Shown: positions 1-64,000 of the stretch, piece after piece | Numbering within the stretch: the stretch's first letter is position 1 | How the letters are laid out: each line of letters opens with the position of its first letter | Source of the DNA: Minisyncoccia bacterium | GTDB lineage: Bacteria > Patescibacteriota > Minisyncoccia > 2-02-FULL-40-12 > IGHO2-01-FULL-4-A | DNA length: 64,000 nucleotides | Assembly (NCBI GenBank): GCA_050015375.1 | Contig: JBEKBN010000003.1 | Location: 16,127 to 80,126, forward strand | Reading direction: 5' to 3' | Notes under the pieces: model-generated | Told to the model about the DNA's origin: nothing | What the model saw: the letters and a program-made list of their open reading frames with translations, nothing else | Database searches by the model: none | Position numbers and translations under genes: made by a program

Positions 1-791
1 TTGGCTTATGGATACCCTTAATCCAAATTCCACTTCCACTCGGATATTCAAATGAGCCGTAATAAAACGGACTACTGAAAACATGATAAAGCGTATTTCG
101 GCTCATCTCTTTTCCGGCTGGCCGTTTCTTTGTCGGCGGCATTTTGAATTTCCACTCTTCGTTGGCAATCTCGACTATTTTCGGAACGGTGTAGTTCCCC
201 GTGAGCATCATATCAAACATCCTTCTGACCGTATCAAATCGCTCCTGGTCAACCAAGATGGTTTTGGTGCCCCGTTCTGCATATTTGTCGTTTGTATAGC
301 CAACTGGTGCTGGTGCTGGATATATGCCCGCTTGAACCTTAGCCCTTAACCCTCTTTTTACATCCTCGCCCTTATTATCATTTTCGAGTTTGGCCTGACT
401 GCAGAAAAGGTTGAGCAGGAATTTGTCATTTGGCGTGTTACGGAATGTTTGGCCTGGCGTCCGGACTTCGTGCAATTTACCAATGTCGAAAAGATAAACG
501 ATTTTGCCTGTATCAACCGAATTTCGAGAAATACGGCTTGGATTCCAAACTAGCAGGCCATTGGCTTCTCCCTGCTCAATCCGTTCGACCATCTTATTGA
601 ATATCGGCCTGCCTGGGTATTTGGCCGAGTGAGATTCTTCCAAAATTTCAATTATATTCAGTCCTTCTCTCTTTGCCAGTTCGCCAAGTTCCGATTTCTG
701 GGAATCAATAGACGCAACCTGTCGGTCTTCTTGCTCCGAAGATTTGCGAGGATATTCAAAGTATTTAATTTTACCTGGTTCTTGTTTCATA
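1..791 (-). pseudogene. large serine recombinase, partial at window edge, apparently disrupted by a 1-nt insertion near 719-721
   Basis: A minus-strand ATG at 791-789 gives MKQEPGKIKYFEYPRKSSEQEDRQ, which carries the catalytic Ser motif RKSSEQ. That frame hits TGA at 707-705. The remaining 230+ codons read VASIDSQKSELGELAKREGL...GSGIWIKGIHKP without stops in the adjacent frame and run off position 1. This part is collinear with the 496-aa recombinase at 18519-20009. Confidence 0.6.
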
Positions 792-939
792 AACTAAAAG
801 GGGGCCCTGGTTGCCCAATCCACTTGCTCCCAAAGGAGTAGCCATACTGGCAGGGCCCCCGTTTAGGGGCACTATGGCTAATAAAAAACCTTTGGGAAAA
901 CTTATGGATTTAGGCAACATAACCATTATACCATATTGG

Positions 940-2142
940 TTACACTTGCCAATCATATTTATCAAATTTTTCCACAGTTATCTGTATGTCGCTTATTACA
1001 TGGCTGGGTGCTAATTCTTTCAAAATTCCAGCCGTCCTTTTGATTTTGAACGATAACCTTTGCCAGCTTTTCGGCGTCCAGTTTTTTTCGATTTTGTCTC
1101 TGAATTTCCGAGACCCGCACCTATTCACGAGAGTATAAATGGCGAAATCCTGCAATGCCTTATTCAGCGAATGGGCTTTTTTCTTACCTATTTCGATATA
1201 GCTTTTAATGATTGCATCAAAAATCTCATCTGCCGGACTGTCGATTTTCAGGGCGAGTTGGCTCGCCGGATTCTTTGTAATCTCACTCCAAACTTTTAAC
1301 ATAACCTTCCTGCACAAATCCTTATTGAAGATTTCCTCGAATGTTATGGCCTTAACCTTTTTGCCTATTATGTCCGAAATGAAAGCATTGAGCTTTTGCT
1401 GTTTTGCTAACCTAGCCTCGAATCGAAGTAGCTCTTGGTTATGAGCCCTGCTTTCGACAATCATCCTTTCCTGTTTGAATTTATCTTTATCTACTGCTTT
1501 ATTTTTTGGCGTTGCAATGTCTCTCAATTTATCGTAAAAGACAACCTGATATGACGAAGAATAGAAATATAGAGCTTGACCGCCGTTTTCATAATGTCGA
1601 ATACTGATGTGCTTGCCTCTGCCAATATCTGCCTTATATAGTTCAGAAATGGCGTCTTGGGATGTTATTGGACTTTGCAAAGGTATGTTTTTTCCGAAGT
1701 GAGCTTTGGTAACTATGGCCTGACGAATAGCGTTATCCGTTAAAACCACACTCATTTTTTGAAGTTGGAATTTTAATGTGCTAATAACTCGCTCGAAGTC
1801 GCTATTAGACAGTTCTTGCAAACTTTGTTTGAAAAGAAGTTTTGGAATTGAAAACTCAACGATAAGGTCAAAATATGGTTTATTCTCGTCATCGCATCTC
1901 ATGTAACCGGTCAGGCGGGGTTTATAATCTTCCAGTTGTTTATCGTGCAATGTCGGGTTTTGCTTGAATGTCTTGTAACGATTGAAACCAAAACTAAAGT
2001 AACTATCCTGGCTTAGTTTTTGAATATCAAAAGCCGGTGTGAAAAGATTCGGGTTTGAAACCTTGAAATCGGGGTATCTTATTCTTAATGCGACTGTATC
2101 AAGCATGTTATCTTTTATTTTTTGTTTGTTTGGAGTATTCAT
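940..2142 (-). CDS. hypothetical protein (possible replication/initiator-like protein of the recombinase-bounded segment)
   Basis: 400-aa ORF downstream of recombinase 1 on the same strand. It contains HISIRHYENGG (an HUH-like motif) and Tyr-rich segments. No confident family assignment. Confidence 0.35.
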   Translation of the reverse strand: MNTPNKQKIKDNMLDTVALRIRYPDFKVSNPNLFTPAFDIQKLSQDSYFSFGFNRYKTFKQNPTLHDKQLEDYKPRLTGYMRCDDENKPYFDLIVEFSIPKLLFKQSLQELSNSDFERVISTLKFQLQKMSVVLTDNAIRQAIVTKAHFGKNIPLQSPITSQDAISELYKADIGRGKHISIRHYENGGQALYFYSSSYQVVFYDKLRDIATPKNKAVDKDKFKQERMIVESRAHNQELLRFEARLAKQQKLNAFISDIIGKKVKAITFEEIFNKDLCRKVMLKVWSEITKNPASQLALKIDSPADEIFDAIIKSYIEIGKKKAHSLNKALQDFAIYTLVNRCGSRKFRDKIEKNWTPKSWQRLSFKIKRTAGILKELAPSHVISDIQITVEKFDKYDWQV

Positions 2143-2201
2143 TGTTGGTTTAATTAGCTAATTTTGTTGTCCAGAAATTTCTGGGAATACTCCAGCCAAT
2201 C

Positions 2202-2408
2202 TCATTCCGAGGGTTTTTCCTGTCTTTCTGTTGAGGGTTCCAATGCGTTTTTAATCGGGCCCGCTTCTTGCTCGCCGTAAACGATTTTGTAAAGATTGAC
2301 TAGGTTATTCGCACGAAAAGACGCCTCGGCATCAGTAAGCTGGATTTTGAACCTTTTTTGGTATAGATTCTTAAACTCTTCGATTGCTTCTTTGGGCAAC
2401 AGGCTCAT
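2202..2408 (-). CDS. small hypothetical protein
   Basis: 68-aa ORF with no recognisable motif. Confidence 0.3.
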   Translation of the reverse strand: MSLLPKEAIEEFKNLYQKRFKIQLTDAEASFRANNLVNLYKIVYGEQEAGPIKNALEPSTERQEKPSE

Positions 2409-2522
2409 ACTTCAATCGTATCTAGGCCGAGCCGTTGCCTGACATAATCTCAAGGTATTTTTAGGAACAAAAAAACGGCTATTTTAGCCGTTTTCAATTT
2501 GCGTTATTAACAGTAGCTTAGG

Positions 2523-3752
2523 TTATCTTGTGAGTATCTTTATCTTTATACCTGGGCTGATACGATAACCGCTTCCCTGTTTACCATCTAAAAGTTTTAA
2601 TTTGAGTTTGCGTTTTGTTATTCCGTTAATTTTTCCCTTCTCACTCCTAACATAATCAACATCTTTGCCAAGAGATATAGCAAGTTCCTTTGTCGGAAAA
2701 TAATCGCTTGTTTTAGCCTGGTGTTTAACCAATAATTTAATGATATTAAGTCTTTCTCGTGATTCCATCATCGGATAACAGTATTTACTTTTTGGCTCTC
2801 TCCATAAATCGCCGGATTTATCAAGGTTGAGAGCAAACTCCAATTTGTCGCTTTTCGTATCTTGAGTTTTCTCATCTTTCAGGGTCAGCTCCTTCAGAAG
2901 GTAAGTATGTGCTCTGGTTGCAAACCATCTAAATTTATCAATCGTTAAGTAATGAATAGCAGTTGATTGCGGATGATGGCCTAAACTCATTTCACTCATA
3001 ATCCTTAATTCCTCAATGGCAAATATGATATCAACCACTTCCTTTGTTTCCAGATAACTCCGGCTTTTTTCGGAAAACATTTTTATTGCCTCTGCAAAAG
3101 TAGTGTTTTTTGTTATTTCAGAAAACGCCTTTTGAAATATAAAAAATGCGTCAAAAGATGGCCACAATTCGAATCCCTTTTCCCTTTCAATAACTTGCGT
3201 CTTTTCCCATCTGCGGGGAAGAGTTTTAGAAAAAATAAAATTACCTCTTATATTGCGAAAAGCTATTGGGTGGTATTCACGATATTTGTCATCAGATACA
3301 ATGAATTGTTTTACTAATTCCCGATGACCTTGTTCACTGATACTAGCGGCAATTTCAAACAGGTAACCCTCTAAAGCGTCTGACTTAAAGTTGTGGCTAC
3401 TTATTTCTCCCTTTTCAAATCTTCTCAACTCATCAAGCAGATTTTCTGAATAACCAGGAACTGCTGGCCAATGAGGCTTAAATGAATCTGAAGGCATACC
3501 GTTGTCCTTGATGATTTTCAGTAATATATTTTTTGCCCCATTTAATTCCTCAAGAGATTTTTGTTCCAACTTATTTATCTCCTCATATTCTTCATGTTTT
3601 TTTTGTAATACTTTTTCGGCTATTTCCTTAAGTGCAGGAGTTTCCAAAATATAACCAATATAATCAGCTAATCCGGTAAAAAACTCCATCGGCAGATTTC
3701 GGTCAATGAATAACTTATAATATCTATCTAGGTTTTCAGATATTGAGGTCAT
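2523..3752 (-). CDS. hypothetical protein
   Basis: 409-aa ORF in the same orientation as the recombinase/Rep-like genes. No recognisable catalytic motif. Confidence 0.45.
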   Translation of the reverse strand: MTSISENLDRYYKLFIDRNLPMEFFTGLADYIGYILETPALKEIAEKVLQKKHEEYEEINKLEQKSLEELNGAKNILLKIIKDNGMPSDSFKPHWPAVPGYSENLLDELRRFEKGEISSHNFKSDALEGYLFEIAASISEQGHRELVKQFIVSDDKYREYHPIAFRNIRGNFIFSKTLPRRWEKTQVIEREKGFELWPSFDAFFIFQKAFSEITKNTTFAEAIKMFSEKSRSYLETKEVVDIIFAIEELRIMSEMSLGHHPQSTAIHYLTIDKFRWFATRAHTYLLKELTLKDEKTQDTKSDKLEFALNLDKSGDLWREPKSKYCYPMMESRERLNIIKLLVKHQAKTSDYFPTKELAISLGKDVDYVRSEKGKINGITKRKLKLKLLDGKQGSGYRISPGIKIKILTR

Positions 3753-3848
3753 TTTCTATACCCTAGCAATTTGTGGCTAATTTCTCAATGTTGTCCTTGA
3801 GAACTTGTAGTTGCTTTATTTTTGGTCAAATTTAGGTTATTTTATATT

Positions 3849-3986
3849 TGTGCACCCACAATTATAGATTTCCCTTGTTTTGGTCTCGGAGGGCTGTCCC
3901 TTCTGTCCGATTTGCGGACGGAAACGGGGCAGTTAACCTCCACAAATCGGAACCCTTCGGGCTAACGAGGAACAGTGGGTGCACAG
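3849..3986 (+). ncRNA. structured leader / candidate ncRNA upstream of the mod gene
   Basis: An 11-bp perfect inverted repeat tgtgcacccac (3849-3859) / gtgggtgcaca (3976-3986) encloses a 9-bp IR tccgatttg/caaatcgga and a C(UUCG)G-type hairpin cccttcggg (3953-3961). Three GTGCAC hexamers occur at 3850, 3979 and 4039, the last overlapping the mod start region. Confidence 0.35.
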
Positions 3987-4046
3987 GTTAGCTGTCCCTT
4001 TTTTGATATAAGCGAAAGGACAACTTAAAAAGCATAGCGTGCACCT

Positions 4047-5888
4047 ATGCCCAGATTACAGAAAAATGCCGTCAAGGATGAGGTCAATATTCAAAACCAG
4101 ACCAATGGCAGTTTTGTAGTTCCTGACGAGCCGGAGATTCCCGTTCAAGAAGAGTTTTATCAAATGCCGACAAGGTTCGGCAATGTGCCGGTAGATAAAG
4201 CTCCTCTTGGCTGGGATGAGCAAAGAAGATTTGAGAAAGTTTATCCCAGGGTCTCGCTGCCTTTTCAGCAAATTGAGAGGGTCTCTTTTGGTCATCCGGA
4301 GCTTGAACCAAACAAGCTTTTTTTTGGTGATAATTTACATGTAATGCGAATGTTGCCATCCAAGTCAATTGACCTTATTTATATTGACCCGCCGTTTTTC
4401 TCTGGCCGAAATTACAACATCCTCTATGGCGATAAAAATGAGCTTCGTTCTTTCAGAGATATTTGGGAGGGCGGTATGCCTGGCTATTTGATTTGGCTTA
4501 ATGCTCGGCTGTTCGAGATGAAGCGATTACTTAAAGATACCGGCTCAATTTATGTTCATCTCGATTGGCACGCAAGCCATTATGTGAAAATGGAGATGGA
4601 TAAGATATTCGGATACGATAATTTTAGAAATGAAATAATCTGGCGTTATCGAACTGGCAATATTTCTAAAAAGCAATTCCAAAGAAAGCACGACGCAATA
4701 CTACTTTATTCAAAATCACAAGATTGGAAATATAATATCCAGATGCTCAAGGAATATTATGTTCAAGTATTTGGCCCAGATAAGAAGATAAGTTTCAAGA
4801 GTGCGGGCGAACAAGAAGATAAATATGGAAAGTTTAGGATGAGTCAGGTTGATGATGTATGGGATATTTCGGCCGTCTTTACACTAGGAAAGGAGCACAT
4901 TGGTTATCCGACACAAAAACCAGAAGCACTTTTAGAGCGAATCATTAACGCCTCTTCAGATAAGGGCGATGTTGTTGCTGACTTCTTTTGCGGCGGTGGC
5001 ACTACTGCGGTTGTTGCCCAAAGATTGGGACGAAAATGGATTACTTCAGATATTTCCCGTGTCGCCATAGCCATAACCGCTGACCGATTATCTAACGCCG
5101 TCGTGGAGGGAGACAAGGATGGACAAAGAAAAATACAGCAATCTTTAATTGATGAAATTCCAGATTTTGTTATCGAGCACTGGGGTATATATGAAATTCA
5201 AAAACTGGGCAAAATGAAGCCGTTACAATTCAGAAAGTTTATCATCGAAGCATATAATGGCCGTCCCGATACGACGTCTGACAATATACACGGATATAAA
5301 AATGGCGAACCGCTTTTTGTTGGAGACCCAGAGCCGGATGACCGAATTTCCAAAGAGGAAGTTGTTGCTTTTGCCAAAACAATTCTTACCAAAAAAGGCA
5401 TACATAGAGGCACTATGCTTGGCTGGGCTTTCAGTCCGGATGCCAGAGTTGTAGCCGAAAAATTAGCGGCCAGAGAAGGTATCACTTTGGATTTTGTGAA
5501 GCTCAATTTGATACCCATAGATTCACCGGAATTTAAGAGCCATATCACCGATAAAAACCCGTCTTATGTTGATTTGGTTTCATTCATTTTACCGCCTTTG
5601 ATTAGATTTGGTTTCCATAAAACCGGAGCTTTGAAATACGAGTTTGATGTTTCCGAATCAACCTCGATGAACTCCAATGGCAGGATAATCAATGTCCAGT
5701 GGGATTTTGATTATAGAAACCGATTTAGCTCAACTCATGGCTACTCGTTTTTACGAGGTAAAAAGAATGAGTCTTTATTGAAAACAGAATACACTTTTTC
5801 ATCGGCTGGCAAGAGGAAAATAGCTTGCAGAGTTCAAGATGACTTGGGCGGTGAAGCAACCTTAATAAAAGAAATTGATGTTGAATAA
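4047..5888 (+). CDS. mod: Type III restriction-modification methyltransferase (Mod), beta-class N6A/N4C MTase
   Basis: Motif IV DLIYIDPPF lies N-terminal to motif I FFCGGGTTAV. The large region between the motifs is a probable TRD. The res-like helicase gene follows immediately. Confidence 0.8.
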   Translation: MPRLQKNAVKDEVNIQNQTNGSFVVPDEPEIPVQEEFYQMPTRFGNVPVDKAPLGWDEQRRFEKVYPRVSLPFQQIERVSFGHPELEPNKLFFGDNLHVMRMLPSKSIDLIYIDPPFFSGRNYNILYGDKNELRSFRDIWEGGMPGYLIWLNARLFEMKRLLKDTGSIYVHLDWHASHYVKMEMDKIFGYDNFRNEIIWRYRTGNISKKQFQRKHDAILLYSKSQDWKYNIQMLKEYYVQVFGPDKKISFKSAGEQEDKYGKFRMSQVDDVWDISAVFTLGKEHIGYPTQKPEALLERIINASSDKGDVVADFFCGGGTTAVVAQRLGRKWITSDISRVAIAITADRLSNAVVEGDKDGQRKIQQSLIDEIPDFVIEHWGIYEIQKLGKMKPLQFRKFIIEAYNGRPDTTSDNIHGYKNGEPLFVGDPEPDDRISKEEVVAFAKTILTKKGIHRGTMLGWAFSPDARVVAEKLAAREGITLDFVKLNLIPIDSPEFKSHITDKNPSYVDLVSFILPPLIRFGFHKTGALKYEFDVSESTSMNSNGRIINVQWDFDYRNRFSSTHGYSFLRGKKNESLLKTEYTFSSAGKRKIACRVQDDLGGEATLIKEIDVE

Positions 5889-5890
5889 AT

Positions 5891-7879
5891 ATGTTTAATT
5901 CATTTCTACCATACGAAAAACAATTCCGAACTTGGATTGATAACAAGTTCCAACACGAGAAAATCAAACCCGAAACTAGGGAGTTCATTTTGCATATCTT
6001 GAATCCGGAACGAGAAAGAAAGCTTTGGCCAAATCAACAGGAAGGAATTTTGCGGGCAATTTTTGCGTATGAGGTTCTCGGTAAGAAAACCCTGTTGCTC
6101 AACATAGTTACCGGTGGCGGTAAAACAGCAATCATTGCCGGTGTCATTGCTTGGCTTCGGATGGCTCATCAGATAAGACATTTCATCATCCTTAACCCGA
6201 ATGTAATCGTCAGGGACAGATTAGAGCAGGACTTTAGAAAGGCAAAGATTTTCAGAGATTTTAAGTTTTTCCCAGCCGTTTATTCAAATCTATTAGACGA
6301 CTTGGATTTGCATATTCTTGGCGACAAACAAGCTCCGCAAGGCATGCTTGAATCTGGTGTCGTTTTGGGTAACATACAACAGCTCTATAGCAGAGGCGGT
6401 AAGGTTAGCCGTAACCTTGCCTACATAATGAATTTTCTTGGCGACTTGGCCGTTTTCAATGATGAGGCTCACAATACGCCGGCTCCGGAATATACGAATA
6501 TCTTGATGCAGTTGGCAAAGAAATCAAAGTTTCGTCTTGATACAACAGCAACGCCGGATAGAGCTGACAATCAAAACCCAGATTCAGAAATGATTTATGA
6601 ATATGGCATCCAAGATGCCCTGGCTGATGACCTCGTTAAATCTGTTGTTGTATATCAGCCGGACATAAGACGAGTTGAGCTTACTTATACAGATGTGGAT
6701 ACTGGCAAGAAAGCGAAGGTTGAAGAGATTGACTGGGATGAAATAGATAAAAGAGGTATCAGCGCAACTCAATGGGTTACAGATGATAAGCCGTTAAAAC
6801 AACAAATCAAAATAGCCATCCAAAGGCTGGACGAGCAAAAAGAGAGGGCCAAAGGACGATATAAACCGGTTCTGTTTGTTGTGGCTGTTTGTATCAGGGA
6901 TGCCAAAAATGTTGTGAGTGTCATGGAAAAGAAATTTGGCCTAAAAACCCTCTTGGTTACAGAGGAATCCGAAGAAGCACAGAGGAGAGAGGCGGCTCAC
7001 ATTGGCCATCTGGATAGCCCCTACGATGCTGTGGTAAGCGTTTTAATGCTCCGTGAGGGTTGGGATGTGCCTCAAGTATCGGTTATCATATTATTGCGTA
7101 AATTCTCATCACGGGTCTACGGCCAACAGGTAATTGGCAGAGGTTTACGGAAGGTCATCAGAGAGGGCGATGAGCGGGAGATATTGGCGGTTGTTGACCA
7201 TCCAAAACTTGAACACGGCTGGTTGTGGAAATTGGTTGGAGCGAGAATTAAAAAGGATGTATCGGTTGATGATAAATTTGATGTTGAAGAAGATTTGCCG
7301 GAGAGACAACAGAAACAAGAGCTGATTGACCCAGATAAACTGATTGAGGTTCCGGAACTTGAAGGCGAAATTGAACCGAATTTTGATGATTTGTTGCAAG
7401 AGATAAAAGAAGTTCCGGTTACTGAAGATTGGCCAAAGATACTCGATGCTGTAGTTTATCCGAGAAACAAGGTTGAGATTACTGGTCTGAAATTACGAGG
7501 CATCAGAAAAATGGATTTGGGTGGTAAGCAATATGTTGAATACGAACCAACGGAAGATGAAGAAGAAAAAACAATCGAAACACAAGAACAGGAAACAACA
7601 TATTCACTCGATGACTTGCGGGAAGAACTGAAGGAAGAAGTTTTAGAACTTGGCTCTGAATTGCTTTTCATGATGGGTTTCGGTTCAATTTACAAAGAGC
7701 TACTTTACAACACGATAATGAATCACATTGATAAAAGATTATTTAATGGAAAGACACTCGGTTTAGCAGAACAAAAAGATTTGGAATTTGCTTTGTATAA
7801 ATTACCGGAAATAAGACGGGTATTTATGAGGCCTGGTTTAGTGCCGAGTATCATCCGTTATCCCAATGCAACAGAGTGA
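5891..7879 (+). CDS. res: Type III restriction enzyme Res subunit, SF2 helicase part
   Basis: Walker A VTGGGKTAIIAG, DEAH box FNDEAHN and motif VI QQVIGRGLR. Starts 3 nt after the mod stop. Lacks the C-terminal nuclease domain (see next ORF). Confidence 0.75.
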   Translation: MFNSFLPYEKQFRTWIDNKFQHEKIKPETREFILHILNPERERKLWPNQQEGILRAIFAYEVLGKKTLLLNIVTGGGKTAIIAGVIAWLRMAHQIRHFIILNPNVIVRDRLEQDFRKAKIFRDFKFFPAVYSNLLDDLDLHILGDKQAPQGMLESGVVLGNIQQLYSRGGKVSRNLAYIMNFLGDLAVFNDEAHNTPAPEYTNILMQLAKKSKFRLDTTATPDRADNQNPDSEMIYEYGIQDALADDLVKSVVVYQPDIRRVELTYTDVDTGKKAKVEEIDWDEIDKRGISATQWVTDDKPLKQQIKIAIQRLDEQKERAKGRYKPVLFVVAVCIRDAKNVVSVMEKKFGLKTLLVTEESEEAQRREAAHIGHLDSPYDAVVSVLMLREGWDVPQVSVIILLRKFSSRVYGQQVIGRGLRKVIREGDEREILAVVDHPKLEHGWLWKLVGARIKKDVSVDDKFDVEEDLPERQQKQELIDPDKLIEVPELEGEIEPNFDDLLQEIKEVPVTEDWPKILDAVVYPRNKVEITGLKLRGIRKMDLGGKQYVEYEPTEDEEEKTIETQEQETTYSLDDLREELKEEVLELGSELLFMMGFGSIYKELLYNTIMNHIDKRLFNGKTLGLAEQKDLEFALYKLPEIRRVFMRPGLVPSIIRYPNATE

Positions 7880-8213
7880 ACACGGCGTATTTGAACACCC
7901 AACAAAAAGTCCTTTCTCGCTGGAAAAATATGATTCTCGCTGGGAGCGGGAATATATGGATGAGCTGGAGTTATATTCTGATGTCGCTAAATGGACTAAA
8001 AGCCACAACATCAGGATTCCTTATGTGGACGATGCGGGATATAGGAAATTCTTTGAACCGGATTTCTTGGTTGAAAAAATTGACGGCACAAAGGAAATTC
8101 ATGAGATTAAAGGTAGCCATTTAATGAACCGAGAAACCGAATTGAAAGTGAATGCGGCCAAGCTGTTTTGCGAGGCAAGAAATATGAAATTTCGCCTGAT
8201 TACAAAGCAATGA
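7866..8213 (+). CDS. PD-(D/E)xK nuclease domain ORF, probable detached or frameshifted C-terminal endonuclease part of Res
   Basis: 115-aa ORF overlapping the res end by 14 nt in another frame. It contains VDDAG...EPDFLVEKIDGTKEIHEIKG (PD...EIK). Confidence 0.5.
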   Translation: MQQSEHGVFEHPTKSPFSLEKYDSRWEREYMDELELYSDVAKWTKSHNIRIPYVDDAGYRKFFEPDFLVEKIDGTKEIHEIKGSHLMNRETELKVNAAKLFCEARNMKFRLITKQ

Positions 8214-8458
8214 AAACCTTTGCTGAAGAACTTAAAGAACTCAACGAGCATGGTAATAAAATGACAGAAGAAATAAATCGGTTACTTTTCGTTATTAAAA
8301 ATACTCCCGATACTAATAAAGCAAAGGCCCTCATGTCCAAAGCTGATGAGCTTTTTACTTCATTTGACCAAAAAATGAAAGATTTTGATTCAAAACACGG
8401 CGATGAACTTAAAAGATTGGTGAAATATCTTGATGATAAAAAACGGAGCAGAAACTAA
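8168..8458 (+). CDS. hypothetical acidic coiled-coil protein
   Basis: 96-aa ORF. Confidence 0.3.
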   Translation: MRGKKYEISPDYKAMKTFAEELKELNEHGNKMTEEINRLLFVIKNTPDTNKAKALMSKADELFTSFDQKMKDFDSKHGDELKRLVKYLDDKKRSRN

Positions 8459-8681
8459 TTCAGAAATGATTTCAGAAGAGGCATTAGACGAATTTAAGAG
8501 CATTTGGAAAGAGGAATACAATGAGGACATTTCAGATGATTTTGCGATGGAAACAGCTACCGCACTGCTAACCATGATGAACCATATTTATAGACCAGTT
8601 AAGAAAAGCTGGCTCAAGGAGTTTGAAGAACAAAATGGTGAAACAAAAGTCGAAGAGAACAAAATCGAAAAAATAAAATGA
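8430..8681 (+). CDS. hypothetical protein
   Basis: 83-aa ORF. Confidence 0.3.
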   Translation: MMIKNGAETNSEMISEEALDEFKSIWKEEYNEDISDDFAMETATALLTMMNHIYRPVKKSWLKEFEEQNGETKVEENKIEKIK

Positions 8682-8815
8682 AACCCTTTATCAGATTAGT
8701 CATAGGATTAGCGGCGTTATTTTTCATAACAATTATGTCGGCCATTTTTGGCGTAGGCGGTTTTCTCTTTACGGTTGGACTATACGCCGTCATTTATTTT
8801 GCCTTTGCGAAATAG
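8678..8815 (+). CDS. small hydrophobic membrane peptide (45 aa)
   Basis: ATG 8678 to TAG 8813-8815, encoding MKPFIRLVIGLAALFFITIMSAIFGVGGFLFTVGLYAVIYFAFAK. Below the ORF-track size cutoff. Confidence 0.3.
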   Translation: MKPFIRLVIGLAALFFITIMSAIFGVGGFLFTVGLYAVIYFAFAK

Positions 8816-8902
8816 TGGATAGCAAGGTGGGGTAAATTGAGTATTTATAGCATTTTATGCTATTATGATTTTAGAAATGCAAAAACAATACTTCAGAAAC
8901 TA

Positions 8903-8957
8903 AAACCGCCCAACGAAGAACCGCATAATCTCTGCGGCTTCTTGGCGGTTTTTTGTT
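8903..8957 (+). terminator. imperfect long hairpin plus T-run
   Basis: aaaccgcc...ggcggttttttgtttg, directly upstream of tRNA-Phe. Confidence 0.4.
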
Positions 8958-8958
8958 T

Positions 8959-9030
8959 GCCTTTGTAGCTCAACGGCCAGAGCACGCCTCTGAAAAGGGC
9001 GGGAAAGAGGTTCAACTCCTCTCAAAGGCA
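8959..9030 (+). tRNA. tRNA-Phe (GAA)
   Basis: Acceptor GCCTTTG/CAAAGGC, D-arm GCTC..GAGC, anticodon stem CGCCT/GGGCG with loop CTGAAAA, T-arm AGAGG-TTCAACT-CCTCT. 72 nt, CCA not encoded. Confidence 0.85.
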
Positions 9031-9033
9031 CAC

Positions 9034-9106
9034 GCCCTCGTAGCTCAATGGACAGAGCGGGACGCTTCTATCGTCAAGGTTGCAGGTTCAAGTCCTGCCG
9101 AGGGCA
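9034..9106 (+). tRNA. tRNA-Arg (UCU)
   Basis: Acceptor GCCCTCG/CGAGGGC, D-arm GCTC..GAGC, anticodon loop CTTCTAT with a G-A mismatch at 27-43, T-arm GCAGG-TTCAAGT-CCTGC. Confidence 0.75.
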
Positions 9107-9341
9107 CTCTAATAAAATAATAAAATTGGACTCATACCAAAATCATAGCGGTATGTTACAAGGAGAAGACATTAGCCAAAATGGACATCTGGGGATAACT
9201 ATTTTGTTGGTAATTATGTCTCGTTTAGTATAAAATATAGGATAGCAATACTTCGTGATTTTTGTTCTATTTTTATGTGGGACATTGACATTTTTTATTC
9301 TCTTGCTAAATTAAAGCACTATTAGTTTAATGTAAGATATT

Positions 9342-9671
9342 ATGCCCACTAAATCAGCATCCATACAAGCTATTGACTTAACGAGAGCCGTTTTTGAGTC
9401 TATACACGGTAATATCGGGTTACTTAAGTTTAATGTTGAAGAACTTACCCCCAAGAACGGAAAGAACGGAGAGGATTCAAAAAAATGGGAAATAGTTTGT
9501 AGTTTTTTAGAAACCCTTGGAAGTTCATCACAATCTCGCTATAGGGTATTTGTCGATTTGAATGATAGAACCGTAACTATCAAGAAACTAAGCAGTGGGC
9601 AGGGAGAGGCTGGATTAAATGAGCCGGAGAAAAAGTTTGTTGTTACAGAAGAAAAAGAGGAGAAAAAATAA
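9342..9671 (+). CDS. hypothetical protein (possible antitoxin-like partner)
   Basis: 109-aa ORF whose stop overlaps the start of the next gene (ATGA-type overlap at 9671). Confidence 0.35.
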   Translation: MPTKSASIQAIDLTRAVFESIHGNIGLLKFNVEELTPKNGKNGEDSKKWEIVCSFLETLGSSSQSRYRVFVDLNDRTVTIKKLSSGQGEAGLNEPEKKFVVTEEKEEKK

Positions 9672-10225
9672 TGTTATTAGAAATCGGAAATATTACCAAT
9701 TACGATAGAGATATAATCCCATTTACAAAAAATGGGATTGTTATTGATACAAGCATAATAAAAATTCTCATAGACGGTATCATAGCCACAAGGATAAGCA
9801 AAAAGAATCTAAACGAACTACCAGAATACAAAAATCTATTAGATTTCCTTGCCCTAATCAAGATGAACAATAAATGGGAAAAACTTTTTGTTACCCCACA
9901 TATTCTATCGGAGGTATGTAGACATTTTCGAGATGACTATTCGGACTATAAAAATTATAGAAACATTGTAGGAGAGGTTTTCCCCTTATTAAAAATCATG
10001 GAAGAACACATGGTAAGCAAGGAAAACATCATTGGCCATATTGATTATGATAATCCCGTGATTGAGATAGGCGACATATCTATATTTGCAGTCGCACAGG
10101 ATTTCATTAGTGAAAAAAAGAAAACTGCCATATTGGCCAAGGATAAAAGGATAAATGATAAGTATAAGGACGACTCCTATATTATGGTTATGGACTATCA
10201 AGCAATAATGCTAAGCCTCTTATAG
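9671..10225 (+). CDS. PIN-domain-like protein (putative VapC-like nuclease)
   Basis: N-terminal GIVIDTSIIKILIDG resembles the PIN hhhDTShh motif. Translationally coupled to the upstream small ORF. Confidence 0.35.
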   Translation: MLLEIGNITNYDRDIIPFTKNGIVIDTSIIKILIDGIIATRISKKNLNELPEYKNLLDFLALIKMNNKWEKLFVTPHILSEVCRHFRDDYSDYKNYRNIVGEVFPLLKIMEEHMVSKENIIGHIDYDNPVIEIGDISIFAVAQDFISEKKKTAILAKDKRINDKYKDDSYIMVMDYQAIMLSLL

Positions 10226-10572
10226 TCTTACCAGTTCTTGACGATTCCAAACGGCGAAGAGCCAGTTATGGCCATTAAAGCGGTTCTGACTTGGTTCAAC
10301 GCCCAGAGCTTTGGGGTTTTGTTCAAAACGACCGTGCCCTGTCACGGTTGGATGTTCAAAAAATACCCGAAAAAGGGTGTTTTTTGATTTTCAAGATCCA
10401 GCCGACTTAGTTCGAGTCCGTTTCCCATGAGGATCGAGATAAGTCCGCTGGTCTCCTGAAATTGATACCAAGTTGGTTACTTGTTTATAAGTTTTTAAAC
10501 AAACAAATACACCTATGATATAATAAAAACGGTCGTTTCTATTAAAACAATAACTAAGTAGTTATATTTATT

Positions 10573-11214
10573 ATGAATTATTTAGTATTTTTCTTCTTTT
10601 TGCATAATGTTTTAGCCACGTTCGTTTTAGGTATGAAGTTCGTAAAGCGCACTAGTGGTGTTTTTAAGAACTTCGGTATTGCTTTATTGTTAGATGCTGT
10701 TGCTTTCCTGGTGTGGTTATTCGGAATAATGCAACAAGGCAGTTTATTGATAAGTGTCACAATAGGTGCAGTGGTTTTTCTTGTTTCCCTGGTCTTTATG
10801 TTACGTGCCGCTTTCGAAGATACGCAAGCAAGCACTCGTCGGTTGGCAACGATAATAGGCGCCATTGCGGTAGTCGGTATATTCTATGTTGGACACATTC
10901 AGCCAGAAACAGCATATATTTCCCAAGAGGGCTTCTTTTTCTTTAACTTAGGGCCGTTGATGCAGATGCTATATATTTTTGGATTGGCGTTTACTGCTCT
11001 CCCGGCAATTGATTTATTGACTGATAAATTTAAATCATCTTATGCCGTACTCGTCCGCTATGGTTTTATCGCTGAAGTGGTCACCGGCATTATGCTTATT
11101 ACAAGCAAAAACACCCAGGTCCTCTATATTTCCGGGTGGATCTCTGGACTTATGTATCTTCTTCTCTGGACAACACTTCTCTTCAGTCGAAAAGCTTGGG
11201 CAAGCACTAGCTAA
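10573..11214 (+). CDS. multi-pass membrane protein
   Basis: 213-aa ORF with about 6 hydrophobic helices. Confidence 0.5.
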   Translation: MNYLVFFFFLHNVLATFVLGMKFVKRTSGVFKNFGIALLLDAVAFLVWLFGIMQQGSLLISVTIGAVVFLVSLVFMLRAAFEDTQASTRRLATIIGAIAVVGIFYVGHIQPETAYISQEGFFFFNLGPLMQMLYIFGLAFTALPAIDLLTDKFKSSYAVLVRYGFIAEVVTGIMLITSKNTQVLYISGWISGLMYLLLWTTLLFSRKAWASTS

Positions 11215-11302
11215 CCCCGTCATAATAAAGTAGGATTTATTTAGAACTTTAGTGTTAAAGTGTGTTTAGATTTAAAGAAAACTAGAGGGTAAAATAAGTC
11301 CA

Positions 11303-12412
11303 ATGGATAAACAAATTATAAATTATAGTAACTGTTGGGAGGATTCGGATGTATTGACTAAAGCGCTTAATATAAATTCTGGCGATGACATCTTGTCTAT
11401 TACTTCAGGGGGGTGCAATACTCTTGCACTTTTATTACAAAATCCAAGAAGCATTGTCGCGGTGGATTTTAATTCAGCGCAAAATTACCTTTTAGAATTA
11501 AAGGTTGCATCTTTTCGCATTCTTTCATACGACGAATGTCTTGCTTTTTTTGGAATAACGAAATCAGATGAGCGTTTACAAATATTTGACCGCTTGAAGA
11601 ATGGAATTACTCACGAAGCGCGACAGTGGTGGATGAAAAACACGGATTTGATAAATAAAGGGATTATTAATGTTGGGAAATTTGAACACTACCTCTCAAT
11701 ATTTAGAACAAAAATTATGCCGCTTATTCATTCAAAAAAGACTATCCGAAATTTATTTTTGTCCGATTCTCTAGCTAATCAAAAGAAATTTTATGATGAG
11801 ATATGGAATACATGGTTATGGAGGTTCGCATTTAGAATATTTTTTAGTCGCATGATAATGGATCGATTTGGCCGAAGAAAAGGTTCGTTTGCCCATACTC
11901 AAATTGATAATGTAGCAAACCATTATTTTGAACGAGCGAGGCATGGTCTTATAGAGATATCAATCCAGAATAATTATTTAATAAATTATATTTTTACCGG
12001 CACATTTAATAGAAACAATATGCCCCCGTATTTGCAGAGGAATAATTATAATACTTTGAAGACCCGTCTTGGTAGATTAAAAATTGTAACCGCGGGTATT
12101 AATGAATTTCTTCAAACATCCAAAGATAATGCTTTTTCAAAGTTCAATTTATCTGATATTTTTGAAACCATGAATCAAGATGAGGCAGATTCTGTATTTG
12201 AAGAAATCGTCAGAGTAGGCAGGAATAATAGTATTTTTGCATTTTGGAATAACTTGGTAGATCGCAAGCCCCCGGATACCTTAAAGGCCTCCGTATTTGA
12301 AAATCGTGAAATTTCTAATAAATTATTCAGCGTTGACAGAGGATTTATGTACAGTGATTTTTTAGTATATTTTATAAATAAAGACATTGAAAAACCTCAA
12401 TATGCCTTATAA
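11303..12412 (+). CDS. BtaA-like (DUF3419) S-adenosylmethionine-dependent 3-amino-3-carboxypropyl transferase family protein
   Basis: N-terminal YSNCWEDSDVL...GDDILSITSGGCNTLALLL...VAVDFNSAQNYLLELK matches the characteristic DUF3419/BtaA N-terminal block (CWED, SxxSGGCN, AVDxNxxQ). Confidence 0.55.
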   Translation: MDKQIINYSNCWEDSDVLTKALNINSGDDILSITSGGCNTLALLLQNPRSIVAVDFNSAQNYLLELKVASFRILSYDECLAFFGITKSDERLQIFDRLKNGITHEARQWWMKNTDLINKGIINVGKFEHYLSIFRTKIMPLIHSKKTIRNLFLSDSLANQKKFYDEIWNTWLWRFAFRIFFSRMIMDRFGRRKGSFAHTQIDNVANHYFERARHGLIEISIQNNYLINYIFTGTFNRNNMPPYLQRNNYNTLKTRLGRLKIVTAGINEFLQTSKDNAFSKFNLSDIFETMNQDEADSVFEEIVRVGRNNSIFAFWNNLVDRKPPDTLKASVFENREISNKLFSVDRGFMYSDFLVYFINKDIEKPQYAL

Positions 12413-13562
12413 AAATTTGTCCGATTTAACAAAGGGTATTTACCTTTTACCATGGAATAGAAGCGACAATCCTAACGGATGGGTTGAGCCCTCCACTTTT
12501 TGCCAGTTAAAATGCCCGGGATGTTATCGTGCTTTGAATAAGGACGGTGCCGTTCGTGTCCATGAGGATTTGTCAGACATGAAAAAACAAATTGATATGT
12601 TCGTAAAAACTCGTAATGTTCAGACAATATCAATTTCGGGCGGAGAACCGTTGCTATATCCCAAACTCAAAGAACTTTTATCGTACATAAAATTGAAAGG
12701 ATTAAAGACTAAAATCTTTACTAACGGAATTGCTTTAGACGAGAAGAATCTCCGGGAACTAAAAAATCACGGGGCTAATGAATTTATAATTCACATCGAC
12801 AAATCTCAAGGCAGACAAGGTTATCATAATGAAAACGAACTTAATAAATTAAGAAGATATTATTGTGATTTATTCAGAAAAATCGGCGGTGTTAATTTAA
12901 GCTTTATCATGCCGATTTCGAAAGAAACATTGTCAGATATAAAGCCGGTATTATCTTTTTGCAGAGAAAATGCTGATATTGTTGGCCTAATTGTTTTTAC
13001 ATTGTATAGCGATGTTGTCTGGAATGAAAGTGAAAAGAAGAACATTAACACAGACCTCGCCATTTTGGATATTGTAAATCAGATACAGGAGAATTTTAAA
13101 TTCAAACCATGTGCATATCTTGGAAGCACAGAAAACTTGGCTTATCCATCTTGGCTTTTTTCAATGTCGATTGGTTTAAAGGACAAAATACTTGGTTTTT
13201 TTGACGGCAGAGTATACAAAGCAATTCAAGAAAAACATCATTCTCAACACGGTACGTATCTATATACCAAAATTAATAAACCAATTCTTGCCCGGCAATT
13301 GATAAAACTTCTTGGTTTCAGCTCAATTCGCCGCATTCTGGCTAATTATTCAAAAAATGTAATTATAAATCCTAAAAAAAGAGAAAAGTTATATATGCAA
13401 ACCTTGCTAATACTTCGCGGCCCAAAATTTGCCTCTGACGGCAGTAGGAATCTCTGTGCCGGCTGTCCCGATGCAATGTACTACAATGGTAAACTGGTTC
13501 CTTCATGTATTTTAGAAGAAGTTAAGCAGGGTGAACATAAAAATACAGAATTTACACTATGA
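12387..13562 (+). CDS. radical SAM enzyme (possibly with a C-terminal SPASM/twitch-like Cys cluster)
   Basis: CQLKCPGC (CX3CX2C) and SISGGEPLLYP. C-terminal CAGCPDAMYYNGKLVPSC. Overlaps the upstream gene by 26 nt. Confidence 0.8.
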   Translation: MKNLNMPYKNLSDLTKGIYLLPWNRSDNPNGWVEPSTFCQLKCPGCYRALNKDGAVRVHEDLSDMKKQIDMFVKTRNVQTISISGGEPLLYPKLKELLSYIKLKGLKTKIFTNGIALDEKNLRELKNHGANEFIIHIDKSQGRQGYHNENELNKLRRYYCDLFRKIGGVNLSFIMPISKETLSDIKPVLSFCRENADIVGLIVFTLYSDVVWNESEKKNINTDLAILDIVNQIQENFKFKPCAYLGSTENLAYPSWLFSMSIGLKDKILGFFDGRVYKAIQEKHHSQHGTYLYTKINKPILARQLIKLLGFSSIRRILANYSKNVIINPKKREKLYMQTLLILRGPKFASDGSRNLCAGCPDAMYYNGKLVPSCILEEVKQGEHKNTEFTL

Positions 13563-14443
13563 TTCTGGAAAACTATTCCTTAGTTAAGCGAATAATAAAA
13601 TATAGTAATGAGCGTTTTCCAATAATACTATGTTTAACCACAGCGTCGGTAGTTTTTAGTTCATTTGTTATTTCAACAGGAAAACTAGTACCGGAAATAA
13701 ATACAAATTTTGTCGTAGGATTTGTAACTGGATTGCTATATTTATTTCACATTAGGTTATTCGATGAATTAAAGGATTTTGAGCATGACTCTAAATACTA
13801 TCCGAAAAGACCTGTAATAAGAGGGCTGCTTTCATTAAATGAAATAAAGAACATCGCAATTGTTGCAATATTATTTGAATTTATCGCAAATCTGTTTGTT
13901 CCGACTAAAGTTTTCCTTTTTTTTCTAATCCTATTTGCCTATTCCGCTGTATGCAGATATGAGTTTTTTATCAGTGATTTGTTGAGACGTAACTTTTTCG
14001 TCTACAATATACTTCATTATTTCCAGATGTCATTGGTGGTCGTTTATCTTTATATTCTCGCCGGGGTGGATCTGCGTCATCTGGATAAATTGTTAATTCT
14101 ACATTTTATTTTTACTAATCTGACTTTTACTCTCATAGAATGGGCGCGAAAAATGAGGATTATTTCAGAAGAAAATGAGAGCAAGGACACATATTCAGCC
14201 CGCTTGGGTATAAGAGGAGTTTCTTTAGTATTTCTTATAATGGCGGCATCGACTTTTATTTGCTTCGGTTTTATCAAGGCAATGGTTGGATCATTCGGAC
14301 ATTCTATGTTTCTTTCTATATTGGGATTCATTCTCGTAATAACAGCAACACTTCTTTATGCTATAAAAAGGACAAAACTTTCAACAAATGCGCTTCAAAT
14401 ATCCTCTATTATATTTTTTGTGCTACTTCATTTTTCGGTTTAA
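13559..14443 (+). CDS. UbiA-family prenyltransferase-like membrane protein
   Basis: FDELKDFEHD (Asp-rich motif) and YPKRPVIRG (UbiA R-P-x-x-x-G motif). About 8 TM helices. 4-nt overlap with the upstream gene. Confidence 0.5.
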   Translation: MILENYSLVKRIIKYSNERFPIILCLTTASVVFSSFVISTGKLVPEINTNFVVGFVTGLLYLFHIRLFDELKDFEHDSKYYPKRPVIRGLLSLNEIKNIAIVAILFEFIANLFVPTKVFLFFLILFAYSAVCRYEFFISDLLRRNFFVYNILHYFQMSLVVVYLYILAGVDLRHLDKLLILHFIFTNLTFTLIEWARKMRIISEENESKDTYSARLGIRGVSLVFLIMAASTFICFGFIKAMVGSFGHSMFLSILGFILVITATLLYAIKRTKLSTNALQISSIIFFVLLHFSV

Positions 14444-14452
14444 ATAATAATC

Positions 14453-16888
14453 ATGCTATACACGCTTTCCAATATTATCGATAAGGACCTGGTTAAATTG
14501 GGTGGCAAAGGACTTAATCTGTACCTTCTTACAAAAGAGGGGCTACCGATTCCAGAATGGTTCATAATCCCGGCGGATGCAGATCTAAAAGAAATAGAAC
14601 CTCAAATCATGGCTCACTACAACCGATTAGCAAAAGATGGAGGTGTCGCGGTTAGATCATCTGCCAATGTGGAAGATGCGAAAGATATGTCTTTCGCAGG
14701 CCAATTCAGTAGTTACCTTAACATAAATACCTTTGAAGATTTGCACGAAGCGATTCAAAAAGTAAGAGAATCGGTAAATTCAAAAGTTGTTTCGAAATAT
14801 TTAAAAAATAATAATCTTCAGAAGGAGTCGATTAAAATGTCAGTTATTGTTCAAAAAATGATTTGTAGCGATATTTCCGGCGTTATGTTTACTGCCAATC
14901 CTATAACTGCCAATACCGACGAACTTATAATAAACTCTGCAACTGGTGTAGATTCTGTTGTGAAAGGAATAAAAGCAAATGTTCATATTTTTAATAAACG
15001 CAAGGGTTTAATTTTGGATACTGGATCTAAAATTCAAAACGGACTTAATAATGGACTTCTTGATAAACTGTTTAAAATTGGTATAAAAATTGAAAATATA
15101 TTTAACTCCCCGCAAGATATTGAATGGGCGATCAAAGACAAAGAAATATTTATTCTACAAAGCAGACCCATAACAAAGCTGAACAAATTTGAGGAACAGC
15201 TTTGGGATAATTCTAATATTTCCGAAAGTTATAGCGGGGTTACGATGCCCTTAACGATATCTTTTGCCAGGCGAATTTATTCGACCGTATACCGGGAAGT
15301 TGCCTTAACTTCAGGTGTTTCTAGACAGGTTATTGAGGATAACAAGCAACTTTTTGATAATATGCTTGGTTTTTTTAGAGGCAGATTTTTTTATAACATG
15401 GATAATTGGTATCGTTTGCTTTTATTTTTCCCAGCATTCGGTTTTACCAAAGGTTCCATGGAACAGATGATGAGCGTAAAAGAATTTCATAACTTTGATA
15501 AAACGATAAACAATTCATGGTTTTTTAATGTTAGATATATTCTTAGGGCAACTTACAGGTTTTTTAATTTTAACCATGAAATTAAGTCTTTTAAAGAAAT
15601 ATTCCATCAAACTTACGACCCTTTAAAAACCCTTGACCTATCGACCCTAACGGAGTTGGAATTATTGGCTTTATATAATAAAGTCGAGAGCAAAATTCTT
15701 CGACCATGGCACACGGCAATAGATAATGATTTTCTGGCAATGATCTTTTATGGACTTCTCCGGAAATTAACCGATCGTTGGGGACTTAATAAAATAAACC
15801 CGTCAATTTATAACGATCTTCTTTCGGGTATGAATAATGTCGCAAGTGCGGAACAAACCGAACAATTGTTAAAAATTACATCTCTCATCCGGGATAATAA
15901 AAAAGTACTAGAACTCTTTAATCAGGCAAACAGTGGGGTTTTGTATAATAAATATAAGCAAAAAGAATTTAATCCAGAGCTTCTAGGAGCAATCGATATT
16001 TATTTAGACAGATTTGGCGACCGTTTTGCTAATGAACTTAAATTGGAAGAACCAAATATAAAAGAGTCACCGGAAAAACTATTTAGTTTGATTAGGGTGT
16101 ATTTATCTATATTGCCCGAGAAGTTTGATGAGAAAATCAAAGGAAGAAATTCAATAAAATTACAGGCTATCGAATATCTTAAATCCAATTTAAACCCAAT
16201 AAAAAAGTTATTAATATTTTATGTTCTAAAACAATCTGAACGGTTCTTGAAAAATCGAGAACAGATGAGGTTAATGAGAGCAAAAATTTTCGGGTTTATC
16301 AGAAATATTTTCAAGGAAATTGGAACTAAATTTGAGATGAATAATATCATTGATAAATCAGATGATATATTTTTTCTGGAAATTGACGAAATTGCTAGAT
16401 TTATTGAAGGTTCTTCGTGCTGCTCAAACCTTAAAGATTTAATAAAGATTAGAGAAAAAGAATTTGATATTTATAAGCGCGAAAACATGGATGACAGATT
16501 TTATACTCACGGTGTCCCGTATTTAGATATTCCTTTATCAAAACCTGATTATGAGGTGGGGCAACAACCTAGAGTACTAAAGGGATTGCCAAGCTCTCCC
16601 GGAAAAGCTTGGGGTAAGGTTCAACTCATGGAAGAATTCAGCTATGAAATTGACGGGGGCGCAAGAATATTGATAACAAAGCATACAGATCCCGGCTGGA
16701 CGCCTATATTCAGTCGTTTCAGTGGAATTATCGTCGAAAATGGCGGGCAGCTTTCGCATGCCTCCATCGTATCACGAGAACTCGGCATTCCTTGCATTGT
16801 CGGAATTAAAGACGTGACGAGGATTATTAAAAATGGCGCCATGATAACCATGGATGGATCAAGAGGAGAATTGATAATTGGAAAATAA
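14453..16888 (+). CDS. PEP-utilizing enzyme family phosphotransferase (PEP synthase / rifampin-phosphotransferase-like three-domain architecture)
   Basis: N-terminal ATP-grasp KLGGKGLNLYLLTKEGLPIPEWFII. C-terminal phosphohistidine mobile domain GGQLSHASIVSRELGIPCIVG. 811 aa. Confidence 0.75.
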   Translation: MLYTLSNIIDKDLVKLGGKGLNLYLLTKEGLPIPEWFIIPADADLKEIEPQIMAHYNRLAKDGGVAVRSSANVEDAKDMSFAGQFSSYLNINTFEDLHEAIQKVRESVNSKVVSKYLKNNNLQKESIKMSVIVQKMICSDISGVMFTANPITANTDELIINSATGVDSVVKGIKANVHIFNKRKGLILDTGSKIQNGLNNGLLDKLFKIGIKIENIFNSPQDIEWAIKDKEIFILQSRPITKLNKFEEQLWDNSNISESYSGVTMPLTISFARRIYSTVYREVALTSGVSRQVIEDNKQLFDNMLGFFRGRFFYNMDNWYRLLLFFPAFGFTKGSMEQMMSVKEFHNFDKTINNSWFFNVRYILRATYRFFNFNHEIKSFKEIFHQTYDPLKTLDLSTLTELELLALYNKVESKILRPWHTAIDNDFLAMIFYGLLRKLTDRWGLNKINPSIYNDLLSGMNNVASAEQTEQLLKITSLIRDNKKVLELFNQANSGVLYNKYKQKEFNPELLGAIDIYLDRFGDRFANELKLEEPNIKESPEKLFSLIRVYLSILPEKFDEKIKGRNSIKLQAIEYLKSNLNPIKKLLIFYVLKQSERFLKNREQMRLMRAKIFGFIRNIFKEIGTKFEMNNIIDKSDDIFFLEIDEIARFIEGSSCCSNLKDLIKIREKEFDIYKRENMDDRFYTHGVPYLDIPLSKPDYEVGQQPRVLKGLPSSPGKAWGKVQLMEEFSYEIDGGARILITKHTDPGWTPIFSRFSGIIVENGGQLSHASIVSRELGIPCIVGIKDVTRIIKNGAMITMDGSRGELIIGK

Positions 16889-16890
16889 AC

Positions 16891-17904
16891 ATGAAAATTC
16901 AGAAATATAATTTTGATGTGAAACAGGTTAACTCCTTTTTGAAATTAATTGATATATTATACTTGAAAAACCAGAATACAAATCTATACAAAAATTTCAT
17001 TTTGGATTCTCTTAAACCTAAAAATCATTTTTATAAATTTGCTGATATCCAGAATTTCTTTGCTTTGGAACACGATTCTCCCCAGGGTCATATCTCCGCA
17101 ATGATTGATAACAGACTTCCTGGAGTCGGGCTCGTTGGTTTTTTTGAATCCTCAAACGCCGAAATTGCTGATAAACTGATAGATTTATCTATTGAATATT
17201 TTCGGGAAAAAGGTGTCACAACTATAAGAGGACCAATTGATTTATCAATTTGGCACAGATATAGATTTGCAAATCCGGCAGATACAGGAAATATATTTTT
17301 ATTCGAACCCTTTAATAAACCCAAATACCCGGAATATTTCTCAAATTATGGATTTAAAATTGCCGAAAAATATTTTTCAGGCTTACGCACTGATTTTAAT
17401 GACATTATCAATTATACGAAAGACGGATACGATAAAGCTTGTCAGAAAGGATTTAAAATAAGAACCATTAAACTCAATGAGTTTAATGAAGAATTAAAAA
17501 TAATTCACAGGCTATCCCTAGAAATATTTAAGGAAAGTTGGTCATTTGTTCCAATATCATTTGAAGAATTTAGTTCAATTTATAAAGGCATTGAGAAAAA
17601 AATTAACCCGCGTTTTTGCGAGTTTATTTGTGACGGAAAAAAGGAAATAGGCTTTTGTTTTAGTATTCCGGATTTTACGAGCCGTGAAAAAAAGTTGATT
17701 ATTAAAACGATAGGCGTACTGCCTGAATACCAGGGTCAAAATTTAGGCTTGGCCTTGATTTACGATCAGCATGTTAAAGCCAAAGCGGACAATTTTGAAA
17801 CAATAGTGTATGCACTTATGAAATATGGCAACAGGGCCTCACAGATTAATCCTTACGGAGCAAAAATATTTCGGGATTACGAGATATACGAATTAGAAAT
17901 ATGA
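16891..17904 (+). CDS. GNAT-fold acetyltransferase-like protein
   Basis: C-terminal VLPEYQGQNLGLALI (Q/RxxGxG/A acetyl-CoA motif). Starts 3 nt after the upstream stop. Confidence 0.4.
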   Translation: MKIQKYNFDVKQVNSFLKLIDILYLKNQNTNLYKNFILDSLKPKNHFYKFADIQNFFALEHDSPQGHISAMIDNRLPGVGLVGFFESSNAEIADKLIDLSIEYFREKGVTTIRGPIDLSIWHRYRFANPADTGNIFLFEPFNKPKYPEYFSNYGFKIAEKYFSGLRTDFNDIINYTKDGYDKACQKGFKIRTIKLNEFNEELKIIHRLSLEIFKESWSFVPISFEEFSSIYKGIEKKINPRFCEFICDGKKEIGFCFSIPDFTSREKKLIIKTIGVLPEYQGQNLGLALIYDQHVKAKADNFETIVYALMKYGNRASQINPYGAKIFRDYEIYELEI

Positions 17905-18530
17905 ATACAATCTTAACATCTTTGGTTTTTCTAGCATCTTTCGTTTTAGTCGAAGCAATTCAGCGAAAAACCAAATTAGAAAACGAATATTCCAGAAAAA
18001 TAGTTCATATAACCTCTGCGATTATCGTTTTTTTAATGCCTTATTATTTGAATCGCCTCGACATTATCGGGTTATCATTATTTTTCATCATTTTTTTATT
18101 AGTAACCAAGAAGTTAGGTTTTTTACAAAGCATTCACAGAGTCGGGCGGCACAGTCTGGGAGAAATATATTTTCCGCTTGGAGTTGGTTTAACAGCTTTT
18201 TTCTTTCTGCCGAATAACATTATTTCATTTCAGTTCGGCTTTTTAATTCTGGGGTTTTCAGATGCCATCGGGGGTCTAGTAGGATACTCACTCGGTAATC
18301 GTAAAACAATATTGCTTGGAAACAAAAGCATTGAGGGAACTGCCACCTTTTTCCTGACAACATTTCTGATATTTATATTTTTCATTTACTCAAAAACGAG
18401 CACAAATCTAATCTCTGCCTTTCCTGTTGTCTTGTTGATCACCCTTACAGAACTTATATTTACTGGCGGTTTAGATAATCTCTTCTTGCCAATTTTATCA
18501 GCAGTCCTTATTAAAGTGCTATTGAGTTGA
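17901..18530 (+). CDS. CTP_transf_1 (CdsA/CarS/dolichol-phytol kinase) superfamily membrane protein
   Basis: GYSLGNRKTILLGNKSIEGTATFF resembles the KxSxEGTxA motif of polyprenol/phytol kinases. About 6 TM helices. 4-nt overlap with the upstream gene. Confidence 0.4.
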   Translation: MNTILTSLVFLASFVLVEAIQRKTKLENEYSRKIVHITSAIIVFLMPYYLNRLDIIGLSLFFIIFLLVTKKLGFLQSIHRVGRHSLGEIYFPLGVGLTAFFFLPNNIISFQFGFLILGFSDAIGGLVGYSLGNRKTILLGNKSIEGTATFFLTTFLIFIFFIYSKTSTNLISAFPVVLLITLTELIFTGGLDNLFLPILSAVLIKVLLS

Positions 18531-20009
18531 TCGGGTAACTATGAACTTTTTCAAATATATCTTCCTGTCCTTTATAAATATCTCATCTTTCAGGCAAGAC
18601 AGCAGCTCTCTCTTCTCCTCTCGCGATCCTTCCTTGAGGATATACTTAGCATAGTTTTTTATATTCACTTCATTGATATTCGCTTCATTCTGATACTTCT
18701 GTCCAAGGACATTACCTATAAATTGCCGGTGTCGTGCCAGTTCTCTTTCAAGCTTCTCTTTCGCTCCGATCTTATCTATCGAAATTTCATCAATTAATTC
18801 CAGGAGCTGGCCGACCAGCTCCTCTTCACGTATGTATTTCTGTCCGCAATATTTGTCGTGGTATTTAGTACAGTGATAATAAATATATTTGGTTATACCT
18901 CCGTTAGCCAGCTTTTTATACTTCTCCGTTGCCGTGATGCCTGATCCGCAAGCTCCGCATTTGAATATTCTTACAAAATTAAATTCTTTTGTTCCCGGTC
19001 TTAACTTCGGAGTGGCTACTATTGCTGTCTGAACCTTGTTGAACAGATCCTGATCTATAATTGGCTCATGGGAACCGTTATAGAATATTCCGCTTCCTTC
19101 AGGATATTCGAACTTACCATAATAATAGTGGCGCTTAAGAGTGCAGTAAATCATACTGAGGGTTATTCTCTTTCCGGTTCGTGTCCTAAAGCTTGTTTCA
19201 TTATTAAGCCAGGCAAGTAAATCCCGTCCGCTGTATCCCTGATATGCGACCTTTTCGAACATCTGTTTTATAAACGGCGCTCTTATCGGGTCCAAAATAA
19301 CTATTTTCTGTCCCTTTTTTGCTGTTGTATCGTGTATATAGCCCAATGGAGGAACTCCCGGCCGCCAGCCCATTTCGCATTTGGTTCGCAATCCGCGTTT
19401 CACATTCTCGCCTTTGTGGTCGTTCTCCAGTTTCGCTTGTGAACACAAGATCATAAGAAGGAACTTCTCGTTCGGTGAATTAGTGAATCGCTGACCATGC
19501 GTCCGAATTTCTTTCAGGACCCCAGCATCCATAAGGTCAACAACTTTACCCAGATCTCCGGCATTTCTTGATATACGGCTCGGATCCCAGGCAATGATGC
19601 CATCGAACTTTCCGTTTCCGATATCTTTTAATAATTCATTGAAGACCGGCCGTAAGCCAGAATCCTTTGCTGAATGGCTTTCCTGTTTAATCTCAGAGAC
19701 GGTCAAACCATCCCGATTTGCCATCTGGATCATCTCCTTTATCTGAGACTCAATAGAGAGCGCCTGACGCTCGTCCTGCTCGCTTGATTTGCGGGCATAG
19801 AGGCAATACCTCAAAGACCCCTTCAAAGTCTTGCGAAAGATGGTTAGAGACCTGCTTGGGGAGCTTACAAAACAAAACAACCCAGTTGGGTTGTTTTGTT
19901 TTGTAAGATTCCGTCGGGGAGAAAGCCGACTTCTCGGCTTTCGTTCGGACTCGAAGGGCGCAAACGATATTTTTTCAGCAGAAAAAATCGTGCGCCCGTG
20001 GTCAGACAA
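18519..20009 (-). CDS. large serine recombinase (true start probably near 19821, not 20009)
   Basis: Catalytic LRYCLYARKSSEQDERQ, resolvase core, and a large C-terminal recombinase domain with a Zn-ribbon-like CGACGSG...CTKYHDKYC. The ORF-track start is a TTG at 20009, and the ORF reads through a 44-bp palindrome. A TTG giving MKGSLRYCLY lies just downstream of the palindrome. Confidence 0.85.
   Translation of the reverse strand: MSDHGRTIFSAEKISFAPFESERKPRSRLSPRRNLTKQNNPTGLFCFVSSPSRSLTIFRKTLKGSLRYCLYARKSSEQDERQALSIESQIKEMIQMANRDGLTVSEIKQESHSAKDSGLRPVFNELLKDIGNGKFDGIIAWDPSRISRNAGDLGKVVDLMDAGVLKEIRTHGQRFTNSPNEKFLLMILCSQAKLENDHKGENVKRGLRTKCEMGWRPGVPPLGYIHDTTAKKGQKIVILDPIRAPFIKQMFEKVAYQGYSGRDLLAWLNNETSFRTRTGKRITLSMIYCTLKRHYYYGKFEYPEGSGIFYNGSHEPIIDQDLFNKVQTAIVATPKLRPGTKEFNFVRIFKCGACGSGITATEKYKKLANGGITKYIYYHCTKYHDKYCGQKYIREEELVGQLLELIDEISIDKIGAKEKLERELARHRQFIGNVLGQKYQNEANINEVNIKNYAKYILKEGSREEKRELLSCLKDEIFIKDRKIYLKKFIVTRSTQ
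19864..19907. repeat. 44-bp element: perfect 21-bp inverted repeats flanking a central non-palindromic GT (candidate serine-recombinase crossover/att or res site)
   Basis: cttacaaaacaaaacaaccca GT tgggttgttttgttttgtaag. Located immediately 5' of the recombinase catalytic domain coding region. Confidence 0.6.
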
Positions 20010-20035
20010 AACCAGCTGACCGAGCGGGTTTTAGC

Positions 20036-20060
20036 CGCGACCGAGTCCTACCCGTGGAGC
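20036..20060. repeat. 25-bp direct repeat, copy 1 (gcgaccgagtcctacccgtggagc)
   Basis: Recurs at 21085-21109 with one mismatch (T/C). Confidence 0.7.
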
Positions 20061-20169
20061 TAGATAGCAAACAATATAGCGTTTTTTCATCGATTCACTG
20101 CATTGATTTTGATAAAAAAGCCCACTTTGTGTGGGCATGCAGATTGTCAGCTATATTGTTTTTCTATAT

Positions 20170-20958
20170 TTATTTCTTCAAAAAATTATATTCCAGAAAG
20201 ACCTGAATAATCGGCAGCTGCTGATTAGAAGGATATTGTAAACCAACAATGTTTGCATCGGCATAGTTTCGCCTAAAAGCTAAACCACCACTAAAGCCCA
20301 GCATTCCCCGACCTTCTTTTGTGTCGCAATCGCTTACGCAGATCTTGAAACCACCAAGCAAAGTCATCGGCACACGATAGTAGGCGACTTGTTTTTTTAA
20401 TAAGGTCTCATCGCCACCATACTCGCTATAACCTTGCCTAAGAGAAACATTCATCCAGAATGGAAATGATGTGTAGGCCTCACTTGTAAGCCAGAACCGG
20501 CCCCCTAAACGAACCGATGTTTCACCAAATGCACCGAGACGTACGGGCGAGCTTTTTAATTCGAAATAAGTAACCGTGCTCCCGATACAATAACACCCAT
20601 ATTGAACTTCGTTTGAATGGTCGCCGTTAAAAATTATCATCCCTCCGGCAGCTAGTTCAAGGCGATTTCCAAAATTCAGAGTCGGTCCAAACTCTCCGGG
20701 TATCATAATCATTCCCGAATGCAACTTAATCCGATCAATCGCATATATGCTTAAATACCCCGATGGGTATTGGACAGTTCTAAGAACTTCGGGAAAGTTA
20801 CTATATGAAGTGATCCTCCAAGGGTTAGGCGCGTATCCACCTTTAAACTTAAAGCCCAGGATAACGCCATGCGGTTTATCATTTTGTTGGGCATTTTGCG
20901 CCCAAGCAACTGGCGCCAATAGACAAAAAAGTAAAACAGCCACGGCACGTTTTAGCAT
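20170..20958 (-). CDS. secreted protein with N-terminal signal peptide (beta-rich, OMP-like composition)
   Basis: MLKRAVAVLLFCLLAPVAWAQNAQQ signal peptide. Gly/aromatic-rich alternating pattern. Sits between the two 25-bp direct repeats. Confidence 0.5.
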   Translation of the reverse strand: MLKRAVAVLLFCLLAPVAWAQNAQQNDKPHGVILGFKFKGGYAPNPWRITSYSNFPEVLRTVQYPSGYLSIYAIDRIKLHSGMIMIPGEFGPTLNFGNRLELAAGGMIIFNGDHSNEVQYGCYCIGSTVTYFELKSSPVRLGAFGETSVRLGGRFWLTSEAYTSFPFWMNVSLRQGYSEYGGDETLLKKQVAYYRVPMTLLGGFKICVSDCDTKEGRGMLGFSGGLAFRRNYADANIVGLQYPSNQQLPIIQVFLEYNFLKK

Positions 20959-21084
20959 TTTCCTACCTCTCTTCCTTTGTTAAAGATAAGCCAATACTAC
21001 CCTTACTTTTTCGGGTAGTCAAGGCGTTCATTACCCACACCTTAAAACTTGAAAATCCATGGAAATAAGTGCAAGGTGAGAGTC

Positions 21085-21109
21085 GCGACCGAGTCCTACC
21101 CGCGGAGCC
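21085..21109. repeat. 25-bp direct repeat, copy 2
   Basis: cgcgaccgagtcctacccgcggagc. Confidence 0.7.
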
Positions 21110-21163
21110 CTAATTTGACAAATACCACAGTGATGTGGTAGTATTGTTGTAAAAGGAGGGGGT

Positions 21164-21442
21164 ATGGCAAAGGTACCTAAGTCGTATCTTAATAAACGTC
21201 GTCCGCCGATTCAAGAAGCAGTGTTTCTGGAAGGGGACATTAGCTTGATCGACGCAATAAAGTCACTCGAAAAAAAGGGGTATTTCACCCCTCGCCCAAG
21301 ACCGTGGAAGCCAGGGTTCAACAATCGTGGGATGGGTCACGGCGATTATGCCATCCTTGATCGTTTTGGGGACATCGTGGCAGAAAAAGTCAGCAAAGAA
21401 GACGCCGGATTCATCATCTCTGCGGTCAATGCAAAGAAGTAG
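21164..21442 (+). CDS. hypothetical protein
   Basis: 92-aa ORF preceded by aaaggaggggg RBS-like purine tract. Confidence 0.45.
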   Translation: MAKVPKSYLNKRRPPIQEAVFLEGDISLIDAIKSLEKKGYFTPRPRPWKPGFNNRGMGHGDYAILDRFGDIVAEKVSKEDAGFIISAVNAKK

Positions 21443-21446
21443 TGGC

Positions 21447-21512
21447 ATCTCGTCGTTACACAAGAAGTCGTCCATTGGGCGCACTTCCCAGTGTGACGAC
21501 TTTTTTATTTCA
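21447..21512 (+). terminator. rho-independent terminator
   Basis: aagtcgtcc...gacgacttttttatttc hairpin followed by a T-run. Confidence 0.55.
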
Positions 21513-21688
21513 AAAAGCTAAAGCATATTTTAATAATTGAAAATCTATAACAGCTTTAGCCCAATCCGGTGTTCTGAACTTGTCTAGGTTGCGGAGCATT
21601 TATTTCAGCATTGTTTTTCTGTGCATATTTTGATACTCTTTTATGGGGTTCTTTTTTTATGGTTTTTTAAAAAGAAAGGGATTTAGCA

Positions 21689-22072
21689 ATGAGCCGCGAT
21701 ATAAAGATTTTGTCAGCATTTAATGGACGGCTGCATGAATCGACAATCCATAGAGCGGAAGCACTTATATGTATTGAGGTAGACGGCAATGCTTTCTATT
21801 TCGACAAGAAAGAAGCAAAAGAGTATGGCGTGACGATTGAAGGAGGTTCTAAAAATAACCCAGAAGAACTTATTTCCCCCCTCTTGGTTATTGCTGCCGA
21901 CGGGCTCGCTATGTCTGTTAACAAATTGGTTAAGGAGGGATTCCTTGACTCCCGCTCTGACGCGGCTGACCGGTTACTCAATTACGCTTCTATGCGTTTT
22001 GGCGACAGAGATCCCATTGGTGACCTAGAAAAAAGTGTGACCGAATATGAGAATCGACCCGCAAAAGCATGA
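21689..22072 (+). CDS. hypothetical protein
   Basis: 127-aa ORF. Confidence 0.4.
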   Translation: MSRDIKILSAFNGRLHESTIHRAEALICIEVDGNAFYFDKKEAKEYGVTIEGGSKNNPEELISPLLVIAADGLAMSVNKLVKEGFLDSRSDAADRLLNYASMRFGDRDPIGDLEKSVTEYENRPAKA

Positions 22073-22478
22073 GAGCCCAACCGGCTCTTTTTATTTTTTC
22101 AATAGGTTCTGACATCAATGCTTCCCCGGAGCAGAGAGAATTTTGAAATGACTTTATGATTAAAAAATGATATAATTATTGAAGGGTCGATATATTTAAT
22201 TAACCTAATTATATCCTATATAAGCTCCTCGGCTCGGAAATGAAAACTTAAGACAGTTTTCATTTCTCTCGCTCTACGTCGCTTATAAAACTATGGTAAA
22301 AGGAAACTTCATTGGTGCGGCGATTGTTGCAATAATCTACACCGTCTATATTGTATGGAATCCTCTTGCATCGCGCTCGCAAACAGCAATATTATTAGTG
22401 GTTCTTAACGCTTTGACCATCGTGTTGATGGCTTTTGCATTCAGATAAAAAAGAGAAATAAGAATTTACCGCTAAAAT

Positions 22479-23222
22479 ATGAAAAAGAATCTTGTATTTA
22501 TTTTTCTGATAATAATTATTCTTGTATGCGCGGGAGTTTGGTATGTCAATAAAAAGGAAAACAAAGGTTTGTCTACTTCGCCATCCCCGTCTCCCATAGC
22601 TCAAGCCACTTATATTTGTAATGGCGGCAAAACAATAAACGCCGCATTTTATAAGGGAGAGCCCAAACCGGTAGAATCGGGTCAACCGCCGATTCCTACG
22701 GGAAGCGTAAAGATCGTTTTGAGCGACGGGCGAAGTTTTGATTTGCCCCAAACCATTTCCGCTGACGGGAGCCGCTATGCCAATAGCGATGAATCATTCG
22801 TTTTTTGGAGTAAAGGAGATGGCGCGATCGTGCTGGAAAACAATGTCGAAAAAAATTATACAGGATGCGTTGTGTCCGCCAATAATACCGGAGTTCAGGG
22901 TATAAAAGTCATTTCGCCCAATGGCGGAGAGATCTGGTCAAAGAACCAAAAAGTCCAAATATCGTGGAGCGCGGCAAAAGAAATAAAATCCGTAAATATT
23001 CGGCTGGCAATTTCGGGAAGCGCAGACAGCCAAAATTTCAACGCCGCCATCGCCTCGAATGTTCCCAACACCGGCAGCTACGACTGGACCGTACAGGATT
23101 TGTATGCGGAGGTATTAGGCATAAAAGCTTTGCCCGCATCAAACAAATATCTCGTTACCGTGGAAGATAATGAGCACAACAATATATTCGATACGAGCGA
23201 CGCGACTCTTACTATTAAATAA
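22479..23222 (+). CDS. lipoprotein with MliC-like (lysozyme-inhibitor fold) N-terminal domain
   Basis: Signal/lipobox-like N-terminus (LVCAG). ATYICNGGKTINAAFY...VLSDGRSFDLPQTISADGSRYANSDESFVFWSKGDGAIV matches the MliC pattern (YxC, SGSGARY-like, WxKGDEA). Confidence 0.55.
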   Translation: MKKNLVFIFLIIIILVCAGVWYVNKKENKGLSTSPSPSPIAQATYICNGGKTINAAFYKGEPKPVESGQPPIPTGSVKIVLSDGRSFDLPQTISADGSRYANSDESFVFWSKGDGAIVLENNVEKNYTGCVVSANNTGVQGIKVISPNGGEIWSKNQKVQISWSAAKEIKSVNIRLAISGSADSQNFNAAIASNVPNTGSYDWTVQDLYAEVLGIKALPASNKYLVTVEDNEHNNIFDTSDATLTIK

Positions 23223-23374
23223 TCCCATCACGCCCTCTAATTTCCCGAATAAAACAGAACTTGTTCCAGAGATTCTGCATGTATTCAGCATCTGATATTC
23301 ATCAAACAAAGACCGGCATTCAAATTTGAGGCCGGCCTTTTTCATTTCAGGCAGTTTTTTGCTAGGATGATAAA

Positions 23375-24001
23375 ATGTTGGTCACGAAAGGCAAAACCAA
23401 CTGGAAATATTTGCTGACGGTGGTAATACTTGCCGGAGCGGTCCTCGCAATTTTATTGCCGGTTCAGATCAACTTGTTGAACAATGACCTATCGGCAGAA
23501 ATTTCGGCTTCTATGCAGGGTTTTGTTCCGCGGGCGACGGGGCTTGACCCGAATTTTGCGAAACAGGTCAGCGAGTGTCTTATTCCTGTAGCCGGTATCT
23601 ACGGTTACACATTGCGGGTCGTGTCGGGTTTTCGGAGTATTTCCGACCAGCAAGCCATCTATCAATCGGGCCGGACTGTGGACGGCCACATCGTCAGCTG
23701 GGCCGAACCCGGGCGGAGTTTGCATAATTATGGTTTCGCCGTGGACATCGTGGACAGGTGGCGGGGTTATGATATTGATTTTGACAAGCTCGCCAAGATC
23801 GGCAAATATTGCGGGCTGGAACAAGTTGACCCTCCGCACTTCGAACACCGGGCTGGGCTCACCACGGGCCAATTTGAGGCCGGCAAGAGGCCGCCGCCAC
23901 TTACTCTACCGTGCGCGGTCATGGACGAACGCGCAAAAACCAGTCAGACATTAACGCTGGCCGATTTGAAAAATAACAACTGCGGCACGCCGGAATTTTA
24001 A
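23375..24001 (+). CDS. peptidase M15 (VanY / D-Ala-D-Ala carboxypeptidase-like) family protein
   Basis: SGFRS...SLHNYGFAVDI zinc-binding motifs. N-terminal TM anchor. Confidence 0.7.
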   Translation: MLVTKGKTNWKYLLTVVILAGAVLAILLPVQINLLNNDLSAEISASMQGFVPRATGLDPNFAKQVSECLIPVAGIYGYTLRVVSGFRSISDQQAIYQSGRTVDGHIVSWAEPGRSLHNYGFAVDIVDRWRGYDIDFDKLAKIGKYCGLEQVDPPHFEHRAGLTTGQFEAGKRPPPLTLPCAVMDERAKTSQTLTLADLKNNNCGTPEF

Positions 24002-24016
24002 ATTGCAGGGAGAAGA

Positions 24017-24931
24017 TTATAGACGAACTCTTCCGCCCATTCTGAAGAAGGATTGCCAGTAAAAAACTATCGAACGCGCCGGACGGGTGTTTTTTGGTGT
24101 CGGATTAAAACCCTGAACGCCGACCGCGACTCTCAAAGTTCTGATTCGGGCAACATTCGGTTGTCTGGCGGCGATAGGCGAAATGGCGGCATTGTTCCTG
24201 GTGACGCTAAAACTTGCTCCATCAATTCCAAGAGAAGAAACACCGGCCAGGACCTGATTATTGCCGGTTTCCATGGTGATCGGGTCGGCGCCTGCTTGCA
24301 ATAAATTGAACGTCTGGCCGTTTTCAACGATTGAACAATTGGAGAAATTGATGGTTCCGAAATTATCCAAAGGAATGAAACTTCGGGTGGAATCCAAAAT
24401 GGGCATTTCCTCGATCCATTCGGCCGATGATTCGGACGAAGAATATTGAACCGTAGTTTGATAATTTTGGCCGGTGGTGTTGTCGGTGAGCGAGACCAGC
24501 CATTGATTTCCAGATTGGTTCGTAATGACGGCGGAAATAGAATCACCCGGATGAACCGCCAGCGACAACGGCCGTAAGGAACTCGGCAAACTTTCTATCC
24601 AGGCCTGATAAACCATTTGGCCATTGGAGCCGGTGATCGCCTGGGTGCCGATCTGCAACAAATCGCTTCCACTCACTCCGCCGATGCCGACCCAGGTGGC
24701 ATCTGAAGCCAAAGAAGCCGACGGGTTGCTGACCGACGGAATGACCCAGCTTCCCATAACGGAGGTGATCAAACTTCCAGTTGCGGCATAACCTGACCAA
24801 TTGAGAGAGGCATTCGGATTTCCGGCTGCGGAAAACGGCGATTGTTCAGCAAATACCCGAGAGATATTCGCCAGCAAAAAACCCGGAATTACGGTCAAAA
24901 ACAAGAGCAAATATAATATGGTTTTTTTCAT
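24017..24931 (-). CDS. peptidase G1 (eqolisin / glutamic peptidase)-like secreted protein
   Basis: Signal peptide. NWSGYA, ATWVGIGG, QAWIE and AEWIEE resemble G1-family blocks around the catalytic Gln and Glu. Confidence 0.55.
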   Translation of the reverse strand: MKKTILYLLLFLTVIPGFLLANISRVFAEQSPFSAAGNPNASLNWSGYAATGSLITSVMGSWVIPSVSNPSASLASDATWVGIGGVSGSDLLQIGTQAITGSNGQMVYQAWIESLPSSLRPLSLAVHPGDSISAVITNQSGNQWLVSLTDNTTGQNYQTTVQYSSSESSAEWIEEMPILDSTRSFIPLDNFGTINFSNCSIVENGQTFNLLQAGADPITMETGNNQVLAGVSSLGIDGASFSVTRNNAAISPIAARQPNVARIRTLRVAVGVQGFNPTPKNTRPARSIVFYWQSFFRMGGRVRL

Positions 24932-25047
24932 GTTGTTGATGAATTAAATTCAACGTTTTAGAAATTCCGCTGATTTTGCATACTACAACTAATACGATAT
25001 AAATGTCAAAAATGGTGCGCCTTGCCATGATTTGGTATAATTAAAAT

Positions 25048-25245
25048 GTGGATGGGCTAGAACCAAAAATCGAAGAACTGGAACAAAAAATGGATAAGCT
25101 CCAGAAGTCCATTGACCGGATGAACAAGATTTTTTTGTGGACGCTGATACTCGGCATCGCTTTTATTGTCATCCCGTTGATTGGCCTGGCGTTCGTCTTG
25201 CCCTCTTTCATGAACAATTATGTTAACACACTCCAATTGCCGTGA
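25048..25245 (+). CDS. small membrane protein
   Basis: 65-aa ORF with a coiled N-terminus and one TM helix. Confidence 0.3.
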   Translation: MDGLEPKIEELEQKMDKLQKSIDRMNKIFLWTLILGIAFIVIPLIGLAFVLPSFMNNYVNTLQLP

Positions 25246-25322
25246 TGCTTTGTCCGGGAAAGAACATCCGACAAAAAACTTCCGCCTCGCGGAAGTTTTT
25301 TGTCGGACCCATCGGCAAGAAA

Positions 25323-26126
25323 TTAGAAACCAAATAATTTAGAAAAGAAATTGCCGATCCTGCCGAAGAAACCGAGATTTTGATTTGGTTTGGCGCCCGG
25401 TTGGGAAGTGGCCGTGGTTGTCGGCGCGTGCTGGTCAATGATCGAGGAAGCCGTGACCGAGGTGCCGTTGACCGTGCCTTGGATGACCACTGAATCACCG
25501 ACGCTGATACTCGAGATCGTAATAGTGTTTTGACCCTGGACAATTTTAGCATTGGTGGCGTCAACTGTGTAGGTGATATTGCTCTTATTGGTAACAGTGA
25601 GAGTCGAGCCGCTGATTGCCGAAATAGTGCCCGCGATAACTGGTTGGCCATTGCCGGTGATCGGAAGCGGAACGGGCGTTTGTCCGGGTTTGCCGATTCG
25701 GCCGCCCATTATGCCATCATGGATCATCGTAGCGGTGACGGACGTACCACTGACCGTTCCCTGAACCATTATTGTATCTCCCACAGCTATGCTCGCAATT
25801 GTACCCGCTGCGTTGTTCTTTGTTATCTTGGCGTTTGTCGCGTCAACTGTGTAAATTGTAGCCACCGGAGTCGCGGTTGGCGTCGGGTTAGGGCTCGTGC
25901 GTGGCCCGCGATTGAAACCTCGGTTTTCGCTGACCGTGATCGTATCGCCGCTAATCGCCGTAACCGTGCCGAAAACCGCCGGTATCGCTCTATTGGCCGC
26001 CATATTCACGCCGTTTTTTGAAACCGTCTGACTTGAGCTTGCATGGGCCACCAAAGTTAAAACCGTGTAAAACACAGAACTTACTACCGTAAAACTCACC
26101 AACCCCAACAAAATTTTGTTCTTCAT
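25323..26126 (-). CDS. secreted repeat protein
   Basis: Signal peptide and an internal duplicated ~90-aa module (TYTVDATNAKI...VGD.V.VQGTV.GTSVTA). Confidence 0.5.
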   Translation of the reverse strand: MKNKILLGLVSFTVVSSVFYTVLTLVAHASSSQTVSKNGVNMAANRAIPAVFGTVTAISGDTITVSENRGFNRGPRTSPNPTPTATPVATIYTVDATNAKITKNNAAGTIASIAVGDTIMVQGTVSGTSVTATMIHDGIMGGRIGKPGQTPVPLPITGNGQPVIAGTISAISGSTLTVTNKSNITYTVDATNAKIVQGQNTITISSISVGDSVVIQGTVNGTSVTASSIIDQHAPTTTATSQPGAKPNQNLGFFGRIGNFFSKLFGF

Positions 26127-26232
26127 GAATTTTCATTAAGTCGGATTTCGCTTCGTAAAGCAAAATGCGACTTGTTATGTTACTAAATAATACGGCCAAA
26201 ATATGACAAAGGTGCACCCTTTAATTGACTCC

Positions 26233-26323
26233 GTCCCGATTTTCTTCCCGCCGAAAGCGGGATTAGAAAATCGAGGATCCTCGATTTGTAACCCACCGAC
26301 TTTGTCGGTGGACAAATCGGGAC
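26233..26323. other. 91-nt cloverleaf-like (four-way junction) inverted-repeat element
   Basis: Outer 10-bp stem gtcccgattt/aaatcgggac encloses three hairpins: cccgc-cgaaa-gcggg, the 20-nt perfect palindrome aaatcgaggatcctcgattt, and ccaccgac-ttt-gtcggtgg. Confidence 0.4.
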
Positions 26324-26363
26324 AATATATGATAAACTAGTCAAGTCGCGTCAACACCAAACA

Positions 26364-26960
26364 ATGAATTCTCTCTCATCTTTTTTCTTTTTCTCGTGGC
26401 TTCTCAAATATCGTTATCTGGCGATCTTTCCGATAGCGGTTTTTGAAGGGCCGATCTTGACGGTCATTGTCGGTTTTTTGGCTTCGCTGGGCATTTTTAA
26501 TTTGCTCATTTCCTATACGGTCATTGTCCTTGGCGATCTGACCGGAGATTCATTACACTATGCCGTCGGCCGCTATGGCGGCAGAAAATTCATTGAAAAA
26601 TGGGGCCGTTACGTCGGCTTGTCTTTTGAAAAGATCGAGCCGATCGAAAGACAATTTGAAAAAAGAGGCAATACGTTGCTCTTTTGGGGTAAAGCCATGC
26701 ACGGTCTTGGCGGCGCTTTTCTCATTGCTGCCGGTTTGATCCACATGCCGTTCAGAAAATTCATTCTTTCTAATTTTTGGCCGACGCTTCTTAAGTCGGC
26801 GATTCTATTGATGGTCGGCTTCTTTTTCGGCCAATCCATCACCCACATCAAATCGATCTTGGATTTCATAGCTTACGCCGTTGCCGGTGCTGTCGCTCTG
26901 GCTGTGGCAATTTATTTTTTCTATGTCCGAGGCAAAACAAAAACCGATGAACTCAAATGA
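26364..26960 (+). CDS. DedA / SNARE-associated (TVP38) family membrane protein
   Basis: FPIAVFEGP...GRYGGRKFIEKWGRY typical DedA blocks. Confidence 0.65.
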   Translation: MNSLSSFFFFSWLLKYRYLAIFPIAVFEGPILTVIVGFLASLGIFNLLISYTVIVLGDLTGDSLHYAVGRYGGRKFIEKWGRYVGLSFEKIEPIERQFEKRGNTLLFWGKAMHGLGGAFLIAAGLIHMPFRKFILSNFWPTLLKSAILLMVGFFFGQSITHIKSILDFIAYAVAGAVALAVAIYFFYVRGKTKTDELK

Positions 26961-27816
26961 TTTGAAATTCGTCGAAACGGGAAAGGGGAGGATATATTAT
27001 AAATTTATTGCGGGCGCGATTTCGCGCTCGCGCGAAATCGCGCCCGCGGCCGAGCCAATTTTCGCGAAACCGACTCTCATTTTTCTCCATGGCCTTTCGG
27101 CTAATCATACGACCTGGACGGCGGTTGCGGAACAATTCAACCGCCTGGGCTACGATTGTTTATTGCCCGATATGCGCGGACACGGATACTCTGACAAGAC
27201 AAAATCCCGCTCGCTCTACCATCTGCCGGTTTTCGCCGATGACCTTGACCTGATTTTTAAAAAAGAAAACCTTTCGGAAGTTGTTTTGATCGGCTATTCT
27301 TTCGGCGGTTCAGTAGCGCTCCGGTACGCTGTTGATCATCCCGGATCGGTCAAAAATTTAGTCCTCATCAGCACTAATTTCGTCAGCCCGCTGGATTATC
27401 ACGGTCTTGGTTTTTTGAACTTTTTGGCCTATACTTTTGTGAACGGTTTTGCTTGGTCAATGTTTTGGCAAGGCCGCCGAAATTACTATTATTACGACCA
27501 TGCCACCGCCAAGGGTTATTGGCACAGCACATTCACAGGTTGGACGGCAATGCCCGTTTGCGTCAATCATTGGCTCTTAGCCGAATTGTTAAAAGTCGAT
27601 TTTTCCGCCGATCTGGGAAAAATCAAATGTCCGGTCTTGATCGTCCGCGGCGGCAACGACCCGTTCCTGACCAAAAAAGAAGCCGTGAAAATGGCGGAGG
27701 GCATTTCCAGTTCGAAGCTCGTCCAGCTTGATGACTCCAGCCACTTCCTGGCTTCAAAAAATCAAGAGCAAATTTTCCAAGTTATCAGCGGATATCTTAA
27801 CGAACAAAAAAAATGA
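26947..27816 (+). CDS. alpha/beta hydrolase
   Basis: LIFLHGLSANHTTW, GYSFGG (GxSxG) and a C-terminal His region. The track start at 26881 is probably an upstream extension, so MNSNDLKF at 26947 was used. Confidence 0.65.
   Translation: MNSNDLKFVETGKGRIYYKFIAGAISRSREIAPAAEPIFAKPTLIFLHGLSANHTTWTAVAEQFNRLGYDCLLPDMRGHGYSDKTKSRSLYHLPVFADDLDLIFKKENLSEVVLIGYSFGGSVALRYAVDHPGSVKNLVLISTNFVSPLDYHGLGFLNFLAYTFVNGFAWSMFWQGRRNYYYYDHATAKGYWHSTFTGWTAMPVCVNHWLLAELLKVDFSADLGKIKCPVLIVRGGNDPFLTKKEAVKMAEGISSSKLVQLDDSSHFLASKNQEQIFQVISGYLNEQKK
27010..27047. repeat. 38-nt GC-rich perfect palindrome inside the hydrolase CDS
   Basis: gcgggcgcgatttcgcgc tc gcgcgaaatcgcgcccgc, in frame, encoding AISRSREIAPA. Confidence 0.8.
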
Positions 27817-28985
27817 AAATAGCCATTTTCAGCGATTCATTCTATCCAGACATCAACGGCGTCGCCAACACCGTTCTTGAGTCAGCTCAGAATCTTTCCG
27901 ATGCCGGCCACTCGGTCTTGGTTTGCGCGCCGTCAAGTTGCACGAAAGAACAGCTTACAGACCGTTTCGGAGAAAAATTCGAGGTTCGGAAAATTCCTTC
28001 AGTGCCGTTTTTCGGCTACTCCGATGTCCGGATGGCGTTTCCTAACGGCTCGGCTTTTTTCCGTTTCATCAAAAATAAATTCCGTCCCGATATAATCCAC
28101 TCCCACACTTTTTTCGGGGTCGGCTGGGAAGCCGTCGCCCACGCCAAGCTTTTGAAAATTCCTCTCATCGGCACCCACCACACTTTTTACGACCATTATC
28201 TGAAGCATGTGAAATTGGATTATTCTTGGGCTAAAAAACTTTCTTGGCGGGTCACGGTTGCTTATTACAATCTTTGTGATTCGATAATCAGTCCGTCCAG
28301 AGCTTTGGGCAAAGAACTCAACAGCCGCGGTTTGAAAAAAAATATCGAATTCATCCCCAATTCCATTAATGAACTTTTTTTCAAACCGATGCCAAGCGCT
28401 GGCGAGAAAAAAGAATTGGCGAAGAAGCTCGGTTTAAACCGGCCGGTGGTGGTTTATATGGGACGGGTCAGCTACGAAAAAAGCATTGACCAAGTTCTTA
28501 AGGCCTTCGCCATATTTTCAAAACGGATTCCGAAAGCGATACTGATGATCATCGGCGACGGTCCGGAGAAAAAAAATTTGGAAAAATTGGCAAAACGGCT
28601 CTGCATCGAATCAAAAACCAAATTCACCGGATTTCTCAATGGCCAAGAATTGCTCAAGGCCATGCAAGCAAGCGATATTTTCGTGACCGCCAGCAAAAGC
28701 GAGAACATGCCTTTGTCGGTCCTGGAAGCCATGGCCGCGGGTTTGCCGGTGGTGGCGGCAGCCGAGAAAGGACTGCCCGAGATCGTCAAGGATGGCGTCA
28801 ACGGTTTTCTAGTTGAAGCCGATCGGCCGGATTTGATGGCTCATAAATTATATAAGCTCGCCAGCCAACCGAAGTTGATGTTAAAATTCGCTATGGCATC
28901 GCAAACTGAAGCCCGCCAATATTCAAAGGAAGCCGTAACCCAAAAATTGGTCAACACCTATAACCAATTGATAAAAACCATATGA
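27813..28985 (+). CDS. GT4 family glycosyltransferase
   Basis: GT-B fold with C-terminal EX7E motif (ENMPLSVLEAMAAGLPVV). Confidence 0.8.
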   Translation: MKIAIFSDSFYPDINGVANTVLESAQNLSDAGHSVLVCAPSSCTKEQLTDRFGEKFEVRKIPSVPFFGYSDVRMAFPNGSAFFRFIKNKFRPDIIHSHTFFGVGWEAVAHAKLLKIPLIGTHHTFYDHYLKHVKLDYSWAKKLSWRVTVAYYNLCDSIISPSRALGKELNSRGLKKNIEFIPNSINELFFKPMPSAGEKKELAKKLGLNRPVVVYMGRVSYEKSIDQVLKAFAIFSKRIPKAILMIIGDGPEKKNLEKLAKRLCIESKTKFTGFLNGQELLKAMQASDIFVTASKSENMPLSVLEAMAAGLPVVAAAEKGLPEIVKDGVNGFLVEADRPDLMAHKLYKLASQPKLMLKFAMASQTEARQYSKEAVTQKLVNTYNQLIKTI

Positions 28986-29983
28986 AAGTTTGTTTGTATC
29001 TTGAATTTCTTTATTTTTGGGACGGATTTTTATACAAAAAGATCGGCACCGGACTTTTGTCATCCTATAAAAATCAGAAGATCATGCTCGAGAGGATGGG
29101 TATTGAATATGTTGAAAAATGGGATGACTCTTGCGACATCCTGCAGATAAATACTCCCTGGCCGAAATCGCTTTGGCTGATGAAAAGAGCCAGGAGAAAA
29201 GGTAAGAAAATAATCGTCTGGTCGCATGTTACAGCCGAGGACACTCAAGGCGTGTTCAAGATAACCAAATATATTTTCGGACTGATAAAATGGTATCTCA
29301 AACACGCCTACGATTCAGCCGATTTGATATTGGCGCCAAGCGAATACACCAAATCGCTTTTGGTCGCCTACGGCATCAGCCCTGATAAAATTGTCGCCCA
29401 GTCGAACGGCGTTGACCTGAAAAAATATTATCCCGACCGCGAGCGTGGTCTGAAAACACGGGAACAATTCGGTTTGAACAAGACGGTCGTCGGCACTGTC
29501 GGCTTGGTCATTCCCAGGAAGGGGATAGATATTTTCATTGAGCTGGCGAAAAAATTTCCTGATTGCCAATTCATTTGGTTCGGGAAAATTTACAGCACAG
29601 CGCTGGTGAGATCATTGCCCAAAGAAATTCCCGCCAATTGCCGATTTACCGGTTATGTTGACGATATTCTGGGTGCGTTCAATGCTATTGATATTTTCAT
29701 ATTTCCATCGGTCGAGGAGAATCAGGGAATGGTCATTCTGGAAGCGGCGGCCGTCGGTTTGCCGATCTTGGTGCGGGATATTCCCGTTTATCGGGGCTGG
29801 CTGGAGCACGAGAAAAATTGCCTTAAGGCCAATAACGACGGCGATTTCCAAAACGAATTGGCTCGTCTTATCGCCGGCAAAGAGTTTCGCCAACAGCTGG
29901 TAAATGGCGAAAAAGATCTGGTTTACCAAAACGACATTGACCGGTTAGGCGAAAAAATGATGATATTGTACCAAAACTTTTAG
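28982..29983 (+). CDS. GT4 family glycosyltransferase
   Basis: EENQGMVILEAAAVGLPIL EX7E motif. 4-nt overlap with the upstream GT gene. Confidence 0.75.
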   Translation: MKVCLYLEFLYFWDGFLYKKIGTGLLSSYKNQKIMLERMGIEYVEKWDDSCDILQINTPWPKSLWLMKRARRKGKKIIVWSHVTAEDTQGVFKITKYIFGLIKWYLKHAYDSADLILAPSEYTKSLLVAYGISPDKIVAQSNGVDLKKYYPDRERGLKTREQFGLNKTVVGTVGLVIPRKGIDIFIELAKKFPDCQFIWFGKIYSTALVRSLPKEIPANCRFTGYVDDILGAFNAIDIFIFPSVEENQGMVILEAAAVGLPILVRDIPVYRGWLEHEKNCLKANNDGDFQNELARLIAGKEFRQQLVNGEKDLVYQNDIDRLGEKMMILYQNF

Positions 29984-30645
29984 CCCTCTTCGCGGGAGAG
30001 TTTGAAGTCGCGGGAGAAAAAGTAAATCGCAAGAGAATAAATGCTATAAGCCATGAACGGAGCGGCGAAGACATCGATCGAATAATGGATGCGGGCGATG
30101 AGCATACTGGCGCCGAAAAACACAGTGGCCAAAAGATAAAGATAACGCCATATCTTTTCCGGCCAAAATATCAGCGCCATCAGGAAGGGAACGCCGGTAT
30201 GGGCCGAAAAGAAATAGTCGTTGCTGGTATTGTAAAGAATATTGTAAAGCCAATAGCCCCAGTCATTGTGATTTAAAACCAACTGATTGGGATATGCGCC
30301 CAAGTGGGTCAAACTTATCAGAACCGCCCGGATAACCAGAAAAAGGGCGTATGATTTTAGAACAAAACTAAGATACTTCGGTTTGTATAAACAAAGAAAG
30401 ACAGTCAGGAAGGTTATGAACAGCGTGCTTTGGATGATCAAACTATCAATATCCAGTATCGGCAAACGACTCAATAGGATATCGCCGGCAGGAGCTGCGG
30501 GGACATGGCTGACATAGCGGTCGGCGAAGCCCTGGATGACCAAGGCAATAGCTAAAAGGCAAACGCCAACCAACAACGACCCGGCATTCTTCCAGGTCCA
30601 GAACTTCTTGTGATATTCGTGAACTTTTCTGACTGATCTGTGCAT
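29980..30645 (-). CDS. PAP2 / sphingomyelin-synthase-like membrane protein
   Basis: SAHTGV and RIHYSIDV correspond to the SGHT / HYTxDV motifs. Multi-TM. Confidence 0.5.
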   Translation of the reverse strand: MHRSVRKVHEYHKKFWTWKNAGSLLVGVCLLAIALVIQGFADRYVSHVPAAPAGDILLSRLPILDIDSLIIQSTLFITFLTVFLCLYKPKYLSFVLKSYALFLVIRAVLISLTHLGAYPNQLVLNHNDWGYWLYNILYNTSNDYFFSAHTGVPFLMALIFWPEKIWRYLYLLATVFFGASMLIARIHYSIDVFAAPFMAYSIYSLAIYFFSRDFKLSREEG

Positions 30646-30691
30646 AAGCGATCTTATTATGGTATCTTAATTGTAAAAAAGAATAAATATA

Positions 30692-31450
30692 ATGTCAAAA
30701 TACTACACTCCCAACAAACAACGGAATCTCTATAACCCCGCCTCGGCCGTGCCCTTTCGATTAAGTCGGAGCCGGATAGACAAATTTCTCAATTGTCCGA
30801 GATGTTTTTATATTGACCGGCGCCTGGGCGTTGATTGGCCTCCCGGCTATCCTTTCAGTTTGAACTCGGCCGTGGATGCGCTTTTGAAAAAGGAATTCGA
30901 CATCCACCGCGCCAAAGGCACGGCCCACCCGTTGATGAAAAAATACGGCATTGACGCGGTGCCATACGATCACGAGAAGATCGAGGAGTGGCGGGATTCG
31001 TTGAAAAGAGGAATAACTTATCATTTCGGTAAAACGAATCTGATGATCACCGGAGGAGTGGATGATGTTTGGGTCAACCCGAAAGGGGAATTGCACATCG
31101 TTGATTACAAAGCCACTTCCAAAAAAGATGAAGTTAATCTGGATGCCGAGTGGCAGATCGGTTATAAGCGGCAGATGGAAATTTACCAGTGGCTTTTTCG
31201 GAAGAACGGTTTCAATGTCTCCAAAATCGGTTATTTCGTCTATTGCAACGGCAATAGCGACAAAGAGGCCTTCGACGGCAAACTGGAATTCGATATCAAA
31301 GTTATTCCCTATGAAGGCGATGATTCCTGGGTTGAGAAAACCCTACAAGACATCCACAAATGCCTTAACAGCGACAAACTGCCGGCTTCCGGCCCTGATT
31401 GTGACTATTGCAAATACCGCTCGGCGGTGAGAAAACTTGGCGTGGAGTAG
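30692..31450 (+). CDS. Cas4-like PD-(D/E)xK nuclease (DUF83-type, 4-Cys)
   Basis: N-terminal CPRC, core LHIVDYKATSKK (D..K), QxxxY-like EIYQW, C-terminal CDYCKY. No CRISPR array or cas genes in the window. Confidence 0.55.
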   Translation: MSKYYTPNKQRNLYNPASAVPFRLSRSRIDKFLNCPRCFYIDRRLGVDWPPGYPFSLNSAVDALLKKEFDIHRAKGTAHPLMKKYGIDAVPYDHEKIEEWRDSLKRGITYHFGKTNLMITGGVDDVWVNPKGELHIVDYKATSKKDEVNLDAEWQIGYKRQMEIYQWLFRKNGFNVSKIGYFVYCNGNSDKEAFDGKLEFDIKVIPYEGDDSWVEKTLQDIHKCLNSDKLPASGPDCDYCKYRSAVRKLGVE

Positions 31451-31453
31451 ATT

Positions 31454-32188
31454 TTAGATTTCGATTTCGGCGGAAATCTTATCAATGAAAGAAAAGAAAT
31501 GTTCCGAACGCATGTCGCGGGGACGAGTTAAATTTATCTCGTGGATTTGTTTGACACTGGAAGGGCGTTTCGAGACAACCACCACTCGGTCCGACATTTG
31601 AAGGGCTTCTTCGATGAGATGGGTGACCATAACGATAGTCATGCCGTATTTTTCCCAGATGTTCAGAAGATCGGTCCGTAATTTTTGGGCGGTGAAAGTG
31701 TCCAAACTGGAGAACGGCTCGTCCATCAAAAGTAATTCCGGACTGACGGCTAGAGCCCGGGCTAAACCGACGCGTTGGCGCATGCCGCCGGAAAGTTCCT
31801 TGGGCAACTTCTTTTCAAAACCGGCCAGGCCAACTTCGGCGACTTTTTCGTCAACGATCATTCGCCGTTGTTTTGTCGGCATACCGGCCATTTTCAATCC
31901 AAACTCGATATTCTCCGAAACCGTCAGCCACGGAAAAATAGCGAAGTTCTGGAAAACCATCGCCATCTTTTTCACGTTTATTTCCAATCTGCCATGAGTC
32001 GGTTTCAATAATCCGGAAATGATCCGGAGCAAAGTTGATTTTCCGCAACCGGACGGACCGACGATTGATAAGAATTCACCCTTGCCGACATCGAACGAAA
32101 TATTTTTAAGGATTTCAAAATCCTTGCGATTTTCCTCTTTGACGCGATACGACAGATCCTCGATTTTTAGAACCGTTTCATTCGGCAT
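31454..32188 (-). CDS. ABC transporter ATP-binding protein (NitT/TauT-like)
   Basis: Walker A GPSGCGKST, signature LSGGMRQRV, Walker B LLLMDEPFSSLD. Confidence 0.85.
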   Translation of the reverse strand: MPNETVLKIEDLSYRVKEENRKDFEILKNISFDVGKGEFLSIVGPSGCGKSTLLRIISGLLKPTHGRLEINVKKMAMVFQNFAIFPWLTVSENIEFGLKMAGMPTKQRRMIVDEKVAEVGLAGFEKKLPKELSGGMRQRVGLARALAVSPELLLMDEPFSSLDTFTAQKLRTDLLNIWEKYGMTIVMVTHLIEEALQMSDRVVVVSKRPSSVKQIHEINLTRPRDMRSEHFFSFIDKISAEIEI

Positions 32189-32915
32189 AATTTTGAGATT
32201 TTTTAAGCAAAGGCATCCAAATCAACTTGTTTATTGAAAACACGAGCAGGAGCAAGGCCACTACTCCAAAGATAAGGGTTCCTTTATTTACGCCGGCGGC
32301 GGAATTGAGGAAGGCGCCGATGCCATTGGAAAGACCGATTATCTCGATGCCGATGATCGCTTCCCAACCGATACTGATGCCGACGATCGAACCGGTGATT
32401 ATCGCCGGGAAACTCAAGGGAATGAGGTAATTAAAAACCCGTTTGGCGCCGACAGCTCCGAAAACCGTGGCCGCTTCGTTTAGATCGCTTTTGGCCGTTC
32501 GGAAAGCGCTTAAGATGCTGAACAATATCGGCCAAAGAATGGATGAGGTGGCAAATAGTATCGCCATCTGATTTGTGTAACCGAACGCAAGCACGAAAAT
32601 AGGAATGAGCGCGAACGAAGGCAAGTTTTGGAGAAGATCAAAAACCGGCACGAAGAAATCGCCGACTTTGCCATGGCCCAGAAGCACCGCCAAAATTATG
32701 GCGGCAACCAGTGAGATAATGTAAGCGACAAGCAGGCGGTACAGCGACAGACCCAAACCGATGGCCAAAGCCGCGGAAGAAACTTGGCTGACCCGGCCGA
32801 TCAGCAAAATAAAAACTATCGGCAAAATAATAACGCCAAAGGCGATCAAAACATGAGCTCGTTTTTTGTAGACCCTGAATCCGTGCGATGAATGAACCAC
32901 GGTACTATTATACAA
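32178..32915 (-). CDS. ABC transporter permease (NitT/TauT-like)
   Basis: 6-TM permease. Overlaps the ATPase gene by 11 nt. Confidence 0.7.
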   Translation of the reverse strand: MYNSTVVHSSHGFRVYKKRAHVLIAFGVIILPIVFILLIGRVSQVSSAALAIGLGLSLYRLLVAYIISLVAAIILAVLLGHGKVGDFFVPVFDLLQNLPSFALIPIFVLAFGYTNQMAILFATSSILWPILFSILSAFRTAKSDLNEAATVFGAVGAKRVFNYLIPLSFPAIITGSIVGISIGWEAIIGIEIIGLSNGIGAFLNSAAGVNKGTLIFGVVALLLLVFSINKLIWMPLLKKSQNYAE

Positions 32916-32970
32916 TTATCCGAAATCACAAACAATTGTCTTTTTGCGATTCGCAATCTATAATTAAAAA

Positions 32971-33513
32971 ATGCTTCCGCCCGGACACATCGCCGCCGGC
33001 TATCTGGCGGCCTATGCTTTGATAAAAATCACCAAGCCGGTTCTCACCACTGGTCAGATCGATCAGCTTTTGTGGTTTGGGGCGCTGATGGGGTTTGTTC
33101 CCGATTTGGATACTTTTTTTAGTTTCACGCGAGTCGGCTCTTTTACTTTTAACGCCGACAAAACTGATCATAGGAAATATTTTACCCATGCGCCGATCTT
33201 TTGGCTGGTTGTCGGTTTGTCGATCTTTTTCACAGCGCCATCTTTGTTCATAAAATACGTCGGACTTATTATTTGGCTCGGACCGTGGTCGCATTTTTTT
33301 TGGGATTCACTACAATACGGTATCCCGTGGCTTTGGCCTTTCAAAAAAGATATTTACGCTTTCAGGGACAAAGAAATGAATTATGAAGGGCCGCCGGAAC
33401 CGTTTTTCAAATACTGGTTCTCGTTTTTAAAATTATATATCACTAAAGCCAAAATGACGTTTTACACCGAGATAATCTTGATCGTCTTGGCGCTAATTTC
33501 TCTGGTGAAATAG
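32971..33513 (+). CDS. membrane protein (possible DUF457 metal-dependent hydrolase-like)
   Basis: MLPPGHIAAGYLAAYAL. Hydrophobic. Confidence 0.3.
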   Translation: MLPPGHIAAGYLAAYALIKITKPVLTTGQIDQLLWFGALMGFVPDLDTFFSFTRVGSFTFNADKTDHRKYFTHAPIFWLVVGLSIFFTAPSLFIKYVGLIIWLGPWSHFFWDSLQYGIPWLWPFKKDIYAFRDKEMNYEGPPEPFFKYWFSFLKLYITKAKMTFYTEIILIVLALISLVK

Positions 33514-33522
33514 AAAAACCCC

Positions 33523-33933
33523 ATGGTCATCAAAAAAATATCCGTTTTCGGCAATCCGGACCTGAAATCGGATTCTTTACCCCTTGGAATTTTGCCGCGA
33601 CTCCAGAAAAAATTTCCGGAAATCGAATTTTTGGTTGAAGATCCGAATGAGTTGAATTTACCGGCGTCCGATACATGGATAATTGTTGACACCGTGGCCG
33701 GCATAAAACAAGTTCAACTGCTCGCCCCCGAAAATATCAAATCCTTCGCGAAAAGCCGGGTCTCAATGCATGATTTTGATTTGAAAACCCATCTGTTCTG
33801 GATAAAAAAAATAAAGAAGAATTTAAAAATAAAGATCATCGGTATTCCGCCGATGATCTCGGAAAAGCTAGCGCTCAAAGAAGCGTCCAATATCATTGCC
33901 ACTTTATTTCCAGAAAATGGGCGGCGCAACTGA
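33523..33933 (+). CDS. hydrogenase maturation protease (HycI/HyaD-like)
   Basis: VFGNPDLKSDSLPLGILP...WIIVDTVAG...SMHDFDL...IIGIPP. Confidence 0.6.
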   Translation: MVIKKISVFGNPDLKSDSLPLGILPRLQKKFPEIEFLVEDPNELNLPASDTWIIVDTVAGIKQVQLLAPENIKSFAKSRVSMHDFDLKTHLFWIKKIKKNLKIKIIGIPPMISEKLALKEASNIIATLFPENGRRN

Positions 33934-35212
33934 TGCAGGGATCATAAGCTCGGATCAATTTCTCGATCTCATGCTGGATCTCGCCTTTTAACTCGCCGAA
34001 GTTTTTAACGGAGGTGGCTTTTAGGTTTTCATTAATCATTGATTCAACCAGCCGGGCGATATCCTCCTCGATGTTCAACTGATTTTGGCCCGTCGGGACG
34101 ATGATGGCGCCATCTTTGACGATACCGTCCGCGCCGACGACGACTTTGTGGTAGAGCGTGCCCCGCGGCGCTTCAATGACACCAACGCCGATACCGGCGG
34201 CGATCGGTTTAGTCACGATTGGTTCATTGACAAATTTATTTGTTCTTAAAATATCTAAAGCGTCGTCAATGGAATGCAGGATCTCGATCGCTTGAGCGAG
34301 ATTATTCAAATAAATATCGGTTGATGGGAAAAGATCAAGCAACGCGCCGAGAGTTTCTTTTGTTTTCGGATTCAACAGATCCTTCGCCAGATTCATGCGG
34401 GCCAACGCGCCGACCATATAAGAATCGCCTTCGTGTTTGTAGGCCGAGGCCTGGGAGTAGGGAAGAACAACGCGCTCAAGATAGGACGCGTAGTTTTCTT
34501 CACTGATCTCTTCGCCGTCGCTGTTCTTAATAACACCATTCAAAAAGCCATACCTTTCCGGAACCAGAGCCATGAAGCCCGTCTTGCGGTCGAAATGCCA
34601 GGGGGCATTTTTGAAAATATCGATCAGCCGCAAAACCGCCGGCCGGATCTCCTCCAATTTTTTGATGGCACCGTCAATTCCGGCTTGATCCGGAAAATGA
34701 GTGAAACCACCAATGGTCGGATAGGGCGCGTGAACCGAACGACCGGCGATCAGCATTGAGAGAAAATTACCGGCGGCTTTGATGTCAAAAGCGTCGTGAA
34801 GGATCTGATGTTCGGTTTCGATATTTTCGTCAAAATCAAGGAACGAATCTTTGTTATAGAGGTCGGGCATCACGAACAAATATAGATGCAAAGCGTGATC
34901 GCGGATCATCAAACCGTACATGGTCAGCGTCCTCAACAAAACCGTCTGGGATGACGGCGTGATGCCCAGCGCTTTCTCGCAGGCCTCAATGGAGACCATG
35001 ATGTGGGCGTTCGAACAGGTGCCACAAATCCGCGATAACAACTGAGGCAGGGCGGCAATGGGTTTGCCTTTCATGGCTTCGGTGTAGAACCTTTTATATT
35101 CGCTGATGATGAATTCAACTTTCTCGACTTTGCCGTCGTTGATTTTCACGTTCAAAGACGCCTCGCCCTCGATCTTGGTCAACGATTCGATTGTGATGTC
35201 GGTTGTGTGCAT
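33893..35212 (-). CDS. [NiFe]-hydrogenase large subunit (group 3-like, 439 aa)
   Basis: N-terminal RICGTCSNAH and C-terminal DPCISCAAH nickel-binding motifs. Confidence 0.85.
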   Translation of the reverse strand: MHTTDITIESLTKIEGEASLNVKINDGKVEKVEFIISEYKRFYTEAMKGKPIAALPQLLSRICGTCSNAHIMVSIEACEKALGITPSSQTVLLRTLTMYGLMIRDHALHLYLFVMPDLYNKDSFLDFDENIETEHQILHDAFDIKAAGNFLSMLIAGRSVHAPYPTIGGFTHFPDQAGIDGAIKKLEEIRPAVLRLIDIFKNAPWHFDRKTGFMALVPERYGFLNGVIKNSDGEEISEENYASYLERVVLPYSQASAYKHEGDSYMVGALARMNLAKDLLNPKTKETLGALLDLFPSTDIYLNNLAQAIEILHSIDDALDILRTNKFVNEPIVTKPIAAGIGVGVIEAPRGTLYHKVVVGADGIVKDGAIIVPTGQNQLNIEEDIARLVESMINENLKATSVKNFGELKGEIQHEIEKLIRAYDPCISCAAHFLEIKWQ

Positions 35213-35692
35213 TTATTTTCTTAATTCGGTTATCAACGCGGTGGCTTTATTAACAAAATCCTCCGGGTCCATTGGACATCCCGGAACTTCGGCATCAACT
35301 TTGACAATGTCCGAGACCTTCAGAACTTTCGGCAGTGCGGCGAATTGATCCAAAAACGGCTGGATGCTTTGTTTTTGTTCGACGTTGAAAAAATTCCTTT
35401 GGCCTGACGGCATTCCGACTACGGCGCAGGCGCCGACGGCGACAAGTTTTTTCGATAGGTCGCGGATCTGTTTAAGTTTGTCGATTTGTTTTTGGGAGGC
35501 GATAGAACCTTCAATGAAAGCGATGTCGAACGGTTCCATTGTATTTTTGGTTTTCAAGGCCCGGAAATTCTTAAATTCCAAAATTTTGCTCCATTCTAAC
35601 CAATGGTCGTTCAAAAGCTCAGTCATCACGATCGTGTTGTCTTCGCAGCAGGAAAATGTGAACCAAGCGCATTTTAGTTTTTGGTCGGCCAT
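35213..35692 (-). CDS. [NiFe]-hydrogenase small subunit (group 3-type, 159 aa)
   Basis: FSCCEDNT, GACAVVG and PGCPM Cys motifs of the proximal FeS cluster. Abuts the large subunit gene. Confidence 0.75.
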   Translation of the reverse strand: MADQKLKCAWFTFSCCEDNTIVMTELLNDHWLEWSKILEFKNFRALKTKNTMEPFDIAFIEGSIASQKQIDKLKQIRDLSKKLVAVGACAVVGMPSGQRNFFNVEQKQSIQPFLDQFAALPKVLKVSDIVKVDAEVPGCPMDPEDFVNKATALITELRK

Positions 35693-35702
35693 AATTTTGT
35701 TT

Positions 35703-35872
35703 GACGGATGATACCTCCTATCACCACTTGAATCCCCAGCGAGGATTCTACGTTCTCTCGAAGTTTGTGGATTCTGGCGAGAGAAAAAATGATTATTGAA
35801 ATATTATATCATTTTTTCTCTCGCCAGACCGTGCAATCCACAACTTCGAGAGTGCTAGGAAGTATCATCCGT
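35703..35872. repeat. intergenic imperfect-palindrome element, copy 1 (family with conserved CCCAGCGAG and GACCGTGCAATCCACAA bulges)
   Basis: Arms gacggatgatac/gtatcatccgtc. ~90% identical to copy 2, with compensatory stem changes. Confidence 0.8.
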
Positions 35873-36669
35873 CAAGCCCTATCGTTATTTGCAAATCTAG
35901 TACTCATTCTAGTATATTTTTCCAAATATTTCACTTGACGATTTGTTAATATCTCGCAGGGCTGGTCCCAGTGGATCGAAATCATGTCTCCTGGCTTCAC
36001 CTCTTCCATAAAATCGTCATGCAATTTCCGGTGAATGATTTTGTCATATTCTGACCCGAAAGTAAAACCGGCAGGTTCAGAAAAAACCAGTGACTGAGTT
36101 TTTACGGTTAGCGCCGGCCCGTCAATTTTGATGATTTTTCCCCAGCTAACTCGGCAATGGTCGACATCGTCATAAGTTTTCAGTTCCATGAAATCCTGTT
36201 TTTTCTTCCAAATGTTATAAACATGAAAAGTGTGGTGCATTCTTGCCCCCACACCAAACAAGGATTGTTTGAACCCTGCGCTTGAAGCGCTTATCCTTGT
36301 TTGGTGTGGGGGTGAACCCCCTAGTTTATCTCTTAATATTTTAAATTCCTTTGGGCTTAATTTTTTATCAACTTGTGTCTCGATCAAGTGTTCATAAAAA
36401 TTTTTTTTGCCGATATTTTCCAGAAGTTCATTGCCCAGCCAGTATGCCTCAACAACTTTGTCGTCAAAGGGGTCTTTGATCTTATTGGCTTCGGCGATCT
36501 TTTGTAAATACGGATACATGGTTTTGAATTGTTTTAATAATAAAACCAATCCCTTGTCGGGACTTTGTTCGGTGATGTAACTCAAAACTTCTTTATTCGC
36601 TTCCGGCCCGCAAAGATGCAACCGGTTGGGTCCGAAAGCATAGCGGACGCAGCGCTGGAGGCCGTCCAT
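35872..36669 (-). CDS. hypothetical protein with an in-frame palindromic insertion
   Basis: 265-aa ORF. The 36246-36312 palindrome encodes ...GSPPHQTRISASSAGFKQSLFGVG... Confidence 0.4.
   Translation of the reverse strand: MDGLQRCVRYAFGPNRLHLCGPEANKEVLSYITEQSPDKGLVLLLKQFKTMYPYLQKIAEANKIKDPFDDKVVEAYWLGNELLENIGKKNFYEHLIETQVDKKLSPKEFKILRDKLGGSPPHQTRISASSAGFKQSLFGVGARMHHTFHVYNIWKKKQDFMELKTYDDVDHCRVSWGKIIKIDGPALTVKTQSLVFSEPAGFTFGSEYDKIIHRKLHDDFMEEVKPGDMISIHWDQPCEILTNRQVKYLEKYTRMSTRFANNDRA
36246..36312. repeat. GC-rich perfect inverted repeat (20-bp arms cccccacaccaaacaaggat / atccttgtttggtgtggggg) inside a CDS
   Basis: Arms are exact reverse complements. The spacer contains gcgcttgaagcgc. Confidence 0.8.
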
Positions 36670-37965
36670 TTATGTTTTTGGTAAAAGGGTTTTTAAATCA
36701 AAATTGGGATTAGCCAAATCCGGTTCCAAGCCGATGACTTTGGTGTCTTTTTCAATCAATTTTGATATAGTGGTCAATTCGTCCATGCCATTGATGGCCG
36801 TGGCGCCCACAAGTTCGCCGTACTGGATCAAGAGGCGAACATGGCTTTTTTCGATCGGCTCATCTCGTTCGACAATGATCCGATCGGGCTTAATCCCAAC
36901 GTCACCGACAAAAGCGATATTAATACCAAAGCCGGAAGTATTGTAGGAAGAGACGAGTTTGAATGGAATTTTCTTGCCGGCCATGTTCAAACCGGCGGTT
37001 TTGCCCTGGACTTGGGCATTGACCCAATTGCCCAACTGAACTTTTTCTTCCAAAATCACGTCGCTGTATTCGCTGGAGTCACCGGCCGTCCAGACATCAG
37101 GCAGATTGGTTTCCAAATATTCATTGGCCAGAATTCCGCGATTGACCTCAAGTCCGGAATTTTTCAGCCAGTCCATCTGGCAGAAGTTGCCGATGCCGAT
37201 AATGATCAGATCGCAGGGGATAGTCGTGCCATCCTTTAATTTTACATTTTCAACTTTTTCTGTGCCAAGCACCTCGTCCACTTCCGAATTGAGCATAACC
37301 TTCGCTCCACCTTTATCGATCGCTTCCGTAACCATCCGGCCCGAAATCGGGTCTAATATCGGATCCCAGAAATGCGGTTCGCGGATGATCATCGTAACCG
37401 GCAAGCCAAACGTCCTCAAAATATCGCACATTTCAAAACCAATGAAACCTCCGCCGACAATGACGGCGCTCTTGGTTGTTTTCAAACCTTCTTTTATTTC
37501 TTTGTAATCATCAATCGTCCGCAAAGAAAAAACACCGGCCTTGTCGGCGCCTTTGACTGGCCATTTCCGGGGTGTGCTACCCAAAGCCAAAAGCAGTTTT
37601 TCATACTGGATCTGCTGACTTGCCCCGTTAAAAATCTGATTCGCTTGCGAATCAGTGGCTTCATTTCTAATGGGGCCGTCATTGAGCGTGATGGTTTTGG
37701 TTTTCGGATCAAGCGCGGTCGCAACCTTGCCGCCTAAAAAAACGATGCCTTGTTGCTGATACCATTCCGGCGTTTTCAAAAATGCTTTTTCGGAACCGAT
37801 CTTATCTAAAAAATAATTCGGTTTGGAAAGCATGACCTTGGAATATAAAACATAATTTTCGTCATTGACGATGGCGATGCTTCCGGCCGGGTCAGTGGTC
37901 TTGATGCTTTCCGCGGCAGAAGTGCCGGCCACCCCACCCCCGATGATTAAATATTTGAAGTTCAT
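36670..37965 (-). CDS. FAD-dependent pyridine nucleotide-disulfide oxidoreductase (NADH oxidase / ferredoxin-NAD(P) reductase-like)
   Basis: N-terminal IIGGGVAGTSAAE, a second Rossmann VIVGGGFIGFEMCD, TAGD. Confidence 0.75.
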   Translation of the reverse strand: MNFKYLIIGGGVAGTSAAESIKTTDPAGSIAIVNDENYVLYSKVMLSKPNYFLDKIGSEKAFLKTPEWYQQQGIVFLGGKVATALDPKTKTITLNDGPIRNEATDSQANQIFNGASQQIQYEKLLLALGSTPRKWPVKGADKAGVFSLRTIDDYKEIKEGLKTTKSAVIVGGGFIGFEMCDILRTFGLPVTMIIREPHFWDPILDPISGRMVTEAIDKGGAKVMLNSEVDEVLGTEKVENVKLKDGTTIPCDLIIIGIGNFCQMDWLKNSGLEVNRGILANEYLETNLPDVWTAGDSSEYSDVILEEKVQLGNWVNAQVQGKTAGLNMAGKKIPFKLVSSYNTSGFGINIAFVGDVGIKPDRIIVERDEPIEKSHVRLLIQYGELVGATAINGMDELTTISKLIEKDTKVIGLEPDLANPNFDLKTLLPKT

Positions 37966-38213
37966 GGAAATATTTGTTTTCCCGTCTTGTCGAAAAGAAT
38001 TATCGCCTGAGTCGGACAGGATTGAGCGGCCATTGTGATAAGCTGGTCGTCAGTCAGGTCGGGATTGATGACAATTACTTTGTGCTCGTCATCCAATTTG
38101 AACATTTCCGGATCAACCGAAACGCACGACGCCACGCCAATGCACAAGTCGCGGTCTATTACTATTTTCCCGATATTCGACCCTTCTTTGTTCCTGACGT
38201 ATTCTATTCGCAT
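37962..38213 (-). CDS. single-cluster ferredoxin (Pyrococcus Fd-like)
   Basis: DRDLCIGVASCVSVDP...AAQSCPTQAI cysteine pattern. 83 aa. 4-nt overlap with the oxidoreductase gene. Confidence 0.6.
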   Translation of the reverse strand: MRIEYVRNKEGSNIGKIVIDRDLCIGVASCVSVDPEMFKLDDEHKVIVINPDLTDDQLITMAAQSCPTQAIILFDKTGKQIFP

Positions 38214-38264
38214 ATATTTTAATTATATAATAATTTTAAAAAAATTTAATGTAAAATTGATCTT

Positions 38265-38813
38265 TTACCAATAAAAAGTCTGCATAACTAATTCAATTTC
38301 TGAATATTTTTTCAATTTATTTACCCATTCCTGCTCCGTCCCAACAGGTACTTCTACACCCACGGTTAATACGGCCTTGATATCCAGTGACATATTACCG
38401 ATTTCCGATACGGCTGTTTCTATAGCTTGCAAAGGCATAGTTGGATTTAATTCACATTCAATCCAAAAAGCAGATGATATTTTGCATTTGCTAACTATAT
38501 TTTTAGTTGATAATTGTTTGATATAATAATTTAAATTCGGTGGCGAGCTGTTAGGAGCATCATCGCTTAATATTTTAAATATGCGGCTATTATAAATTTC
38601 AGATGTAGGTTTGAGGTTATTTTTTGATAAAAATGAAACCATATCATTAATACTAAGGGTTTTTTTGAATTGTATTGTTAATTCTCCATCAACAAGTTTG
38701 TGAACGTTACTGAAATTAGACATTCGCAGTCTCAAAAATATTATGATTCCCACAATGACAACCAGCGAGATAATTATTATAAATATAGGTATTTTTCGTT
38801 TAAAGATAGCCAT
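38265..38813 (-). CDS. membrane-anchored hypothetical protein
   Basis: N-terminal TM helix. 182 aa. Confidence 0.4.
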   Translation of the reverse strand: MAIFKRKIPIFIIIISLVVIVGIIIFLRLRMSNFSNVHKLVDGELTIQFKKTLSINDMVSFLSKNNLKPTSEIYNSRIFKILSDDAPNSSPPNLNYYIKQLSTKNIVSKCKISSAFWIECELNPTMPLQAIETAVSEIGNMSLDIKAVLTVGVEVPVGTEQEWVNKLKKYSEIELVMQTFYW

Positions 38814-38872
38814 TATTTAATTATAAAGCATTTGTTATACTTTTAAAACAACGGCCTGGTCCGGGTTTTTGA

Positions 38873-39526
38873 TTATTTAGAATATTTCTCTGAATAAAAT
38901 CGAATTAGTTCCTCGACTTCTGGGAGACAGGTGGGATTGCCGATGCCGACTTTGGTTCGTTTTTGGACGTCTTCAAGAGTCCGCGCGCCCTCGATGACCG
39001 CCGTTTCGATATCAGCTTCGGTGACTTTGGTTTGGGAGTCGATGACTTTTCCGCCGTCAACGATTATCCGGTCGTATTGGCCGGTTTTTTTAAACCAATC
39101 ATTGACCGCGCCTCTCAACGCCTTGTCGCCAAGGACCGAACAATGTATTTTTCTGTCAGGCAAACCGCCGAGACGCTTGGTTATATCTTGGGCTTTAATG
39201 GCCATGGCCTTATCCAATTTCATTCCGCCTTTTTCGGTGGCCATGACTGATAGCATCGAAGTCGCCGCGATTGCCGAAGCACAACCGAAGGTTCGCCATT
39301 TGAATTTCTTTATCCTTTCGGTTTTGGGGTCGATTTTCAGCCAAATTCTCATGACATCACCGCAAGCCGGCGAACCGATGATACCTTCGGCGTCAAAACC
39401 GGTGGTCTTAGAATCATCAGACAAAAAATTCCGCGGTTTGAAAAAATGTTTGCGGACATTTTTCGAGTAAACCCAGCTTTTGCCGAGGAATTGGTTGATT
39501 ATGTCGGGTTTCTTCACTGAACTCAT
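38873..39526 (-). CDS. NifU/IscU-like Fe-S cluster scaffold protein with C-terminal extension
   Basis: GSPACGDVMRIWLKID...RTFGCASAIAATS IscU Cys motifs. Confidence 0.75.
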   Translation of the reverse strand: MSSVKKPDIINQFLGKSWVYSKNVRKHFFKPRNFLSDDSKTTGFDAEGIIGSPACGDVMRIWLKIDPKTERIKKFKWRTFGCASAIAATSMLSVMATEKGGMKLDKAMAIKAQDITKRLGGLPDRKIHCSVLGDKALRGAVNDWFKKTGQYDRIIVDGGKVIDSQTKVTEADIETAVIEGARTLEDVQKRTKVGIGNPTCLPEVEELIRFYSEKYSK

Positions 39527-39545
39527 GGTAATAAAATAAATAATA

Positions 39546-39695
39546 TCTTCCCATCACCACTTGAATCCCCAGCGAGGATTCTGCGTTCCCTTGAAGATTG
39601 TGGATTCTGTCGAGAGAAAAAATGATTATGAAATATTATATCATTTTTTCTCTCGACAGACCGTGCAATCCACAACTTCAAGGGTGCTGGGAAGA
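39546..39695. repeat. intergenic imperfect-palindrome element, copy 2
   Basis: Same conserved bulges as copy 1. Stem differences are compensatory (tctgtcgagag/ctctcgacaga versus tctggcgagag/ctctcgccaga). Confidence 0.8.
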
Positions 39696-39701
39696 CATTA
39701 T

Positions 39702-41009
39702 TTATTTTTTCGCAAAAAAATGCGGGGTTTGGTCACCGACAAACGCTTTCGGCTGGGAAGTTTTTTCAGAAAAATTAGGATTGAGATTGATGGGCGACAT
39801 TTGGCGGAGTTTTCGGACGACTAACGGCAATTTTTTCAAGACATAATCAACATCGGCAATCGTTGTATATTTTCCGAGAGTGAAACGGACACTACCGTGG
39901 GCGAATTCATAAGGCCGGCCGAGGGCCGTCAAAATATGCGACGGCTCCAGCAATTGGGAATTGCAAGCCGAACCGGTGTTGACGATGATATTTTCTTTAT
40001 CCAGATACAAAACTGCCGCTTCGCCTTCAATGTCTAAAATGGAAACATTCAAAAAATTCGGCAGGCGATTTGTCGGATGGCCGTTCAAAATGACTTTCTG
40101 AATTTTGGAGAAAATACCCATGGTCAATCGGTCACGAAGTTTGGCAACTCGGGCGCACTCGGAATCTTTTTCATTGTGAACGAGCCACAGCGCCTCGCCA
40201 AAGCCGACAATACCGGGAACATTTTCAGTGCCGGAACGTACTCCGCTTTGCTGACCGCCGCCGAAAATTATTGGCCGGATCACCGTTCCTCTCCTTATAT
40301 ATAAACCGCCGATGCCCTTGGGTCCGCAAATCTTGTGAGCCGAAAGAGTCAACAAGTCAACGCCCAGTTTTTGAACATCCAGATCAAGATAACCGGCGAT
40401 CTGCGAAGCATCGGTATGAAAATATGGAATTCGTGATTCATGATTCATGATTCGTGATTCTCTGGTAGTTTTTACTAGTTTGGCGATCGGTTGGATCGTG
40501 CCGGTTTCATTATCGGCTGAAGTTATTGAGATCAAAATCGTCTTTTCATCGATCAATTTTGCCAGATCTTCCGGGTAAATTAACCCATCGGGTCTAACCT
40601 TAACTTCGACAATTTCAAAACCTTCTCTGGCAAGCTGTTCCGCGGCGGCAATGATGCCTTTATGCTCAATGTTGGAAATAATTATTTTGTTGCCATATTT
40701 TTTGTTGGCGCGGGCAGTTCCCAGAATCGCCAAATTATCAGCTTCGGTCGCCGAACCGGTGAAAACGAATTCACTTGCCCCCACACTCAAGGATTGAGTG
40801 TGGGGGTGAACCCGGCAATTCAAAACCGCTGAAATTTTATCAAGCGAATCATTGATGGCAATCTTTGAACGGTGGCCGAGAGCGTCAAGGTTGGAAGGAT
40901 TGCCGAAACTCTCGCTGAAGAACGGCATCATCAATTTCAAAACCTCCCGCCTGACCGGCGTCGTCGCGGCGCAGTCGAAATAATGGATGGATTGTCCTTT
41001 TCCCTTCAT
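39702..41009 (-). CDS. cysteine desulfurase (NifS/IscS class) with two short in-frame insertions
   Basis: PLP-Lys motif SAHKICGPKGIGGLYIRRG, class V aminotransferase fold. Insertions: the palindrome 40778-40806 (encoding HPHTQSLSVGAS) and the heptamer repeat 40433-40460 (encoding ESRIMNHESRI). Confidence 0.85.
   Translation of the reverse strand: MKGKGQSIHYFDCAATTPVRREVLKLMMPFFSESFGNPSNLDALGHRSKIAINDSLDKISAVLNCRVHPHTQSLSVGASEFVFTGSATEADNLAILGTARANKKYGNKIIISNIEHKGIIAAAEQLAREGFEIVEVKVRPDGLIYPEDLAKLIDEKTILISITSADNETGTIQPIAKLVKTTRESRIMNHESRIPYFHTDASQIAGYLDLDVQKLGVDLLTLSAHKICGPKGIGGLYIRRGTVIRPIIFGGGQQSGVRSGTENVPGIVGFGEALWLVHNEKDSECARVAKLRDRLTMGIFSKIQKVILNGHPTNRLPNFLNVSILDIEGEAAVLYLDKENIIVNTGSACNSQLLEPSHILTALGRPYEFAHGSVRFTLGKYTTIADVDYVLKKLPLVVRKLRQMSPINLNPNFSEKTSQPKAFVGDQTPHFFAKK
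40433..40460. repeat. 4 x 7-nt tandem repeat RTGATTC inside the cysteine desulfurase CDS
   Basis: gtgattc atgattc atgattc gtgattc. Confidence 0.8.
40778..40806. repeat. 29-nt GC-rich perfect palindrome cccccacactcaa-gga-ttgagtgtggggg inside the cysteine desulfurase CDS
   Basis: 13-bp exact arms. Confidence 0.85.
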
Positions 41010-41050
41010 ATGTCATATAATATATCAGTAAATCAAAGTTATTCAATATA

Positions 41051-42262
41051 ATGGAAAGATTTCCGAATTTCGAAAATTCTCCCAGTAAAGAAACACCCGA
41101 ACAAAAGAACAAGAGATATGCAGGGGGCCAAATAACGGAATCAGAGATTTTTGAGTATCAAAAAAACCCGGACAGTACTCTTTTTGAACACGAGCTGTCA
41201 AAAAAAATGGCATCTGGCGCGGAATACAAAATCAAGTTTCAGGTTAAGAGCCTTACAAAAAACTCGCTTGAAAAAACACTAGAGGGCGTTAGTGATTCGT
41301 GGGACGATGTATCGTTTGAGAACCTAAAGGAAACCCTGAAGCTTTATTTTGAACAAAAAGAATCAGGGATTCCCGGTCTTTTGAACGCGGAGTACTACAT
41401 TGCGGTTGACGGGGATGACATGCCAATAGCGATGACCGGTCTTTATTCTGTCGACATCCAAGGCACATCAGGATTCGCAACAAGGAACGAGCTTGATCCA
41501 AAAAAACATAATATGATTTTAGGCCTCGGCTGGTTCTCGGTCAGTAAAAAAATTGAAAGCCCGGGAATGGGCAAATATCTGCTTGATTGGACCGAAAACT
41601 TAGCGCGAACAAGAGGTGCCAATTTCATGGAGATCGAAACAGATGATTGGGATAATTCAAAAATGGCCGTGGCGCTCTACAGAAGATCGGGTTATCAGGA
41701 GGGCCATCCAGTGAAAGACTATTATGGGGCAGGCCGCGATCTAAATGCCTATTATTTTGATGCCGCAGGAGAACTGGAAAGCGAGCCAGTGGCGCCATCT
41801 GAAATAACCCGACAAGATGTTGGCGATTTGCTTAAAATTGCGGCCAAGATTAATTCCCCGGATCGGGTCGAGGAGTTTAAGGTTTGTCTTGAGCTTTTCT
41901 TGAAACAGCAGGAGGATAAAAGTGCTATTCTTAGTGGAAAATCGCTGGTTCTCCGAGACGCATCGGGCCATCCTGAGAGTTTCGCTATTTATTCGGACGG
42001 CATATATGATAATGAGCTTTTGATCTTTTGGGAGGGCGCCGATCCCGAGAGAGATGGCGCCCGAGAAAGATTGATTTCCAAACTGAAAGAAACCGCAAAA
42101 AGTTGCGACCAAAATGTCGTAGTCATTATGAAGGACAAGGAAGACCCCAAACTTATCAATCTTGGTTTTACATCGGCTGGCCAGGGAATCCCGGGGGTTT
42201 TTGGCAAAGATGATCCAACAAAATTACTCCATTTCATAAAACCATTAAATCCTGTAAAATAA
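41051..42262 (+). CDS. GNAT-fold-containing hypothetical protein
   Basis: LGLGWFSVSKKIESPGMGKYLL motif A-like. 403 aa. Confidence 0.4.
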   Translation: MERFPNFENSPSKETPEQKNKRYAGGQITESEIFEYQKNPDSTLFEHELSKKMASGAEYKIKFQVKSLTKNSLEKTLEGVSDSWDDVSFENLKETLKLYFEQKESGIPGLLNAEYYIAVDGDDMPIAMTGLYSVDIQGTSGFATRNELDPKKHNMILGLGWFSVSKKIESPGMGKYLLDWTENLARTRGANFMEIETDDWDNSKMAVALYRRSGYQEGHPVKDYYGAGRDLNAYYFDAAGELESEPVAPSEITRQDVGDLLKIAAKINSPDRVEEFKVCLELFLKQQEDKSAILSGKSLVLRDASGHPESFAIYSDGIYDNELLIFWEGADPERDGARERLISKLKETAKSCDQNVVVIMKDKEDPKLINLGFTSAGQGIPGVFGKDDPTKLLHFIKPLNPVK

Positions 42263-42267
42263 ATACC

Positions 42268-43338
42268 ATGGAAAAGATGCCAACAATTGGAAGCCGAATG
42301 GAAGAGCAAGCATGCAAACATGGCGTTGTGAAGGGCGAATTATGCGATGCATGCGAATTGGAAAAACAACCATCTTGGAACACGATCGAAAATCTCAGAA
42401 AGAAGAGTCATTTCAAGCGTTCGAACGAAGTTTTCCCAAACTGTTTCATTGAGATTGAAAACAAAAAGTTTAAGATTGAAATAATTGAAAACGGCAAAGA
42501 CCCATCGTTAAGCGATGTCCAGGCATTGTTTGAAAATACTTTTGGAAAAGAAGAGGTTGATCCGGAAGAAATTTTGCGTTCAGCGGTTGACGGCATAACT
42601 CCCTGGGAGACGGAAGACACAAAGTACAGAGTAGTTACTATCCGCGATGACGAGGGAAAACTGGTTACGACTGTTGCCGGCGCATCGCTGGATCTATTTG
42701 ATGAAAAAGGTGAACCAACTGGCGAATGTGCCTACTATGTCGGTTACGCCGTAACAGATCCCAATACTAGACAGGGCGGACTGGCTCGAGAGGCCTACAT
42801 TTCTGCTCTCTTGGATGTTGCCAGAGAAGCTCAGAAAAAAAATAAAGTTCTGAAGTTTGCCGTTGGCGAGTGTACTTACACTTCAGAAAAATTTTGGAAC
42901 AATGTCGGATGGAAGCGGGTTTATGCCCAAACAGGCGATAAGCGGGAATATACTGAGCTGAAATATATTCAACCCGCCCTGGAATTCGATGAGGATACCG
43001 GCGAGATTGCTGAAGGATCAGGCGAAGCACCCGAACACCTTATGATTGATGCTTTCGGACCCAAAACTCCCGGGAAAGAGGATGTCATGAGAGCGTATGA
43101 ATCGCTAATCTATTTTTGTAATGATTGGCCGCGCGAAGCCTTCAATAATGATCGAGCCGAAAAAAAGAAGACGGAATATCTGAACGGAATTAAAACAAAT
43201 TTTAAAGATTTTATGGATTCTAATGGCCAGCTGATCTATCTTGATGCCGATAACCGTGAAAAAGCGGTTAAGGAAGGTGTGGCCGTTATCGGATACACCG
43301 AAGCTGACCGCGGACAAGCCGGCGAAGAAGATTTCTAA
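42268..43338 (+). CDS. GNAT-fold-containing hypothetical protein (paralog-like to the preceding gene)
   Basis: TRQGGLAREAYISALLDVA motif A-like. 356 aa. Confidence 0.4.
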   Translation: MEKMPTIGSRMEEQACKHGVVKGELCDACELEKQPSWNTIENLRKKSHFKRSNEVFPNCFIEIENKKFKIEIIENGKDPSLSDVQALFENTFGKEEVDPEEILRSAVDGITPWETEDTKYRVVTIRDDEGKLVTTVAGASLDLFDEKGEPTGECAYYVGYAVTDPNTRQGGLAREAYISALLDVAREAQKKNKVLKFAVGECTYTSEKFWNNVGWKRVYAQTGDKREYTELKYIQPALEFDEDTGEIAEGSGEAPEHLMIDAFGPKTPGKEDVMRAYESLIYFCNDWPREAFNNDRAEKKKTEYLNGIKTNFKDFMDSNGQLIYLDADNREKAVKEGVAVIGYTEADRGQAGEEDF

Positions 43339-43568
43339 AATATTCTAAACAAAAATCCGTGTTCGAGCACGGATTTTTGTTTAGACGCGGTATCCTTAAT
43401 CATAACTTCAAGATAATATTATAACTTCCGTAAAGTTATCCACTTTTTTGTTAAAAAATATTTTTTAAGTGGTATAATTAAAGTATAAAATAATTCCTAA
43501 TAAATATTTTTCTAAACAAAAATTAATTTCTTGAAAAATCGGCAAAGAATTTTTTAAGAAAATATAGA

Positions 43569-44792
43569 TTGAAAAAATTTGACTATTTAATTCTCGGTGC
43601 GAGCGGAATGCAAGGCAGAATAGTCGCCCGAGATCTTCTAGAAAAAGGCAATGAGGTCTTATTGACCGATATCTACAAGGAAAACTCGCGGAAAAATTTG
43701 AAAATATTTCCAAGAGCAGCTTTTAGGTATCTGGATGTCCGGGAATTTCGCCGAATGATAGATCTGATCCGTGAGTCCGGAACAGACATCGTCATCAATT
43801 GCGCCGAATCGGACTGGAATCTTAGTGTTCACCGAGCTTGTCTGATCGCGGGCGTTCACGTGGTTGATATGGATTCCGACGTTGCCACGACCGAAAAACA
43901 ACTGGCCCTGGACGGCCAATTCAAGAAAAAAGGACTGACGGCGATCACCGGTTGCGGTTCAACTCCGGGCATCAACAATCTGATGCTGAATCACGCCGCC
44001 CAGTTTTTTGATACTCTGGAATCTGTCAATGCCGGTTTTGTCTGGGATTCAAACATGGATATTTTTGTCGCTCCGTTCTCGATCCCGAGCATCGTTTGGG
44101 AATTTACCCATCCGGCGACCGTCATTGAAAACGGAATTGTCCGCTTCAAGAAACCGCTGTCCGAAACGATCACGGTTGATCTGAGGGTGGTCGGCCGTCA
44201 GACCGGCTATCTTGTGGAACACGCCGAGGTCGCCACCTTCAATCATTATTTCAAAAACAAAGGTCTGAAAAATATTCATTTTTACGCCGGCTTTCCGAAA
44301 TACTCCGCCGATGTTTTTGAAAAATTAATTTATCTTGGATTGGCGAAAAGTGAAAAGATTGCCGTTGACGGAGGATTAAAAGTTTCTCCTCTTGATCTGG
44401 TGACCCAAGTCATCAAACGAATTGACTATCCGGAAAATTATTTTGAAAAAGAAAATCTTTGGGTGGAAATCATTGGCAAAAAAGACGGCCAGCCAAAAAA
44501 AATTCTCATGGAATGCATTGTGCCGCCGCTGGAGGGTTGGGAAGACGCCGGTTGCAATATTGATACCGGTTTTCCCGCTTCCATCATCGCCCAAATGATA
44601 AAAGACGGGCGGATCTCGGAACGGGGCAGTTTTTCGCCCGAGGCCGGCATCGTGCCTGAAGAAGATTTTTTCCGCGAACTTCGCTTGAAAGGCATGACCG
44701 TTTATCGGGGCGGCATCGCTATAAATTTGTTGAAGAACGAGATCACCATGCCCAAGCGAGCAAAGACCGAGCGAGTGGAGACGTATATTTAG
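43569..44792 (+). CDS. saccharopine dehydrogenase-like NAD(P)-binding oxidoreductase
   Basis: N-terminal Rossmann LILGASGMQGRIVARDL. 407 aa. Confidence 0.6.
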   Translation: MKKFDYLILGASGMQGRIVARDLLEKGNEVLLTDIYKENSRKNLKIFPRAAFRYLDVREFRRMIDLIRESGTDIVINCAESDWNLSVHRACLIAGVHVVDMDSDVATTEKQLALDGQFKKKGLTAITGCGSTPGINNLMLNHAAQFFDTLESVNAGFVWDSNMDIFVAPFSIPSIVWEFTHPATVIENGIVRFKKPLSETITVDLRVVGRQTGYLVEHAEVATFNHYFKNKGLKNIHFYAGFPKYSADVFEKLIYLGLAKSEKIAVDGGLKVSPLDLVTQVIKRIDYPENYFEKENLWVEIIGKKDGQPKKILMECIVPPLEGWEDAGCNIDTGFPASIIAQMIKDGRISERGSFSPEAGIVPEEDFFRELRLKGMTVYRGGIAINLLKNEITMPKRAKTERVETYI

Positions 44793-44793
44793 A

Positions 44794-45138
44794 ATGGATA
44801 AGACAATAGAAATGATTACCTACGACGATTTCGCCAAAGTTGAACTCAAAATCGCCAAAGTATCGGAAGCCGAGAGAATTGAAGGTTCAGAAAAACTATT
44901 GAAATTGCAAATTGACATCGGCGAACCGGAGAAGCGCCAGATCATTGCCGGCATCGGCAAGATTTATTCGCCGGAAGAACTTATCGGCAAAGAAATCGTC
45001 ATTGTCGCCAACTTGGAACCCAAGTCATTGATGGGTTTGGAAAGCAGTGGTATGCTTTTGGCGGCGACAGACGGCGAAGGCCGACCGATATTGCTTACGC
45101 CTGACAAAGAAATCGCGCCCGGAAGCAAGATCAAGTGA
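44794..45138 (+). CDS. tRNA-binding domain protein (CsaA/Trbp111/MetRS C-terminal-like)
   Basis: FAKVELKIAKV...LQIDIGEPEKRQIIAGI...VANLEPKSLMGLESSGMLLAA. Confidence 0.7.
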   Translation: MDKTIEMITYDDFAKVELKIAKVSEAERIEGSEKLLKLQIDIGEPEKRQIIAGIGKIYSPEELIGKEIVIVANLEPKSLMGLESSGMLLAATDGEGRPILLTPDKEIAPGSKIK

Positions 45139-45213
45139 TTAAAAAATATCGGAAAAATTAAAGTTTCAAAAACCTTGTTGTTCTTGAAACGTTGAAATTT
45201 ATCCGAAAGTATC

Positions 45214-45462
45214 ATGCAAGGTTATCCTAATTTTGTCGGTGTTCCCGGATACGGCTGGAATGCGCCGGCGTGGGTTGGCTGGCTTGTCGCGGTCGTTGTC
45301 ATCTGGTCGATAATTTGGAAGGGGATCGCTTTGTGGAAAGCGGCCGAAAAAAGAAGCAAGCCGTGGTTCATCATTTTACTTTTGGTCAACACCATCGGTA
45401 TTTTGGATATAATCTACATTTACGCCGTCAGCAAGAAATCGAAAGGGCAGGCGCAAGTTTAG
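45214..45462 (+). CDS. small membrane protein
   Basis: 82 aa, two TM helices. Confidence 0.35.
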   Translation: MQGYPNFVGVPGYGWNAPAWVGWLVAVVVIWSIIWKGIALWKAAEKRSKPWFIILLLVNTIGILDIIYIYAVSKKSKGQAQV

Positions 45463-45504
45463 CCCTCGCGCCATTTCCGAAATTCCAATTTTAATCTTCA
45501 GCTA

Positions 45505-45666
45505 GCTTCGGTGATCGCCTCTCTGATCACCACTCCAAAACCCAGCGAGTTTTGTTCGTTCCGTCAAAATTGTGGATTCAGCTTTTGGTTTGGCAGAACA
45601 TTATACCAAAAGCTGACCGTGCAATCACACAATTTTGACGGTGCTCCGAGAGGCGATCACCTCGCT
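45505..45666. repeat. intergenic imperfect-palindrome element, copy 3 (diverged)
   Basis: Retains CCCAGCGAG on the 5' side and GACCGTGCAATCACACA on the 3' side. Its own complementary stems: ggtgatcgcctctc/gagaggcgatcacc and ccgtcaaaattgtg/cacaattttgacgg. Confidence 0.65.
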
Positions 45667-45806
45667 TAATCGCCGGAATATTATTGAAGTTCGGAAATAG
45701 CTCAAATTGATTGTCAGGTACTTATCTGCGCGGTCGCTCGAAGAGGGTTGGCTTGCTCACCATCTCCCAATTTGTAAAATCCGCCAGCGGATGATTAAAT
45801 TGAGGT

Positions 45807-46478
45807 ATGAACATAAACGAAATATATCTGAAAATTGTTGCTCTGAACAAGGGTAAAATCACCGTTGCAATTGATGGCTATATTGGTTCGGGGAAAACAT
45901 TTATCGCGAATCAAATCATCAAAGATCATGAAAACGAGATTGTCTTGATTCACGGAGATGATTTTCTAGTTTCCGGCGCAGGAAGGAAAACCGCACTTGA
46001 AAAATATGGTCCGGATTTGGCGATGTCGGTATATGGAAATCGCTGGCAAGAAATTAGGCGTTTAGTGAAAGCATTCAAAAGAGGAGAAAATGAATTTAAA
46101 TTCAAGGGATTCGATCATGAGTCGGGTGAATGTAATATTGAGATGAGTTATAATTTCACGGGCAAGAAAATTTTAATTGCCGAAGGCGTATTTTTAATTC
46201 ACCCAAAAACAATTACCGATATTTGGGATTATAAAATTTATGTAAAAGGGGATATCGAGAAAATAGACAAACGGAGAATTGAAAGAGAAAAAGCCCGCTG
46301 GGGTGAAAAATATTTCCCCGAAACTCGCCCCGATTCCCACATGGGCATGGCCGTCCGCGCCTACAAAAAATTTATTGAGGAATACAATCCAGAACATCTC
46401 GCTGATTTGGTAATAGATAATTCCAATAAATTATGTCTTCGCGTAATTAATAAACTATTTGAAAACAAGAGTTTTTGA
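45807..46478 (+). CDS. P-loop kinase (uridine/cytidine kinase / PRK-like)
   Basis: Walker A IDGYIGSGKTFIA. Confidence 0.5.
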   Translation: MNINEIYLKIVALNKGKITVAIDGYIGSGKTFIANQIIKDHENEIVLIHGDDFLVSGAGRKTALEKYGPDLAMSVYGNRWQEIRRLVKAFKRGENEFKFKGFDHESGECNIEMSYNFTGKKILIAEGVFLIHPKTITDIWDYKIYVKGDIEKIDKRRIEREKARWGEKYFPETRPDSHMGMAVRAYKKFIEEYNPEHLADLVIDNSNKLCLRVINKLFENKSF

Positions 46479-46592
46479 GGGCTTGACGGCTGGTATTGAG
46501 GTTTGGTATAATGGAGGCATAGGTAAATTGAGCATCGTGCTTGCGAGCCATGAGTAGCGGAAGTTCTTTTAACTAGTTTACGGAGGAAAACT

Positions 46593-47030
46593 ATGCCGGA
46601 TTTGGAGAAAGAAGATTTGGATGCCTGGCTGGAAGCCATGAACGAAATGACAATTACTCGAGTGGAGATGTTGGGATTTTCGTCGAGTGCCATGACTCTT
46701 TCTCGAGCTGGTTTTTGCAGGATGGTGTCGAAAAACACCAAGTTTTGCGATGACCTCGAACTGCGAACACGAGTCCTCGAGTTGCTCGCCGATGAGGATG
46801 TCGATGTCAGAGCGGCAGCTTGTCAGACCGTTCTAGATCTAAATTTGGATGCTTCCGGTTACTGGGTGAGAATTCACAAGGACGAGACGCGAGACTGCAT
46901 CCGACCCAGTCGCATGTGGCAATTGGTATATAATCCTACCCTCACAGCCGAAGAAGAGAGGGCGCATATCAAATCATGTCGCTATTGCAAACGGTCTCTA
47001 AAATTCATGGAGGACGAGAAAACCACTTAA
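46593..47030 (+). CDS. hypothetical protein
   Basis: 145-aa ORF, locally GC-richer. Confidence 0.4.
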   Translation: MPDLEKEDLDAWLEAMNEMTITRVEMLGFSSSAMTLSRAGFCRMVSKNTKFCDDLELRTRVLELLADEDVDVRAAACQTVLDLNLDASGYWVRIHKDETRDCIRPSRMWQLVYNPTLTAEEERAHIKSCRYCKRSLKFMEDEKTT

Positions 47031-47094
47031 GTCTGACAGTTTTTGTCCCCGTTGATCTGTGATTCAAAGGAGAACCCAAGGGGAGCAGAACCTC

Positions 47095-47125
47095 AGCCGA
47101 TCTAGCAAGGGTCGGCTTTTTGTTT
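47095..47125 (+). terminator. rho-independent terminator
   Basis: agccga-tctagcaagg-gtcggct followed by ttttgttt. Confidence 0.6.
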
Positions 47126-47412
47126 GGAAGAAAATAATCGTCCGAAACGGATTAGTATTGAATCTTGAAACCTCAATAATTAATCAGCAACTAAGCGAGG
47201 CGATCGCGCCTCCAAGCAGTTCCAAAATTGAGAGCCGGCAAGGTCGGCTCAAGTGGCATAATGGTTGCCCGAAGGGCAACCCACCACGAGCCGCGTCTCC
47301 AATTTTGAAACAACGAGGCGAATCGCTGGTGAGCCGAGTGGTGACCAGAGGTACAATTGCCGAAGCTGGCAGAAATTAAAAATGGAATTTCAGAAATGAG
47401 ACGAGGCGAGCA

Positions 47413-48729
47413 TTATTTGCTGGTGACCAACTCATTGACCGCGTTGACCAGTGCGGGATAATTGAAATAAGCCAAAAGTTGTTTTTGCCAGTCCTTGTCA
47501 TTGATGTTGACGTCCGGATCCACGCCTCGGCCTTCGATGGGTAGGCCGTCGTCACGAAGAGTGATGCTGTTAACCAGAAACACTGAATATTTGTCGGTGT
47601 CGGTGAGCTGATTTTGAAGCGGCATATCCTGCTCGACCGTGCCCCAGCCCTTGGTCGTCGTGCCGACCAAAACCCCGACATGATATTTTTTCAATGTCGC
47701 CGCCATGACTTCGGCCGACGACTGGTCCTGATTGTTAATCAAGATGACGACTTTTTTGTATCTAACCAAACTGTCGAACCAGCCATACTGGGTTTTATAC
47801 GGCGTAGTGTTGCCCTGATGAAAAAAATCATAAGCATAATTATTCGGCCCGATGAACGGCCCCAAAAAATATTGCAAGATATCAATGTCTCCGCCGATGT
47901 TGCCCCGCAAATCAAAGATGAGCGAAGTCGGTCCGTTCTTTTCGTTCGGGTCTATCTTGTCGGCGGCTTTTTTCAATTCATCGAACGATTGCGGAGAAAA
48001 TTTGGATAATTTTATGTAATAAATATCGGGGCTGATCAATTTTGAAGTAACCGTTGGCTCGACGCCGGTCGCATCATAAATTATCTTGCTGTCCGTCGTT
48101 GAAAGAGCGTCATAAGCGCGCTGAACCGTCGCTAACTGCTGTTGGGCTGCTGCTGATTTATCGGTTTTCAATTCCTGTTCTTTTTTGGTGTAAGCGGTTT
48201 TGATGTCTTGGGTGGTGGCGTCCTTTGTTACGCCCAAAGCCGAATACAGGTCAGTATTCGGGTCTTTGTTTTGAACCGTGTTGGTCAGAGCTTGGGTCTG
48301 CTTCTCATTGTATAGCCGGCTCCGGCCGAATGGTTTCAAATTTGCCAAAACAATATCGGCTAACTGGGTCACAAACCCGACTTTTTTATCGTCTGGTTTA
48401 TCTTTGATGATTTGCTCGATAAGATTGCCGACATCGTCACGGGACTTTGGATCGAAAGAGGCCGAAGCGGTTACGATCTTTTGAGCGCCAAGTTTGTATA
48501 GATTCGCAAGGTCAGAATCCGAAATTTTGTCCCAGTAATTTTGTTTTATCTTATCCCAGACCTCAAAAGAAAAAGCCAGATATTTATCAGGTGTAGGCGT
48601 CGGTGAAACAGCGACCGCCTGATGGCGGAAGAATTTTTTACTGAGAGAAGAAGATGAATAGGTCAAACCCCCGACAATTACTACGCCGATCAACAATGCT
48701 AAAAATATGCTTTTCTTTGATAACTTCAT
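47413..48729 (-). CDS. S41 family C-terminal processing peptidase
   Basis: LIFDLRGNIGGDID, SAEVMAATLKKYHVGVLVGTTTKGWG. N-terminal TM anchor. Confidence 0.8.
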   Translation of the reverse strand: MKLSKKSIFLALLIGVVIVGGLTYSSSSLSKKFFRHQAVAVSPTPTPDKYLAFSFEVWDKIKQNYWDKISDSDLANLYKLGAQKIVTASASFDPKSRDDVGNLIEQIIKDKPDDKKVGFVTQLADIVLANLKPFGRSRLYNEKQTQALTNTVQNKDPNTDLYSALGVTKDATTQDIKTAYTKKEQELKTDKSAAAQQQLATVQRAYDALSTTDSKIIYDATGVEPTVTSKLISPDIYYIKLSKFSPQSFDELKKAADKIDPNEKNGPTSLIFDLRGNIGGDIDILQYFLGPFIGPNNYAYDFFHQGNTTPYKTQYGWFDSLVRYKKVVILINNQDQSSAEVMAATLKKYHVGVLVGTTTKGWGTVEQDMPLQNQLTDTDKYSVFLVNSITLRDDGLPIEGRGVDPDVNINDKDWQKQLLAYFNYPALVNAVNELVTSK

Positions 48730-48798
48730 GATAATATTTTTTTGCGACTAATTCAGTATATAAGAATTTTCGGAATGGTGAAGGGGATAAAGATTTTT

Positions 48799-48832
48799 GA
48801 GGGCCGCCCTCAAGCACTTGAGGGCGGCCCTC
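48799..48832. repeat. 34-nt GC-rich near-perfect palindrome (intergenic)
   Basis: gagggccgccctcaag-ca-cttgagggcggccctc. Confidence 0.8.
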
Positions 48833-48855
48833 GCCTATGTTATAATATTCACGTC

Positions 48856-50531
<1,676 letters not shown>

Positions 50532-50570
50532 ATTTGCAAAAGACGATTTTTCATGTTAGATTAAATTACC

Positions 50571-51293
50571 ATGCCGACTTCCGAAAAAATCCAACTTCAA
50601 GCCGAGCCCCGAACCATTATCGGCCGAAAAGTCAAAACCGTCAGAAAAAACGGTCTTTTACCGGCCGTGATTTACGGCCACGGTTTTGAGGCGCTCAATA
50701 TTCAGATCTCGCTCAAGGACTTTGAGAAGATTTATACCAAAGCCGGAGAATCAACTTTGGTTTATTTGAATGTTGGCGGTGAAACCTACCCGACTATTAT
50801 TCACGAGGTATCTCGCGACCCGCGGAGCGACAAACTCCAGCACGCTGATTTTTACAAAGTCCGGCTCGATGAAAAGATAAAAGCCGATATTCAATTGAAT
50901 TTCATCGGCGAGTCGCCGGCGGTCAAAGGAATGGCCGGAATTTTGGTTAAGAATATTTCTCAATTGGAAGTCGAGGGTTTCCCGCAAGATCTGCCGAATA
51001 AAGTAGATGTTGATATTTCCAAACTTGTGGATTTTAAATCCCAAATTTTGGTCAAGGATCTGCAGTTTTCGCCGAAAGTTGCCGTCAAAGCCAAGCCAGA
51101 AGAGATCGTTTGTCTGATCCAGGAACCGATCTCTGAAGAAGAACTCAAAGCCCAATTGGAAACCCCGGCCGCCGGCGCACCCGAGGAAGTTGAAGTCATC
51201 AAGAAAGAGAAACTGGAAACCGAACCCGCCGAAGGTGAGACCCCGGCGCCGGCGGCACCAGCTCAACCCGAGAAAAAACCCGAGAAAAAGTAA
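50571..51293 (+). CDS. rplY: ribosomal protein L25 / general stress protein Ctc form
   Basis: RKVKTVRKNGLLPAVIYGHG and a long acidic/Pro-Ala C-terminal tail. Confidence 0.85.
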   Translation: MPTSEKIQLQAEPRTIIGRKVKTVRKNGLLPAVIYGHGFEALNIQISLKDFEKIYTKAGESTLVYLNVGGETYPTIIHEVSRDPRSDKLQHADFYKVRLDEKIKADIQLNFIGESPAVKGMAGILVKNISQLEVEGFPQDLPNKVDVDISKLVDFKSQILVKDLQFSPKVAVKAKPEEIVCLIQEPISEEELKAQLETPAAGAPEEVEVIKKEKLETEPAEGETPAPAAPAQPEKKPEKK

Positions 51294-51305
51294 CTCAACT
51301 AACAG

Positions 51306-51851
51306 TTATCTGATACCGGCGGTTTTTGCATAGCCATCCCATTTGATGAGCTGACCGGCGGTGAGCTGTTTGGAGTCATCGAGAAGGGATTTGATTTTGT
51401 CGGAATTAAAAGTGATGGTATTGCCGATCTTGAATGTTGATTTATCGATCGTGGCGGCCAGAGCCGTTTCGGCATAAACCCGTTGTCCGGGCGTGGCCGT
51501 CTCAAGCGGATTTGATAATAAATAGGAAGCAATCGCTCGGCGGGTGATATTGATCATGCCATCGCCTTTGCCAACGACTTCGGAAATAGCAGTATTGTTC
51601 ACGGCAATCGGTGTCTCGGTAGGCGATATGCTTTCAGTCGGTTTTTGCCGGGTTGAAATCCCGTAAATTATCAGAGCTAAAATAATTATCGGGAGGACTA
51701 CTTTATAAAAATATTTACCCAACCATTTTTTAACTTTCATGCCCCAGCCCGGCCCTGATTCAAAAACAGGACCCTCGGATGATCTATTTTCCCTCGGCTC
51801 CCTTAATAATATCGGTTGTTGCTCGGACATAGTTTCCGAATCAAGAATCAC
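51306..51851 (-). CDS. membrane-anchored hypothetical protein
   Basis: Non-ATG (GTG) track start. One TM helix. 181 aa. Confidence 0.4.
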   Translation of the reverse strand: MILDSETMSEQQPILLREPRENRSSEGPVFESGPGWGMKVKKWLGKYFYKVVLPIIILALIIYGISTRQKPTESISPTETPIAVNNTAISEVVGKGDGMINITRRAIASYLLSNPLETATPGQRVYAETALAATIDKSTFKIGNTITFNSDKIKSLLDDSKQLTAGQLIKWDGYAKTAGIR

Positions 51852-51907
51852 GAATTATGAATCACGAATAACAATCCCGTGATTCATGATTCTTTTTTCA
51901 TGATTCA
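51843..51907. repeat. cluster of RTGATTC heptamers in both orientations (intergenic/5' region)
   Basis: gaatcacgaattatgaatcacgaat ... cgtgattcatgattc ... catgattc. Same heptamer as inside the cysteine desulfurase gene. Confidence 0.7.
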
Positions 51908-51910
51908 ATT

Positions 51911-52807
51911 TTACGATTGCTTAGAAAGTTCCTCAATTATCGACTCAAGATTTCCATCAAGTATTTTTGAAATGTTGCCCCAACTTTTTTTGACTCTGTG
52001 GTCGGTGATGCGGTCTTGGGGAAAATTGTAAGTTCTGATCTTCTCCGAACGGTCAGCGGTGCCGATCTGACGACGTCGCTCCGATGTCAGCGCGCCTTCC
52101 TCCTGATTTCTTTTTATATCTAACAACTTCGTCCGCAAAATTTCAAGAGCCCGTTCTTTGTTTCTGGCTTGGGATCTTTCCTCTTGAGAACTTACCACCA
52201 AACCTGACGGTTTGTGAACCAGCCGGACGGCAGTCGAGACCTTGTTGACATTTTGGCCGCCCGGGCCGCCGGAGCGGTAAAAAGAAATTTCAATGTCGTC
52301 GGGCTTGATCTCAATGTCGGTTTCTTTGGCTTTCGGCAAGACCGCCACCGAAACGGTGGAGGTGTGAACCCGGCCACCTTTCTCGGTATCGGGTATCCGT
52401 TGAACTCGGTGAACGCCGGATTCATATTTCATTTTTTCCAAAACGCCGTTGCCGCTAAGCTCGAAAACCATATTTTTGTAACCGCCAAGAGAAGATTGGC
52501 TATAATCCAAAATAGTCAAATGCCAACCCTGGATCGCGGCGTATTTTTTATACATTTCAAAAAGCGTTGCCCCGAATAATCCGGCTTCATCACCGCCGGC
52601 GCCGGCGCGGATCTCGACGATGGCTTCACTATAAATGGCGGCGCCCGACGGCGCGCCGTCGGGCGCCGCCAAAAGTCGTTCTATCTCGGCATATCTTTTT
52701 GACACTTCAGCCACCTTCTTATAATCTAAAACAAACCCAGGGTCGCTGAGCTGTTTCTGGATAGCGTCGAGTTCCTGTTTTAATTCCTCCTTGGAAGCCA
52801 TTGGCAT
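51911..52807 (-). CDS. prfA: peptide chain release factor 1 (short form, 298 aa)
   Basis: GGQ motif (SGGPGGQNVN) and a PxT-type tripeptide (RIPDTEKGGRVHTS). No SPF motif and no internal frameshift site. Confidence 0.75.
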   Translation of the reverse strand: MPMASKEELKQELDAIQKQLSDPGFVLDYKKVAEVSKRYAEIERLLAAPDGAPSGAAIYSEAIVEIRAGAGGDEAGLFGATLFEMYKKYAAIQGWHLTILDYSQSSLGGYKNMVFELSGNGVLEKMKYESGVHRVQRIPDTEKGGRVHTSTVSVAVLPKAKETDIEIKPDDIEISFYRSGGPGGQNVNKVSTAVRLVHKPSGLVVSSQEERSQARNKERALEILRTKLLDIKRNQEEGALTSERRRQIGTADRSEKIRTYNFPQDRITDHRVKKSWGNISKILDGNLESIIEELSKQS

Positions 52808-52813
52808 TAAGAT

Positions 52814-53074
52814 CTATTTGGAGGTCTTCTTTAAACGAGGTTTCTTAACCAATTTGTTCTTTATCTTTTCCTCCGATTTCGAGGCGCGTTTTTTGAATTT
52901 ATCCACTCGACCCCGAGTATCAACCAGTTTCTCCTTGCCGGTATAGAAAGGGTGGCACTTATCGCAGATTTCCACGCTAATTTCCGGCAACGTAGCGCCG
53001 GTCTTCCAGTGATTCCCGCAAGCGCAACGAACAGAGGCCTCGGGATAGTATTTGGGGTGAATGTCAGATTTCAT
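52814..53074 (-). CDS. rpmE: ribosomal protein L31
   Basis: MKSDIHPKY...CACGN...[11 protein letters not shown]. The track start at 53134 is likely an extension. Confidence 0.85.
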
Positions 53075-53153
53075 ATACGGTAGCTTATCATTAACTTCAA
53101 TGGATGACAAGGCGAACTTGCTCATTCTCTTCAATTTTGTTATGCTTTAACTT

Positions 53154-53843
53154 ATGTCAAAACCCGAATCACAAATGCCCGCTTACGAAGACATGATCAA
53201 AGCCGGTATGCATTTTGGCAGGAAAAAAACGATTTTCCATCCCCGCATGGAACCGTTTGTTTATACTCTGAAGGACAATATTTACATTATTGACCTTATC
53301 AAAACGACTGGCGCCCTTCTAAAAACCATTGATTTCCTTAAAAAATTAATAGCCGAGGGCAAGATGGTTTTATTTGTCGGCCAAACCAAGCAATCCACCG
53401 AGGCCATCAAGGCCACCGCCGAAGCGCTGGGCATGCCTTTCGTGATCGATCGCTGGCTGGGAGGCACATTCACGAATTTCAAAACCATCAACGCCCGGGT
53501 GAAATATCTCGAAGACCTGGAGAAAAAACAGGCCTCGGGCGATTTCGAGAAGTATACCAAACGGGAAAAAGCGATGAAAGAGAAAGAGATCGCCACTCTT
53601 CGCAAAAATTTTGACGGTATCAGAAAACTGACCCGAGTACCGGACGCGGTCTTCGTTTCCTCGCTCAAAGAAAGCCAATTGCCGGTCAGGGAAGCTAAGC
53701 TTTCCGGCGTTAAGATCATAGCTATCGTTAACACCGATAGCGACCCGAAGCAGGTTGATTATCCGATCCCGGCGAACGACAATTCAAAAAAAGCGGTTGA
53801 GATGATCCTAGAAACGATCAAAAACGCGCTTATAACCAACTAA
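53154..53843 (+). CDS. rpsB: ribosomal protein S2
   Basis: GMHFGRKKTIFHPRM..., VIDRWLGGTFTNF, IIAIVNTDSDP. Confidence 0.9.
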   Translation: MSKPESQMPAYEDMIKAGMHFGRKKTIFHPRMEPFVYTLKDNIYIIDLIKTTGALLKTIDFLKKLIAEGKMVLFVGQTKQSTEAIKATAEALGMPFVIDRWLGGTFTNFKTINARVKYLEDLEKKQASGDFEKYTKREKAMKEKEIATLRKNFDGIRKLTRVPDAVFVSSLKESQLPVREAKLSGVKIIAIVNTDSDPKQVDYPIPANDNSKKAVEMILETIKNALITN

Positions 53844-53846
53844 CCA

Positions 53847-54296
53847 ATGTCTGACATCGAAACGATCAAACAACTTCGCGATTCCACCGGTTTTTCTTTC
53901 AATGAGATTCGCAAAGCGTTGGAAGAAGCCGGCGGCGACAAAGCCAGAGCCATCGAGGTTTTGAAAGCCCACGGCGCCAGCATTGCCGAAAAAAAATCAA
54001 CCCGGACGACAAGCCAGGGAATAATCGAGGCCTACATCCATTCGACCAAAAAAGTCGGAGCGATGGTGGAAATTTTGTGCGAAACGGATTTTGTCGCCAG
54101 AAATCCCTTGTTCAGTGAACTGGCTCACGAGCTGGCAATGCATATCGCCGCCATGGATCCGGCGGACTCAAAAACCTTGATGGCCCAGCCATACATAAAA
54201 GATCCGGACCAAACCGTCGCCAATTTCATCCAAAATTATATTGCTAAGCTCGGAGAAAACATCAAGGTCGGCAAATTCGCAAGGTTTCAATTATAA
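53847..54296 (+). CDS. tsf: elongation factor Ts (short form)
   Basis: IKQLRDSTGFSFNEIRKALEEAGGDKARAIEVLK UBA-like N-terminus. rpsB-tsf synteny. Confidence 0.85.
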   Translation: MSDIETIKQLRDSTGFSFNEIRKALEEAGGDKARAIEVLKAHGASIAEKKSTRTTSQGIIEAYIHSTKKVGAMVEILCETDFVARNPLFSELAHELAMHIAAMDPADSKTLMAQPYIKDPDQTVANFIQNYIAKLGENIKVGKFARFQL

Positions 54297-54299
54297 TCC

Positions 54300-54932
54300 A
54301 TGTATCTTTATCTTCCCCTAGGCATTTTCGTGGTTTCAGTGGTTTTGATAATCTGGATCATTTCCCGTAAATTTGTGTACCTCAAAAAACTCACCCCCGA
54401 AGCCATTGAATCGGTCTCCGGCGAGCCCGGCTTTTGGAGCGAGATGTTTCCCGAAATATCAGATTATTTCAAAAAAACCAATTTTAGACAACACGGCGTC
54501 ACGCTTTTATCGGAATTTGAGAAAACACTTCGAAGGATCAGGTTGCTTTTCATGAAATTCGATACTTTCACAGGCAAAGTCATTCATTCGGTCAGAAAAA
54601 CTACCAAACAACAAGAGGCAGTGATCATCAAACAAGCCGAAAAAGCCGAAGAAGAAAAACCGCAAGAGATCGACCCCTTTGAGCTAGGCGAAGCGAGCCG
54701 TGAAGAATTGAAGCAAAAAGAACAATATCTTATCATTGAAATAGCCAAGAATCCCAAAGATGCTCCCTTGTACAAAGAACTCGGTTCGTTGTACATGCGG
54801 ACAGGCGAGCTGGAAGATGCCAAACAATCCTTTGAAAAAGTTTTGGAACTCAACCCCGAAGATGAAACCACAAAACGAAAACTCGGCCGTGTTCTGGCCA
54901 AGCTCGAAGAACAGAAGAGGGGAGAAAAGTAG
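54300..54932 (+). CDS. membrane-anchored TPR-like protein
   Basis: N-terminal TM, C-terminal TPR-like (LGSLYMRTGELEDAKQSFEKVLELNPED). Confidence 0.45.
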   Translation: MYLYLPLGIFVVSVVLIIWIISRKFVYLKKLTPEAIESVSGEPGFWSEMFPEISDYFKKTNFRQHGVTLLSEFEKTLRRIRLLFMKFDTFTGKVIHSVRKTTKQQEAVIIKQAEKAEEEKPQEIDPFELGEASREELKQKEQYLIIEIAKNPKDAPLYKELGSLYMRTGELEDAKQSFEKVLELNPEDETTKRKLGRVLAKLEEQKRGEK

Positions 54933-54936
54933 GATT

Positions 54937-55010
54937 GCCGGAGTAGCTCAACGGTAGAGCAGCACTTTTGTAAAGTGAAGGCTTGTCGGGTTCGAATCCC
55001 ACCTCCGGCT
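54937..55010 (+). tRNA. tRNA-Thr (UGU), with aberrant T-stem (1-nt bulge) and a 27-43 mismatch
   Basis: Acceptor GCCGGAG/CTCCGGC, D-arm GCTC-AACGGTA-GAGC, anticodon loop TTTGTAA. T-arm gtCggg-ttcgaat-cccac needs a bulged C. Confidence 0.6.
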
Positions 55011-55011
55011 C

Positions 55012-55656
55012 ATGTCTTACGATTTTTATAAATCCGAAGATTATAGACAAAGACAAAGTATATTAACAAAACTAAATTGGCAGAAAGGAGTTTTTGATCA
55101 TCGGATAAGGAATGAAAAGAGAATTTGTAAACGAAGGGGATGCCATAAAGTATTCTATGCCAAACCTAGCAATCCCAAAGTTTTTTGTTCCATATCCTGC
55201 GCTGCAATATACAATAATACAGGGCGGATTCGACGCAGAATAACTTATTGCTTAAATTGCAACAAAAAAACTCCACGCTCTGGCTATAAATATTGTAGTA
55301 ATGCGTGCCAAATCGGTTTTCAATACAAAACATACATTCAAAAATGGAAAGAAGGCAAAAAGAATGGATTAAACGAAAGTATCGGAGTCGTAAATAAGTA
55401 TGTTAAAAGATATTTAAGAGAAAAATATAAAAATGAATGTTGTTTGTGTGGTTGGTCACAAATAAATCCAAGAACAAATACAATTCCCTTATCAGCTGAT
55501 CATATAGATGGAAATTGGCGGAATAATCGAGAAGAAAATTTAAGATTACTTTGTCCAAATTGTGATTCTTTAACTCCAACCTATAAGAACCTAAATAAAG
55601 GTAGAGGAAGGAATATTAGATTGCTTGGACTAAAGAAAGTGAGTAAGTTAGTATAA
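55012..55656 (+). CDS. HNH endonuclease (free-standing, inserted within tRNA cluster)
   Basis: CCLCGW...ADHIDGNWRNNREENLRLLCPNCD HNH/Zn motif, plus N-terminal CxxC pairs. Starts 2 nt after the tRNA-Thr end. Confidence 0.75.
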   Translation: MSYDFYKSEDYRQRQSILTKLNWQKGVFDHRIRNEKRICKRRGCHKVFYAKPSNPKVFCSISCAAIYNNTGRIRRRITYCLNCNKKTPRSGYKYCSNACQIGFQYKTYIQKWKEGKKNGLNESIGVVNKYVKRYLREKYKNECCLCGWSQINPRTNTIPLSADHIDGNWRNNREENLRLLCPNCDSLTPTYKNLNKGRGRNIRLLGLKKVSKLV

Positions 55657-55670
55657 ATTTTATCAAATTT

Positions 55671-55753
55671 GGGCGGTTGGGTGAGTAGCAATACCAGCGC
55701 GCTGTAAACGCGCCGACCATCGGTCTTCGGGGGTGCAAGTCCCTCACCGCCCA
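55671..55753 (+). tRNA. tRNA-Tyr (GUA), class II with long variable arm. Unusual T-loop (TGCAAGT)
   Basis: Acceptor GGGCGGT/ACCGCCC, anticodon stem GCGCG/CGCGC with loop CTGTAAA, variable arm gacc-atc-ggtc, T-stem GGGGG/CCCTC. Confidence 0.6.
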
Positions 55754-55790
55754 CAAGAAATTTATATTATAACAACAGATGACATGATTA

Positions 55791-55862
55791 GCCGGGGTAG
55801 TTCAGTGGCAGAACGCTTTCTTGGTAAGAAAGAAGTCGTGAGTTCGATTCTCACCTCCGGCT
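55791..55862 (+). tRNA. tRNA-Thr (GGU)
   Basis: Acceptor GCCGGGG/CTCCGGC (one G-U), D GTTC/GAAC, anticodon stem CTTTC/GAAAG with loop TTGGTAA, T-arm GTGAG-TTCGATT-CTCAC. Confidence 0.85.
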
Positions 55863-55903
55863 CAGTAATTATTTGCAATTATAAATTTTCGATGATCATT
55901 TAT

Positions 55904-55933
55904 TTGAAAATTGAAAATTGAAAATTGAAAATT
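55904..55933. repeat. 4.3 x 7-nt tandem repeat TTGAAAA
   Basis: ttgaaaattgaaaattgaaaattgaaaatt, upstream of rpmG. Confidence 0.8.
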
Positions 55934-55939
55934 ATATTC

Positions 55940-56104
55940 ATGTCACAAGACAGCTTGATAAAATTAAGATGTTCAGTGTGTAAGAAGGGGATGAGCTTTA
56001 CAACAAAGAACAAGAAGTTGGTTACAAGAAAATTGGAATATAAAAAATATTGCAATGTTTGTCGGAAGCATAATCTATTTAAAGAAGTAAAACTCACCGC
56101 TTAG
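55940..56104 (+). CDS. rpmG: ribosomal protein L33 (zinc-ribbon form)
   Basis: MSQDSLIKLRCSVCKKGMSFTTKNKKLVTRKLEYKKYCNVCRKHNLFKEVKLTA. 54 aa, below the track cutoff. Confidence 0.85.
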   Translation: MSQDSLIKLRCSVCKKGMSFTTKNKKLVTRKLEYKKYCNVCRKHNLFKEVKLTA

Positions 56105-56113
56105 GTGAGCATC

Positions 56114-56149
56114 GGGGGCGTCGTTCAGTGGCAGGACGCTGGTCTCCAA
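56114..56149 (+). pseudogene. orphan 5' half of a canonical-type tRNA-Trp (acceptor, D-arm, anticodon stem, loop up to CTCCAA)
   Basis: gggggcgtcgttcagtggcaggacgctggtctccaa resembles typical bacterial tRNA-Trp 5' halves but has no complementary 3' half downstream. It shares only ggtctccaa with the intact tRNA-Trp 18 bp away. Confidence 0.6.
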
Positions 56150-56167
56150 TCCCATCACATTCAAAAT

Positions 56168-56238
56168 GGGGATGTCGGTTAACGGCAAACCAACGGTCTC
56201 CAAAACCGTGACTGTAGGTTCGATTCCTACCATCCCCG
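56168..56238 (+). tRNA. tRNA-Trp (CCA)
   Basis: Acceptor GGGGATG/CATCCCC, D GGTT/AACC, anticodon stem ACGGT/ACCGT with loop CTCCAAA, T-arm GTAGG-TTCGATT-CCTAC. Confidence 0.85.
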
Positions 56239-56256
56239 CGTTAAGAATGTGAGGGA

Positions 56257-56361
56257 CGATTCCTTGCGCCCCCGCAAAATCAAAAACAGCCCTGCGGCTG
56301 TTTTTGATTTGAGGAGCAAGGAATCGAACGTCGGAGCGATATTTCGTTAGAAGACGAAATC
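56257..56361 (+). other. nested long hairpins downstream of tRNA-Trp (possible terminator / element-end structure)
   Basis: Outer cgattccttgc/gcaaggaatcg and inner aaaatcaaaaacagcc-ctgc-ggctgtttttgatttg. A second hairpin cgatatttcg...cgaaatcg. Confidence 0.4.
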
Positions 56362-56490
56362 GCGAGATGGTGCCCAGACCGAGGCGAGAGACGGCAAGCC
56401 GAGAGTCGAGGGAGATTTCATTGCGCACCCCTTAAAACGATTAAATTAAAAAACCTCTTTAATGAGGCTTTTTAATTATAACAGTTTAAA

Positions 56491-56685
56491 TTATTTATTA
56501 ATGTTCACACTCACTTCGATTCTCTTCATGAGGTTTTCAACATCCTCAACTTTATAAAGCCGGTAGTTATTCACAGGGTTGCGGAATGCAACAAGCCGCC
56601 CTTTTTTGTCCCAATTGCGGACTGTCAAGGGCGTAACACCGAAAATTTTTGCGACTTCATTAACGGACAAATATCTCTTTGGCAT
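56491..56685 (-). CDS. excisionase/MerR-like helix-turn-helix DNA-binding protein
   Basis: YLSVNEVAKIFGVTPLTVRNWDKKGRLVAFRNPVNNYRLYKVEDV HTH_17-like. Confidence 0.55.
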   Translation of the reverse strand: MPKRYLSVNEVAKIFGVTPLTVRNWDKKGRLVAFRNPVNNYRLYKVEDVENLMKRIEVSVNINK

Positions 56686-57189
56686 GTTACAGGGTCATCA
56701 TAAATTATTAAAAACACCTAAATTTTGATGTAATGAACAAAAAAATTCGTTAATTTATGATAAATGTTTATCAAAAAAGTATTATCAATGTTTATTAATG
56801 TATACATATGATAGTATAACTTTCTTTTATTTTAAAGGCGAGGGGATAACTTTTTGATTTCCGGGAACATCCTAACATTATTTGAAGTAAAAAGATTTAC
56901 CAGGTATTAGAATCCCATTATAGAAGAAGAAAGTTATCAACAAATTTTAAAAACGATGCTCTATAATTAGTACATGATTTTATTATCGGATATCGCATCG
57001 GATTACGCATCCGATATATGAGAATAAATCAATGAATCCCAAGTTATTTATAAACATCCGATAACGCACAGCGACCCCGATAATATCGGGGTCGCCTGGA
57101 ACGCGCGTTTATGACTTTAGTGAGTCATAAACTATAACAATTTTACTAAAAATAAGTACCCGTGTAAACACTAAAAAAGAAGACGTCTG

Positions 57190-60100
57190 ATGCCAAAATA
57201 TTTCGAAGAAAAAAAATACATTTCTCTTCAAGAGGCCTCAAAACTTTGTTCGTATTCTCCGGAGTACCTTCGTCTTTTAGCGCGACAGAAAAAGATCATT
57301 TCAAAACGCATCGGTAGAAATTGGTACACAACCGAGGAAGCGGTTCAAAAATATGTCGCCAAACAAAGTTTGACGATTGTCATTCCGAAAAGTGTATTTA
57401 CCGGAACAAATGGGGAGGAAGAACAGAGTGCCGAAATCAAATTAACTTCGAATGGATCAGAGACCGGCCAAGAGGTGATAAAGTTGGTTTCTGAAGCTGA
57501 TCTTAAGGACACGATTGAAAAAGCAAAATATGAAGAAGAAATAAAAGAAAAAAAGACGGAAAGTATTCTGGAAAATATACACGCGGATCTTGCGAACATT
57601 TCAGAATATAATTTGAGTAGCAGACAAGAGTTAAATGAAATAAAAAGCGGAGTGAAACTTCAAGAAAAAGTAGCCGGTGATCTTGGAAGCATTTCCATGA
57701 GTCTGGAAAAACTCTCCGAACTTCAAAACCAACAGCTGTCGCATATCCAGAGAATGGAGATAGAACAGATCCATTCCCAAAAGGATAAAGAAATACCGGA
57801 GCAGATCGCTATTTCACTCGCGGCACTATCGGAAAATCTAAAACAGCTTTCTTCGATTCACGACCTGCAATTAAAACAGGTTGAAATGCAAAAAGAAATG
57901 ACGGATTCGAAAATGGCTGAAATGCCGAAGCTTATTGATGTTGAGAAAATTCAAAAATCAATCGACGGAACCAATGAAAGAACCGAAAAAATACTTGAAA
58001 AAATTAATCAGGGGTTATCGGGATTAATGGAAAAAAATAACGCTGAAAGGCCGGTTCAAATCATTGAGCATGAAACCGCGCCGAAAGTTATCAATGTTCA
58101 TTACGATACAAAATCGCAGGATGAAATAAAGGAATCGCTCGATAAAATAACCGAAAACCTGAAGCAGCTGTCGCTGATTCAGAATGTTCAATTAAAACAG
58201 ATTCAATTGCAACAGCAGTCGTTTGATAAAGCGATCATTCAAAATCTTGAATTAAAACAGGAGCAACTGCAAAGTCAAAACGCTCAGCCGGCAGTTCAAC
58301 CTGTTGCTTCAATGTTGCCACAAGTATTTAATCCCGAATTCATTTCTGAAAGAACTGACAGGATTCTCGAAAAAATCTACACTTCGGTGGACAGATTGGT
58401 TCAGGCGCAGGAAACGCAATTGCTTGAAAAAACAATTAGACCCGAACCCCAGATAATTCAAGTTCAAGTTCCCACTCCTTCGACTCCGGCTTACAGATTT
58501 CAGACGCCGATCTACGAATCAACTCCGCCAGTCGTCGCGCTTCCTCCGAAGCTTGAAGAATTTCTCGATGTCCAGGCCGGTAGCATTGATTACAAATTAA
58601 AAAAACTCGACAAGGAAGGTAAAAAAATATTCAGCGACCGGAAAAAAAGCATGGCTTTGGTTTTTTCTGTGGTCATTGTTATTTTTCTTCTCGTCGGCGG
58701 ATTCAGTTTTGGAAATTTCAACGGCATCGGCATGGCCATCAAAGGGGTTTTCAAGAACGCCGACACCATTCAGGGGCATTTTGCTGGCACTCATCCCAAC
58801 GAAGTTCTACTTCTTGACGCTAACGGTAACATCGCCATCGCCGGCCATGTCGAGACCACGGCCGTCCAGTTAGATTCCACCGACGGTTCAGCGCCGATCA
58901 TCGTTGACCAGAATTTTTTGAAGAATCTGAAAGGCGGAACGATAAACATCAATGGCGTGGATTCAGGCAAATTCACTCTGGCTTTTGTTACGGCTAACGG
59001 CAATGTAACTTATCAAGATGTGAAATTGGAGGGAAATATTGAGGTCGGAAAAACTCTGATGGTCAAAGGCGCGACCCAATTATTAGCTTCTCTGACAATT
59101 GCTAAGGGTGATCTGAATATCGCCAGCGGCAATTTGAATCTCGGCACCGGCACCATCACCACCAACAACAAAACGATGGTGAAAAACTTGAATGCCGAAT
59201 ATTTGCAGGGCAAGACGCCGGCGGATTTTGTTACTGGTGTGGCGAATACCGTGGCAAACACCGTTGCCGGCAGTCAAACCCTTGATTCCGTTGTCACTAA
59301 CGGCAATTCAACAAGCCACACCGCGTTTTTCAATGGCGGGCTATACGGCGGCGCCGGCAGTTTTGCAACCTTGGGCGTCGGCGGCGATGTCGGGTTGGGC
59401 AAGCAATCTGACCCGAGCAGTGTCACAATGACATCCTATTTCAAGAACTTTACTCTTGATTCGAGCGGTAATAGTTCATTTACTGGCAATGTCGGTGTTG
59501 GAGGAAACCTAAATATCTCCGGCACAACGACAACACAAAACTTGGATGTTAACGGCACAGCGGACATTAATATTGCATCTGTTTCGGCGTATTTTGGAAA
59601 TGGAATGCCGACATCCGATTGCAGTAGTGTTGGTCAGGCGTTATTGTGGAACAAAATTACCGGAAAATTTTCTTGCGGTATCGCCGGTACTGGTTCGGGT
59701 GGCGGCTGGGTAACCGTAAAATCAGGCAATACTGAAGTTTTAGCGTCATCATCAATCCTAAATTTTAATAGCGGCAAATTCACCGCAACGGCGAGCGGAG
59801 ATAGTGAAACATTACTAAACCTTAATTGGGGAAATGGAGGACCGGCATCGCGTTCGCAAGAAAATACCTGGACCGCCCTCAATACTTTTAGCAATATCAG
59901 CATGGGCACTGTGGTCAGCGGGTCTTGGCACGGAACAGCCATTGGCGCTCAATATGGCGGCACCGGATTATCCGCTATTACTAATAATCAGCTTTTGATC
60001 GGAGGCCCGGGCGATACAATTGTTCAAGTTGCCACATCTTCTTTGGGCTTGATTGGCGATAACGATTTTACCGCCAACGGTCTTATGGCCAGAACATCAG

Positions 60101-63100
60101 CCGGCGCATATACTTCGAGAACCATAACGGGAACAGACAATCAAATAGCAGTCGCGAATGGCAACGGCGTTTCTGGCAATCCGACGATAAGTTTACCGAG
60201 TGTTGTTTATTTGGGCTCATCTGGCAAGCTTGGCCGGGACGCTAATAATCTTTTGGACTTTTCAACCGACGGTCAGATAACTTTTCGCGCCAACTCCACC
60301 AATGAAATGGTTATGAATGGGACTGGCCTGTCGGTCAGCGGCACATTGGCTGCCGGCGCCACTACGCTTTCCGGCAATTTGGCGATGGGCGGTTATAAAA
60401 TAACTGGGCTGGCGATGCCCTCCGCTTCTCAAGAGGCAGCCACAAAAGGATATGTGGACGCGGTGGCGCAAGGCCTCCAGCCAAAAGACGCCGTCCGAGC
60501 GGCCACGATTGAAAATATTACTTTGAGCGGCGAACAAACGGTTGACACGGTAAGTTTAGTTGCCGGCGACAGAGTTCTGGTAAAAACCCAAAACGACGCG
60601 GCAACCGATGGCATTTATGTGGTTTCTGCCGGCGCCTGGTCTCGTTCCGCCGATGCCGATACGAGCGCGAAAGTAACTTCCGGCATGTACACATTCGTGG
60701 TTGAAGGAGACAAAGACATAGGAAACGGTTATGTATTGTTAACTCCCAATCCGATAGATCTTGGCGTCACCCCTCTTACATTCACTCAATTTTCTGGTGC
60801 GGGGCAGATCATCGCCGGCAACGGTCTCCTAAAATCCGATTCAAACACCATTGATGTCGTCGGCACAGCCAATAGGATCATTGCTTATCCCGATTCCATT
60901 GATATCGCGCCCACGTATGTTGGCCAAAGCTCAATTGCCACTGTCGGAACCCTTAACTCCGGTTCTATTATCCCGGGTTTCGGAGCCATCAATATCGGAA
61001 CCGAACCGCTGACTGCCGGTGTTGGCTCGTTCAGTTCGATCACCGCCTCCAGCACCTTAACGGTTAACAGCACAGCTACATTCAACGGAAATGTCGGTGT
61101 TTCCGGAACTTTGTCGGCGGCCACGGTTGCGCTTTCCGGTAATTTGGCAATGGGCAATCATTACATCACCGGCTTGGCCAGCCCTCTTAGTGCGCAGGAT
61201 GCCGCCACCAAAGGATATGTTGACGCGCTGGCCCAAGGCCTGACAGTTAAAGACGCCGTCCGGGTGGCGACGACCGGAGATATCACTTTGAGCGGTGAAC
61301 AAACAATTGATGGCGTAGCTGCGGTCGCCGGAGACAGAATTTTGGTGAAAAACGAAACAGATAAAAAAACCAATGGCATTTATGTGGTTAGCGCCGGCGC
61401 CTGGTCTCGTTCCGCCGATGCCGATACAAGCGCGAAAGTAACTTCCGGCATGTACACTTTTGTGACCGATGGAACAACCCAAGCCAACACCGGCTGGAGC
61501 TTGATCACTCCCAATCCCATTGCTTTGAATACAACCCCTCTTGATTTCACCCAATTTTCCGGCGCCGCCGAAATAATAGCCGGCAACGGCTTGGTCAAGA
61601 CAGGCAACACCATCAATGTCGTCGGTACCGCTGATAGGATCATCGCCAATGCCGATTCCATTGATATCGCGCCCACATATGTCGGCCAGAGTTCAATTAA
61701 TACCGTTGGTATTCTTAACACCGGTTCCATCACCTCCGGCTTCGGTTCGATCAACATTGGAACTAAACCTCTGACCGCCGGTATTGGCTCATTCAGTTCG
61801 GTTTTAAGTTCGGGTTCAGGTGTTTTTGATAGCCAGTTGACTGCCGCCTATTTTACGGCCACATCAACAACCGCCAGTTCCACTTTTCCGTACCTTGAAG
61901 TCAGCGGACGGTCCAAGCTGGGGACGGTAACCGGCGGAACCTGGAACGGTTCCATTGTCGGCGTTCCTTACGGCGGCACCGGCGTGTCGAGTTTTACCAC
62001 AAGAGGAATACTTTACGGAAATGGTACCGGTAACATCGCGGTAACTACGGCTGGAACCAACGGCGAGGTGCTTATGGCCGGCATCGGCGGCTTGCCTTCC
62101 TTTGTTGCCACTGCTTCTCTCGGACTTTTGGGCTCATCAATCACCAGTTCTCTGACCAGCAATTACATTCCCAAATGGACCGGTTCCGCTTTTGGCAACT
62201 CCCTGATTTACGACAATGGAACAAACGTCGGCATCGGCACCATTTCCCCCGATTCAGTCCTTGAAATCGCCTCCAATTCTGCCAAGTTCATCATCCGGTC
62301 AACCGGTTCAAACAACTCCACTCTTACTTTTGAACCCTCCAACCTCGGCTCGGCGAGTACCAATGACGGGATGTTCAGTGTCGTGGCAAGTGGTGGAGCG
62401 GGAAAAGACGATTTAATTATCAAAAACGCCACTAATACCAATCTTGTTACCGTTGCCTCCACCGGTTTTGTTGGCATCGGCAGTCCCTCCTCAACATTCG
62501 CCAAATTGGATGTTGCCGGCACGATCAGAGGCCAGAACTTCATGACTTCCGGCGGTTCTCCGGTTAACGATATCCTTCTTCCCCAAGATGTCCAGAATTA
62601 TTCCATCAACTCCCTCAAGGGCACAACCGGCCTTGATATGGCTGATATTCATCAAAAAGTCGCGGCTACTGATTTTACCGGCAACCATGAATCATACAAT
62701 GAATCCGCTACCGCCTTGGCCAATGGCAATGTCCTGATCGCTTACGAGGATGGCGGCAATTCCTGGCGCGGCACTTTTGTGATCTACGATTCAGCCGGAA
62801 ACCAGATCAAATCACCGACCGTGTTTTCCGGAACTCATGGAGTAACCCCCAAATCCGCCATCACCCTCACCAATGGCAATATCCTGATCGCTTACGAAGA
62901 TGGCGACAATTCAAACTATGGCACTTTTGTGATTTACGATTCAGCCGGCAATCTTGTCAAAGCCCCGACAGTGTTCTCCGGAAATCATGATACAGAATTT
63001 AGTTCCGCTGTCACCTTAACCAATGGCAATGTCCTAATTGTCTATGGGGATGCCGACAATTCAGTTTACGGTACTTTTGTGATCTATGATTCTGCCGGAA

Positions 63101-64000
63101 ACCGAGTCAAAGCCCCGACTGTATTTTCCGGAACCCATTCAATAAACTTTGACTCCGCTACCGCCTTGGCCAACGGCAATGCCATGATTACTTATCAAGA
63201 TATCCCCAATTCAACTCGCGGCACTTTTGTCATCTACGATTCAGCCGGCAATCAGATCAAAGCCCCGACCGTATTTTCCGGAAGTGATAGTGCGTATTTC
63301 GAATCTGCCACCACCTTGATCAATGGCAACATTCTGATCGCTTATCAAGATACCAGCAATTCAAATTATGGCACTTTTGTGATCTACGATTCAGCCGGTA
63401 ACCAGATCAAATCACCGACCGTATTTTCCGGAACTCATGAAGCTGACGCCAACTCCGCCGTCGCCTTAACTAACGGCAATGTCTTGATCGCTTATGAAGA
63501 TGCCGGCAATTCATATTATGGCACATTTGTAATTTATGATTCAGCCGGAAATCTTGTCAAAGCACCAACCGTGTTTGCCAGCGCGAATACATTTTGGGAC
63601 AAGTTATTCACCACCACCCTGACTAATGGCGATATTGCCATGGGTTATGGCACATACGCCGCCGGCGTGTCAAAAGAAAAATTCGTCATCTACGAAGGCA
63701 CCGGTTCATATTTTGCCCGCAACGTCGGCATCGGCACCACCACTCCCGCCACCCGTCTCCAAGTCGAAGGCACCGCCTCCGCCTCCTACCTCTTAACGGG
63801 TAATACCCTCCAAGTAGGCGGTTATTCCTCTGCCGCCTTTAATCGGTTTGGCACCGCTACCATAGCTCATTCCAACTATATGTCCTCTAACAACGATGTC
63901 ATGATAGGCGGCGACCTATATACCGTAGGTACCGTGTCTGCCAATATCGTCTCCGCCTCTGCCTTCTTTGGTCTGGGTCTACCCACAAGTGATTGCACCG
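57190..64000 (+). CDS. giant membrane-anchored surface protein (partial, >2270 aa, continues beyond window)
   Basis: A single frame with no stop from ATG 57190 to the window end. N-terminal excisionase/MerR-like HTH, about 450 aa of coiled coil, one TM helix (VFSVVIVIFLLVGGFSFGNF, near 58650-58720), then Gly/Thr/Asn-rich beta-helix-like sequence, two ~255-aa tail-fibre-like modules, and six to seven 50-aa tandem repeats. Confidence 0.8.
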   Translation, partial: MPKYFEEKKYISLQEASKLCSYSPEYLRLLARQKKIISKRIGRNWYTTEEAVQKYVAKQSLTIVIPKSVFTGTNGEEEQSAEIKLTSNGSETGQEVIKLVSEADLKDTIEKAKYEEEIKEKKTESILENIHADLANISEYNLSSRQELNEIKSGVKLQEKVAGDLGSISMSLEKLSELQNQQLSHIQRMEIEQIHSQKDKEIPEQIAISLAALSENLKQLSSIHDLQLKQVEMQKEMTDSKMAEMPKLIDVEKIQKSIDGTNERTEKILEKINQGLSGLMEKNNAERPVQIIEHETAPKVINVHYDTKSQDEIKESLDKITENLKQLSLIQNVQLKQIQLQQQSFDKAIIQNLELKQEQLQSQNAQPAVQPVASMLPQVFNPEFISERTDRILEKIYTSVDRLVQAQETQLLEKTIRPEPQIIQVQVPTPSTPAYRFQTPIYESTPPVVALPPKLEEFLDVQAGSIDYKLKKLDKEGKKIFSDRKKSMALVFSVVIVIFLLVGGFSFGNFNGIGMAIKGVFKNADTIQGHFAGTHPNEVLLLDANGNIAIAGHVETTAVQLDSTDGSAPIIVDQNFLKNLKGGTININGVDSGKFTLAFVTANGNVTYQDVKLEGNIEVGKTLMVKGATQLLASLTIAKGDLNIASGNLNLGTGTITTNNKTMVKNLNAEYLQGKTPADFVTGVANTVANTVAGSQTLDSVVTNGNSTSHTAFFNGGLYGGAGSFATLGVGGDVGLGKQSDPSSVTMTSYFKNFTLDSSGNSSFTGNVGVGGNLNISGTTTTQNLDVNGTADINIASVSAYFGNGMPTSDCSSVGQALLWNKITGKFSCGIAGTGSGGGWVTVKSGNTEVLASSSILNFNSGKFTATASGDSETLLNLNWGNGGPASRSQENTWTALNTFSNISMGTVVSGSWHGTAIGAQYGGTGLSAITNNQLLIGGPGDTIVQVATSSLGLIGDNDFTANGLMARTSAGAYTSRTITGTDNQIAVANGNGVSGNPTISLPSVVYLGSSGKLGRDANNLLDFSTDGQITFRANSTNEMVMNGTGLSVSGTLAAGATTLSGNLAMGGYKITGLAMPSASQEAATKGYVDAVAQGLQPKDAVRAATIENITLSGEQTVDTVSLVAGDRVLVKTQNDAATDGIYVVSAGAWSRSADADTSAKVTSGMYTFVVEGDKDIGNGYVLLTPNPIDLGVTPLTFTQFSGAGQIIAGNGLLKSDSNTIDVVGTANRIIAYPDSIDIAPTYVGQSSIATVGTLNSGSIIPGFGAINIGTEPLTAGVGSFSSITASSTLTVNSTATFNGNVGVSGTLSAATVALSGNLAMGNHYITGLASPLSAQDAATKGYVDALAQGLTVKDAVRVATTGDITLSGEQTIDGVAAVAGDRILVKNETDKKTNGIYVVSAGAWSRSADADTSAKVTSGMYTFVTDGTTQANTGWSLITPNPIALNTTPLDFTQFSGAAEIIAGNGLVKTGNTINVVGTADRIIANADSIDIAPTYVGQSSINTVGILNTGSITSGFGSINIGTKPLTAGIGSFSSVLSSGSGVFDSQLTAAYFTATSTTASSTFPYLEVSGRSKLGTVTGGTWNGSIVGVPYGGTGVSSFTTRGILYGNGTGNIAVTTAGTNGEVLMAGIGGLPSFVATASLGLLGSSITSSLTSNYIPKWTGSAFGNSLIYDNGTNVGIGTISPDSVLEIASNSAKFIIRSTGSNNSTLTFEPSNLGSASTNDGMFSVVASGGAGKDDLIIKNATNTNLVTVASTGFVGIGSPSSTFAKLDVAGTIRGQNFMTSGGSPVNDILLPQDVQNYSINSLKGTTGLDMADIHQKVAATDFTGNHESYNESATALANGNVLIAYEDGGNSWRGTFVIYDSAGNQIKSPTVFSGTHGVTPKSAITLTNGNILIAYEDGDNSNYGTFVIYDSAGNLVKAPTVFSGNHDTEFSSAVTLTNGNVLIVYGDADNSVYGTFVIYDSAGNRVKAPTVFSGTHSINFDSATALANGNAMITYQDIPNSTRGTFVIYDSAGNQIKAPTVFSGSDSAYFESATTLINGNILIAYQDTSNSNYGTFVIYDSAGNQIKSPTVFSGTHEADANSAVALTNGNVLIAYEDAGNSYYGTFVIYDSAGNLVKAPTVFASANTFWDKLFTTTLTNGDIAMGYGTYAAGVSKEKFVIYEGTGSYFARNVGIGTTTPATRLQVEGTASASYLLTGNTLQVGGYSSAAFNRFGTATIAHSNYMSSNNDVMIGGDLYTVGTVSANIVSASAFFGLGLPTSDCT
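60415..61840 (+). repeat. tandem duplication of a ~770-bp module inside the giant gene
   Basis: The two modules share KGYVDA.AQGL..KDAVR.AT...ITLSGEQT.D.V..VAGDR.LVK...D..T.GIYVVSAGAWSRSADADTSAKVTSGMYTFV. They contain a near-identical ~67-nt DNA stretch at 60627-60694 and 61393-61460. Confidence 0.8.
62704..63750 (+). repeat. 6 exact-period 150-bp (50-aa) tandem repeats plus a degenerate 7th, inside the giant gene
   Basis: Units SATALANGNVLIAYEDGGNSWRGTFVIYDSAGNQIKSPTVFSGTHGVTPK at 62704, 62854, 63004, 63154, 63304 and 63454. Confidence 0.85.

Follow-up and report, generated by a model that had tools for sequence, protein, structure and literature searches.

Gene content and setting of the locus

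The window analysed here is a 64,000-nt stretch of DNA from a CPR genome of Minisyncoccia, a tiny bacterium of symbiotic type, in keeping with the patescibacterial host proposed by an earlier sequence-only reading. Seven intact ORFs, all in one direction, were found at positions 10573–18530 of the plus strand, exactly where that reading had placed seven genes (Table 1).

Table 1. Coordinates of the operon genes and neighbouring features in the window
Feature	Position	Strand	Description
Recombinase A	1..793 (C-terminal part; off left window edge)	-	Large serine recombinase, 538 aa on full contig
tRNA-Phe + tRNA-Arg	8959..9107	+	Found with ARAGORN and Rfam; landmark within the recombinase-bounded stretch, not part of the pathway
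Candidate promoter	10496..10524	+	Sigma-70-like, weakly supported; ~50 nt ahead of gene 1
Gene 1	10573..11214	+	213 aa, six-helix membrane protein (TM213)
Gene 2	11303..12412	+	369 aa, DUF3419/BtaA-family SAM-dependent (3-amino-3-carboxypropyl) transferase-like
Gene 3	12402..13562 (386 aa) or from 12387 (391 aa)	+	Radical SAM enzyme
Gene 4	13559..14443	+	294 aa, UbiA-superfamily intramembrane (prenyl)transferase-like, divergent subfamily
Gene 5	14453..16888	+	811 aa, Rph/PigC-type ATP-dependent phosphotransferase-like
Gene 6	16891..17904	+	337 aa, tandem-repeat GNAT N-acyl/acetyltransferase-like
Gene 7	17901..18530	+	209 aa, membrane protein, CdsA/polyprenol-kinase (CTP-dependent) superfamily-like
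Recombinase B	18519..20009	-	Large serine recombinase; Resolvase + Recombinase + Zn_ribbon_recom; CcrB/XisF-like

The genes had been described as tightly coupled, which holds for five of the six junctions, although the accompanying figures of 4–26-nt overlaps or 3-nt gaps left out an 88-nt gap between genes 1 and 2 and a 9-nt gap between genes 4 and 5. Genes 3 and 4 overlap by 4 nt, as do genes 6 and 7, and 2 nt separate genes 5 and 6. The overlap between genes 2 and 3 is 11 nt with the ATG start of gene 3 used in public gene calls (12402) and 26 nt with the alternative TTG start (12387). The candidate promoter upstream of gene 1 (TAAACA-17-TATAAT with an extended TG) matches 10 of 12 positions, in a scan that as a whole was not enriched over shuffled sequences (44 found, 40.5 expected).

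Both flanking serine recombinases of the sequence-only reading are real, and each carries the Resolvase, Recombinase and Zn_ribbon domains. Recombinase B, which is 401 aa long in the public gene call (18519–19724), converges on gene 7 with a 12-nt overlap. Recombinase A is its paralogue (phmmer E = 3.3e-73); its full gene lies partly beyond the window, and the core genes GGDEF, RpoD and DnaG come after it. The GC content is 0.344 in the cluster and 0.451 in the right flank. Homologous serine recombinases adjoin the closest related clusters, at two other loci (L066 and L101). Composition and recurring recombinase adjacency favour the proposed mobility of this DNA. Against it, a search for att-type repeats bounding the recombinase-flanked stretch found none, and a slightly higher AT content in the cluster than around it is also seen at six of the seven further CPR loci with which it was compared.

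Families of the seven gene products

Profile searches placed five of the seven products above the thresholds of the families expected for them, but genes 1 and 7 had no Pfam match. Gene 2 matches DUF3419 (PF11899) over nearly its whole length (E = 1.3e-73, 248.9 bits; residues 6–356 on profile positions 10–383 of 385). It shares two motifs with canonical BtaA, Y..WED at the N-terminus and SGGxN for SAM binding, and its residues W12, E13, D14, S35, G36, G37, N39, D55 and K67 are kept in a BtaA-type protein of R. leguminosarum. Of the 34 positions invariant in the gene 2 subfamily, 19 are shared with this btaB-linked protein. Its identity to a btaA product encoded beside a btaB-type methyltransferase gene is 23%. 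In a neighbour-joining tree containing one canonical sequence, the cluster-linked DUF3419 copies all fell into one group, separated from btaB-linked BtaA by a long branch. By these sequence comparisons, gene 2 is a DUF3419 member of a clade distinct from canonical BtaA, and the label BtaA-like holds at family level only, for a clade without BtaB.

Ordinary synthesis of the betaine lipid DGTS, with gene 2 acting as BtaA on diacylglycerol beside unrelated neighbours, would agree with the strong DUF3419 match and with the JGI label of the gene 2 protein, S-adenosylmethionine-diacylglycerol 3-amino-3-carboxypropyl transferase. However, a class I SAM methyltransferase directly follows btaA in the canonical comparison locus, whereas no BtaB-type methyltransferase occurs in the operon or in any related locus, and CMAS is the only methyltransferase among the families recurring near DUF3419 there. 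Together with the low identity, the separate clade and the conservation of the other operon genes as partners rather than chance neighbours, this led us to reject gene 2 as BtaA proper and makes DGTS synthesis highly improbable. The BtaA/BtaB pathway of Rhodobacter, rhizobia and algae nevertheless offers a presumed parallel, in which a DUF3419-family SAM enzyme with the same motifs attaches the 3-amino-3-carboxypropyl group at a lipid hydroxyl, giving a phosphorus-free head group, and a second enzyme then acts on the nitrogen. In the operon, a tandem GNAT stands in the position equivalent to BtaB, and the DUF3419 gene is firmly tied to partners foreign to the DGTS pathway, of the UbiA, Rph-like and CdsA-like types.

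The UbiA assignment of gene 4 was upheld by a full-length Pfam match (43.0 bits, GA 34.2; residues 35–284 on profile positions 8–244 of 250). Across 19 members of its family, R66, D69, E70, D73 and D77 of the first motif (RxxDExxDxxxD...RP) are invariant or nearly so. The region of the second Asp-rich motif, DxxxD, reads ExxRK...(D)TY, and only E194, R197, K198, T211 and Y212 are conserved there in the alignment. This UbiA subfamily appears to lack a canonical second Asp-rich motif, and its donor may not be a prenyl diphosphate. The best solved relative of the family profile is the DGGGP synthase of M. jannaschii (6m31, E = 6e-9), with chlorophyll synthase and DPPR synthase (8j8j, E = 0.002) ranking next.

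Gene 5 has PPDK_N (E = 2e-48), Rph_4th and PEP-utilizers (E = 1e-24) domains, corresponding to an ATP-grasp domain, a substrate domain and a C-terminal His swivel with the carrier-His motif GGQLSHASIVSR, as expected of the PEP-synthase/rifampin-phosphotransferase-like enzyme first proposed. Its best solved relatives, 5hv2/5fbs, are deposited as "phosphoenolpyruvate synthase" and match gene 5 in the C-terminal position of the His domain; we take them to be the Listeria rifampin phosphotransferase. Gene 5 shares this architecture with Rph and with the prodigiosin ligases PigC and RedH, but it lies within a lipid operon and scores far below the equivalog cut-offs: 623.6 bits against PRK06241.2-2 (cut-off 883), 233 bits against Rph (cut-off 999) and 283 bits against PigC (cut-off 1300), with 272 bits against RedH. 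As every NCBIfam equivalog was below its cut-off, identification as a rifampin phosphotransferase, PEP synthase or PigC equivalog was rejected.

Gene 6 proved to be a GNAT, as predicted (Acetyltransf_1, 23.7 bits; cut-off 20.7). Its chain contains two GNAT folds, one of which has the acyl-CoA motif, and the tandem fold resembles acetylases of small-molecule primary amines such as MshD and GlcN N-acetyltransferase. Unlike MshD and other tandem-repeat GNATs, to which its identity is 10–17%, the gene 6 family is fused elsewhere to lipid head-group or acyl-activating enzymes.

Gene 7 encodes a small polytopic membrane protein that appears to have a CdsA-like fold and the motifs D...G, KSxEG and DNLxxP. 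It gave no match to CTP_transf_1 (PF01148) even at E ≤ 10, so that its placement in the CdsA/polyprenol-kinase superfamily depends on fold and transitive homology: two of its 17 homologues match PF01148 (best E = 5.3e-5), and relatives carry dolichol or phytol kinase labels. In its apparent motifs and fold, and in its adjacency to a UbiA-type gene, gene 7 resembles the phytol/dolichol kinases and CDP-diacylglycerol synthase of the CTP_transf_1 family, but it differs from them in having no direct Pfam match. In the phytol salvage route of tocopherol synthesis (VTE5-VTE6-VTE2), a prenol kinase feeds a UbiA enzyme. The operon differs from it in having no VTE6-type second kinase, a role that the Rph-like enzyme would have to serve.

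The radical SAM nature of gene 3 was confirmed by the Pfam match (PF04055, 64.1 bits) and by CQLKCPGC as the CX3CX2C cluster motif, and a C-terminal CxxC...C motif is also present. Among solved proteins, gene 3 comes closest to the tetraether lipid synthase GDGT-MAS (7tol), matched over the core only (E = 1e-8). For Tes/GDGT-MAS, a BLAST E < 1e-50 and a length >400 aa have been used (PMC8941075). Gene 3 was rejected as a Tes/GDGT-MAS in view of the weak 7tol match, its length of 386–391 aa and a score of 52.1 bits against the NCBIfam Tes model NF045702 (cut-off 450). Gene 1 matched nothing in Pfam, NCBIfam or PADLOC and is unrelated to the C-terminal half of long CdsA-like proteins; the invariant residues of its family are mostly Gly, Ala and aromatics, and it is probably non-catalytic.

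Related clusters in other genomes

A scan of a genome collection found DUF3419 genes of the gene 2 type in at least 551 species, and 80 species loci were kept for neighbourhood analysis. With UbiA, Rph-like, GNAT and CdsA-like genes counted as partners within ~10 kb of DUF3419, all four were present at 45 of the 80 loci and three or more at 61; where 6 kb or more was available on each side, all four were present at 33 of 46 loci. The partner genes share the strand of DUF3419 in 231 of 255 cases. Dozens of unrelated genomes have these genes side by side, so that the arrangement is far beyond chance, and DUF3419, UbiA, an Rph-like enzyme, a tandem GNAT and a CdsA-like protein constitute a core cluster across many bacterial phyla, with Brevibacillus laterosporus (B9) and Roseinatronobacter (sp. 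S2) as two cultured carriers. The combination is no peculiarity of the CPR. Relatives of gene 3 at ≥45% identity always lie inside the cluster, and at 12 CPR-type loci a gene of the gene 1 type immediately precedes (reductase)-DUF3419. The widespread core is extended in particular lineages by the radical SAM enzyme, a CPR-lineage accessory, and by the first membrane protein. The cluster has no pathway name in RefSeq annotation or in the searchable literature, which bears out the view that it is not a textbook pathway.

The variable partners beside the cluster all belong to lipid metabolism: PlsC acyltransferase, CMAS, phosphatidylserine (PS) decarboxylase, MMPL, an acyl-AMP ligase and thioester reductases; and an NAD_binding_4 reductase occurs in CPR versions. 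PLD-like, HMG-CoA-reductase-like and AMP-binding genes lie near related clusters, and P450s recur beside some versions. Two fusions were observed in related loci: GNAT::acyl-AMP ligase and CDP-OH_P_transf::GNAT. The second of these joins a CDP-alcohol phosphatidyltransferase to the GNAT in a single CPR variant, where it takes the place of DUF3419 together with a CarS-like gene. This variant locus also encodes UbiA, a split Rph-like enzyme and a CdsA-like protein. The lipid theme of the sequence-only reading is strongly bolstered by these neighbours, namely PlsC, CMAS, PS decarboxylase, MMPL, PLD-like, CarS and CDP-alcohol phosphatidyltransferase.

The same neighbourhoods bear on whether the product is instead a soluble or secreted small molecule. 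In such a secondary metabolite route, UbiA would prenylate, SAM would supply an acp/homoserine side chain, the GNAT would N-acetylate, possibly for self-protection, the PigC/RedH/Rph-like enzyme would activate, and the radical SAM enzyme would tailor. Gene 5 scores well against the PigC, RedH and rifamycin phosphotransferase models, tandem GNATs include clavulanate ORF14, some cluster versions have P450s and acyl-AMP ligases, and the cluster lies on an accessory island. However, three or four of the seven operon products are integral membrane proteins, the genes that recur next to the cluster encode membrane-lipid enzymes (PlsC, CMAS, PS decarboxylase, CarS, CDP-alcohol phosphatidyltransferase, MMPL) and not NRPS, PKS or terpene cyclases, and across many phyla the cluster is widely spread in what looks like a vertical pattern. 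We consider a small-molecule product unlikely.

Modification of a polyprenyl-phosphate carrier lipid or a cell-envelope polymer is quite unlikely. Gene 7 would then be an undecaprenol/polyprenol kinase, and the UbiA enzyme, acting like decaprenyl-phosphate phosphoribosyltransferase, would transfer a diphosphate-activated polar group to polyprenyl phosphate; decoration of the group so attached would fall to the enzymes of genes 2 and 6. In favour of this, the atypical second UbiA motif permits a non-prenyl donor, DPPR synthase is among the solved relatives, the kinase labels on gene 7 relatives would fit, and the cell-wall genes VanY, MliC and GT4s lie nearby in the window. Yet DGGGP synthase is a far better UbiA match than DPPR synthase (E = 6e-9 vs 2e-3), the conserved neighbours PlsC, CMAS and PS decarboxylase work on acyl glycerolipids, and across the related loci the cluster has no conserved glycosyltransferase, flippase or sugar-nucleotide enzyme.

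A putative route to a membrane lipid

Taken as a whole, the seven genes are best explained as a single operon whose products make or remodel a membrane lipid, a reading in which our confidence is about even. Most likely it would synthesise or remodel membrane lipids by way of an isoprenoid/alkyl step and an N-acyl(homo)serine head group. The novel head-group or ether/isoprenoid route envisaged earlier is partly backed by the enzyme families and the lipid-enzyme neighbours.

The catalytic motifs of the cluster enzymes are intact, and the order of steps given here is inferred from the fusions and from analogy. In building the core, gene 7 may use CTP to phosphorylate a lipid alcohol or lipid phosphate or to activate it with CMP. 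Gene 5 could draw on ATP to phosphorylate a hydrophobic substrate, converting for instance a prenyl phosphate to a prenyl diphosphate, and gene 4 would then move the diphosphate-activated isoprenoid or allylic chain onto a glycerol-lipid acceptor. For the head group, gene 2 is predicted to place the 3-amino-3-carboxypropyl group of SAM on the free hydroxyl of the resulting lipid, yielding a phosphorus-free homoserine ether. Gene 6 may N-acetylate or N-acylate the new alpha-amine, in place of the N-methylation by BtaB in DGTS synthesis. Gene 3 may modify the hydrocarbon tail, and gene 1 could be a membrane partner that has no catalytic role. The head-group module seems exchangeable, because the CPR locus described above has CarS and CDP-alcohol phosphatidyltransferase::GNAT instead of DUF3419.

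The route recalls the archaeal ether-lipid pathway, in that the closest solved relatives of genes 4, 3 and 7 are DGGGP synthase, GDGT-MAS and CdsA, the last a bacterial counterpart of its enzymes. The CarS-like and CDP-alcohol phosphatidyltransferase genes of the sister CPR locus likewise parallel archaeal CarS and archaetidylserine synthase. Enzymes for the first ether bond (GGGPS/PcrB), for glycerol-phosphate supply and for isoprenoid chain synthesis were found neither in the cluster nor in the rest of the window. The pathway may be partial or need scavenged host lipids, because the ligase and reductase frequent in other cluster versions are absent from this operon. The operon is a Patescibacteria-type version of a widespread and hitherto uncharacterised family of bacterial gene clusters.

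The operon and its enzyme families

Seven open reading frames (ORFs) on the plus strand form the operon proposed in the sequence-only reading, and encode, in order, a membrane protein, a DUF3419 protein, a radical SAM enzyme, a UbiA-type protein, an Rph-like phosphotransferase, a tandem GNAT and a CdsA-like protein. An 88-nt gap separates genes 1 and 2, and genes 2 and 3 overlap by 26 nt with a TTG start or by 11 nt with the ATG start at 12402 of the public gene calls. The 3/4 and 6/7 junctions are 4-nt overlaps, the 4/5 and 5/6 junctions are gaps of 9 and 2 nt, and gene 7 shares 12 nt with the 3' end of the convergent recombinase gene. About 50 nt upstream of gene 1 is a sequence that resembles a promoter (TAAACA-17-TATAAT); the promoter scan as a whole gave no excess above shuffled sequence.

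Most of the families named in the sequence-only reading were recovered by profile searches. Gene 2 matches DUF3419 strongly (E 1.3e-73), which upholds its BtaA-like assignment at the family level, and the match of gene 4 to UbiA exceeds the gathering score and spans the full length. A single UbiA sequence gave nothing useful against solved structures; the family profile had M. jannaschii DGGGP synthase, an archaeal UbiA-type ether-lipid enzyme, as its top solved relative (E 6e-9, first motif region), with chlorophyll synthase and DPPR synthase next. In this subfamily, ExxRK...TY appears to stand in place of the second Asp-rich motif. The phosphotransferase-like nature of gene 5 is borne out by its PPDK_N, Rph_4th and PEP-utilizers domains, and its score lies under all NCBIfam equivalog cut-offs, those of PEP synthase, Rph and PigC/RedH among them. 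Its top solved relatives, 5hv2 and 5fbs, are deposited as 'phosphoenolpyruvate synthase' and are presumably Listeria rifampin phosphotransferase; the His domain is C-terminal in both these entries and gene 5. Gene 3 is a radical SAM enzyme with a CQLKCPGC motif and a C-terminal CxxC...C, and among solved structures it comes closest to the tetraether synthase GDGT-MAS (E 1e-8).

The CdsA-superfamily assignment of gene 7 stood only in part: gene 7 itself has no Pfam match, but PF01148 is matched by 2 of 17 homologues, JGI labels homologues as dolichol kinase or phytol kinase, and the alignment contains the motifs RKxxH, SDAxxxxxG, KSxEG and GLDNLFLP. Because of these matches, labels and shared motifs, gene 7 is placed, at the fold level, as a putative member of the CdsA/polyprenol-kinase superfamily. 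The DUF3419 and gene 7 profiles matched no PDB sequence. Gene 1 encodes a membrane protein with six helices and without conserved charged residues, for which family searches found no family. The idea that gene 1 is the split-off C-terminal half of the CdsA-like proteins in other phyla, which are 450 aa long, was rejected because the hhalign probability was 0.2%.

A conserved core and its variants

A scan in which each species was represented by one genome found relatives of the gene 2 DUF3419 protein in at least 551 species. The best 80 of these came from Acidobacteriota, Planctomycetota, Verrucomicrobiota, Gemmatimonadota, Bacteroidota, Geobacteraceae, Nitrospiraceae, Melainabacteria, WOR-3, Zixibacteria and Patescibacteria (CPR). 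When the ORFs of these 80 loci were searched with the seven window proteins, an Rph-like partner was present in 71, UbiA in 64, GNAT in 62 and CdsA-like in 58; all four occurred together in 45 of the 80 and in 33 of the 46 loci having at least 6 kb on each side, and 231 of 255 partner genes lay on the same strand as DUF3419. Given these counts and the strand agreement, genes 2, 4, 5, 6 and 7 therefore constitute a conserved core. Gene 1 is confined to CPR-type versions (12 loci), and gene 3, among the best 80 loci, to a CPR subset. In other Patescibacteria, the same gene set is surrounded by housekeeping genes, the ATP synthase operon for example. The earlier reading of the locus was largely right, except that the cluster recurs in other Patescibacteria and in many phyla and is not a unique CPR invention.

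Relatives of gene 3 with at least 45% identity were always inside the cluster in the metagenome scan, and those with 30-40% identity usually adjoined the tandem-GNAT family with the rest of the cluster absent. In many metagenome loci (among L142-L171), such relatives lie directly 5' of the tandem-GNAT gene, with no UbiA, Rph-like or DUF3419 gene; in one of these, L148, two B12-binding radical SAM enzymes join the pair. The radical SAM-GNAT pair is a second conserved module, apart from the operon.

Recurring neighbours of the core include an AMP-binding ligase (44 of 82 loci), an HMG-CoA-reductase-like protein (HMGR-like; 21 loci), a NAD_binding_4 thioester reductase in CPR versions (11), a PlsC-type acyltransferase (9), a cyclopropane-fatty-acyl-phospholipid synthase (CMAS; 7), phosphatidylserine decarboxylase (6), MMPL and P450 (4 each) and a PLD-like protein; each is a lipid enzyme or a lipid transporter. 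The GNAT is also found fused to a FAAL-like acyl-AMP ligase (P0265) and to a CDP-alcohol phosphatidyltransferase (P0157). The locus of the latter, the CPR variant L091, lacks DUF3419 and runs radical SAM/SPASM, 343-aa unknown, 155-aa unknown, UbiA, Rph_4th + His domain (564 aa), the phosphatidyltransferase-GNAT fusion and CdsA-like, ending with CarS-like, which is encoded on the other strand, and a PPDK_N gene of its own (244 aa), such that the Rph-like enzyme is divided between two genes. L091 is not syntenic with the window; its flanks match other window regions. Since this locus has a CarS-like gene and the fusion without DUF3419, we read the variants as two interchangeable head-group modules feeding one GNAT family: CarS plus the CDP-alcohol transferase, for an amino alcohol or amino acid in phospho linkage, and DUF3419, for a 3-amino-3-carboxypropyl (acp; homoserine) ether. 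The hydrophobic core would come from a common module of the UbiA, Rph-like and CdsA-like proteins. An Acetothermia MAG locus (L009) holds only a DUF3419 of the cluster clade, a NAD_binding_4 reductase and an MMPL transporter, plus an unrelated 213-aa membrane protein, a gene content that suggests a minimal module of reductase, DUF3419 and exporter.

Two cultured carriers were identified. In Brevibacillus laterosporus B9 (NZ_CP011076.1, near 462-474 kb) the genes run HMGR-like, UbiA, Rph-like, DUF3419, long CdsA-like, GNAT, AMP ligase and P450. Roseinatronobacter sp. S2 carries the cluster on a plasmid (NZ_CP121116.1, near 128.2-136.2 kb), with generic RefSeq gene names only.

A probable island between two serine recombinases

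Recombinase A, a large serine recombinase cut by the left window edge, spans 538 aa on the full contig, where GGDEF, RpoD and DnaG come after it. Between it and recombinase B lie, in order, two family-less proteins, a Type III restriction-modification (R-M) system with a divided Res, tRNA-Phe and tRNA-Arg, a two-gene pair and the operon (see table). The two family-less proteins have no Pfam or PADLOC match and no mutual similarity, and may be island cargo. The two-gene pair, likewise without a family match, is arranged like a toxin-antitoxin system.

Coordinates of features in the window and in compared loci
Feature	Position	Strand	Description
Two 400-aa proteins	940-2142; 2523-3752	-	Between recombinase A and R-M system
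Type III R-M system	4047-8213
Mod	4047-5888		Full-length PADLOC MTase_III match
Res, helicase	5891-7879		14-nt overlap with nuclease
Res, TnsA-like nuclease	7866-8213
Small ORF pair (109 and 184 aa)	9342-10225		One-base overlap (TAATG); between tRNA pair and operon
Operon, genes 1-7	10573-18530	+
Recombinase B	18519-20009	-	Publicly called as 18519-19724
Palindrome	19859-19912		26-nt arms, 2-nt spacer; just 5' of recombinase gene as publicly called
28-nt direct repeat	20033-20060; 21081-21108		AG(C/T)CGCGACCGAGTCCTACCCG(T/C)GGAGC
Lone 262-aa gene	20170-20958	-	No family match; beside recombinase B
Giant gene	~57130 to 64000	+	Exits right end of window; 4596 aa on contig
CPR variant locus	L091:4717-13491
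Radical SAM-GNAT locus	L148:6250-11292
Acetothermia MAG locus	L009:8200-13999

The G+C content of the operon stretch (0.344) is the window minimum, against 0.394 on its left and 0.451 on its right, and no other CPR locus in the comparison shows so large a drop. Six of these seven other loci also have a cluster richer in AT than its flanks, by 1-7 points. Next to the CPR-type cluster in two compared loci (L066 and L101) are serine recombinases, homologous or similar, and the L101 DUF3419 is among the closest relatives of gene 2 (50% identity). The identical gene 2 protein occurs on contigs of four samples, whose neighbourhoods are alike up to the contig ends, and NCBI places it in a Minisyncoccia (Patescibacteria) MAG. 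The proposed location on mobile DNA agrees with the recombinases and the low GC, although no att-like direct repeats bound the island; the search for them turned up nothing but a local palindrome and, round a neighbouring gene, a 28-nt repeat. The operon was likely acquired on a recombinase-borne island and is a local, CPR-flavoured copy of a widespread lipid-type cluster.

The palindrome, near-perfect and unique in the window, may bind the recombinase, or act as an att site or operator. The 28-nt repeat, with two copies in the window against none expected by chance, flanks the lone gene and could mark the edge of a cassette or have a regulatory role. The remainder of the window is an ordinary CPR genome, with ribosomal proteins, EF-Ts, TGT, NiFe hydrogenase, GT4s and a giant gene with Peptidase_S74 and faint LVIVD/EPTP matches that probably encodes a large CPR surface protein.

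Possible chemistry and significance

Canonical synthesis of the betaine lipid DGTS was considered for the cluster. In Rhizobium leguminosarum, btaA is directly followed 3' by a btaB-type methyltransferase, whereas the window operon has no methyltransferase, and of the families that recur near DUF3419 in related loci, CMAS alone is one. Gene 2 and canonical BtaA have SAM-binding and N-terminal motifs in common, but share 23% identity (R. leguminosarum protein as reference), and the cluster-linked DUF3419 copies form a single group on a long branch apart from that BtaA. The low identity, separate group and missing BtaB-type methyltransferase therefore contradict plain DGTS synthesis, and the cluster appears at most BtaA-like in chemistry. 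Gene 3 was likewise rejected as an archaeal tetraether lipid synthase (Tes), with 52 bits against a cut-off of 450, and also failed the published Tes criteria (PMC8941075). The nearness of the UbiA protein to DGGGP synthase and of gene 3 to GDGT-MAS is treated as a pair of leads to the archaeal ether-lipid pathway, not as memberships. As stated in the sequence-only reading, this is not a textbook pathway: literature and the RefSeq names on the Roseinatronobacter plasmid give none, no published description of the cluster was found in the full-text literature, and the UbiA-linked and HMGR-linked neighbourhoods of the Lipocone paper are other than the present cluster (PMC12419801).

The cluster appears to be a variant of known lipid head-group chemistry. 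From the family memberships, conservation and context, which are established, we infer a series of steps. A lipid alcohol, probably scavenged in CPR and elsewhere possibly supplied by the ligase and thioester reductase, would be phosphorylated by the CTP-dependent gene 7 protein, and the Rph-like enzyme would add a further phosphate. The UbiA-type enzyme would transfer the activated chain to a glycerolipid acceptor, DUF3419 would place the acp group of SAM on a free hydroxyl, the tandem GNAT would N-acylate the amine, and the radical SAM enzyme would alter the tail. As rival explanations, the cluster may make a prenylated small molecule, or may modify a carrier lipid or the cell envelope.

It is improbable, in our estimate, that the core cluster gives bacteria a new way of making ether-linked isoprenoid (archaeal-like) or allylic-alkyl glycerolipids. 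Such a route would convert an alcohol, either salvaged or made by the ligase and thioester reductase of other versions, to the diphosphate through the CTP-dependent kinase and the Rph-type phosphotransferase, and the DGGGP-synthase-like UbiA would join the chain to glycerol as an ether. The cap would be N-acyl-homoserine (DUF3419) or N-acyl-phosphoserine (CarS and CDP-alcohol transferase), and in CPR versions the GDGT-MAS-like radical SAM enzyme would work on the tails. If true, genome-reduced Patescibacteria would gain a mobile module for a distinctive membrane lipid of their own.

The core cluster occurs in hundreds of species of Acidobacteriota, Planctomycetota, Verrucomicrobiota, Gemmatimonadota, Bacteroidota, Bacillota and others, and no product has so far been assigned to it. 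With at least two cultured carriers, the question of a lipid product is directly testable. A confirmed lipid product would mean N-acylated homoserine ether lipids as a new head-group chemistry, possibly a new mode of isoprenoid or alkyl chain attachment, and gene markers for orphan environmental lipids. Patescibacteria have been described as without lipid biosynthesis (PMC9948471); the operon indicates that some of them hold a complete-looking module of lipid-type enzymes, likely horizontally mobile, and bears on how Patescibacteria build and tune their membranes.

Follow-up and report, generated by a model that had tools for sequence, protein, structure and literature searches.

The 44-bp perfect palindrome at positions 19864-19907 of the window (the whole stretch of 64,000 nucleotides of Minisyncoccia DNA that was analysed) is, on its sequence, perhaps best read as a hairpin of the bidirectional Rho-independent terminator type, or an insulator hairpin, situated just inside the right-hand end of a putative island, and not as a crossover site of the neighbouring serine recombinase. 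We put the probability of this reading at about 50%. The palindrome lies between a + strand operon of lipid type (stop codon at 18530) and the - strand gene of a 262-aa secreted-type protein (20170-20958, stop codon at 20170), 1334 nt past the stop codon of the former and 263 nt past that of the latter, and the - strand gene of large serine recombinase (LSR) 2 (18519-19826) is located in between.

The first-pass annotation had described a 44-bp site with 21-bp perfect inverted repeats around a GT, and this description is accurate. The arm at 19864-19884 (CTTACAAAACAAAACAACCCA) is the exact reverse complement of the arm at 19887-19907 (21 of 21 positions); the GT spacer at 19885-19886 separates them, and with the flanks included the complementarity extends over 26 nt at 92% (19859-19912). 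By chance, 64 kb should contain about 1e-8 perfect inverted repeats of 21 nt; ten shuffled versions of the window contained no perfect palindrome with arms of at least 12 nt, and a search with the 21-nt half-site, allowing up to 3 mismatches, returned the two arms as the sole matches (0.02 expected by chance). The palindrome is not an assembly artefact, for the same stretch was found base for base in contigs of four other assemblies (JGI 3300038424, ENA ERZ27250144, SRR7028199 and SRR12951266). As a single-stranded nucleic acid it folds into a 20-bp stem with a 4-nt loop (-32 to -35 kcal/mol). Read as RNA, either strand consists of an A-tract, an 8-bp core hairpin (AACAACCC/GGGUUGUU, with a 4-nt loop; -10.3 kcal/mol for the core alone) and a U-rich tract (UUGUUUUGU). 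Symmetry at 21 of 21 positions is what base-pairing selects for; the half-sites of serine-integrase attP and attB tolerate degeneracy.

On both strands the palindrome thus shows the layout of an intrinsic terminator, namely a stem of at least 5 bp and a loop of 3-8 nt followed by a U-rich tract, and the automated terminator scan missed it only because the whole 20-bp stem was counted before T residues were searched for. Known bidirectional Rho-independent terminators likewise have a GC-containing stem-loop with an A-tract on one side and a T-tract on the other, and transcription of either strand gives a hairpin and then a U-run. Like them the palindrome is intergenic, and its core energy and loop size match those of the other terminators of this genome (core energies of -8.1 to -12.9 kcal/mol in the window). 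The same design recurs at 25267-25307 (16 nt past a stop codon), at 43344-43385 (6 nt past a stop codon) and at 56277-56310 (38 nt past a tRNA-Trp gene). It was also observed in other CPR loci, where 522 kb contained 18 perfect palindromes with arms of at least 12 nt, 17 of them intergenic and most with A/T-tract arms and a GC-richer core; six were found 7-41 nt past a stop codon and one 9 nt past the stop codon of an LSR gene (locus L049). Long perfect palindromes are, in other words, the normal look of terminators in CPR genomes, and one that stands beside a recombinase gene need not be the site of that recombinase.

Some features fit a terminator less well. In comparison with known bidirectional terminators the 20-bp stem is unusually long and perfect; its core has a lower GC content than the other examples, and a G breaks the T-tract. 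The 155-nt block beside the palindrome is, in addition, significantly structured (see below), which the terminator reading leaves unexplained. Moreover, the palindrome does not directly follow an annotated gene, and the 262-aa gene upstream already has its own canonical intrinsic terminator at 20136-20112 on the - strand (GCCCACACAAAGTGGGC then T6, from the terminator scan and folding). Termination at the palindrome, as we infer it, could act in both directions. On the - strand the palindrome and the adjoining hairpins would keep transcription that comes from the side of the 262-aa gene out of recombinase 2. In the other direction, on the + strand, the palindrome would end transcripts that leave the convergent operon and run antisense through recombinase 2, as it is the first + strand terminator-like structure after the operon; no other was found in the interval that starts with the operon stop at 18530.

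The first-pass annotation had taken exact repeats around a central dinucleotide to be the signature of a serine-recombinase crossover site, either that of a resolvase/invertase-type system or a not yet integrated attP. The palindrome would then be an unrecombined symmetric attP-like or res/hix-type site, cut at the central GT. Its size, dyad symmetry and non-palindromic central dinucleotide do fit the general architecture of LSR att sites such as attP and attB of Bxb1 and phiC31 (about 40-50 bp with inverted half-sites), the Bxb1 sites have a GT centre as well, and the palindrome lies 37-49 nt from the probable start of the recombinase gene, whose product has Resolvase, Recombinase and Zn-ribbon domains; an att-type repeat is no more than about 130 nt away. 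We nevertheless consider this interpretation very improbable. The same 40-50 bp inverted geometry is found in unrelated palindromes of the window, whose centres range from 0 to 6 nt, so that a 2-nt centre is not special, and exact arms around a tiny asymmetric centre also occur in terminator palindromes unrelated to recombinases. The half-sites of Bxb1 and phiC31 are imperfect. For the palindrome, no partner or recombinant junction was found in the sequences searched, and it is not conserved in the recombinase family.

No partner or hybrid half-site (an attL/attR-type junction) was found in the window at up to 6 mismatches or in a further 9 kb to its left (73 kb of contig in total), nor was either found among GTDB representative genomes, JGI metagenome contigs and IMG/VR. 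The host genome is not detectably present in these collections, which did not return the organism's own copy of the palindrome, so the partner searches reach the 73-kb contig and not the rest of the host genome. Six metagenome and four viral half-site matches were single A/C-rich chance matches with unrelated flanks and without the other arm. We also considered a repeated mobile element of the MITE or REP type and rejected it, the half-site being unique in the window and not found in the collections.

Other observations point the same way. Only one arrangement was seen across all assemblies, and an integrated element should hold no intact attP. No such palindrome occurs upstream of any related recombinase gene, and a position at the element boundary that is consistent across homologous systems was not observed: the tRNA genes that neighbour members of the recombinase 2 family flank the 3' end of the recombinase gene, and so does the junction beside recombinase 1. 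A site of dyad symmetry shortly before a serine recombinase gene recalls Tn3/gamma-delta res and Hin/Gin hix/gix, but those systems have small recombinases (about 190 aa, C-terminal HTH), two sites in cis, accessory subsites or an enhancer and imperfect 12-bp half-sites. Here a single site stands beside a protein of 431-435 aa, which is a large serine recombinase and neither a resolvase nor an invertase. Integration is, moreover, accounted for by tRNA-derived direct repeats without the palindrome. The expectation of a recombination junction near recombinase 2 can be kept in another sense, since a copy of the 3' end of tRNA-Asn (the core of DR1, see below) lies 126 nt beyond the palindrome.

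Recombinase 2 has the composition of a large serine recombinase, with an N-terminal catalytic domain carrying the Ser nucleophile, a recombinase domain and a zinc ribbon (PF00239 Resolvase, PF07508 Recombinase and PF13408 Zn_ribbon_recom, all above threshold). It contains the motif YCLYARKSSEQ, matches structures of SPbeta SprA/YokA (SprA at 5e-13) and is 43% identical to recombinase 1. The three available gene calls disagree on its start: the NCBI model has 496 aa from TTG 20009 (MGD0976897.1), the JGI model 431 aa from TTG 19814, and the ENA/Logan model 401 aa, without the catalytic Ser. As had been remarked before, the longest ORF (from TTG 20009) reads through the palindrome, which makes up its codons 35-49. 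Most of 113 homologues have an extension of about 25 aa ahead of the RKS(S/T) motif, and none exceeds 63 aa; the 496-aa model would need 72 aa. As this is longer than in every homologue measured, the NCBI model is probably over-extended. The start is probably TTG 19826 or TTG 19814, giving the length of 431-435 aa mentioned above, in agreement with the earlier proposal of a TTG near 19821. The two in-frame candidates, 19826-19824 and 19814-19812, are supported by the homologue N-termini and leave the palindrome 37 and 49 nt upstream, respectively. The shorter model is also favoured by the comparison with recombinase 1, which starts 14 residues ahead of the motif. Shine-Dalgarno sequences precede only 5 of 45 genes of this genome and were uninformative for the choice.

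We also found that the contig carries copies of the 3' end of a tRNA gene, which are likely, by their sequence and placement, to be the attachment sites of the island. Nineteen nucleotides of the tRNA-Asn 3' end (CGAGTCCTACCCGYGGAGC) recur at 20042-20060 and, in the same orientation, at 21090-21108. The same core is found in an intact tRNA-Asn(GTT) gene about 0.8 kb to the left of the window, an attL-type junction within which the ORF of recombinase 1 has its stop codon (a 538-aa LSR whose 5' part occupies 1-790 on the - strand). ARAGORN places this tRNA on the - strand at 12957-13029 of locus L083, and the ORF of recombinase 1 ends at 12969 of that locus. When aligned with the tRNA-Asn 3' end, the two copies appear as attR-type junctions on the + strand: DR1 (20033-20060) has its core (CGAGTCCTACCCGTGGAGC) after a non-tRNA arm (AGCCGCGAC), and DR2 (21081-21108) has its core (CGAGTCCTACCCGCGGAGC) after the same left arm (AGTCGCGAC). 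They are identical at 26 of 28 positions, with 0 such matches expected by chance. DR2 is located between divergent promoter-like sites (21115-21144 on the + strand and 21022-20994 on the - strand), and DR1 and DR2 bracket the 262-aa gene in a 1-kb segment without a recombinase.

This arrangement suggests an island of about 21 kb integrated at the tRNA-Asn(GTT) gene. Its left junction would be the tRNA itself, towards which recombinase 1 converges with its stop codon within the tRNA 3' end, and its right junctions would be the two partial copies, DR1 and DR2, placing the palindrome about 130 nt within the right-hand end. The empty attB is predicted to read tRNA-Asn ...CGAGTCCTACCCGCGGAGC joined with CCTAATTTGACAAATACC, and the circular attP ...TTTTAGCCGCGAC followed by the core and AATCTTGGACTTTTAG. 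The tRNA gene is intact at one end, its 3' end recurs as a direct repeat at the other, and an integrase gene beside the tRNA converges on it; these are the features by which tRNA-integrated islands are recognised, and two successive attR-type copies around a 1-kb integrase-less segment are known from islands that grow by tandem accretion. Unlike the typical tRNA-targeting islands, which use tyrosine integrases, this one carries large serine recombinases only, and the ORF of one of them ends inside the tRNA. Any assignment of the junctions to one recombinase would be putative.

The boundaries of the island are drawn from the repeats alone, as a related genome in which the site is empty was not found. 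All contigs that carry the flanking genes have one and the same arrangement, and an operon relative at 55% identity (locus L079) is without the recombinase and too distant for a comparison of sites. A comparison by way of the flanking 262-aa, 209-aa and 92-aa proteins was abandoned, their relatives being either the same genome or distant and non-syntenic; the 262-aa protein has only 3 distant homologues, all non-syntenic. Two further ways of delimiting the element were rejected as well. The low-GC block at 8.2-18.5 kb has too gradual a GC shift to define ends, and a search for an inverted-repeat partner of the 3' end of recombinase 2 gave no match above shuffles.

The placement next to tRNA genes was observed across the recombinase family. 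A tRNA gene on the opposite strand lies downstream of the recombinase in 11 of 58 loci (Asn-GTT in five), no more than about 200 nt from the end of the recombinase in eight, and no tRNA gene was found upstream in any of the 58. In the three closest relatives a tRNA gene with an intron follows about 65 nt downstream. These data point to a very large CPR family of LSRs with genes beside tRNA 3' ends, a habit usually tied to tyrosine integrases, and place the likely attachment sites of the island at the tRNA-Asn repeats; if confirmed, this would be of interest for the mining of serine integrases and their att sites. In the 500 nt upstream of about 50 related CPR LSR genes no perfect hairpin of at least 10 bp was found except for one 10-bp stem (locus L021).

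The region between the palindrome and the 262-aa gene contains a structured block (19908-20062, identified by folding) with hairpins at 19921-19942, 19956-19997 and about 20001-20034. The closing helices are formed by DR1 and an inverted, T-loop-like fragment on the - strand (19947-19955, TTCGAGTCC), which is identical over 9 nt to the T-loop region of tRNA-Asn and pairs with the tRNA-derived part of DR1. Even without the palindrome this 155-nt block has folding z-scores of -5.3 (- strand) and -6.1 (+ strand), and the palindrome stands 37-49 nt ahead of the start candidates, where the terminator of a leader would be. One could therefore imagine a cis-regulatory leader or small RNA in which a DR1-proximal transcript folds and then ends or conditionally reads through at the palindrome, attenuating recombinase 2. 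Relatives often have a stem-loop around the start codon (e.g. GCGTCAT pairing with ATGACGC in locus L029), in line with such a mechanism. We regard it as unlikely, however. No promoter-like site was found in 19600-20400, and Rfam returned no family at gathering or permissive thresholds but only sub-threshold miRNA-hairpin look-alikes. The pairing of the tRNA-derived repeat with the inverted T-loop fragment explains part of the structure, and the block was found in this genome alone.

Recombinase 2 lacks the conserved upstream element of its family. A degenerate copy that we considered at about 20030-20075 gave no nhmmer match, and the sequence there is the tRNA-Asn-derived repeat. Recombinase 2 has lost this element together with the ATG-initiated N-terminal extension common to its relatives, and is now left with TTG start candidates only, downstream of the palindrome. 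Alternatively, the palindrome could be a functionless by-product of lineage-specific palindrome-making (for instance template switching that duplicated a segment in inverted orientation, or the insertion of a small selfish palindrome), arising during a remodelling of the 5' end of recombinase 2. The window is indeed rich in perfect palindromes with arms of at least 12 nt (11; the other CPR loci have 2.2 per 64 kb and the shuffles none), and the longest ORF remains open across the palindrome. Several palindromes were observed as in-frame insertions of 29-69 nt within conserved housekeeping genes: in both Tgt and IscS an insertion of 10 aa coincides exactly with a 29-nt palindrome of the CCCCACAC type, and a DUF6390 gene contains a 69-nt example. 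We nonetheless find a by-product rather unlikely. The in-gene palindromes are GC-rich and of other sequence types, whereas the one studied here belongs to the AT-rich terminator type that is widespread in CPR, and it has no sequence relationship to the other palindromes of the window. A suspected homology of its arm to the N-terminal codons of relatives (ATACAACSAAAACAAGGG) was dropped, local alignment scores being no better than those of shuffles. Its kinship with the in-gene insertions is uncertain, and we are doubtful of the broader proposal that a lineage-specific process, a miniature analogue of the Rickettsia palindromic elements, writes perfect palindromes into this Minisyncoccia genome, with the 44-bp palindrome, which would have remodelled the 5' end of recombinase 2, as one product. 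As a separate observation on the window, the small number of ORFs listed at 56.4-64 kb reflects one giant ORF that runs off its end.

The palindrome of 44 bp at 19864-19907 is real and non-random. It sits 5' of the minus-strand gene of recombinase 2, and its description in the first-pass annotation as a pair of perfect 21-bp inverted repeats around a GT core was borne out: the arm at 19864-19884 (CTTACAAAACAAAACAACCCA) is the exact reverse complement of the one at 19887-19907, with GT between them. Searching the window for the half-site with at most 3 mismatches returned the two arms alone (0.02 matches expected), and widening the search to 6 mismatches yielded only additional matches at chance level. 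The stretch is identical in contigs of four other assemblies and thus no assembly artefact. Perfect palindromes with arms of at least 12 nt occur 11 times in the window and not once in shuffled copies of it.

Judged by design and position, the palindrome is most likely an ordinary terminator-type hairpin, though an unusually long and perfect one. Three window palindromes with the same A-tract, GC-core and T-tract design lie in terminator positions, namely at 25267-25307 (16 nt past a stop codon), 43344-43385 (6 nt past a stop codon) and 56277-56310 (38 nt past tRNA-Trp). In 522 kb of other CPR (Patescibacteria) loci there are 18 perfect palindromes with arms of at least 12 nt, 17 of them intergenic and most of the same design; six lie 7-41 nt past a stop codon, including one 9 nt past the stop of a large serine recombinase (LSR). 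The core hairpin (-10.3 kcal/mol, 4-nt loop) is followed by UUGUUUUGU on both strands, and the cores of other terminators in the window range from -8.1 to -12.9 kcal/mol. We put the probability that the element acts as a bidirectional terminator or insulator just inside the right end of an island at about 0.5. On the minus strand, the palindrome and the hairpins at 19921-19942 and 19956-19997 would block transcription from the side of the direct repeat DR1 ahead of recombinase 2. As the first plus-strand terminator-like structure past the end of the convergent operon (18530), it would also end antisense transcripts through recombinase 2.

Counting against a terminator are the canonical terminator that the neighbouring 262-aa gene already has (20136-20112), the fact that the palindrome is not immediately past a stop codon, and the significant structure of the adjoining 155-nt block (z of -5.3 and -6.1), which has no match in Rfam. 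This structure arises in part where the tRNA-derived repeat pairs with an inverted TTCGAGTCC fragment (19947-19955). A structured block and a site ahead of a start codon would also fit a leader, an attenuator or a small RNA, but there is no promoter-like site and no conservation to compare, and we consider this quite unlikely.

It is also unlikely that the palindrome is the neutral product of a palindrome-making process. Palindromic insertions that keep the frame do exist in this genome, of 10 aa each in Tgt and in IscS and a further one in a DUF6390 gene, but these in-gene palindromes are GC-rich, unlike the element studied here. GC-rich perfect palindromes that keep the reading frame were observed within conserved genes at 50091-50119, 40778-40806, 36245-36313, 27010-27047, 52636-52671 and 48799-48832. 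Two elements of the form CCCCACACYCA...TGRGTGTGGGG are the sites of the Tgt and IscS insertions (compared with solved homologues); the DUF6390 gene contains a 69-nt relative with 20-nt arms and exceeds its profile in length by about 21 aa, and the remaining palindromes lie in an alpha/beta hydrolase, RF1 and a Gmad2-domain ORF. They recall Rickettsia palindromic elements, although at a far smaller size.

The first-pass annotation had interpreted the palindrome as an att/res-like crossover site of a serine recombinase. Its geometry fits, but all comparative tests came out against this reading, which now appears very improbable. No second site sharing the half-sites, whether partner or hybrid, was found in the window, in the 9 kb to its left that an identical ENA contig covers, among GTDB genomes (one per species), in IMG/VR or in JGI metagenome contigs (six matches, all single A/C-rich chance ones with unrelated flanks); these last three collections did not return the organism's own copy of the palindrome, which limits these negatives. 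Half-sites of serine-integrase proteins are degenerate; perfect 21/21 complementarity is the outcome expected of selection for pairing. The 2-nt centre is unremarkable, other palindromes in the window having centres of 0-6 nt.

The recombinase family is huge and CPR-specific. Among the 59 loci fetched, the roughly 50 relatives with a locatable catalytic motif have no perfect hairpin of at least 10 bp within 500 nt upstream, except for a 10-bp stem in one (L021). What the relatives have in common is a non-palindromic element consisting of a single or directly repeated GTTACCAAC, then GGTCTGGACT, 14 nt, TGCGTCATT and, 8-50 nt further, the ATG. This element, strongly conserved and non-coding, lies ~60-150 nt upstream of the catalytic motif (L011-L069, L002, L003), with a spacing similar to that of an ECF-sigma-type promoter; nhmmer did not find it at recombinase 2. 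Often GCGTCAT forms a stem with the start-codon region.

Recombinase 2 has Resolvase, Recombinase and Zn_ribbon_recom domains and is an LSR, given its match to SPbeta SprA structures. Gene callers differ on its start: the NCBI model (496 aa, TTG 20009) runs through the palindrome, the JGI model (431 aa) starts at TTG 19814, and the ENA/Logan model, 401 aa from an ATG, does not include the catalytic serine. In 120 homologues typically ~25 and at most 63 residues precede the RKS(S/T) motif, compared with 72 in the NCBI model; recombinase 1, at the left window edge and 43% identical to recombinase 2, starts 14 residues ahead of it. The earlier proposal that the longest-ORF start is wrong and that translation begins downstream of the palindrome is reasonable on these N-termini, and the correction is probably right. 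There is no in-frame ATG anywhere upstream of the catalytic serine. TTG 19826 and TTG 19814 are indistinguishable, because only 5/45 checked genes in the window have a Shine-Dalgarno-like sequence, the others showing A/T-rich upstream regions, which makes RBS-based start prediction unreliable in this genome.

A tRNA gene follows the recombinase on the opposite strand in 11/58 loci (L013, L015, L028, L044, L046, L048, L049, L063, L065, L068, L069) and precedes it in none; Asn-GTT accounts for five of these tRNAs, and in eight the distance to the recombinase end is at most ~200 nt. Further tRNA-adjacent cases are L002 (1806-2050) and recombinase 1 itself. The three closest relatives have a group I intron-bearing tRNA ~65 nt past the recombinase stop codon. 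On the contig that extends the window leftwards (L083), recombinase 1 proves to be 538 aa long, and its stop codon falls within the 3' end of a complete tRNA-Asn(GTT) gene encoded opposite it (12957-13029). Targeting of tRNA 3' ends is unusual for LSRs. The tRNA-adjacent CPR serine recombinases, the conserved upstream element and the in-gene palindromes merit separate study.

A 28-nt direct repeat at 20033-20060 (DR1) and 21081-21108 (DR2) flanks the 262-aa gene (26/28 identical, 0 expected by chance). Its last 19 nt (CGAGTCCTACCCGYGGAGC) equal the 3' end of the tRNA-Asn beside recombinase 1, in the same orientation, and both copies share the 9-nt non-tRNA arm AGYCGCGAC. A tRNA 3' end repeated in this way typically marks an island that has integrated there, and these repeats are likely the attachment sites. 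The implied island would run from the left junction (tRNA-Asn and recombinase 1) through a type III restriction-modification system, tRNA-Phe and tRNA-Arg, a lipid-type operon, and recombinase 2 with the hairpins to DR1, a 1-kb segment without recombinase and DR2, with host DNA beyond. The palindrome lies 126 nt inward of DR1. The island contains no tyrosine integrase, and no empty site was found for comparison.

DR2 sits precisely in the gap between two divergently oriented sigma-70-like promoter matches, TTGACA-18-TAGTAT (21115-21144, 92-aa gene) and TTGACT-17-TAGTAT (21022-20994, 262-aa gene), and with this placement it might also be, or overlap, an operator. At its recombinase 1 end (window 1-8213 and L083 11353-13029) the island holds a type III methylase (4047-5888), a Res helicase (5891-7879) and a small gene with a TnsA-like N-terminal domain (7866-8213); in one relative (L003) a methylase and a large gene also adjoin the recombinase. 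The operon at 9671-18530 is low in GC (31-36%) and kept in three distant relatives without the recombinase (L078, L079, L082). Its products are DUF3419, a radical SAM protein, UbiA and PEP-utilising/Rph-like, GNAT-like and dolichol-kinase-like proteins, which probably make up a pathway for modifying lipids or isoprenoids; the operon's final gene ends in a 12-nt overlap with the 3' end of recombinase 2. Near the right window end few ORFs are listed because a single plus-strand ORF of more than 2275 codons occupies ~57200-64000 and continues past it.

Follow-up and report, generated by a model that had tools for sequence, protein, structure and literature searches.

ERIC/IRU and bcr1-type repeats are imperfect palindromes of ~120-170 nt that lie in intergenic transcribed spacers in either orientation. 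They are multi-copy, have a predicted fold and are conserved across species, and their copy number is patchy between related genomes. We know of no transposase for these repeats. The family of hairpin repeats that we analysed in a 64,000-nt stretch of DNA from a Minisyncoccia bacterium (the window) and in further Patescibacteria (CPR) loci resembles them as a descriptive class only: it too is a multi-copy intergenic palindrome of 100-200 nt with a conserved fold, present in both orientations, and no transposase was found for it. However, its sequence is unrelated (no Rfam match), and its interior is conserved rather than the whole unit. It further differs in a predicted three-way junction with invariant nucleotides, a measured strand asymmetry, nesting, and host flanking sequence in the arms.

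The REP/REPIN-RAYT system and BIMEs also consist of intergenic palindromes with compensatory changes, which are thought to move as folded single strands through an enzyme acting in trans; the mosaic organisation of BIMEs is likewise seen in the CPR family. However, REP units are 20-40 nt long with a 5′ GTAG and REPINs are simple doublets, whereas the CPR unit is ~190 nt with asymmetric motifs. The alignments contained neither a GTAG foot nor a repeated REP-like module, and no RAYT gene was found in the ~370 kb examined or among the 126 neighbouring proteins. Integron attC sites, which are functional only when folded as a single strand, share with the family a folded strand of defined polarity, free stem sequence, conserved extrahelical bases and variable length. 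Their R″/R′ core sites (RYYYAAC/GTTRRRY) are missing from the CPR hairpins, whose bases read, for example, GACGGATGATAC...GTATCATCCGTC and contain no GTTRRRY. Unlike attC sites, the CPR copies have mixed orientation, housekeeping neighbours and far more conserved nucleotides, with no integron integrase or tyrosine recombinase and no cassette array.

Classical MITEs (Correia, RUP, Nezha) resemble the family as small non-coding multi-copy hairpin insertions, in donated stop codons or promoters, and in breaking assemblies, and the CPR family is indeed small, non-coding and multi-copy with presence/absence polymorphism. A classical MITE ends in conserved terminal inverted repeats, is flanked by target-site duplications and has a cognate IS; the CPR termini, in contrast, are the most variable part of the element. 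Rickettsia palindromic elements and mitochondrial hairpin elements also invade compact genomes, including by in-frame insertion into genes; their sequences and hosts are unrelated to the CPR family, which is intergenic. Hairpin elements of sponge mitochondria are the subject of one such report (PMC2800124). Two other known systems were rejected. A retron msr-msd ncRNA does not fit, with no reverse transcriptase (RT) beside any copy and an outer-stem polarity opposite to the msr-first layout, nor does an IS200/IS605 PATE or a TnpB/IscB guide RNA, since the element is a single continuous hairpin, without separate subterminal hairpins at the left and right ends, and has no tnpA or tnpB among its neighbours.

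Copies of the repeat in the window

Three copies that form long imperfect hairpins had been noticed in the window in a preliminary description. All three were recovered where they had been placed. On the strand on which they were first read (the plus strand for these copies; hereafter the reading strand), copies 1, 2 and 3 fold with -87.5, -76.7 and -74.7 kcal/mol, and z-scores relative to dinucleotide shuffles are -13.4, -11.2 and -8.6, respectively. The hairpins are real but longer than was thought, reaching ~35699-35878 for copy 1 and ~39533-39708 for copy 2. The three copies are also not the complete set: a fourth, diverged copy was found in opposite orientation at 47196-47359. A filter-free covariance-model (CM) scan of the whole window revealed no copies beyond these four.

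Copy 1 (A-type; 35699..35878, minus strand) is a full hairpin element with a CM match at 35706-35875 (139.9 bits) and inverted-repeat arms at 35701-35724 and 35852-35875. It lies between a DUF6390 gene (35872-36669, minus strand) and a hydrogenase small-subunit gene (35213-35692, minus strand), and the stop codon of the DUF6390 gene (35872-35874) falls within its outer arm. Three features on the minus strand mark its interior: a 7-nt bulge at 35828..35834 (ACCGTGC on the plus strand, GCACGGU on the folding strand), the side hairpin P3 at 35730..35748 (loop CCAGCGA on the plus strand, UCGCUGG on the folding strand), and an apical-loop motif at 35803..35808 (ATTATA on the plus strand, UAUAAU on the folding strand). 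A separate, in-frame palindrome inside the DUF6390 gene, at 36246-36312, is not a member of the family.

Copy 2 (A-type; 39533..39708, minus strand; CM match 39539-39707, 133.2 bits) occupies the spacer between the NifS and NifU genes. Its inverted-repeat arms lie at 39533-39558 and 39683-39708, and the NifS stop codon (39702-39704) falls within the outer arm. Copy 3 is a long form of the A-type (45470..45701, minus strand; core 45512-45664; CM match 140.5 bits) with an extended hairpin. It is flanked by a DUF5652 gene (45214-45462) and a P-loop kinase gene (45807-46478); because both genes are on the plus strand and the folding strand is the minus strand, the latter is antisense to both. Copies 1 and 2 lie between co-directional minus-strand genes, and copy 3 between plus-strand genes.

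Copy 4 (47165..47410, plus strand; core 47196-47359) is a diverged long form with a CM score of 56.1 bits (E about 3e-14 to 1e-13). It is inverted relative to copies 1-3 and sits between convergent genes, with GCAAGGU as the bulge and AUCGCUGGU as the P3 loop. Copies 3 and 4, whose extended forms measure about 230-245 nt, bracket a 1.5-kb segment of two genes and have extra flanking homology in common. All four copies are confined to 35.7-47.4 kb of the window, which gives a density over the window of ~1 per 16 kb. The genes around them are ordinary ones: NiFe hydrogenase, DUF6390, NAD(P)-disulfide oxidoreductase, NifU, NifS, a tRNA-binding protein, DUF5652, P-loop kinase and S41 peptidase. 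The NifU protein is identical to an NCBI entry labelled as coming from a Minisyncoccia bacterium MAG, in keeping with a Patescibacteria/CPR origin of the window.

Distribution of the family and database searches

A two-motif pattern was used to scan one genome per species and returned 17 stretches. Six of the 17 carried every other element motif; they came from Candidatus Yanofskybacteria (two MAGs), a Patescibacteria MAG, a Saccharibacteria-binned contig and an Uhrbacteria MAG. The remaining stretches were GC-rich and were discarded as chance matches. When metagenome contigs were scanned with three motifs, 22 loci were obtained and all 22 were genuine, while a pattern scan of viral contigs revealed no copies.

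A covariance-model scan for further copies, which had been proposed as a check on the first three, was also performed. Model R1, applied to the window and 28 loci with a cut-off of at least 42 bits, gave 41 matches, representing ~32 distinct copies. Second or third copies were present at seven loci, five of them distinct (L027/L029 and L013/L032 are duplicate captures). R1 also recovered a diverged subfamily, which we call B-type. Copies occur in genomes of Patescibacteria (CPR) and in metagenomes from groundwater. The core measures about 150-170 nt and the full hairpin about 180-245 nt, with a unit of about 190 nt.

A comparison with Rfam, also proposed beforehand, matched no family on either strand, 6S RNA, HEARO/omega RNA, IS605-orfB and ribozymes included. 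At gathering thresholds, an Rfam 15 scan of the whole window detected tRNAs only; with a permissive E-value, copies 1, 3 and 4 and the A- and B-types of locus L004 gave only weak generic-hairpin (miRNA-like) matches, far below gathering thresholds. Phage, plasmid and viral collections showed no similarity to the element. The preliminary description had named similarity to the known terminal structure of an IS or MITE as evidence against its own reading; none was found. Nor is the family described in the full-text literature or in the recent preprints on intergenic elements that we searched. These copies are an undescribed family of non-coding hairpin-forming repeats of Minisyncoccia/Patescibacteria (CPR). 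The family is new and well supported; its kind, a structured mobile intergenic repeat, is already known.

Related genomes also contain other, unrelated families of hairpin repeats with the same layout of a variable outer stem and a conserved core. Across the tree of life, the highest reported density of perfect inverted repeats is that of CPR phyla (PMC13155455), and the presence of these other families fits that density.

Conserved fold and covariation

The folding strand is predicted to form a three-way junction in which nucleotides of the bulge and the loops are invariant. In the modelled fold, P1 is a long closing stem rich in G·U and tandem G·A pairs; P2 is a long arm that carries the invariant GCAYGGU bulge and, in A-type copies, ends in a GUAUAAU apical loop; and P3 is a short hairpin on the side, whose invariant loop reads UCGCUGG.

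Two compensatory changes that had been pointed out between copies 1 and 2 proved to be exact: TCTGGCGAGAG/CTCTCGCCAGA in copy 1 corresponds to TCTGTCGAGAG/CTCTCGACAGA in copy 2, and CTCTCGAAG/CTTCGAGAG in copy 1 to CCCTTGAAG/CTTCAAGGG in copy 2. Covariation was then measured in alignment A3, which contains 32 sequences with a structure of 50 named pairs. Paired cells amounted to 91.4%, compared with 65% in column shuffles and 33-45% when partners were slid by 1-3 columns, and two-sided changes were present in 44 of the 50 pairs. Not one of 500 shuffles matched any observed measure of covariation. Every helix covaries, including P3 and a 2-bp RC/GY helix, which are unconnected with the overall palindrome. 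The P3 stem has double compensatory changes in 6/6 pairs, and the helix flanking the bulge changes from GAUU/AAUC to GCCA/UGGC in the B-type, again with covariation. Since the covariation across 32 distinct copies far exceeds that of shuffled and slid controls, the structure is under selection and is not a randomly decaying palindrome.

The two unpaired motifs reported as conserved in copies 1-3, CCCAGCGAG and GACCGTGCAATC, do occur exactly once in each, and the composite 5′ motif ATCACCACTNNAANNCCCAGCGAG has 3 matches, compared with 0.00 expected. The 5′ motif CCCAGCGAG had been described as a bulge; it is conserved, but it is actually the loop of the small covarying side hairpin. A further conserved motif, ATTATA(C) in the apical loop, was not in that description. 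A3 has 17 invariant columns, mostly in the bulge (GCA-GGU) and the P3 loop (UCGC-GG). The bulge GCA-GGT is invariant in 32/32 aligned copies, with position 4 alone varying (C, U or A), and was unpaired in all folds computed. The UAUAAU of the GUAUAAU apical loop is nearly invariant in the A-type and absent in the B-type, and a tandem G·A pair (CGAG/CGAG) is often kept in the apical stem of the A-type. By-eye inspection for pseudoknots between the bulge, P3 loop and apical loop revealed no convincing complementarity or covariation.

Conservation is highest in the interior and lowest at the ends. The outer stem is the least conserved part, being loosely similar between copies (RGYYTGR..AATGCC) and locus-specific beyond that.

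Strand preference

The preliminary description had taken the element as written. On this reading strand, with G·U pairs forbidden, symmetric internal loops contained 45 A·C vs 8 G·T and 92 C·T vs 4 A·G mismatches. In the outer stem alone, which diverges rapidly, the counts were 32 A·C vs 4 G·T (p = 2e-6) and 36 C·T vs 2 A·G. On the reverse complement, these mismatches turn into G·U wobbles and tandem G·A pairs. With RNA parameters, the complement is the more stable strand in 32 of 34 instances (mean -9.9 kcal/mol); with DNA parameters, this holds for 33 of 34 (mean -6.0 kcal/mol). The average gain in stability is alike whichever way the host genes point (about -8.6 for sense copies and about -11 for antisense copies).

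Loci L016, L019 and L027 each hold opposed copies, and in them the polarity tracks the element and not the chromosome strand, each copy favouring its own element strand. The asymmetry is therefore not due to regional mutation bias. The one exception to polarity following the element is the diverged copy 4 of the window. These findings indicate that the functional single strand, RNA or ssDNA alike, is the minus strand for copies 1-3, opposite to the strand first described.

Filled and empty sites, orientation and nesting

Filled and empty sites were compared at two positions. The NifS-NifU spacer is 175 nt long in the window, where copy 2 occupies it; in four relatives it is 22 nt (L044), 3 nt (L043) or 5 nt (L047), or the genes overlap (L046). 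NifU identity is 84% for L044 and 73-84% for the compared genomes, which are thus not near-isogenic. A B-type copy follows the S21 gene in L022, and a 1-nt spacer is found there instead in L038. In 71.5 kb from relatives chosen by NifU, a selection blind to the element, there was one weak B-type match only. At the NifS-NifU and S21 sites no direct repeat (target-site duplication) was visible, the boundaries being blurred by arm extension, and no conserved target motif was definable.

The distance from a copy to its flanking genes is 4-50 nt, and both orientations occur. Where the two neighbours are co-directional, the folding strand runs antisense to them in 15 copies and sense in 9; these small counts do not differ from random. 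Host stop codons and last codons fall within the arms of the element, and some stop codons are supplied by it. The copies have inserted into very short spacers and gene ends in both orientations. They are clustered, with uneven spacing.

Copies are also nested. In L004, a complete A-type copy lies between the arms of a B-type copy, and at 26/26 positions these arms match a B-type copy that lies 2 kb away. This A-in-B composite recurs at a different locus in L037. L045 holds a truncated B-type half that adjoins another hairpin family. The inner parts of the copies in L010 and L011, which are binned to different CPR classes, are 93% identical, and the outer stems differ. Two Logan contigs begin and end at copies 2 and 1, marking assembly breaks.

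Host flanking sequence in the arms

The NifS-NifU spacer of a relative, AAGACATTATTCATTTTTATAC, aligns with the sequence after copy 2, AAGATATTATTTATTTTATTACC. In the 5′ arm of copy 2, the insertion opens with ATAATGTCTT, the exact inverted complement of the start of the native spacer. This identity must be read with care because ATGTCTTCCC/GGGAAGAYAT is common to three other copies as well; the arm of copy 2 is thus partly derived from the element, and a local origin is clear for no more than its outermost ~10 bp. The second case is L022, where the last ~7 codons of S21 recur, inverted and imperfectly matched, as the distal arm of the B-type copy; the protein sequence of these end codons is conserved in L038. 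The sequences at these two loci suggest that the arms arise by fold-back (template-switch) extension of a DNA hairpin, or by an insertion that duplicates its target in inverted form. By either route, the hairpin would exist at the DNA level.

The possibility that the outer arms are pre-existing terminator palindromes was rejected as a general explanation, most arms being homologous between copies. The empty site in L044 has a small A-tract/T-tract palindrome, which is consistent with such an origin there.

Search for a partner enzyme, promoter and terminator

When 227 ORFs from the loci and the window were clustered all-against-all, only housekeeping synteny emerged and no recurring transposase, HUH endonuclease, integrase or RT, and Pfam analysis of 126 locus ORFs detected none of these four. 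In the window, Pfam found a single recombinase, a large serine recombinase next to a low-GC island 16 kb away; a type III restriction-modification system, also detected, is likewise distant from the copies. No cognate autonomous IS was present in the window or the loci examined.

No conserved sequence was found upstream of the copies, no sigma-70-type promoter with canonical spacing was found inside or upstream of them, and no terminator or U-tract followed the hairpin. A TTGCAC-like motif lies 13 or 22 nt from TATAAT, which is not sigma-70 spacing. Two RNA-based layouts were considered and rejected: a guide RNA or bridge RNA, as the apical loops have no systematic identity or complementarity to the flanks, and a retron-like layout with an outer stem at the RNA level and a long arm at the cDNA level, as it is in the outer stem that the A·C excess is concentrated, and no RT was found.

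Discussion

The explanation that we favour, at a probability of about 0.5, is a MITE/REPIN-like non-autonomous mobile element that spreads via a folded single-stranded intermediate of fixed polarity. The intermediate would be ssDNA rather than RNA, a preference that follows from the extension of the arms at the DNA level and the absence of promoters. A trans-encoded enzyme would recognise the shape and a few invariant unpaired nucleotides, and the stems would be constrained in their pairing only and not in their sequence. Such a constraint would account for the covariation and for a G·T/G·A-tolerant strand that is constant whatever the direction of the host gene, and the reading as a whole would account for the invariant loops, random orientation, nesting and patchy distribution. 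After insertion, the DNA hairpin may grow outward by fold-back copying of the host flank. Effects on host mRNA, namely a strong hairpin within the operon or a donated stop codon, would be by-products.

The preliminary description had contrasted a selected structure with a MITE. The structure is indeed selected, as shown by the covariation and the invariant unpaired nucleotides; however, empty sites, patchiness, nesting and assembly breaks, which are typical marks of mobile repeats, are also present, and the contrast is a false dichotomy. Of the two options that had been offered for a selected structure, the sRNA family is the less likely. The other, a protein-bound DNA element, comes closer to the reading favoured here, in which a protein would recognise a folded single strand.

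The failure to find a partner enzyme or a target-site duplication at the sites and loci examined speaks against the favoured reading, as does conservation inside with variable ends, which is the reverse of what classical transposons show and is typical of structured RNAs. It is doubtful, at odds that we consider low, that the element encodes a functional RNA for its own propagation, either a self-processing ribozyme or a recognition RNA for a nuclease, recombinase or RT acting in trans. Equally doubtful is the corresponding assignment of the GCAYGGU bulge, UCGCUGG loop and junction nucleotides as the active or binding core, which would make the family a CPR-specific RNA-dependent mobile element. 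It is unlikely, too, that each copy is a gene for a trans-acting structured ncRNA (an sRNA or the RNA of an RNP) transcribed from the complement of the reading strand, with a bulge and loops that bind protein or are catalytic. A closing stem constrained only in pairing, the three-way junction, invariant loops, G·U and tandem G·A pairs on one strand, and conservation over several CPR lineages would all suit such a gene. However, a gene of this kind is hard to reconcile with ~1 copy per 16 kb in the window and gaps of 4-50 nt to the neighbours, with the 15 antisense and 9 sense copies and a strand asymmetry that is equal in both classes, and with the failure to find a conserved upstream sequence, sigma-70-type promoter or terminator. 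Some copies are nested or truncated, arms are built from host coding sequence, and close relatives are without the element. The same gaps, orientations and missing promoter and terminator make the earlier suggestion of an sRNA family unlikely.

The position of copies in operon spacers directly past stop codons raises a further alternative, a cis signal in polycistronic mRNA, whether an RNase III site, a stabilising REP/ERIC-like 3′ hairpin or a bidirectional terminator. The stems, double-stranded over at least 25 bp, would resemble RNase III substrates, and ERIC elements in Yersinia are reported to modulate mRNA stability. Nonetheless we regard such a signal as improbable: it would be expected in a fixed orientation, whereas both orientations are seen and the better-folding strand is more often antisense; the hairpin is not followed by U-tracts; the same operon junctions in relatives do without the element; and invariant unpaired motifs and nesting are left unexplained. 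A similarly low likelihood attaches to a DNA structure of benefit to the host, such as a cruciform or lagging-strand hairpin that a host protein would bind and that would serve nucleoid organisation, gyrase or IHF binding (BIME-like), priming, or RNA-polymerase entry. In its favour, the hairpin evidently forms in DNA, with arms extended by inverted copies of the flank, and the layered mosaic is like that of BIMEs. The folding strand of the A-type apex also presents single-stranded GTATAAT plus a TTGCAC motif; in the polymerase-entry variant, which we rate just as low, the single-stranded loop with TATAAT and the bulge with its TTGCAC-like motif would imitate an open promoter. However, TATAAT and TTGCAC have no counterpart in the B-type, which nevertheless retains the bulge and the P3 loop, and the distribution is patchy, with close relatives that have no element and with copies clustered rather than evenly spaced. 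Finally, the covariation could be unselected and produced by hairpin-templated repair (quasipalindrome correction) in neutral palindromic junk DNA. Fold-back copying clearly occurs at these loci, and CPR genomes are extremely rich in inverted repeats (PMC13155455). However, templated repair would erase asymmetry, and the 7-nt bulge, P3, RC/GY helix and tandem G·A pairs persist in 32 diverged copies; it predicts no A·C/G·T strand bias, and 45 vs 8 was observed; and it does not explain the invariant unpaired nucleotides. The asymmetry and the invariant unpaired motifs already go most of the way to refuting this explanation, to which we give very little credence.

CPR genomes are very small, yet their density of inverted repeats is the highest reported for any phylum (PMC13155455). 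The family described here is a concrete, modellable mobile hairpin with a conserved interior, one selected strand, nesting, and growth from the flank. In CPR MAGs, such repeats have the practical effect of interrupting assemblies and changing the ends of genes, and the covariance model can be used to annotate them. If a partner enzyme is found, the family could define a new mechanism of structure-guided single-strand mobility or a new class of RNA.

Inverted copy pairs and assembly breaks

At three loci, two copies of the family lie in inverted orientation and enclose one or two ordinary genes. The pair in the window (45470-47410) encloses two genes, one for a P-loop kinase and the other for a HEAT-like protein. 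Among loci from related genomes or metagenomes, the pair in L016 (6547-7487) flanks a serine hydrolase gene, and the pair in L027 (61-1061) flanks a gene for a 153-aa protein of unknown function. In all three pairs, the folding strands of the copies point outward. Logan contigs L041 (3758 nt) and L042 (3756 nt), which are independent assemblies from the same organism as the window, break at copies 2 (39533-39708) and 1 (35699-35878). These breaks fit with fragmentation of CPR assemblies by these repeats.

Other features of the window

The region 4047-20009 is probably an integrated island. It begins with a type III restriction-modification pair consisting of an N6_N4 methylase (4047-5888) and a ResIII helicase (5891-7879), carries two tRNA genes (8959-9106), and ends with a large serine recombinase on the minus strand (18519-20009). 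A stretch of low GC content (0.33-0.37) at ~8-18 kb contains radical-SAM, UbiA, DUF3419 and PEP-utilising enzyme genes. Four further tRNA genes, all on the plus strand, lie within 1.3 kb (54937-55010, 55671-55753, 55791-55862 and 56168-56238). The region comprising 60484-61800 and 62678-63577 is GC-richer (0.49-0.52) and contains at least five tandem 150-nt units that are 73-78% identical, together with ~200-nt repeats in two pairs spaced 762-765 nt apart. No long ORF was called in these two intervals, which may represent a repetitive surface-protein gene or reflect a frame problem.

Other hairpin repeats and palindromes

Further families of long intergenic hairpin repeats were present in related Patescibacteria genomes (contigs L045 and L004). 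L045 carries two such families of two copies each, one at 9880-9995 and ~4690-4830 and the other at 12430-12590 and 8075-8215; the outer stems are unrelated. L004 carries a 220-nt hairpin (5590-5810; z -10). The layout common to all these L045 and L004 repeats is a conserved core with a variable outer stem. One of the L045 families includes the stretch GGCACGGAU, which is reminiscent of the GCACGGU bulge of the family in the window.

Within the minus-strand gene for DUF6390 (35872-36669), a 27-nt loop separates the two arms of a perfect 20-bp palindrome (36246-36312) that does not belong to the hairpin family. The palindrome adds 22 aa to the protein in frame, GSPPHQTRISASSAGFKQSLFG, which the DUF6390 orthologues in L045 and L047 (another related contig) lack, and it resembles the Rickettsia palindromic elements.

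Six unique perfect palindromes of 16-26 bp were found elsewhere in the window (19859-19912, 25267-25307, 27010-27047, 43344-43385, 48799-48832 and 52636-52671). Several have an A-tract 5′ of the stem and a T-tract 3′ of it, and they look like bidirectional intrinsic terminators. Long perfect hairpins are thus frequent between genes of this genome.

Follow-up and report, generated by a model that had tools for sequence, protein, structure and literature searches.

A palindromic repeat at a nifS–nifU junction belongs to an apparently undescribed family of structured elements in Minisyncoccota/Patescibacteria

An imperfect palindrome that separates a nifS-like from a nifU-like gene in a Minisyncoccia bacterium is one copy of an apparently undescribed family of non-coding interspersed repeats, nearly restricted to Minisyncoccota/Patescibacteria. 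We analysed a stretch of 64,000 nucleotides from this genome (hereafter, the window) and searched for relatives of the palindrome in genomes and metagenomes. The account that we prefer, with about even confidence, is that of a structured repeat of the REPIN or MITE kind, in which the folded single strand is under selection and the stems are kept by template switching. The genomes of CPR bacteria, at around 1 Mb, are among the smallest and most streamlined in bacteria and would be expected to contain few repeats. Several copies per genome across many lineages, with 86–90% identity where synonymous sites are saturated and with a non-random orientation, are therefore unexpected in CPR.

The preliminary description placed an imperfect palindrome at 39546–39695 of the window. 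This is borne out: the core that is shared between copies covers 39549–39694, and the palindrome is longer than was described, as an outer stem of 21–26 bp (inverted repeat I7) extends it to 39533–39708, a total of 176 nt (Table 1). Also upheld are its assignment to the same element as a palindrome near 35703, given that the core is 93–94% identical to 35716–35862 with a single 1-nt indel, and its position between NifS-like and NifU-like genes that are both on the minus strand and were recognized by their Pfam domains. We refer to the element near 35703 as copy 1 and to that between nifS and nifU as copy 2. The two cores differ at about ten positions, four of which are paired double changes. 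Copy 2 folds at −84.9 kcal/mol on the plus strand (z = −13.4) and at −91.8 kcal/mol on the minus strand (z = −13.0), with none of 200 shuffles as good in either case, and copy 1 behaves in the same way against shuffles. A covariance model of the family (R1, described below) aligns to copy 2 at 39534–39707 of the minus strand with 143 bits (E = 1e-31); the plus strand scores 17 bits. The side hairpin of the element, a 19-mer (GAATCCCCAGCGAGGATTC), does not differ between copies 1 and 2; the window contains it twice, where 0.02 occurrences would be expected by chance. The neighbouring NifU-like protein is 100% identical to an NCBI protein labelled ‘MAG: Minisyncoccia bacterium’. Contigs end inside both copies in two independent Logan short-read assemblies; breaking contigs at repeats is the usual behaviour of assemblers.

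Table 1 Copies of the element in the window, parts of copy 2 and its flanking genes
Feature	Position	Strand	Basis or remarks
Copy 1	35701–35875	−	Same orientation as copy 2; junction of DUF6390 gene and [NiFe]-hydrogenase small-subunit gene
NifU/IscU-like scaffold gene, downstream of copy 2	38873–39526	−	Pfam NifU_N and Fer2_BFD
Copy 2, full element (176 nt)	39533–39708	−	I7; fold; covariance model R1
Copy 2, P1 3′ arm	39533–39553	−	Ends 6–7 nt before the nifU-like ATG (39524–39526)
Copy 2, P4 side hairpin GAAUCC-UCGCUGG-GGAUUC	39563–39581	−	Loop C-UCGCU-GG conserved across the family
Copy 2, TATAAT at the 5′ edge of the apical loop, preceded by TGA	39635–39640	−	Extended −10-like TGATATAAT
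Copy 2, 7-nt asymmetric bulge UGCACGG (consensus UGCAYGG) at the P2/P3 boundary	39661–39667	−	Invariant columns in alignment A2
Copy 2, P1 5′ arm (outer stem)	39688–39708	−	Holds the last nifS-like codons and the TAA stop (39702–39704)
NifS-like cysteine desulfurase gene, upstream of copy 2	39702–41009	−	Pfam Aminotran_5, E = 1e-65
Copy 3	45509–45664	−	Model R1, 129 bits; antisense to both neighbouring genes
Copy 4	47196–47362	+	Model R1, 33 bits; degenerate, all four motifs kept

An element family in the window had been proposed from the copies near 35703 and 39546. Both copies stand, but the copy number does not, as the covariance model gives four, all of which lie inside 12 kb of the 73 kb searched in the source genome; model R1 found no further copies in the other approximately 60 kb searched, which include an extra 9 kb of the contig. 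Copy 1 is older than copy 2 and is orthologously conserved, with an ortholog at locus L069. Copy 3 has a P4 stem changed to CAAAAC/GUUUUG with the loop retained, and copy 4 is an inverted duplicate of copy 3, flanks included. Five genes lie between copies 1 and 2, which are direct repeats, and two between copies 3 and 4, which are inverted repeats. Elsewhere, a second copy is present in about 8 of some 40 other 8-kb loci, and copies tend toward local clustering.

Matches to the 19-mer are nearly confined to one part of the bacterial tree. Among 185,579 species genomes (GTDB, one genome per species) there are 25 matches, 24 of which are in Patescibacteria/CPR MAGs labelled as Yanofskybacteria, Paceibacteria, Spechtbacterales, Minisyncoccia or ‘Saccharibacteria’, with at most five exact matches per MAG; the remaining match, in a coding region of Acidobacterium, is due to chance. 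Metagenome contigs contributed 38 loci, a few of them GC-rich chance matches, which brings the total to about 60 copies, nearly all from Minisyncoccota/Patescibacteria MAGs and metagenomes. Viral contigs gave no match. All of the true matches are intergenic long hairpins of 130–240 nt that share one layout, and they fall into at least four subfamilies (A to D among them) with stem sequences that differ almost completely from one another. At gathering thresholds, only tRNAs in the window pass against Rfam (4,227 families); at E ≤ 10, the element retrieves only hairpins of the miRNA-precursor type, at 14–29 bits against thresholds of 50–171. Our literature search found no such element described for CPR. 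In the 8-kb loci around matches, no neighbouring gene recurs, the sole cluster being ABC ATPases, and no transposase, reverse transcriptase or recombinase recurs beside copies. Searches by tblastn with IS200 TnpA and RAYT queries against 0.5 Mb of the DNA analysed here returned nothing.

The common layout is best described on the strand complementary to the 19-mer as written, which we call the R strand and which is the minus strand for copies 1–3. It folds as a three-way junction of a long, copy-specific closing stem (P1), a P2–P3 arm and the side hairpin P4. From 5′ to 3′, it runs through P1, a short CACC/GGUG helix, P2, the UGCAYGG bulge and P3 with its apical loop, and then through the P3 and P2 return strands, J2/4, P4, J4/1 with the motif GUGGUGA and the return strand of P1. 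We aligned 16 subfamily-A copies with MAFFT (alignment A2, 53 consensus pairs) and built model R1 from this alignment. Double changes occur in 35 of the 53 pairs, and the share of paired cells is 95.8%, whereas column shuffles reach 78.0 ± 0.9% and sliding the partners leaves 33–52%; none of 500 shuffles matches the alignment in any measure. The motifs that are both unpaired and invariant in A2 are the UGCAYGG bulge, TAnAAT at the 5′ edge of the apical loop, the C-UCGCU-GG loop of P4 and GUGGUGA, of which the bulge also occurs in subfamilies B, C and D. Model R1 also retrieves copies without the exact 19-mer, which have P4 stems of CAAAAC/GUUUUG, CAUUUC/GAAAUG, GUCCUGC/GCAGGAC and GUUUCC/GGAAAC and keep the loop C-UCGCU-GG. 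Because the stem changes by paired substitution while the loop is kept, P4 is a folded hairpin and not a double-stranded binding site.

Some copies have additional structure. An optional two-hairpin domain, itself covarying, is present in L046, L052 and L055 and missing from the allele L062, and nested palindromic insertions are found in L009, L026 and L005. Pairing of the UGCAY bulge with AUGCA in J2/4 as a pseudoknot was considered and rejected, as the sites show no covariation. Two ribozyme folds were also discarded. The hammerhead core comprises CUGANGA...GAAA, an A15.1–U16.1 pair and a UH cleavage site; CUGAUGA is found in subfamily B only, its flanking positions do not fit and no Rfam ribozyme matches at E ≤ 10. 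HDV-like ribozymes have a nested double pseudoknot with a catalytic C as their core; they were considered because of a shared string, UCCUCGCUGG, but no model matches and we take the resemblance to be coincidence.

The covariation has a composition that bears on its origin. G·U accounts for only 2–3% of paired cells, transversion-type double changes are common, and Watson–Crick pairing is near-perfect in every copy, even in hairpins of 58 bp. Because stepwise compensation in an RNA leaves many intermediates, and few G·U pairs are seen here, we infer that the arms are kept complementary by template switching. In documented cases, this process makes arms homogeneous, alters several bases at once in a ‘compensatory’ manner, flips spacers and lengthens arms (PMC8604942, PMC8794818, PMC13100816). 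The family resembles such inverted repeats in its arm homogenization, its one-step multi-nucleotide ‘compensatory’ changes, its spacer inversion and its arm expansion. Template switching is, however, a mutational mechanism and not a family of elements, and it leaves the unpaired motifs, the multi-copy spread and the strand polarity unexplained.

Those features point to selection. Copy 1 of the window and its ortholog L069 are 86.5% identical across the element, against 73% in the flanking gene (nucleotides) and 49% at four-fold sites; the corresponding values are 90.5%, 70% and 39% for L013 and L020, and 90.3%, 79% and 44% for L009 and L054. Divergence between orthologous copies is mostly in P1, with P2, the bulge, P3, P4 and the junction nearly fixed, and the conservation of P4 and of the unpaired motifs greatly exceeds that expected under neutrality. 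The mismatches that do occur are polar with respect to strand. Transition mismatches in the outer stem read as G·U on the R strand in 27 cases and on the complement in 8; mismatches in A2 give 18 versus 8 for G·U, and 12 versus 5 for G·A versus C·T, on the R strand and the complement, respectively. P4 has a conserved U·G wobble on the R strand only, and tandem 5′-GA/5′-GA loops are found repeatedly, in copies 3 and 4 of the window as well as in subfamilies B and C. A mutation bias of the GC-skew type would produce the opposite excess of mismatches.

Nor are the elements oriented at random. In 40 of 49 copies, R is on whichever strand of the copy's own flanks is richer in C; the bias is around 31 versus 5 when copies of the same orientation are counted once per locus and loci of mixed orientation are dropped, and regression on coding balance and gene orientation leaves an intercept of −0.029 ± 0.008. 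The plus strand of the window is G-rich, and copies 1–3 carry R on the minus strand. Relative to its immediate neighbours, R is antisense to both in 20 copies and sense to both in 12, with 7 copies between convergent and 4 between divergent genes, and the coding DNA that flanks copies is mostly on the strand opposite R. The folded strand tends to be antisense to genes and of lagging-strand sequence; copies 1 and 2, both sense, are in the minority. Taken together, the conservation, the multi-copy spread and the orientation bias argue for selection on a folded single strand and for a partner of that strand.

The same observations could be read as those of a host-functional cis-acting RNA module, with a hairpin that is useful when transcribed within operons and with gain and loss as secondary events, a reading that we regard as possible but unlikely. 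Conservation at orthologous sites is well over neutral, and G·U and tandem G·A mismatches specific to the R strand are typical of RNA. The two-hairpin expansion domain covaries between L046 and L055, and copies are located at the 3′ ends of genes and at tight operon junctions; in copies 1 and 2, L054, L009 and L069, the stop codon of the upstream gene forms part of the P1 helix, and the next ATG follows 6–8 nt after P1. Such a module might serve, we suggest tentatively, in RNase III-type processing, in shielding the upstream cistron from 3′ exonucleases, in insulating cistrons from each other, or in bringing a stop and a start codon together at the hairpin base and thereby preserving translational coupling. 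However, copies with R antisense to both neighbours outnumber those with R sense by 20 to 12, so that most copies would be transcribed as the complement, the stop and start codon geometry is not general among copies, and the scarcity of G·U together with the many transversion-type double changes indicates copying at the level of DNA.

Comparison of junctions reveals gain, loss and inversion of elements. The nifS–nifU junction was compared in five relatives with NifU 76–84% identical. The spacer between the genes is 22 nt in L067 and 3 nt in L068, the genes overlap in L072 and in the P0004 contig, and L071 has an AT-rich spacer of 100 nt without the element. Because nifS and nifU abut or have no element between them in all five relatives, copy 2, which splits the pair by 175 nt, is a lineage-specific insertion, and because the genes of relatives overlap or are 3–22 nt apart, co-transcription of nifS and nifU is the natural expectation. 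The spacer in L067 (AAGACATTATTCATTTTTATAC) is colinear with a segment of copy 2 and its flank, namely the P1 3′ arm and the 6 nt that lead up to the nifU ATG, a match that reflects either an outer arm derived from the target or a deletion scar in L067.

A chance palindrome, or an ordinary intrinsic terminator, can be set aside at this junction as vanishingly improbable. Although the hairpin follows a stop codon, as a terminator would, the genes on either side are translationally coupled in relatives, the element is 176 nt long with no consistent U-tract, where an intrinsic terminator is a short GC-rich hairpin with a U-tract after it, and it is not among the terminator-like sites found in 35400–47600. 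A z-score of −13 and about 60 homologous copies with covariation also speak against this reading.

Two further junctions show the same dynamics. At the copy-1 junction between the DUF6390 and hydrogenase genes, the closest relative (L070) is empty, with TAA followed directly by ATG, and the more-distant L069 has a complete orthologous element with related arms. A third junction is empty in L007 (CTC TAG GAGTT ATG) and filled in L009 and L054, which have elements with similar outer arms and cores in opposite orientation. Inversion in place is the most parsimonious explanation for this pair; independent insertions were rejected because the arms are too similar. The apical loop reads ACTTTGA in L013 and TCAAAGT in L020, and the loop of L017, like that of L013, is the reverse complement of the one in L020. 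L009 was also considered as an empty site for an element in L007 and dismissed, as it has a deletion of about 290 nt that fuses the end of glyA to the start of folD, or else a misassembly.

No consistent direct repeat, and hence no target-site duplication, was found in 47 copies. In a single case, the comparison of L054 with the empty L007 suggests that some 10 nt from the end of the gene were duplicated and that an inverted copy of them was added: the outermost 10 nt of the 3′ arm in L054 repeat the end that the upstream gene has in L007. This comparison and that of copy 2 with the L067 spacer support outer ends that are derived from the target. The stronger proposal, that outer arms are purely inverted copies of the target, holds only partly, as subfamily-A arms share a degenerate consensus.

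One motif of the apical loop invites another reading. TAnAAT is invariant in all 16 subfamily-A copies (T69, A70, A72, A73 and T74) while the other bases of the loop vary, and TG is present at −15/−14 in the window copies and in L069. The element could accordingly be viewed as a portable promoter or small-RNA unit, with TAnAAT (often TGnTAnAAT) as a −10 element and an RNA that spans the 3′ half and P4 and continues into downstream DNA; we consider this improbable. We find it similarly hard to credit that such units supply nifU and the hydrogenase genes with promoters of their own here and antisense RNAs elsewhere, although copies 1 and 2 and the ortholog L069 are directed to downstream genes. 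The motif is limited to subfamily A and absent from subfamilies B, C and D; there is no −35 element at a usable spacing, with TTGCAY 13–22 nt away; and a scan for sigma-70 consensus promoters did not call the apical TATAAT. Around 28 of 49 copies aim at the 3′ end of a convergent gene, and a promoter would leave the long hairpin and the conservation of the bulge and P4 loop unexplained.

We return to the structured repeat with a selected folded strand. On this account, copy 2 may have arisen by local copying of copy 1, which is older and lies 3.8 kb from it, and intrastrand template switching between the arms of the inverted repeat would maintain their complementarity, extend P1 outwards and invert elements in situ. 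The conserved loops and bulge would form the surface by which a candidate trans-acting factor recognizes the single strand in its folded form, as RAYT does REP/REPIN hairpins. As the folding strand is the sense strand in copy 2, the nifS–nifU transcript would carry a hairpin of about −92 kcal/mol, a likely site of double-strand-specific endonucleolytic processing or of segmental mRNA stabilization, and a ribosome that stops on nifS may open P1 beside the nifU start. In copy 2, the apical TGATATAAT is directed toward nifU and might act as an internal promoter for it, as it might in copy 1 for the hydrogenase genes. Judged from sequence, such effects of copy 2 on the expression of nifS and nifU are plausible consequences of its position. 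The long persistence of orthologous copies (86–90% identity) fits an element that benefits its host at least as well as it fits a selfish one.

A broader proposal, which we advance with considerable reserve, is that the family represents a new class of structured element in CPR/Minisyncoccota, in which the folded single strand, with its three-way junction, invariant C-UCGCU-GG loop, UGCAYGG bulge and tandem G·A pairs, is a substrate or cofactor of candidate machinery and is kept by selection. The candidates for this machinery are a replication-coupled, strand-specific system of copying and inversion, and an RNA–protein complex. The family would provide a clean natural example of template switching that keeps very long stems paired and thereby mimics RNA covariation. 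Model R1 can be used to annotate these elements and accounts for assembly breaks in CPR MAGs. It also flags operon junctions, such as nifS–nifU and that in the hydrogenase operon, at which expression has probably been re-wired.

Among known systems, those that act through folded single-stranded DNA are relevant because the element is an imperfect palindrome with strand-specific extrahelical features, is oriented non-randomly relative to GC skew and, as copies 1 and 2 and copies 3 and 4, flanks blocks of genes. It might thus be a recombination or replication site—attC-like, a TIGR-like guide unit, or a priming or single-strand-origin hairpin—but we consider this highly improbable. Unlike integron attC sites, the element has no R″/R′ boxes (RYYYAAC/GTTRRRY) at the base of P1 and is accompanied by neither an integrase nor cassette-like genes; the genes that it flanks (nifS/nifU, hydrogenase genes and glyA/folD) are housekeeping genes in conserved order. 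The PATEs derived from IS200/IS605 likewise have neither target duplications nor terminal inverted repeats, and they have a strand-specific subterminal hairpin and an orientation that follows the replication strand (PMC6006769). They differ in having similar hairpins at the left and right ends, whereas the CPR element has one conserved hairpin and is palindromic throughout, with no TnpA or TnpB seen. The folding strand is on the C-rich side, taken as that of lagging-strand sequence and not as the lagging-strand template, in 40 of 49 copies, a strong bias that would be opposite to the polarity predicted from IS200/IS605.

TIGR stem-loop arrays are common in CPR. Their tigRNAs share with the family a CPR host, variable palindromic stems and short conserved motifs, and in subfamily B the motifs UGAUGA and CUGA flank P4. 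TIGR units are about 36–54 nt in length, are arranged in tandem beside tas and have two 8–12-nt spacers between box C and box D (PMC12045711; bioRxiv 10.64898/2026.09.09.750476). By contrast, the CPR elements are solitary, kilobases apart, 130–240 nt in length and situated among housekeeping genes, with one single-sided bulge of 7 nt in place of paired 8–12-nt spacer loops and with no tas gene; no Nop-domain gene was found among the neighbours.

The closest parallels to how the family appears to work are found in REP/REPIN and in palindromic MITEs that are transcribed (ERIC and Correia), although it does not qualify as a member of either. REP/REPIN sequences with RAYT are known from Enterobacteria and Pseudomonas (PMC3116915, PMC8049555, PMC3733652). 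In common with these, the element is a non-coding, intergenic, multi-copy long hairpin without target-site duplication, has persisted vertically for a long time, is conserved across species and folds as a single strand into a hairpin with fixed unpaired bases. However, it does not consist of two inverted REPs, as P4 and the UGCAYGG bulge each occur once and on one strand; the bases before P4 are GCAG, GTAG, GAAG, CGAG or GCTG, with no GTAG/CGTC tag; and its hosts belong to another phylum, with no RAYT in the 0.5 Mb searched by tblastn.

ERIC, Correia/NEMIS, RUP and BOX elements are imperfect palindromes of 100–200 nt that lie at gene junctions in either orientation and are co-transcribed with their neighbours. 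Repeats of the ERIC and Correia type create sites for RNase III or RNase E, promoters or stabilizers; in these groups, the terminal inverted repeats are conserved, a TA or another target is duplicated, and each group is confined to a single genus or family. The CPR element is also an imperfect palindrome in the class of about 100–200 nt, and it too is found at gene junctions in both orientations. In contrast to these MITEs, it has no target duplication, its outer arms are its most variable parts, with a terminal consensus (TTTGGCRGRTAATGCC) that is degenerate and limited to subfamily A, its most conserved parts are internal, and its conserved core spans many candidate lineages of one phylum.

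The first part of the window, together with the 9 kb that precede it on the same contig (L073), is probably an integrated mobile island. It encodes a large serine recombinase, an N6/N4 DNA methyltransferase, a ResIII helicase, a protein with a TnsA-like endonuclease domain and small hypothetical proteins, and it adjoins rpoD-like and dnaG genes. No copies of the palindromic element were found in this putative island, including its 9-kb upstream part.

Copies 1 and 2 of the element enclose, as direct repeats, a block of five genes: nifU-like, hypothetical, ferredoxin, FAD-dependent oxidoreductase and DUF6390. Immediately downstream of copy 1 lies a pair of [NiFe]-hydrogenase large- and small-subunit genes, which are linked, in a CPR genome, to genes for Fe–S assembly, ferredoxin and DUF6390. 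In one relative (contigs L067 and L069), nifS–nifU and the block from ferredoxin to DUF6390 are on separate contigs and their neighbours differ.

Copies 3 and 4 are contained in an inverted duplication of around 280 nt (79% identical). Besides the hairpin, the duplicated unit takes in about 45 nt of sequence on the upstream side and 55 nt on the downstream side. Both R strands (the conserved folding strand) have their 5′ ends pointing inward, towards the two bracketed genes.

Positions of features in the window and at comparison loci
Feature	Locus	Position (strand)
Mobile island (probable)	Window and L073	~1-12000 plus 9 kb upstream
Hairpins unrelated to the element	Window	19859-19912; 43344-43385
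Hydrogenase subunit pair	Window	33893-35692
Copies 1 and 2 with enclosed block	Window	35701-39708
GATTCAT/GATTCGT heptamer run	Window	40429-40461
Partner of heptamer run	Window	51838-51872
Inverted duplication, copy 3	Window	45430-45730 (-)
PRK-like gene, between copies 3 and 4	Window	45807-46478
HEAT-like gene (145 aa), between copies 3 and 4	Window	46593-47030
Inverted duplication, copy 4	Window	47130-47430 (+)
150-nt and 762-765-nt repeats	Window	62678-63577 and 60484-61800
Elements with two-hairpin domain	L046; L055	2839-3061; 625-853
Truncated element	L062	753-873
Palindrome in P4 loop (element)	L005	1774-1949
Palindrome in P2 (element)	L009	4224-4393
Nested palindromic insert	L026	around 1540-1750
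Element between glyA and folD	L007	4300-4620
Corresponding gap	L009	2440-2620

That this genome is rich in long perfect palindromes is shown by two long hairpins unrelated to the element: the first has 26-bp arms separated by a 2-nt loop, and the second has an 18-bp stem with a T-rich tail after it. Within the nifS-like open reading frame, a run of heptamers is 90% complementary to a partner that lies 11.4 kb from it. Other repeats include five tandem 150-nt units (73–78% identical) plus repeats of 762–765 nt, within an apparent very large open reading frame that extends past the window end.

Among the loci read for comparison, small perfect palindromes are nested in the elements of L005 and L009, and L026 carries a nested palindromic insert of about 90 nt, which suggests that new inverted repeats arise often in these genomes. 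Compared with L007, L009 is missing around 290 nt, a stretch that takes in the element as well as the glyA end and the folD start codon. The gap is due to a deletion that has the element at its centre, or else to a misassembly.

Some copies carry an extra two-hairpin domain of 75–82 nt between P4 (the short side hairpin) and P2 (in the long arm), with covariation between loci. L062, the L055 locus from a different sample, is without this domain, and its element has lost the 3′ half. Elements of subfamily C (L031, L032 and L043) each contain roughly five occurrences of the motif GAGCG. In these elements CCAGCGAG, which lies upstream of P4, is able to base-pair with CUCGCUGG in the loop and 3′ strand of P4; this structure and P4 exclude each other.
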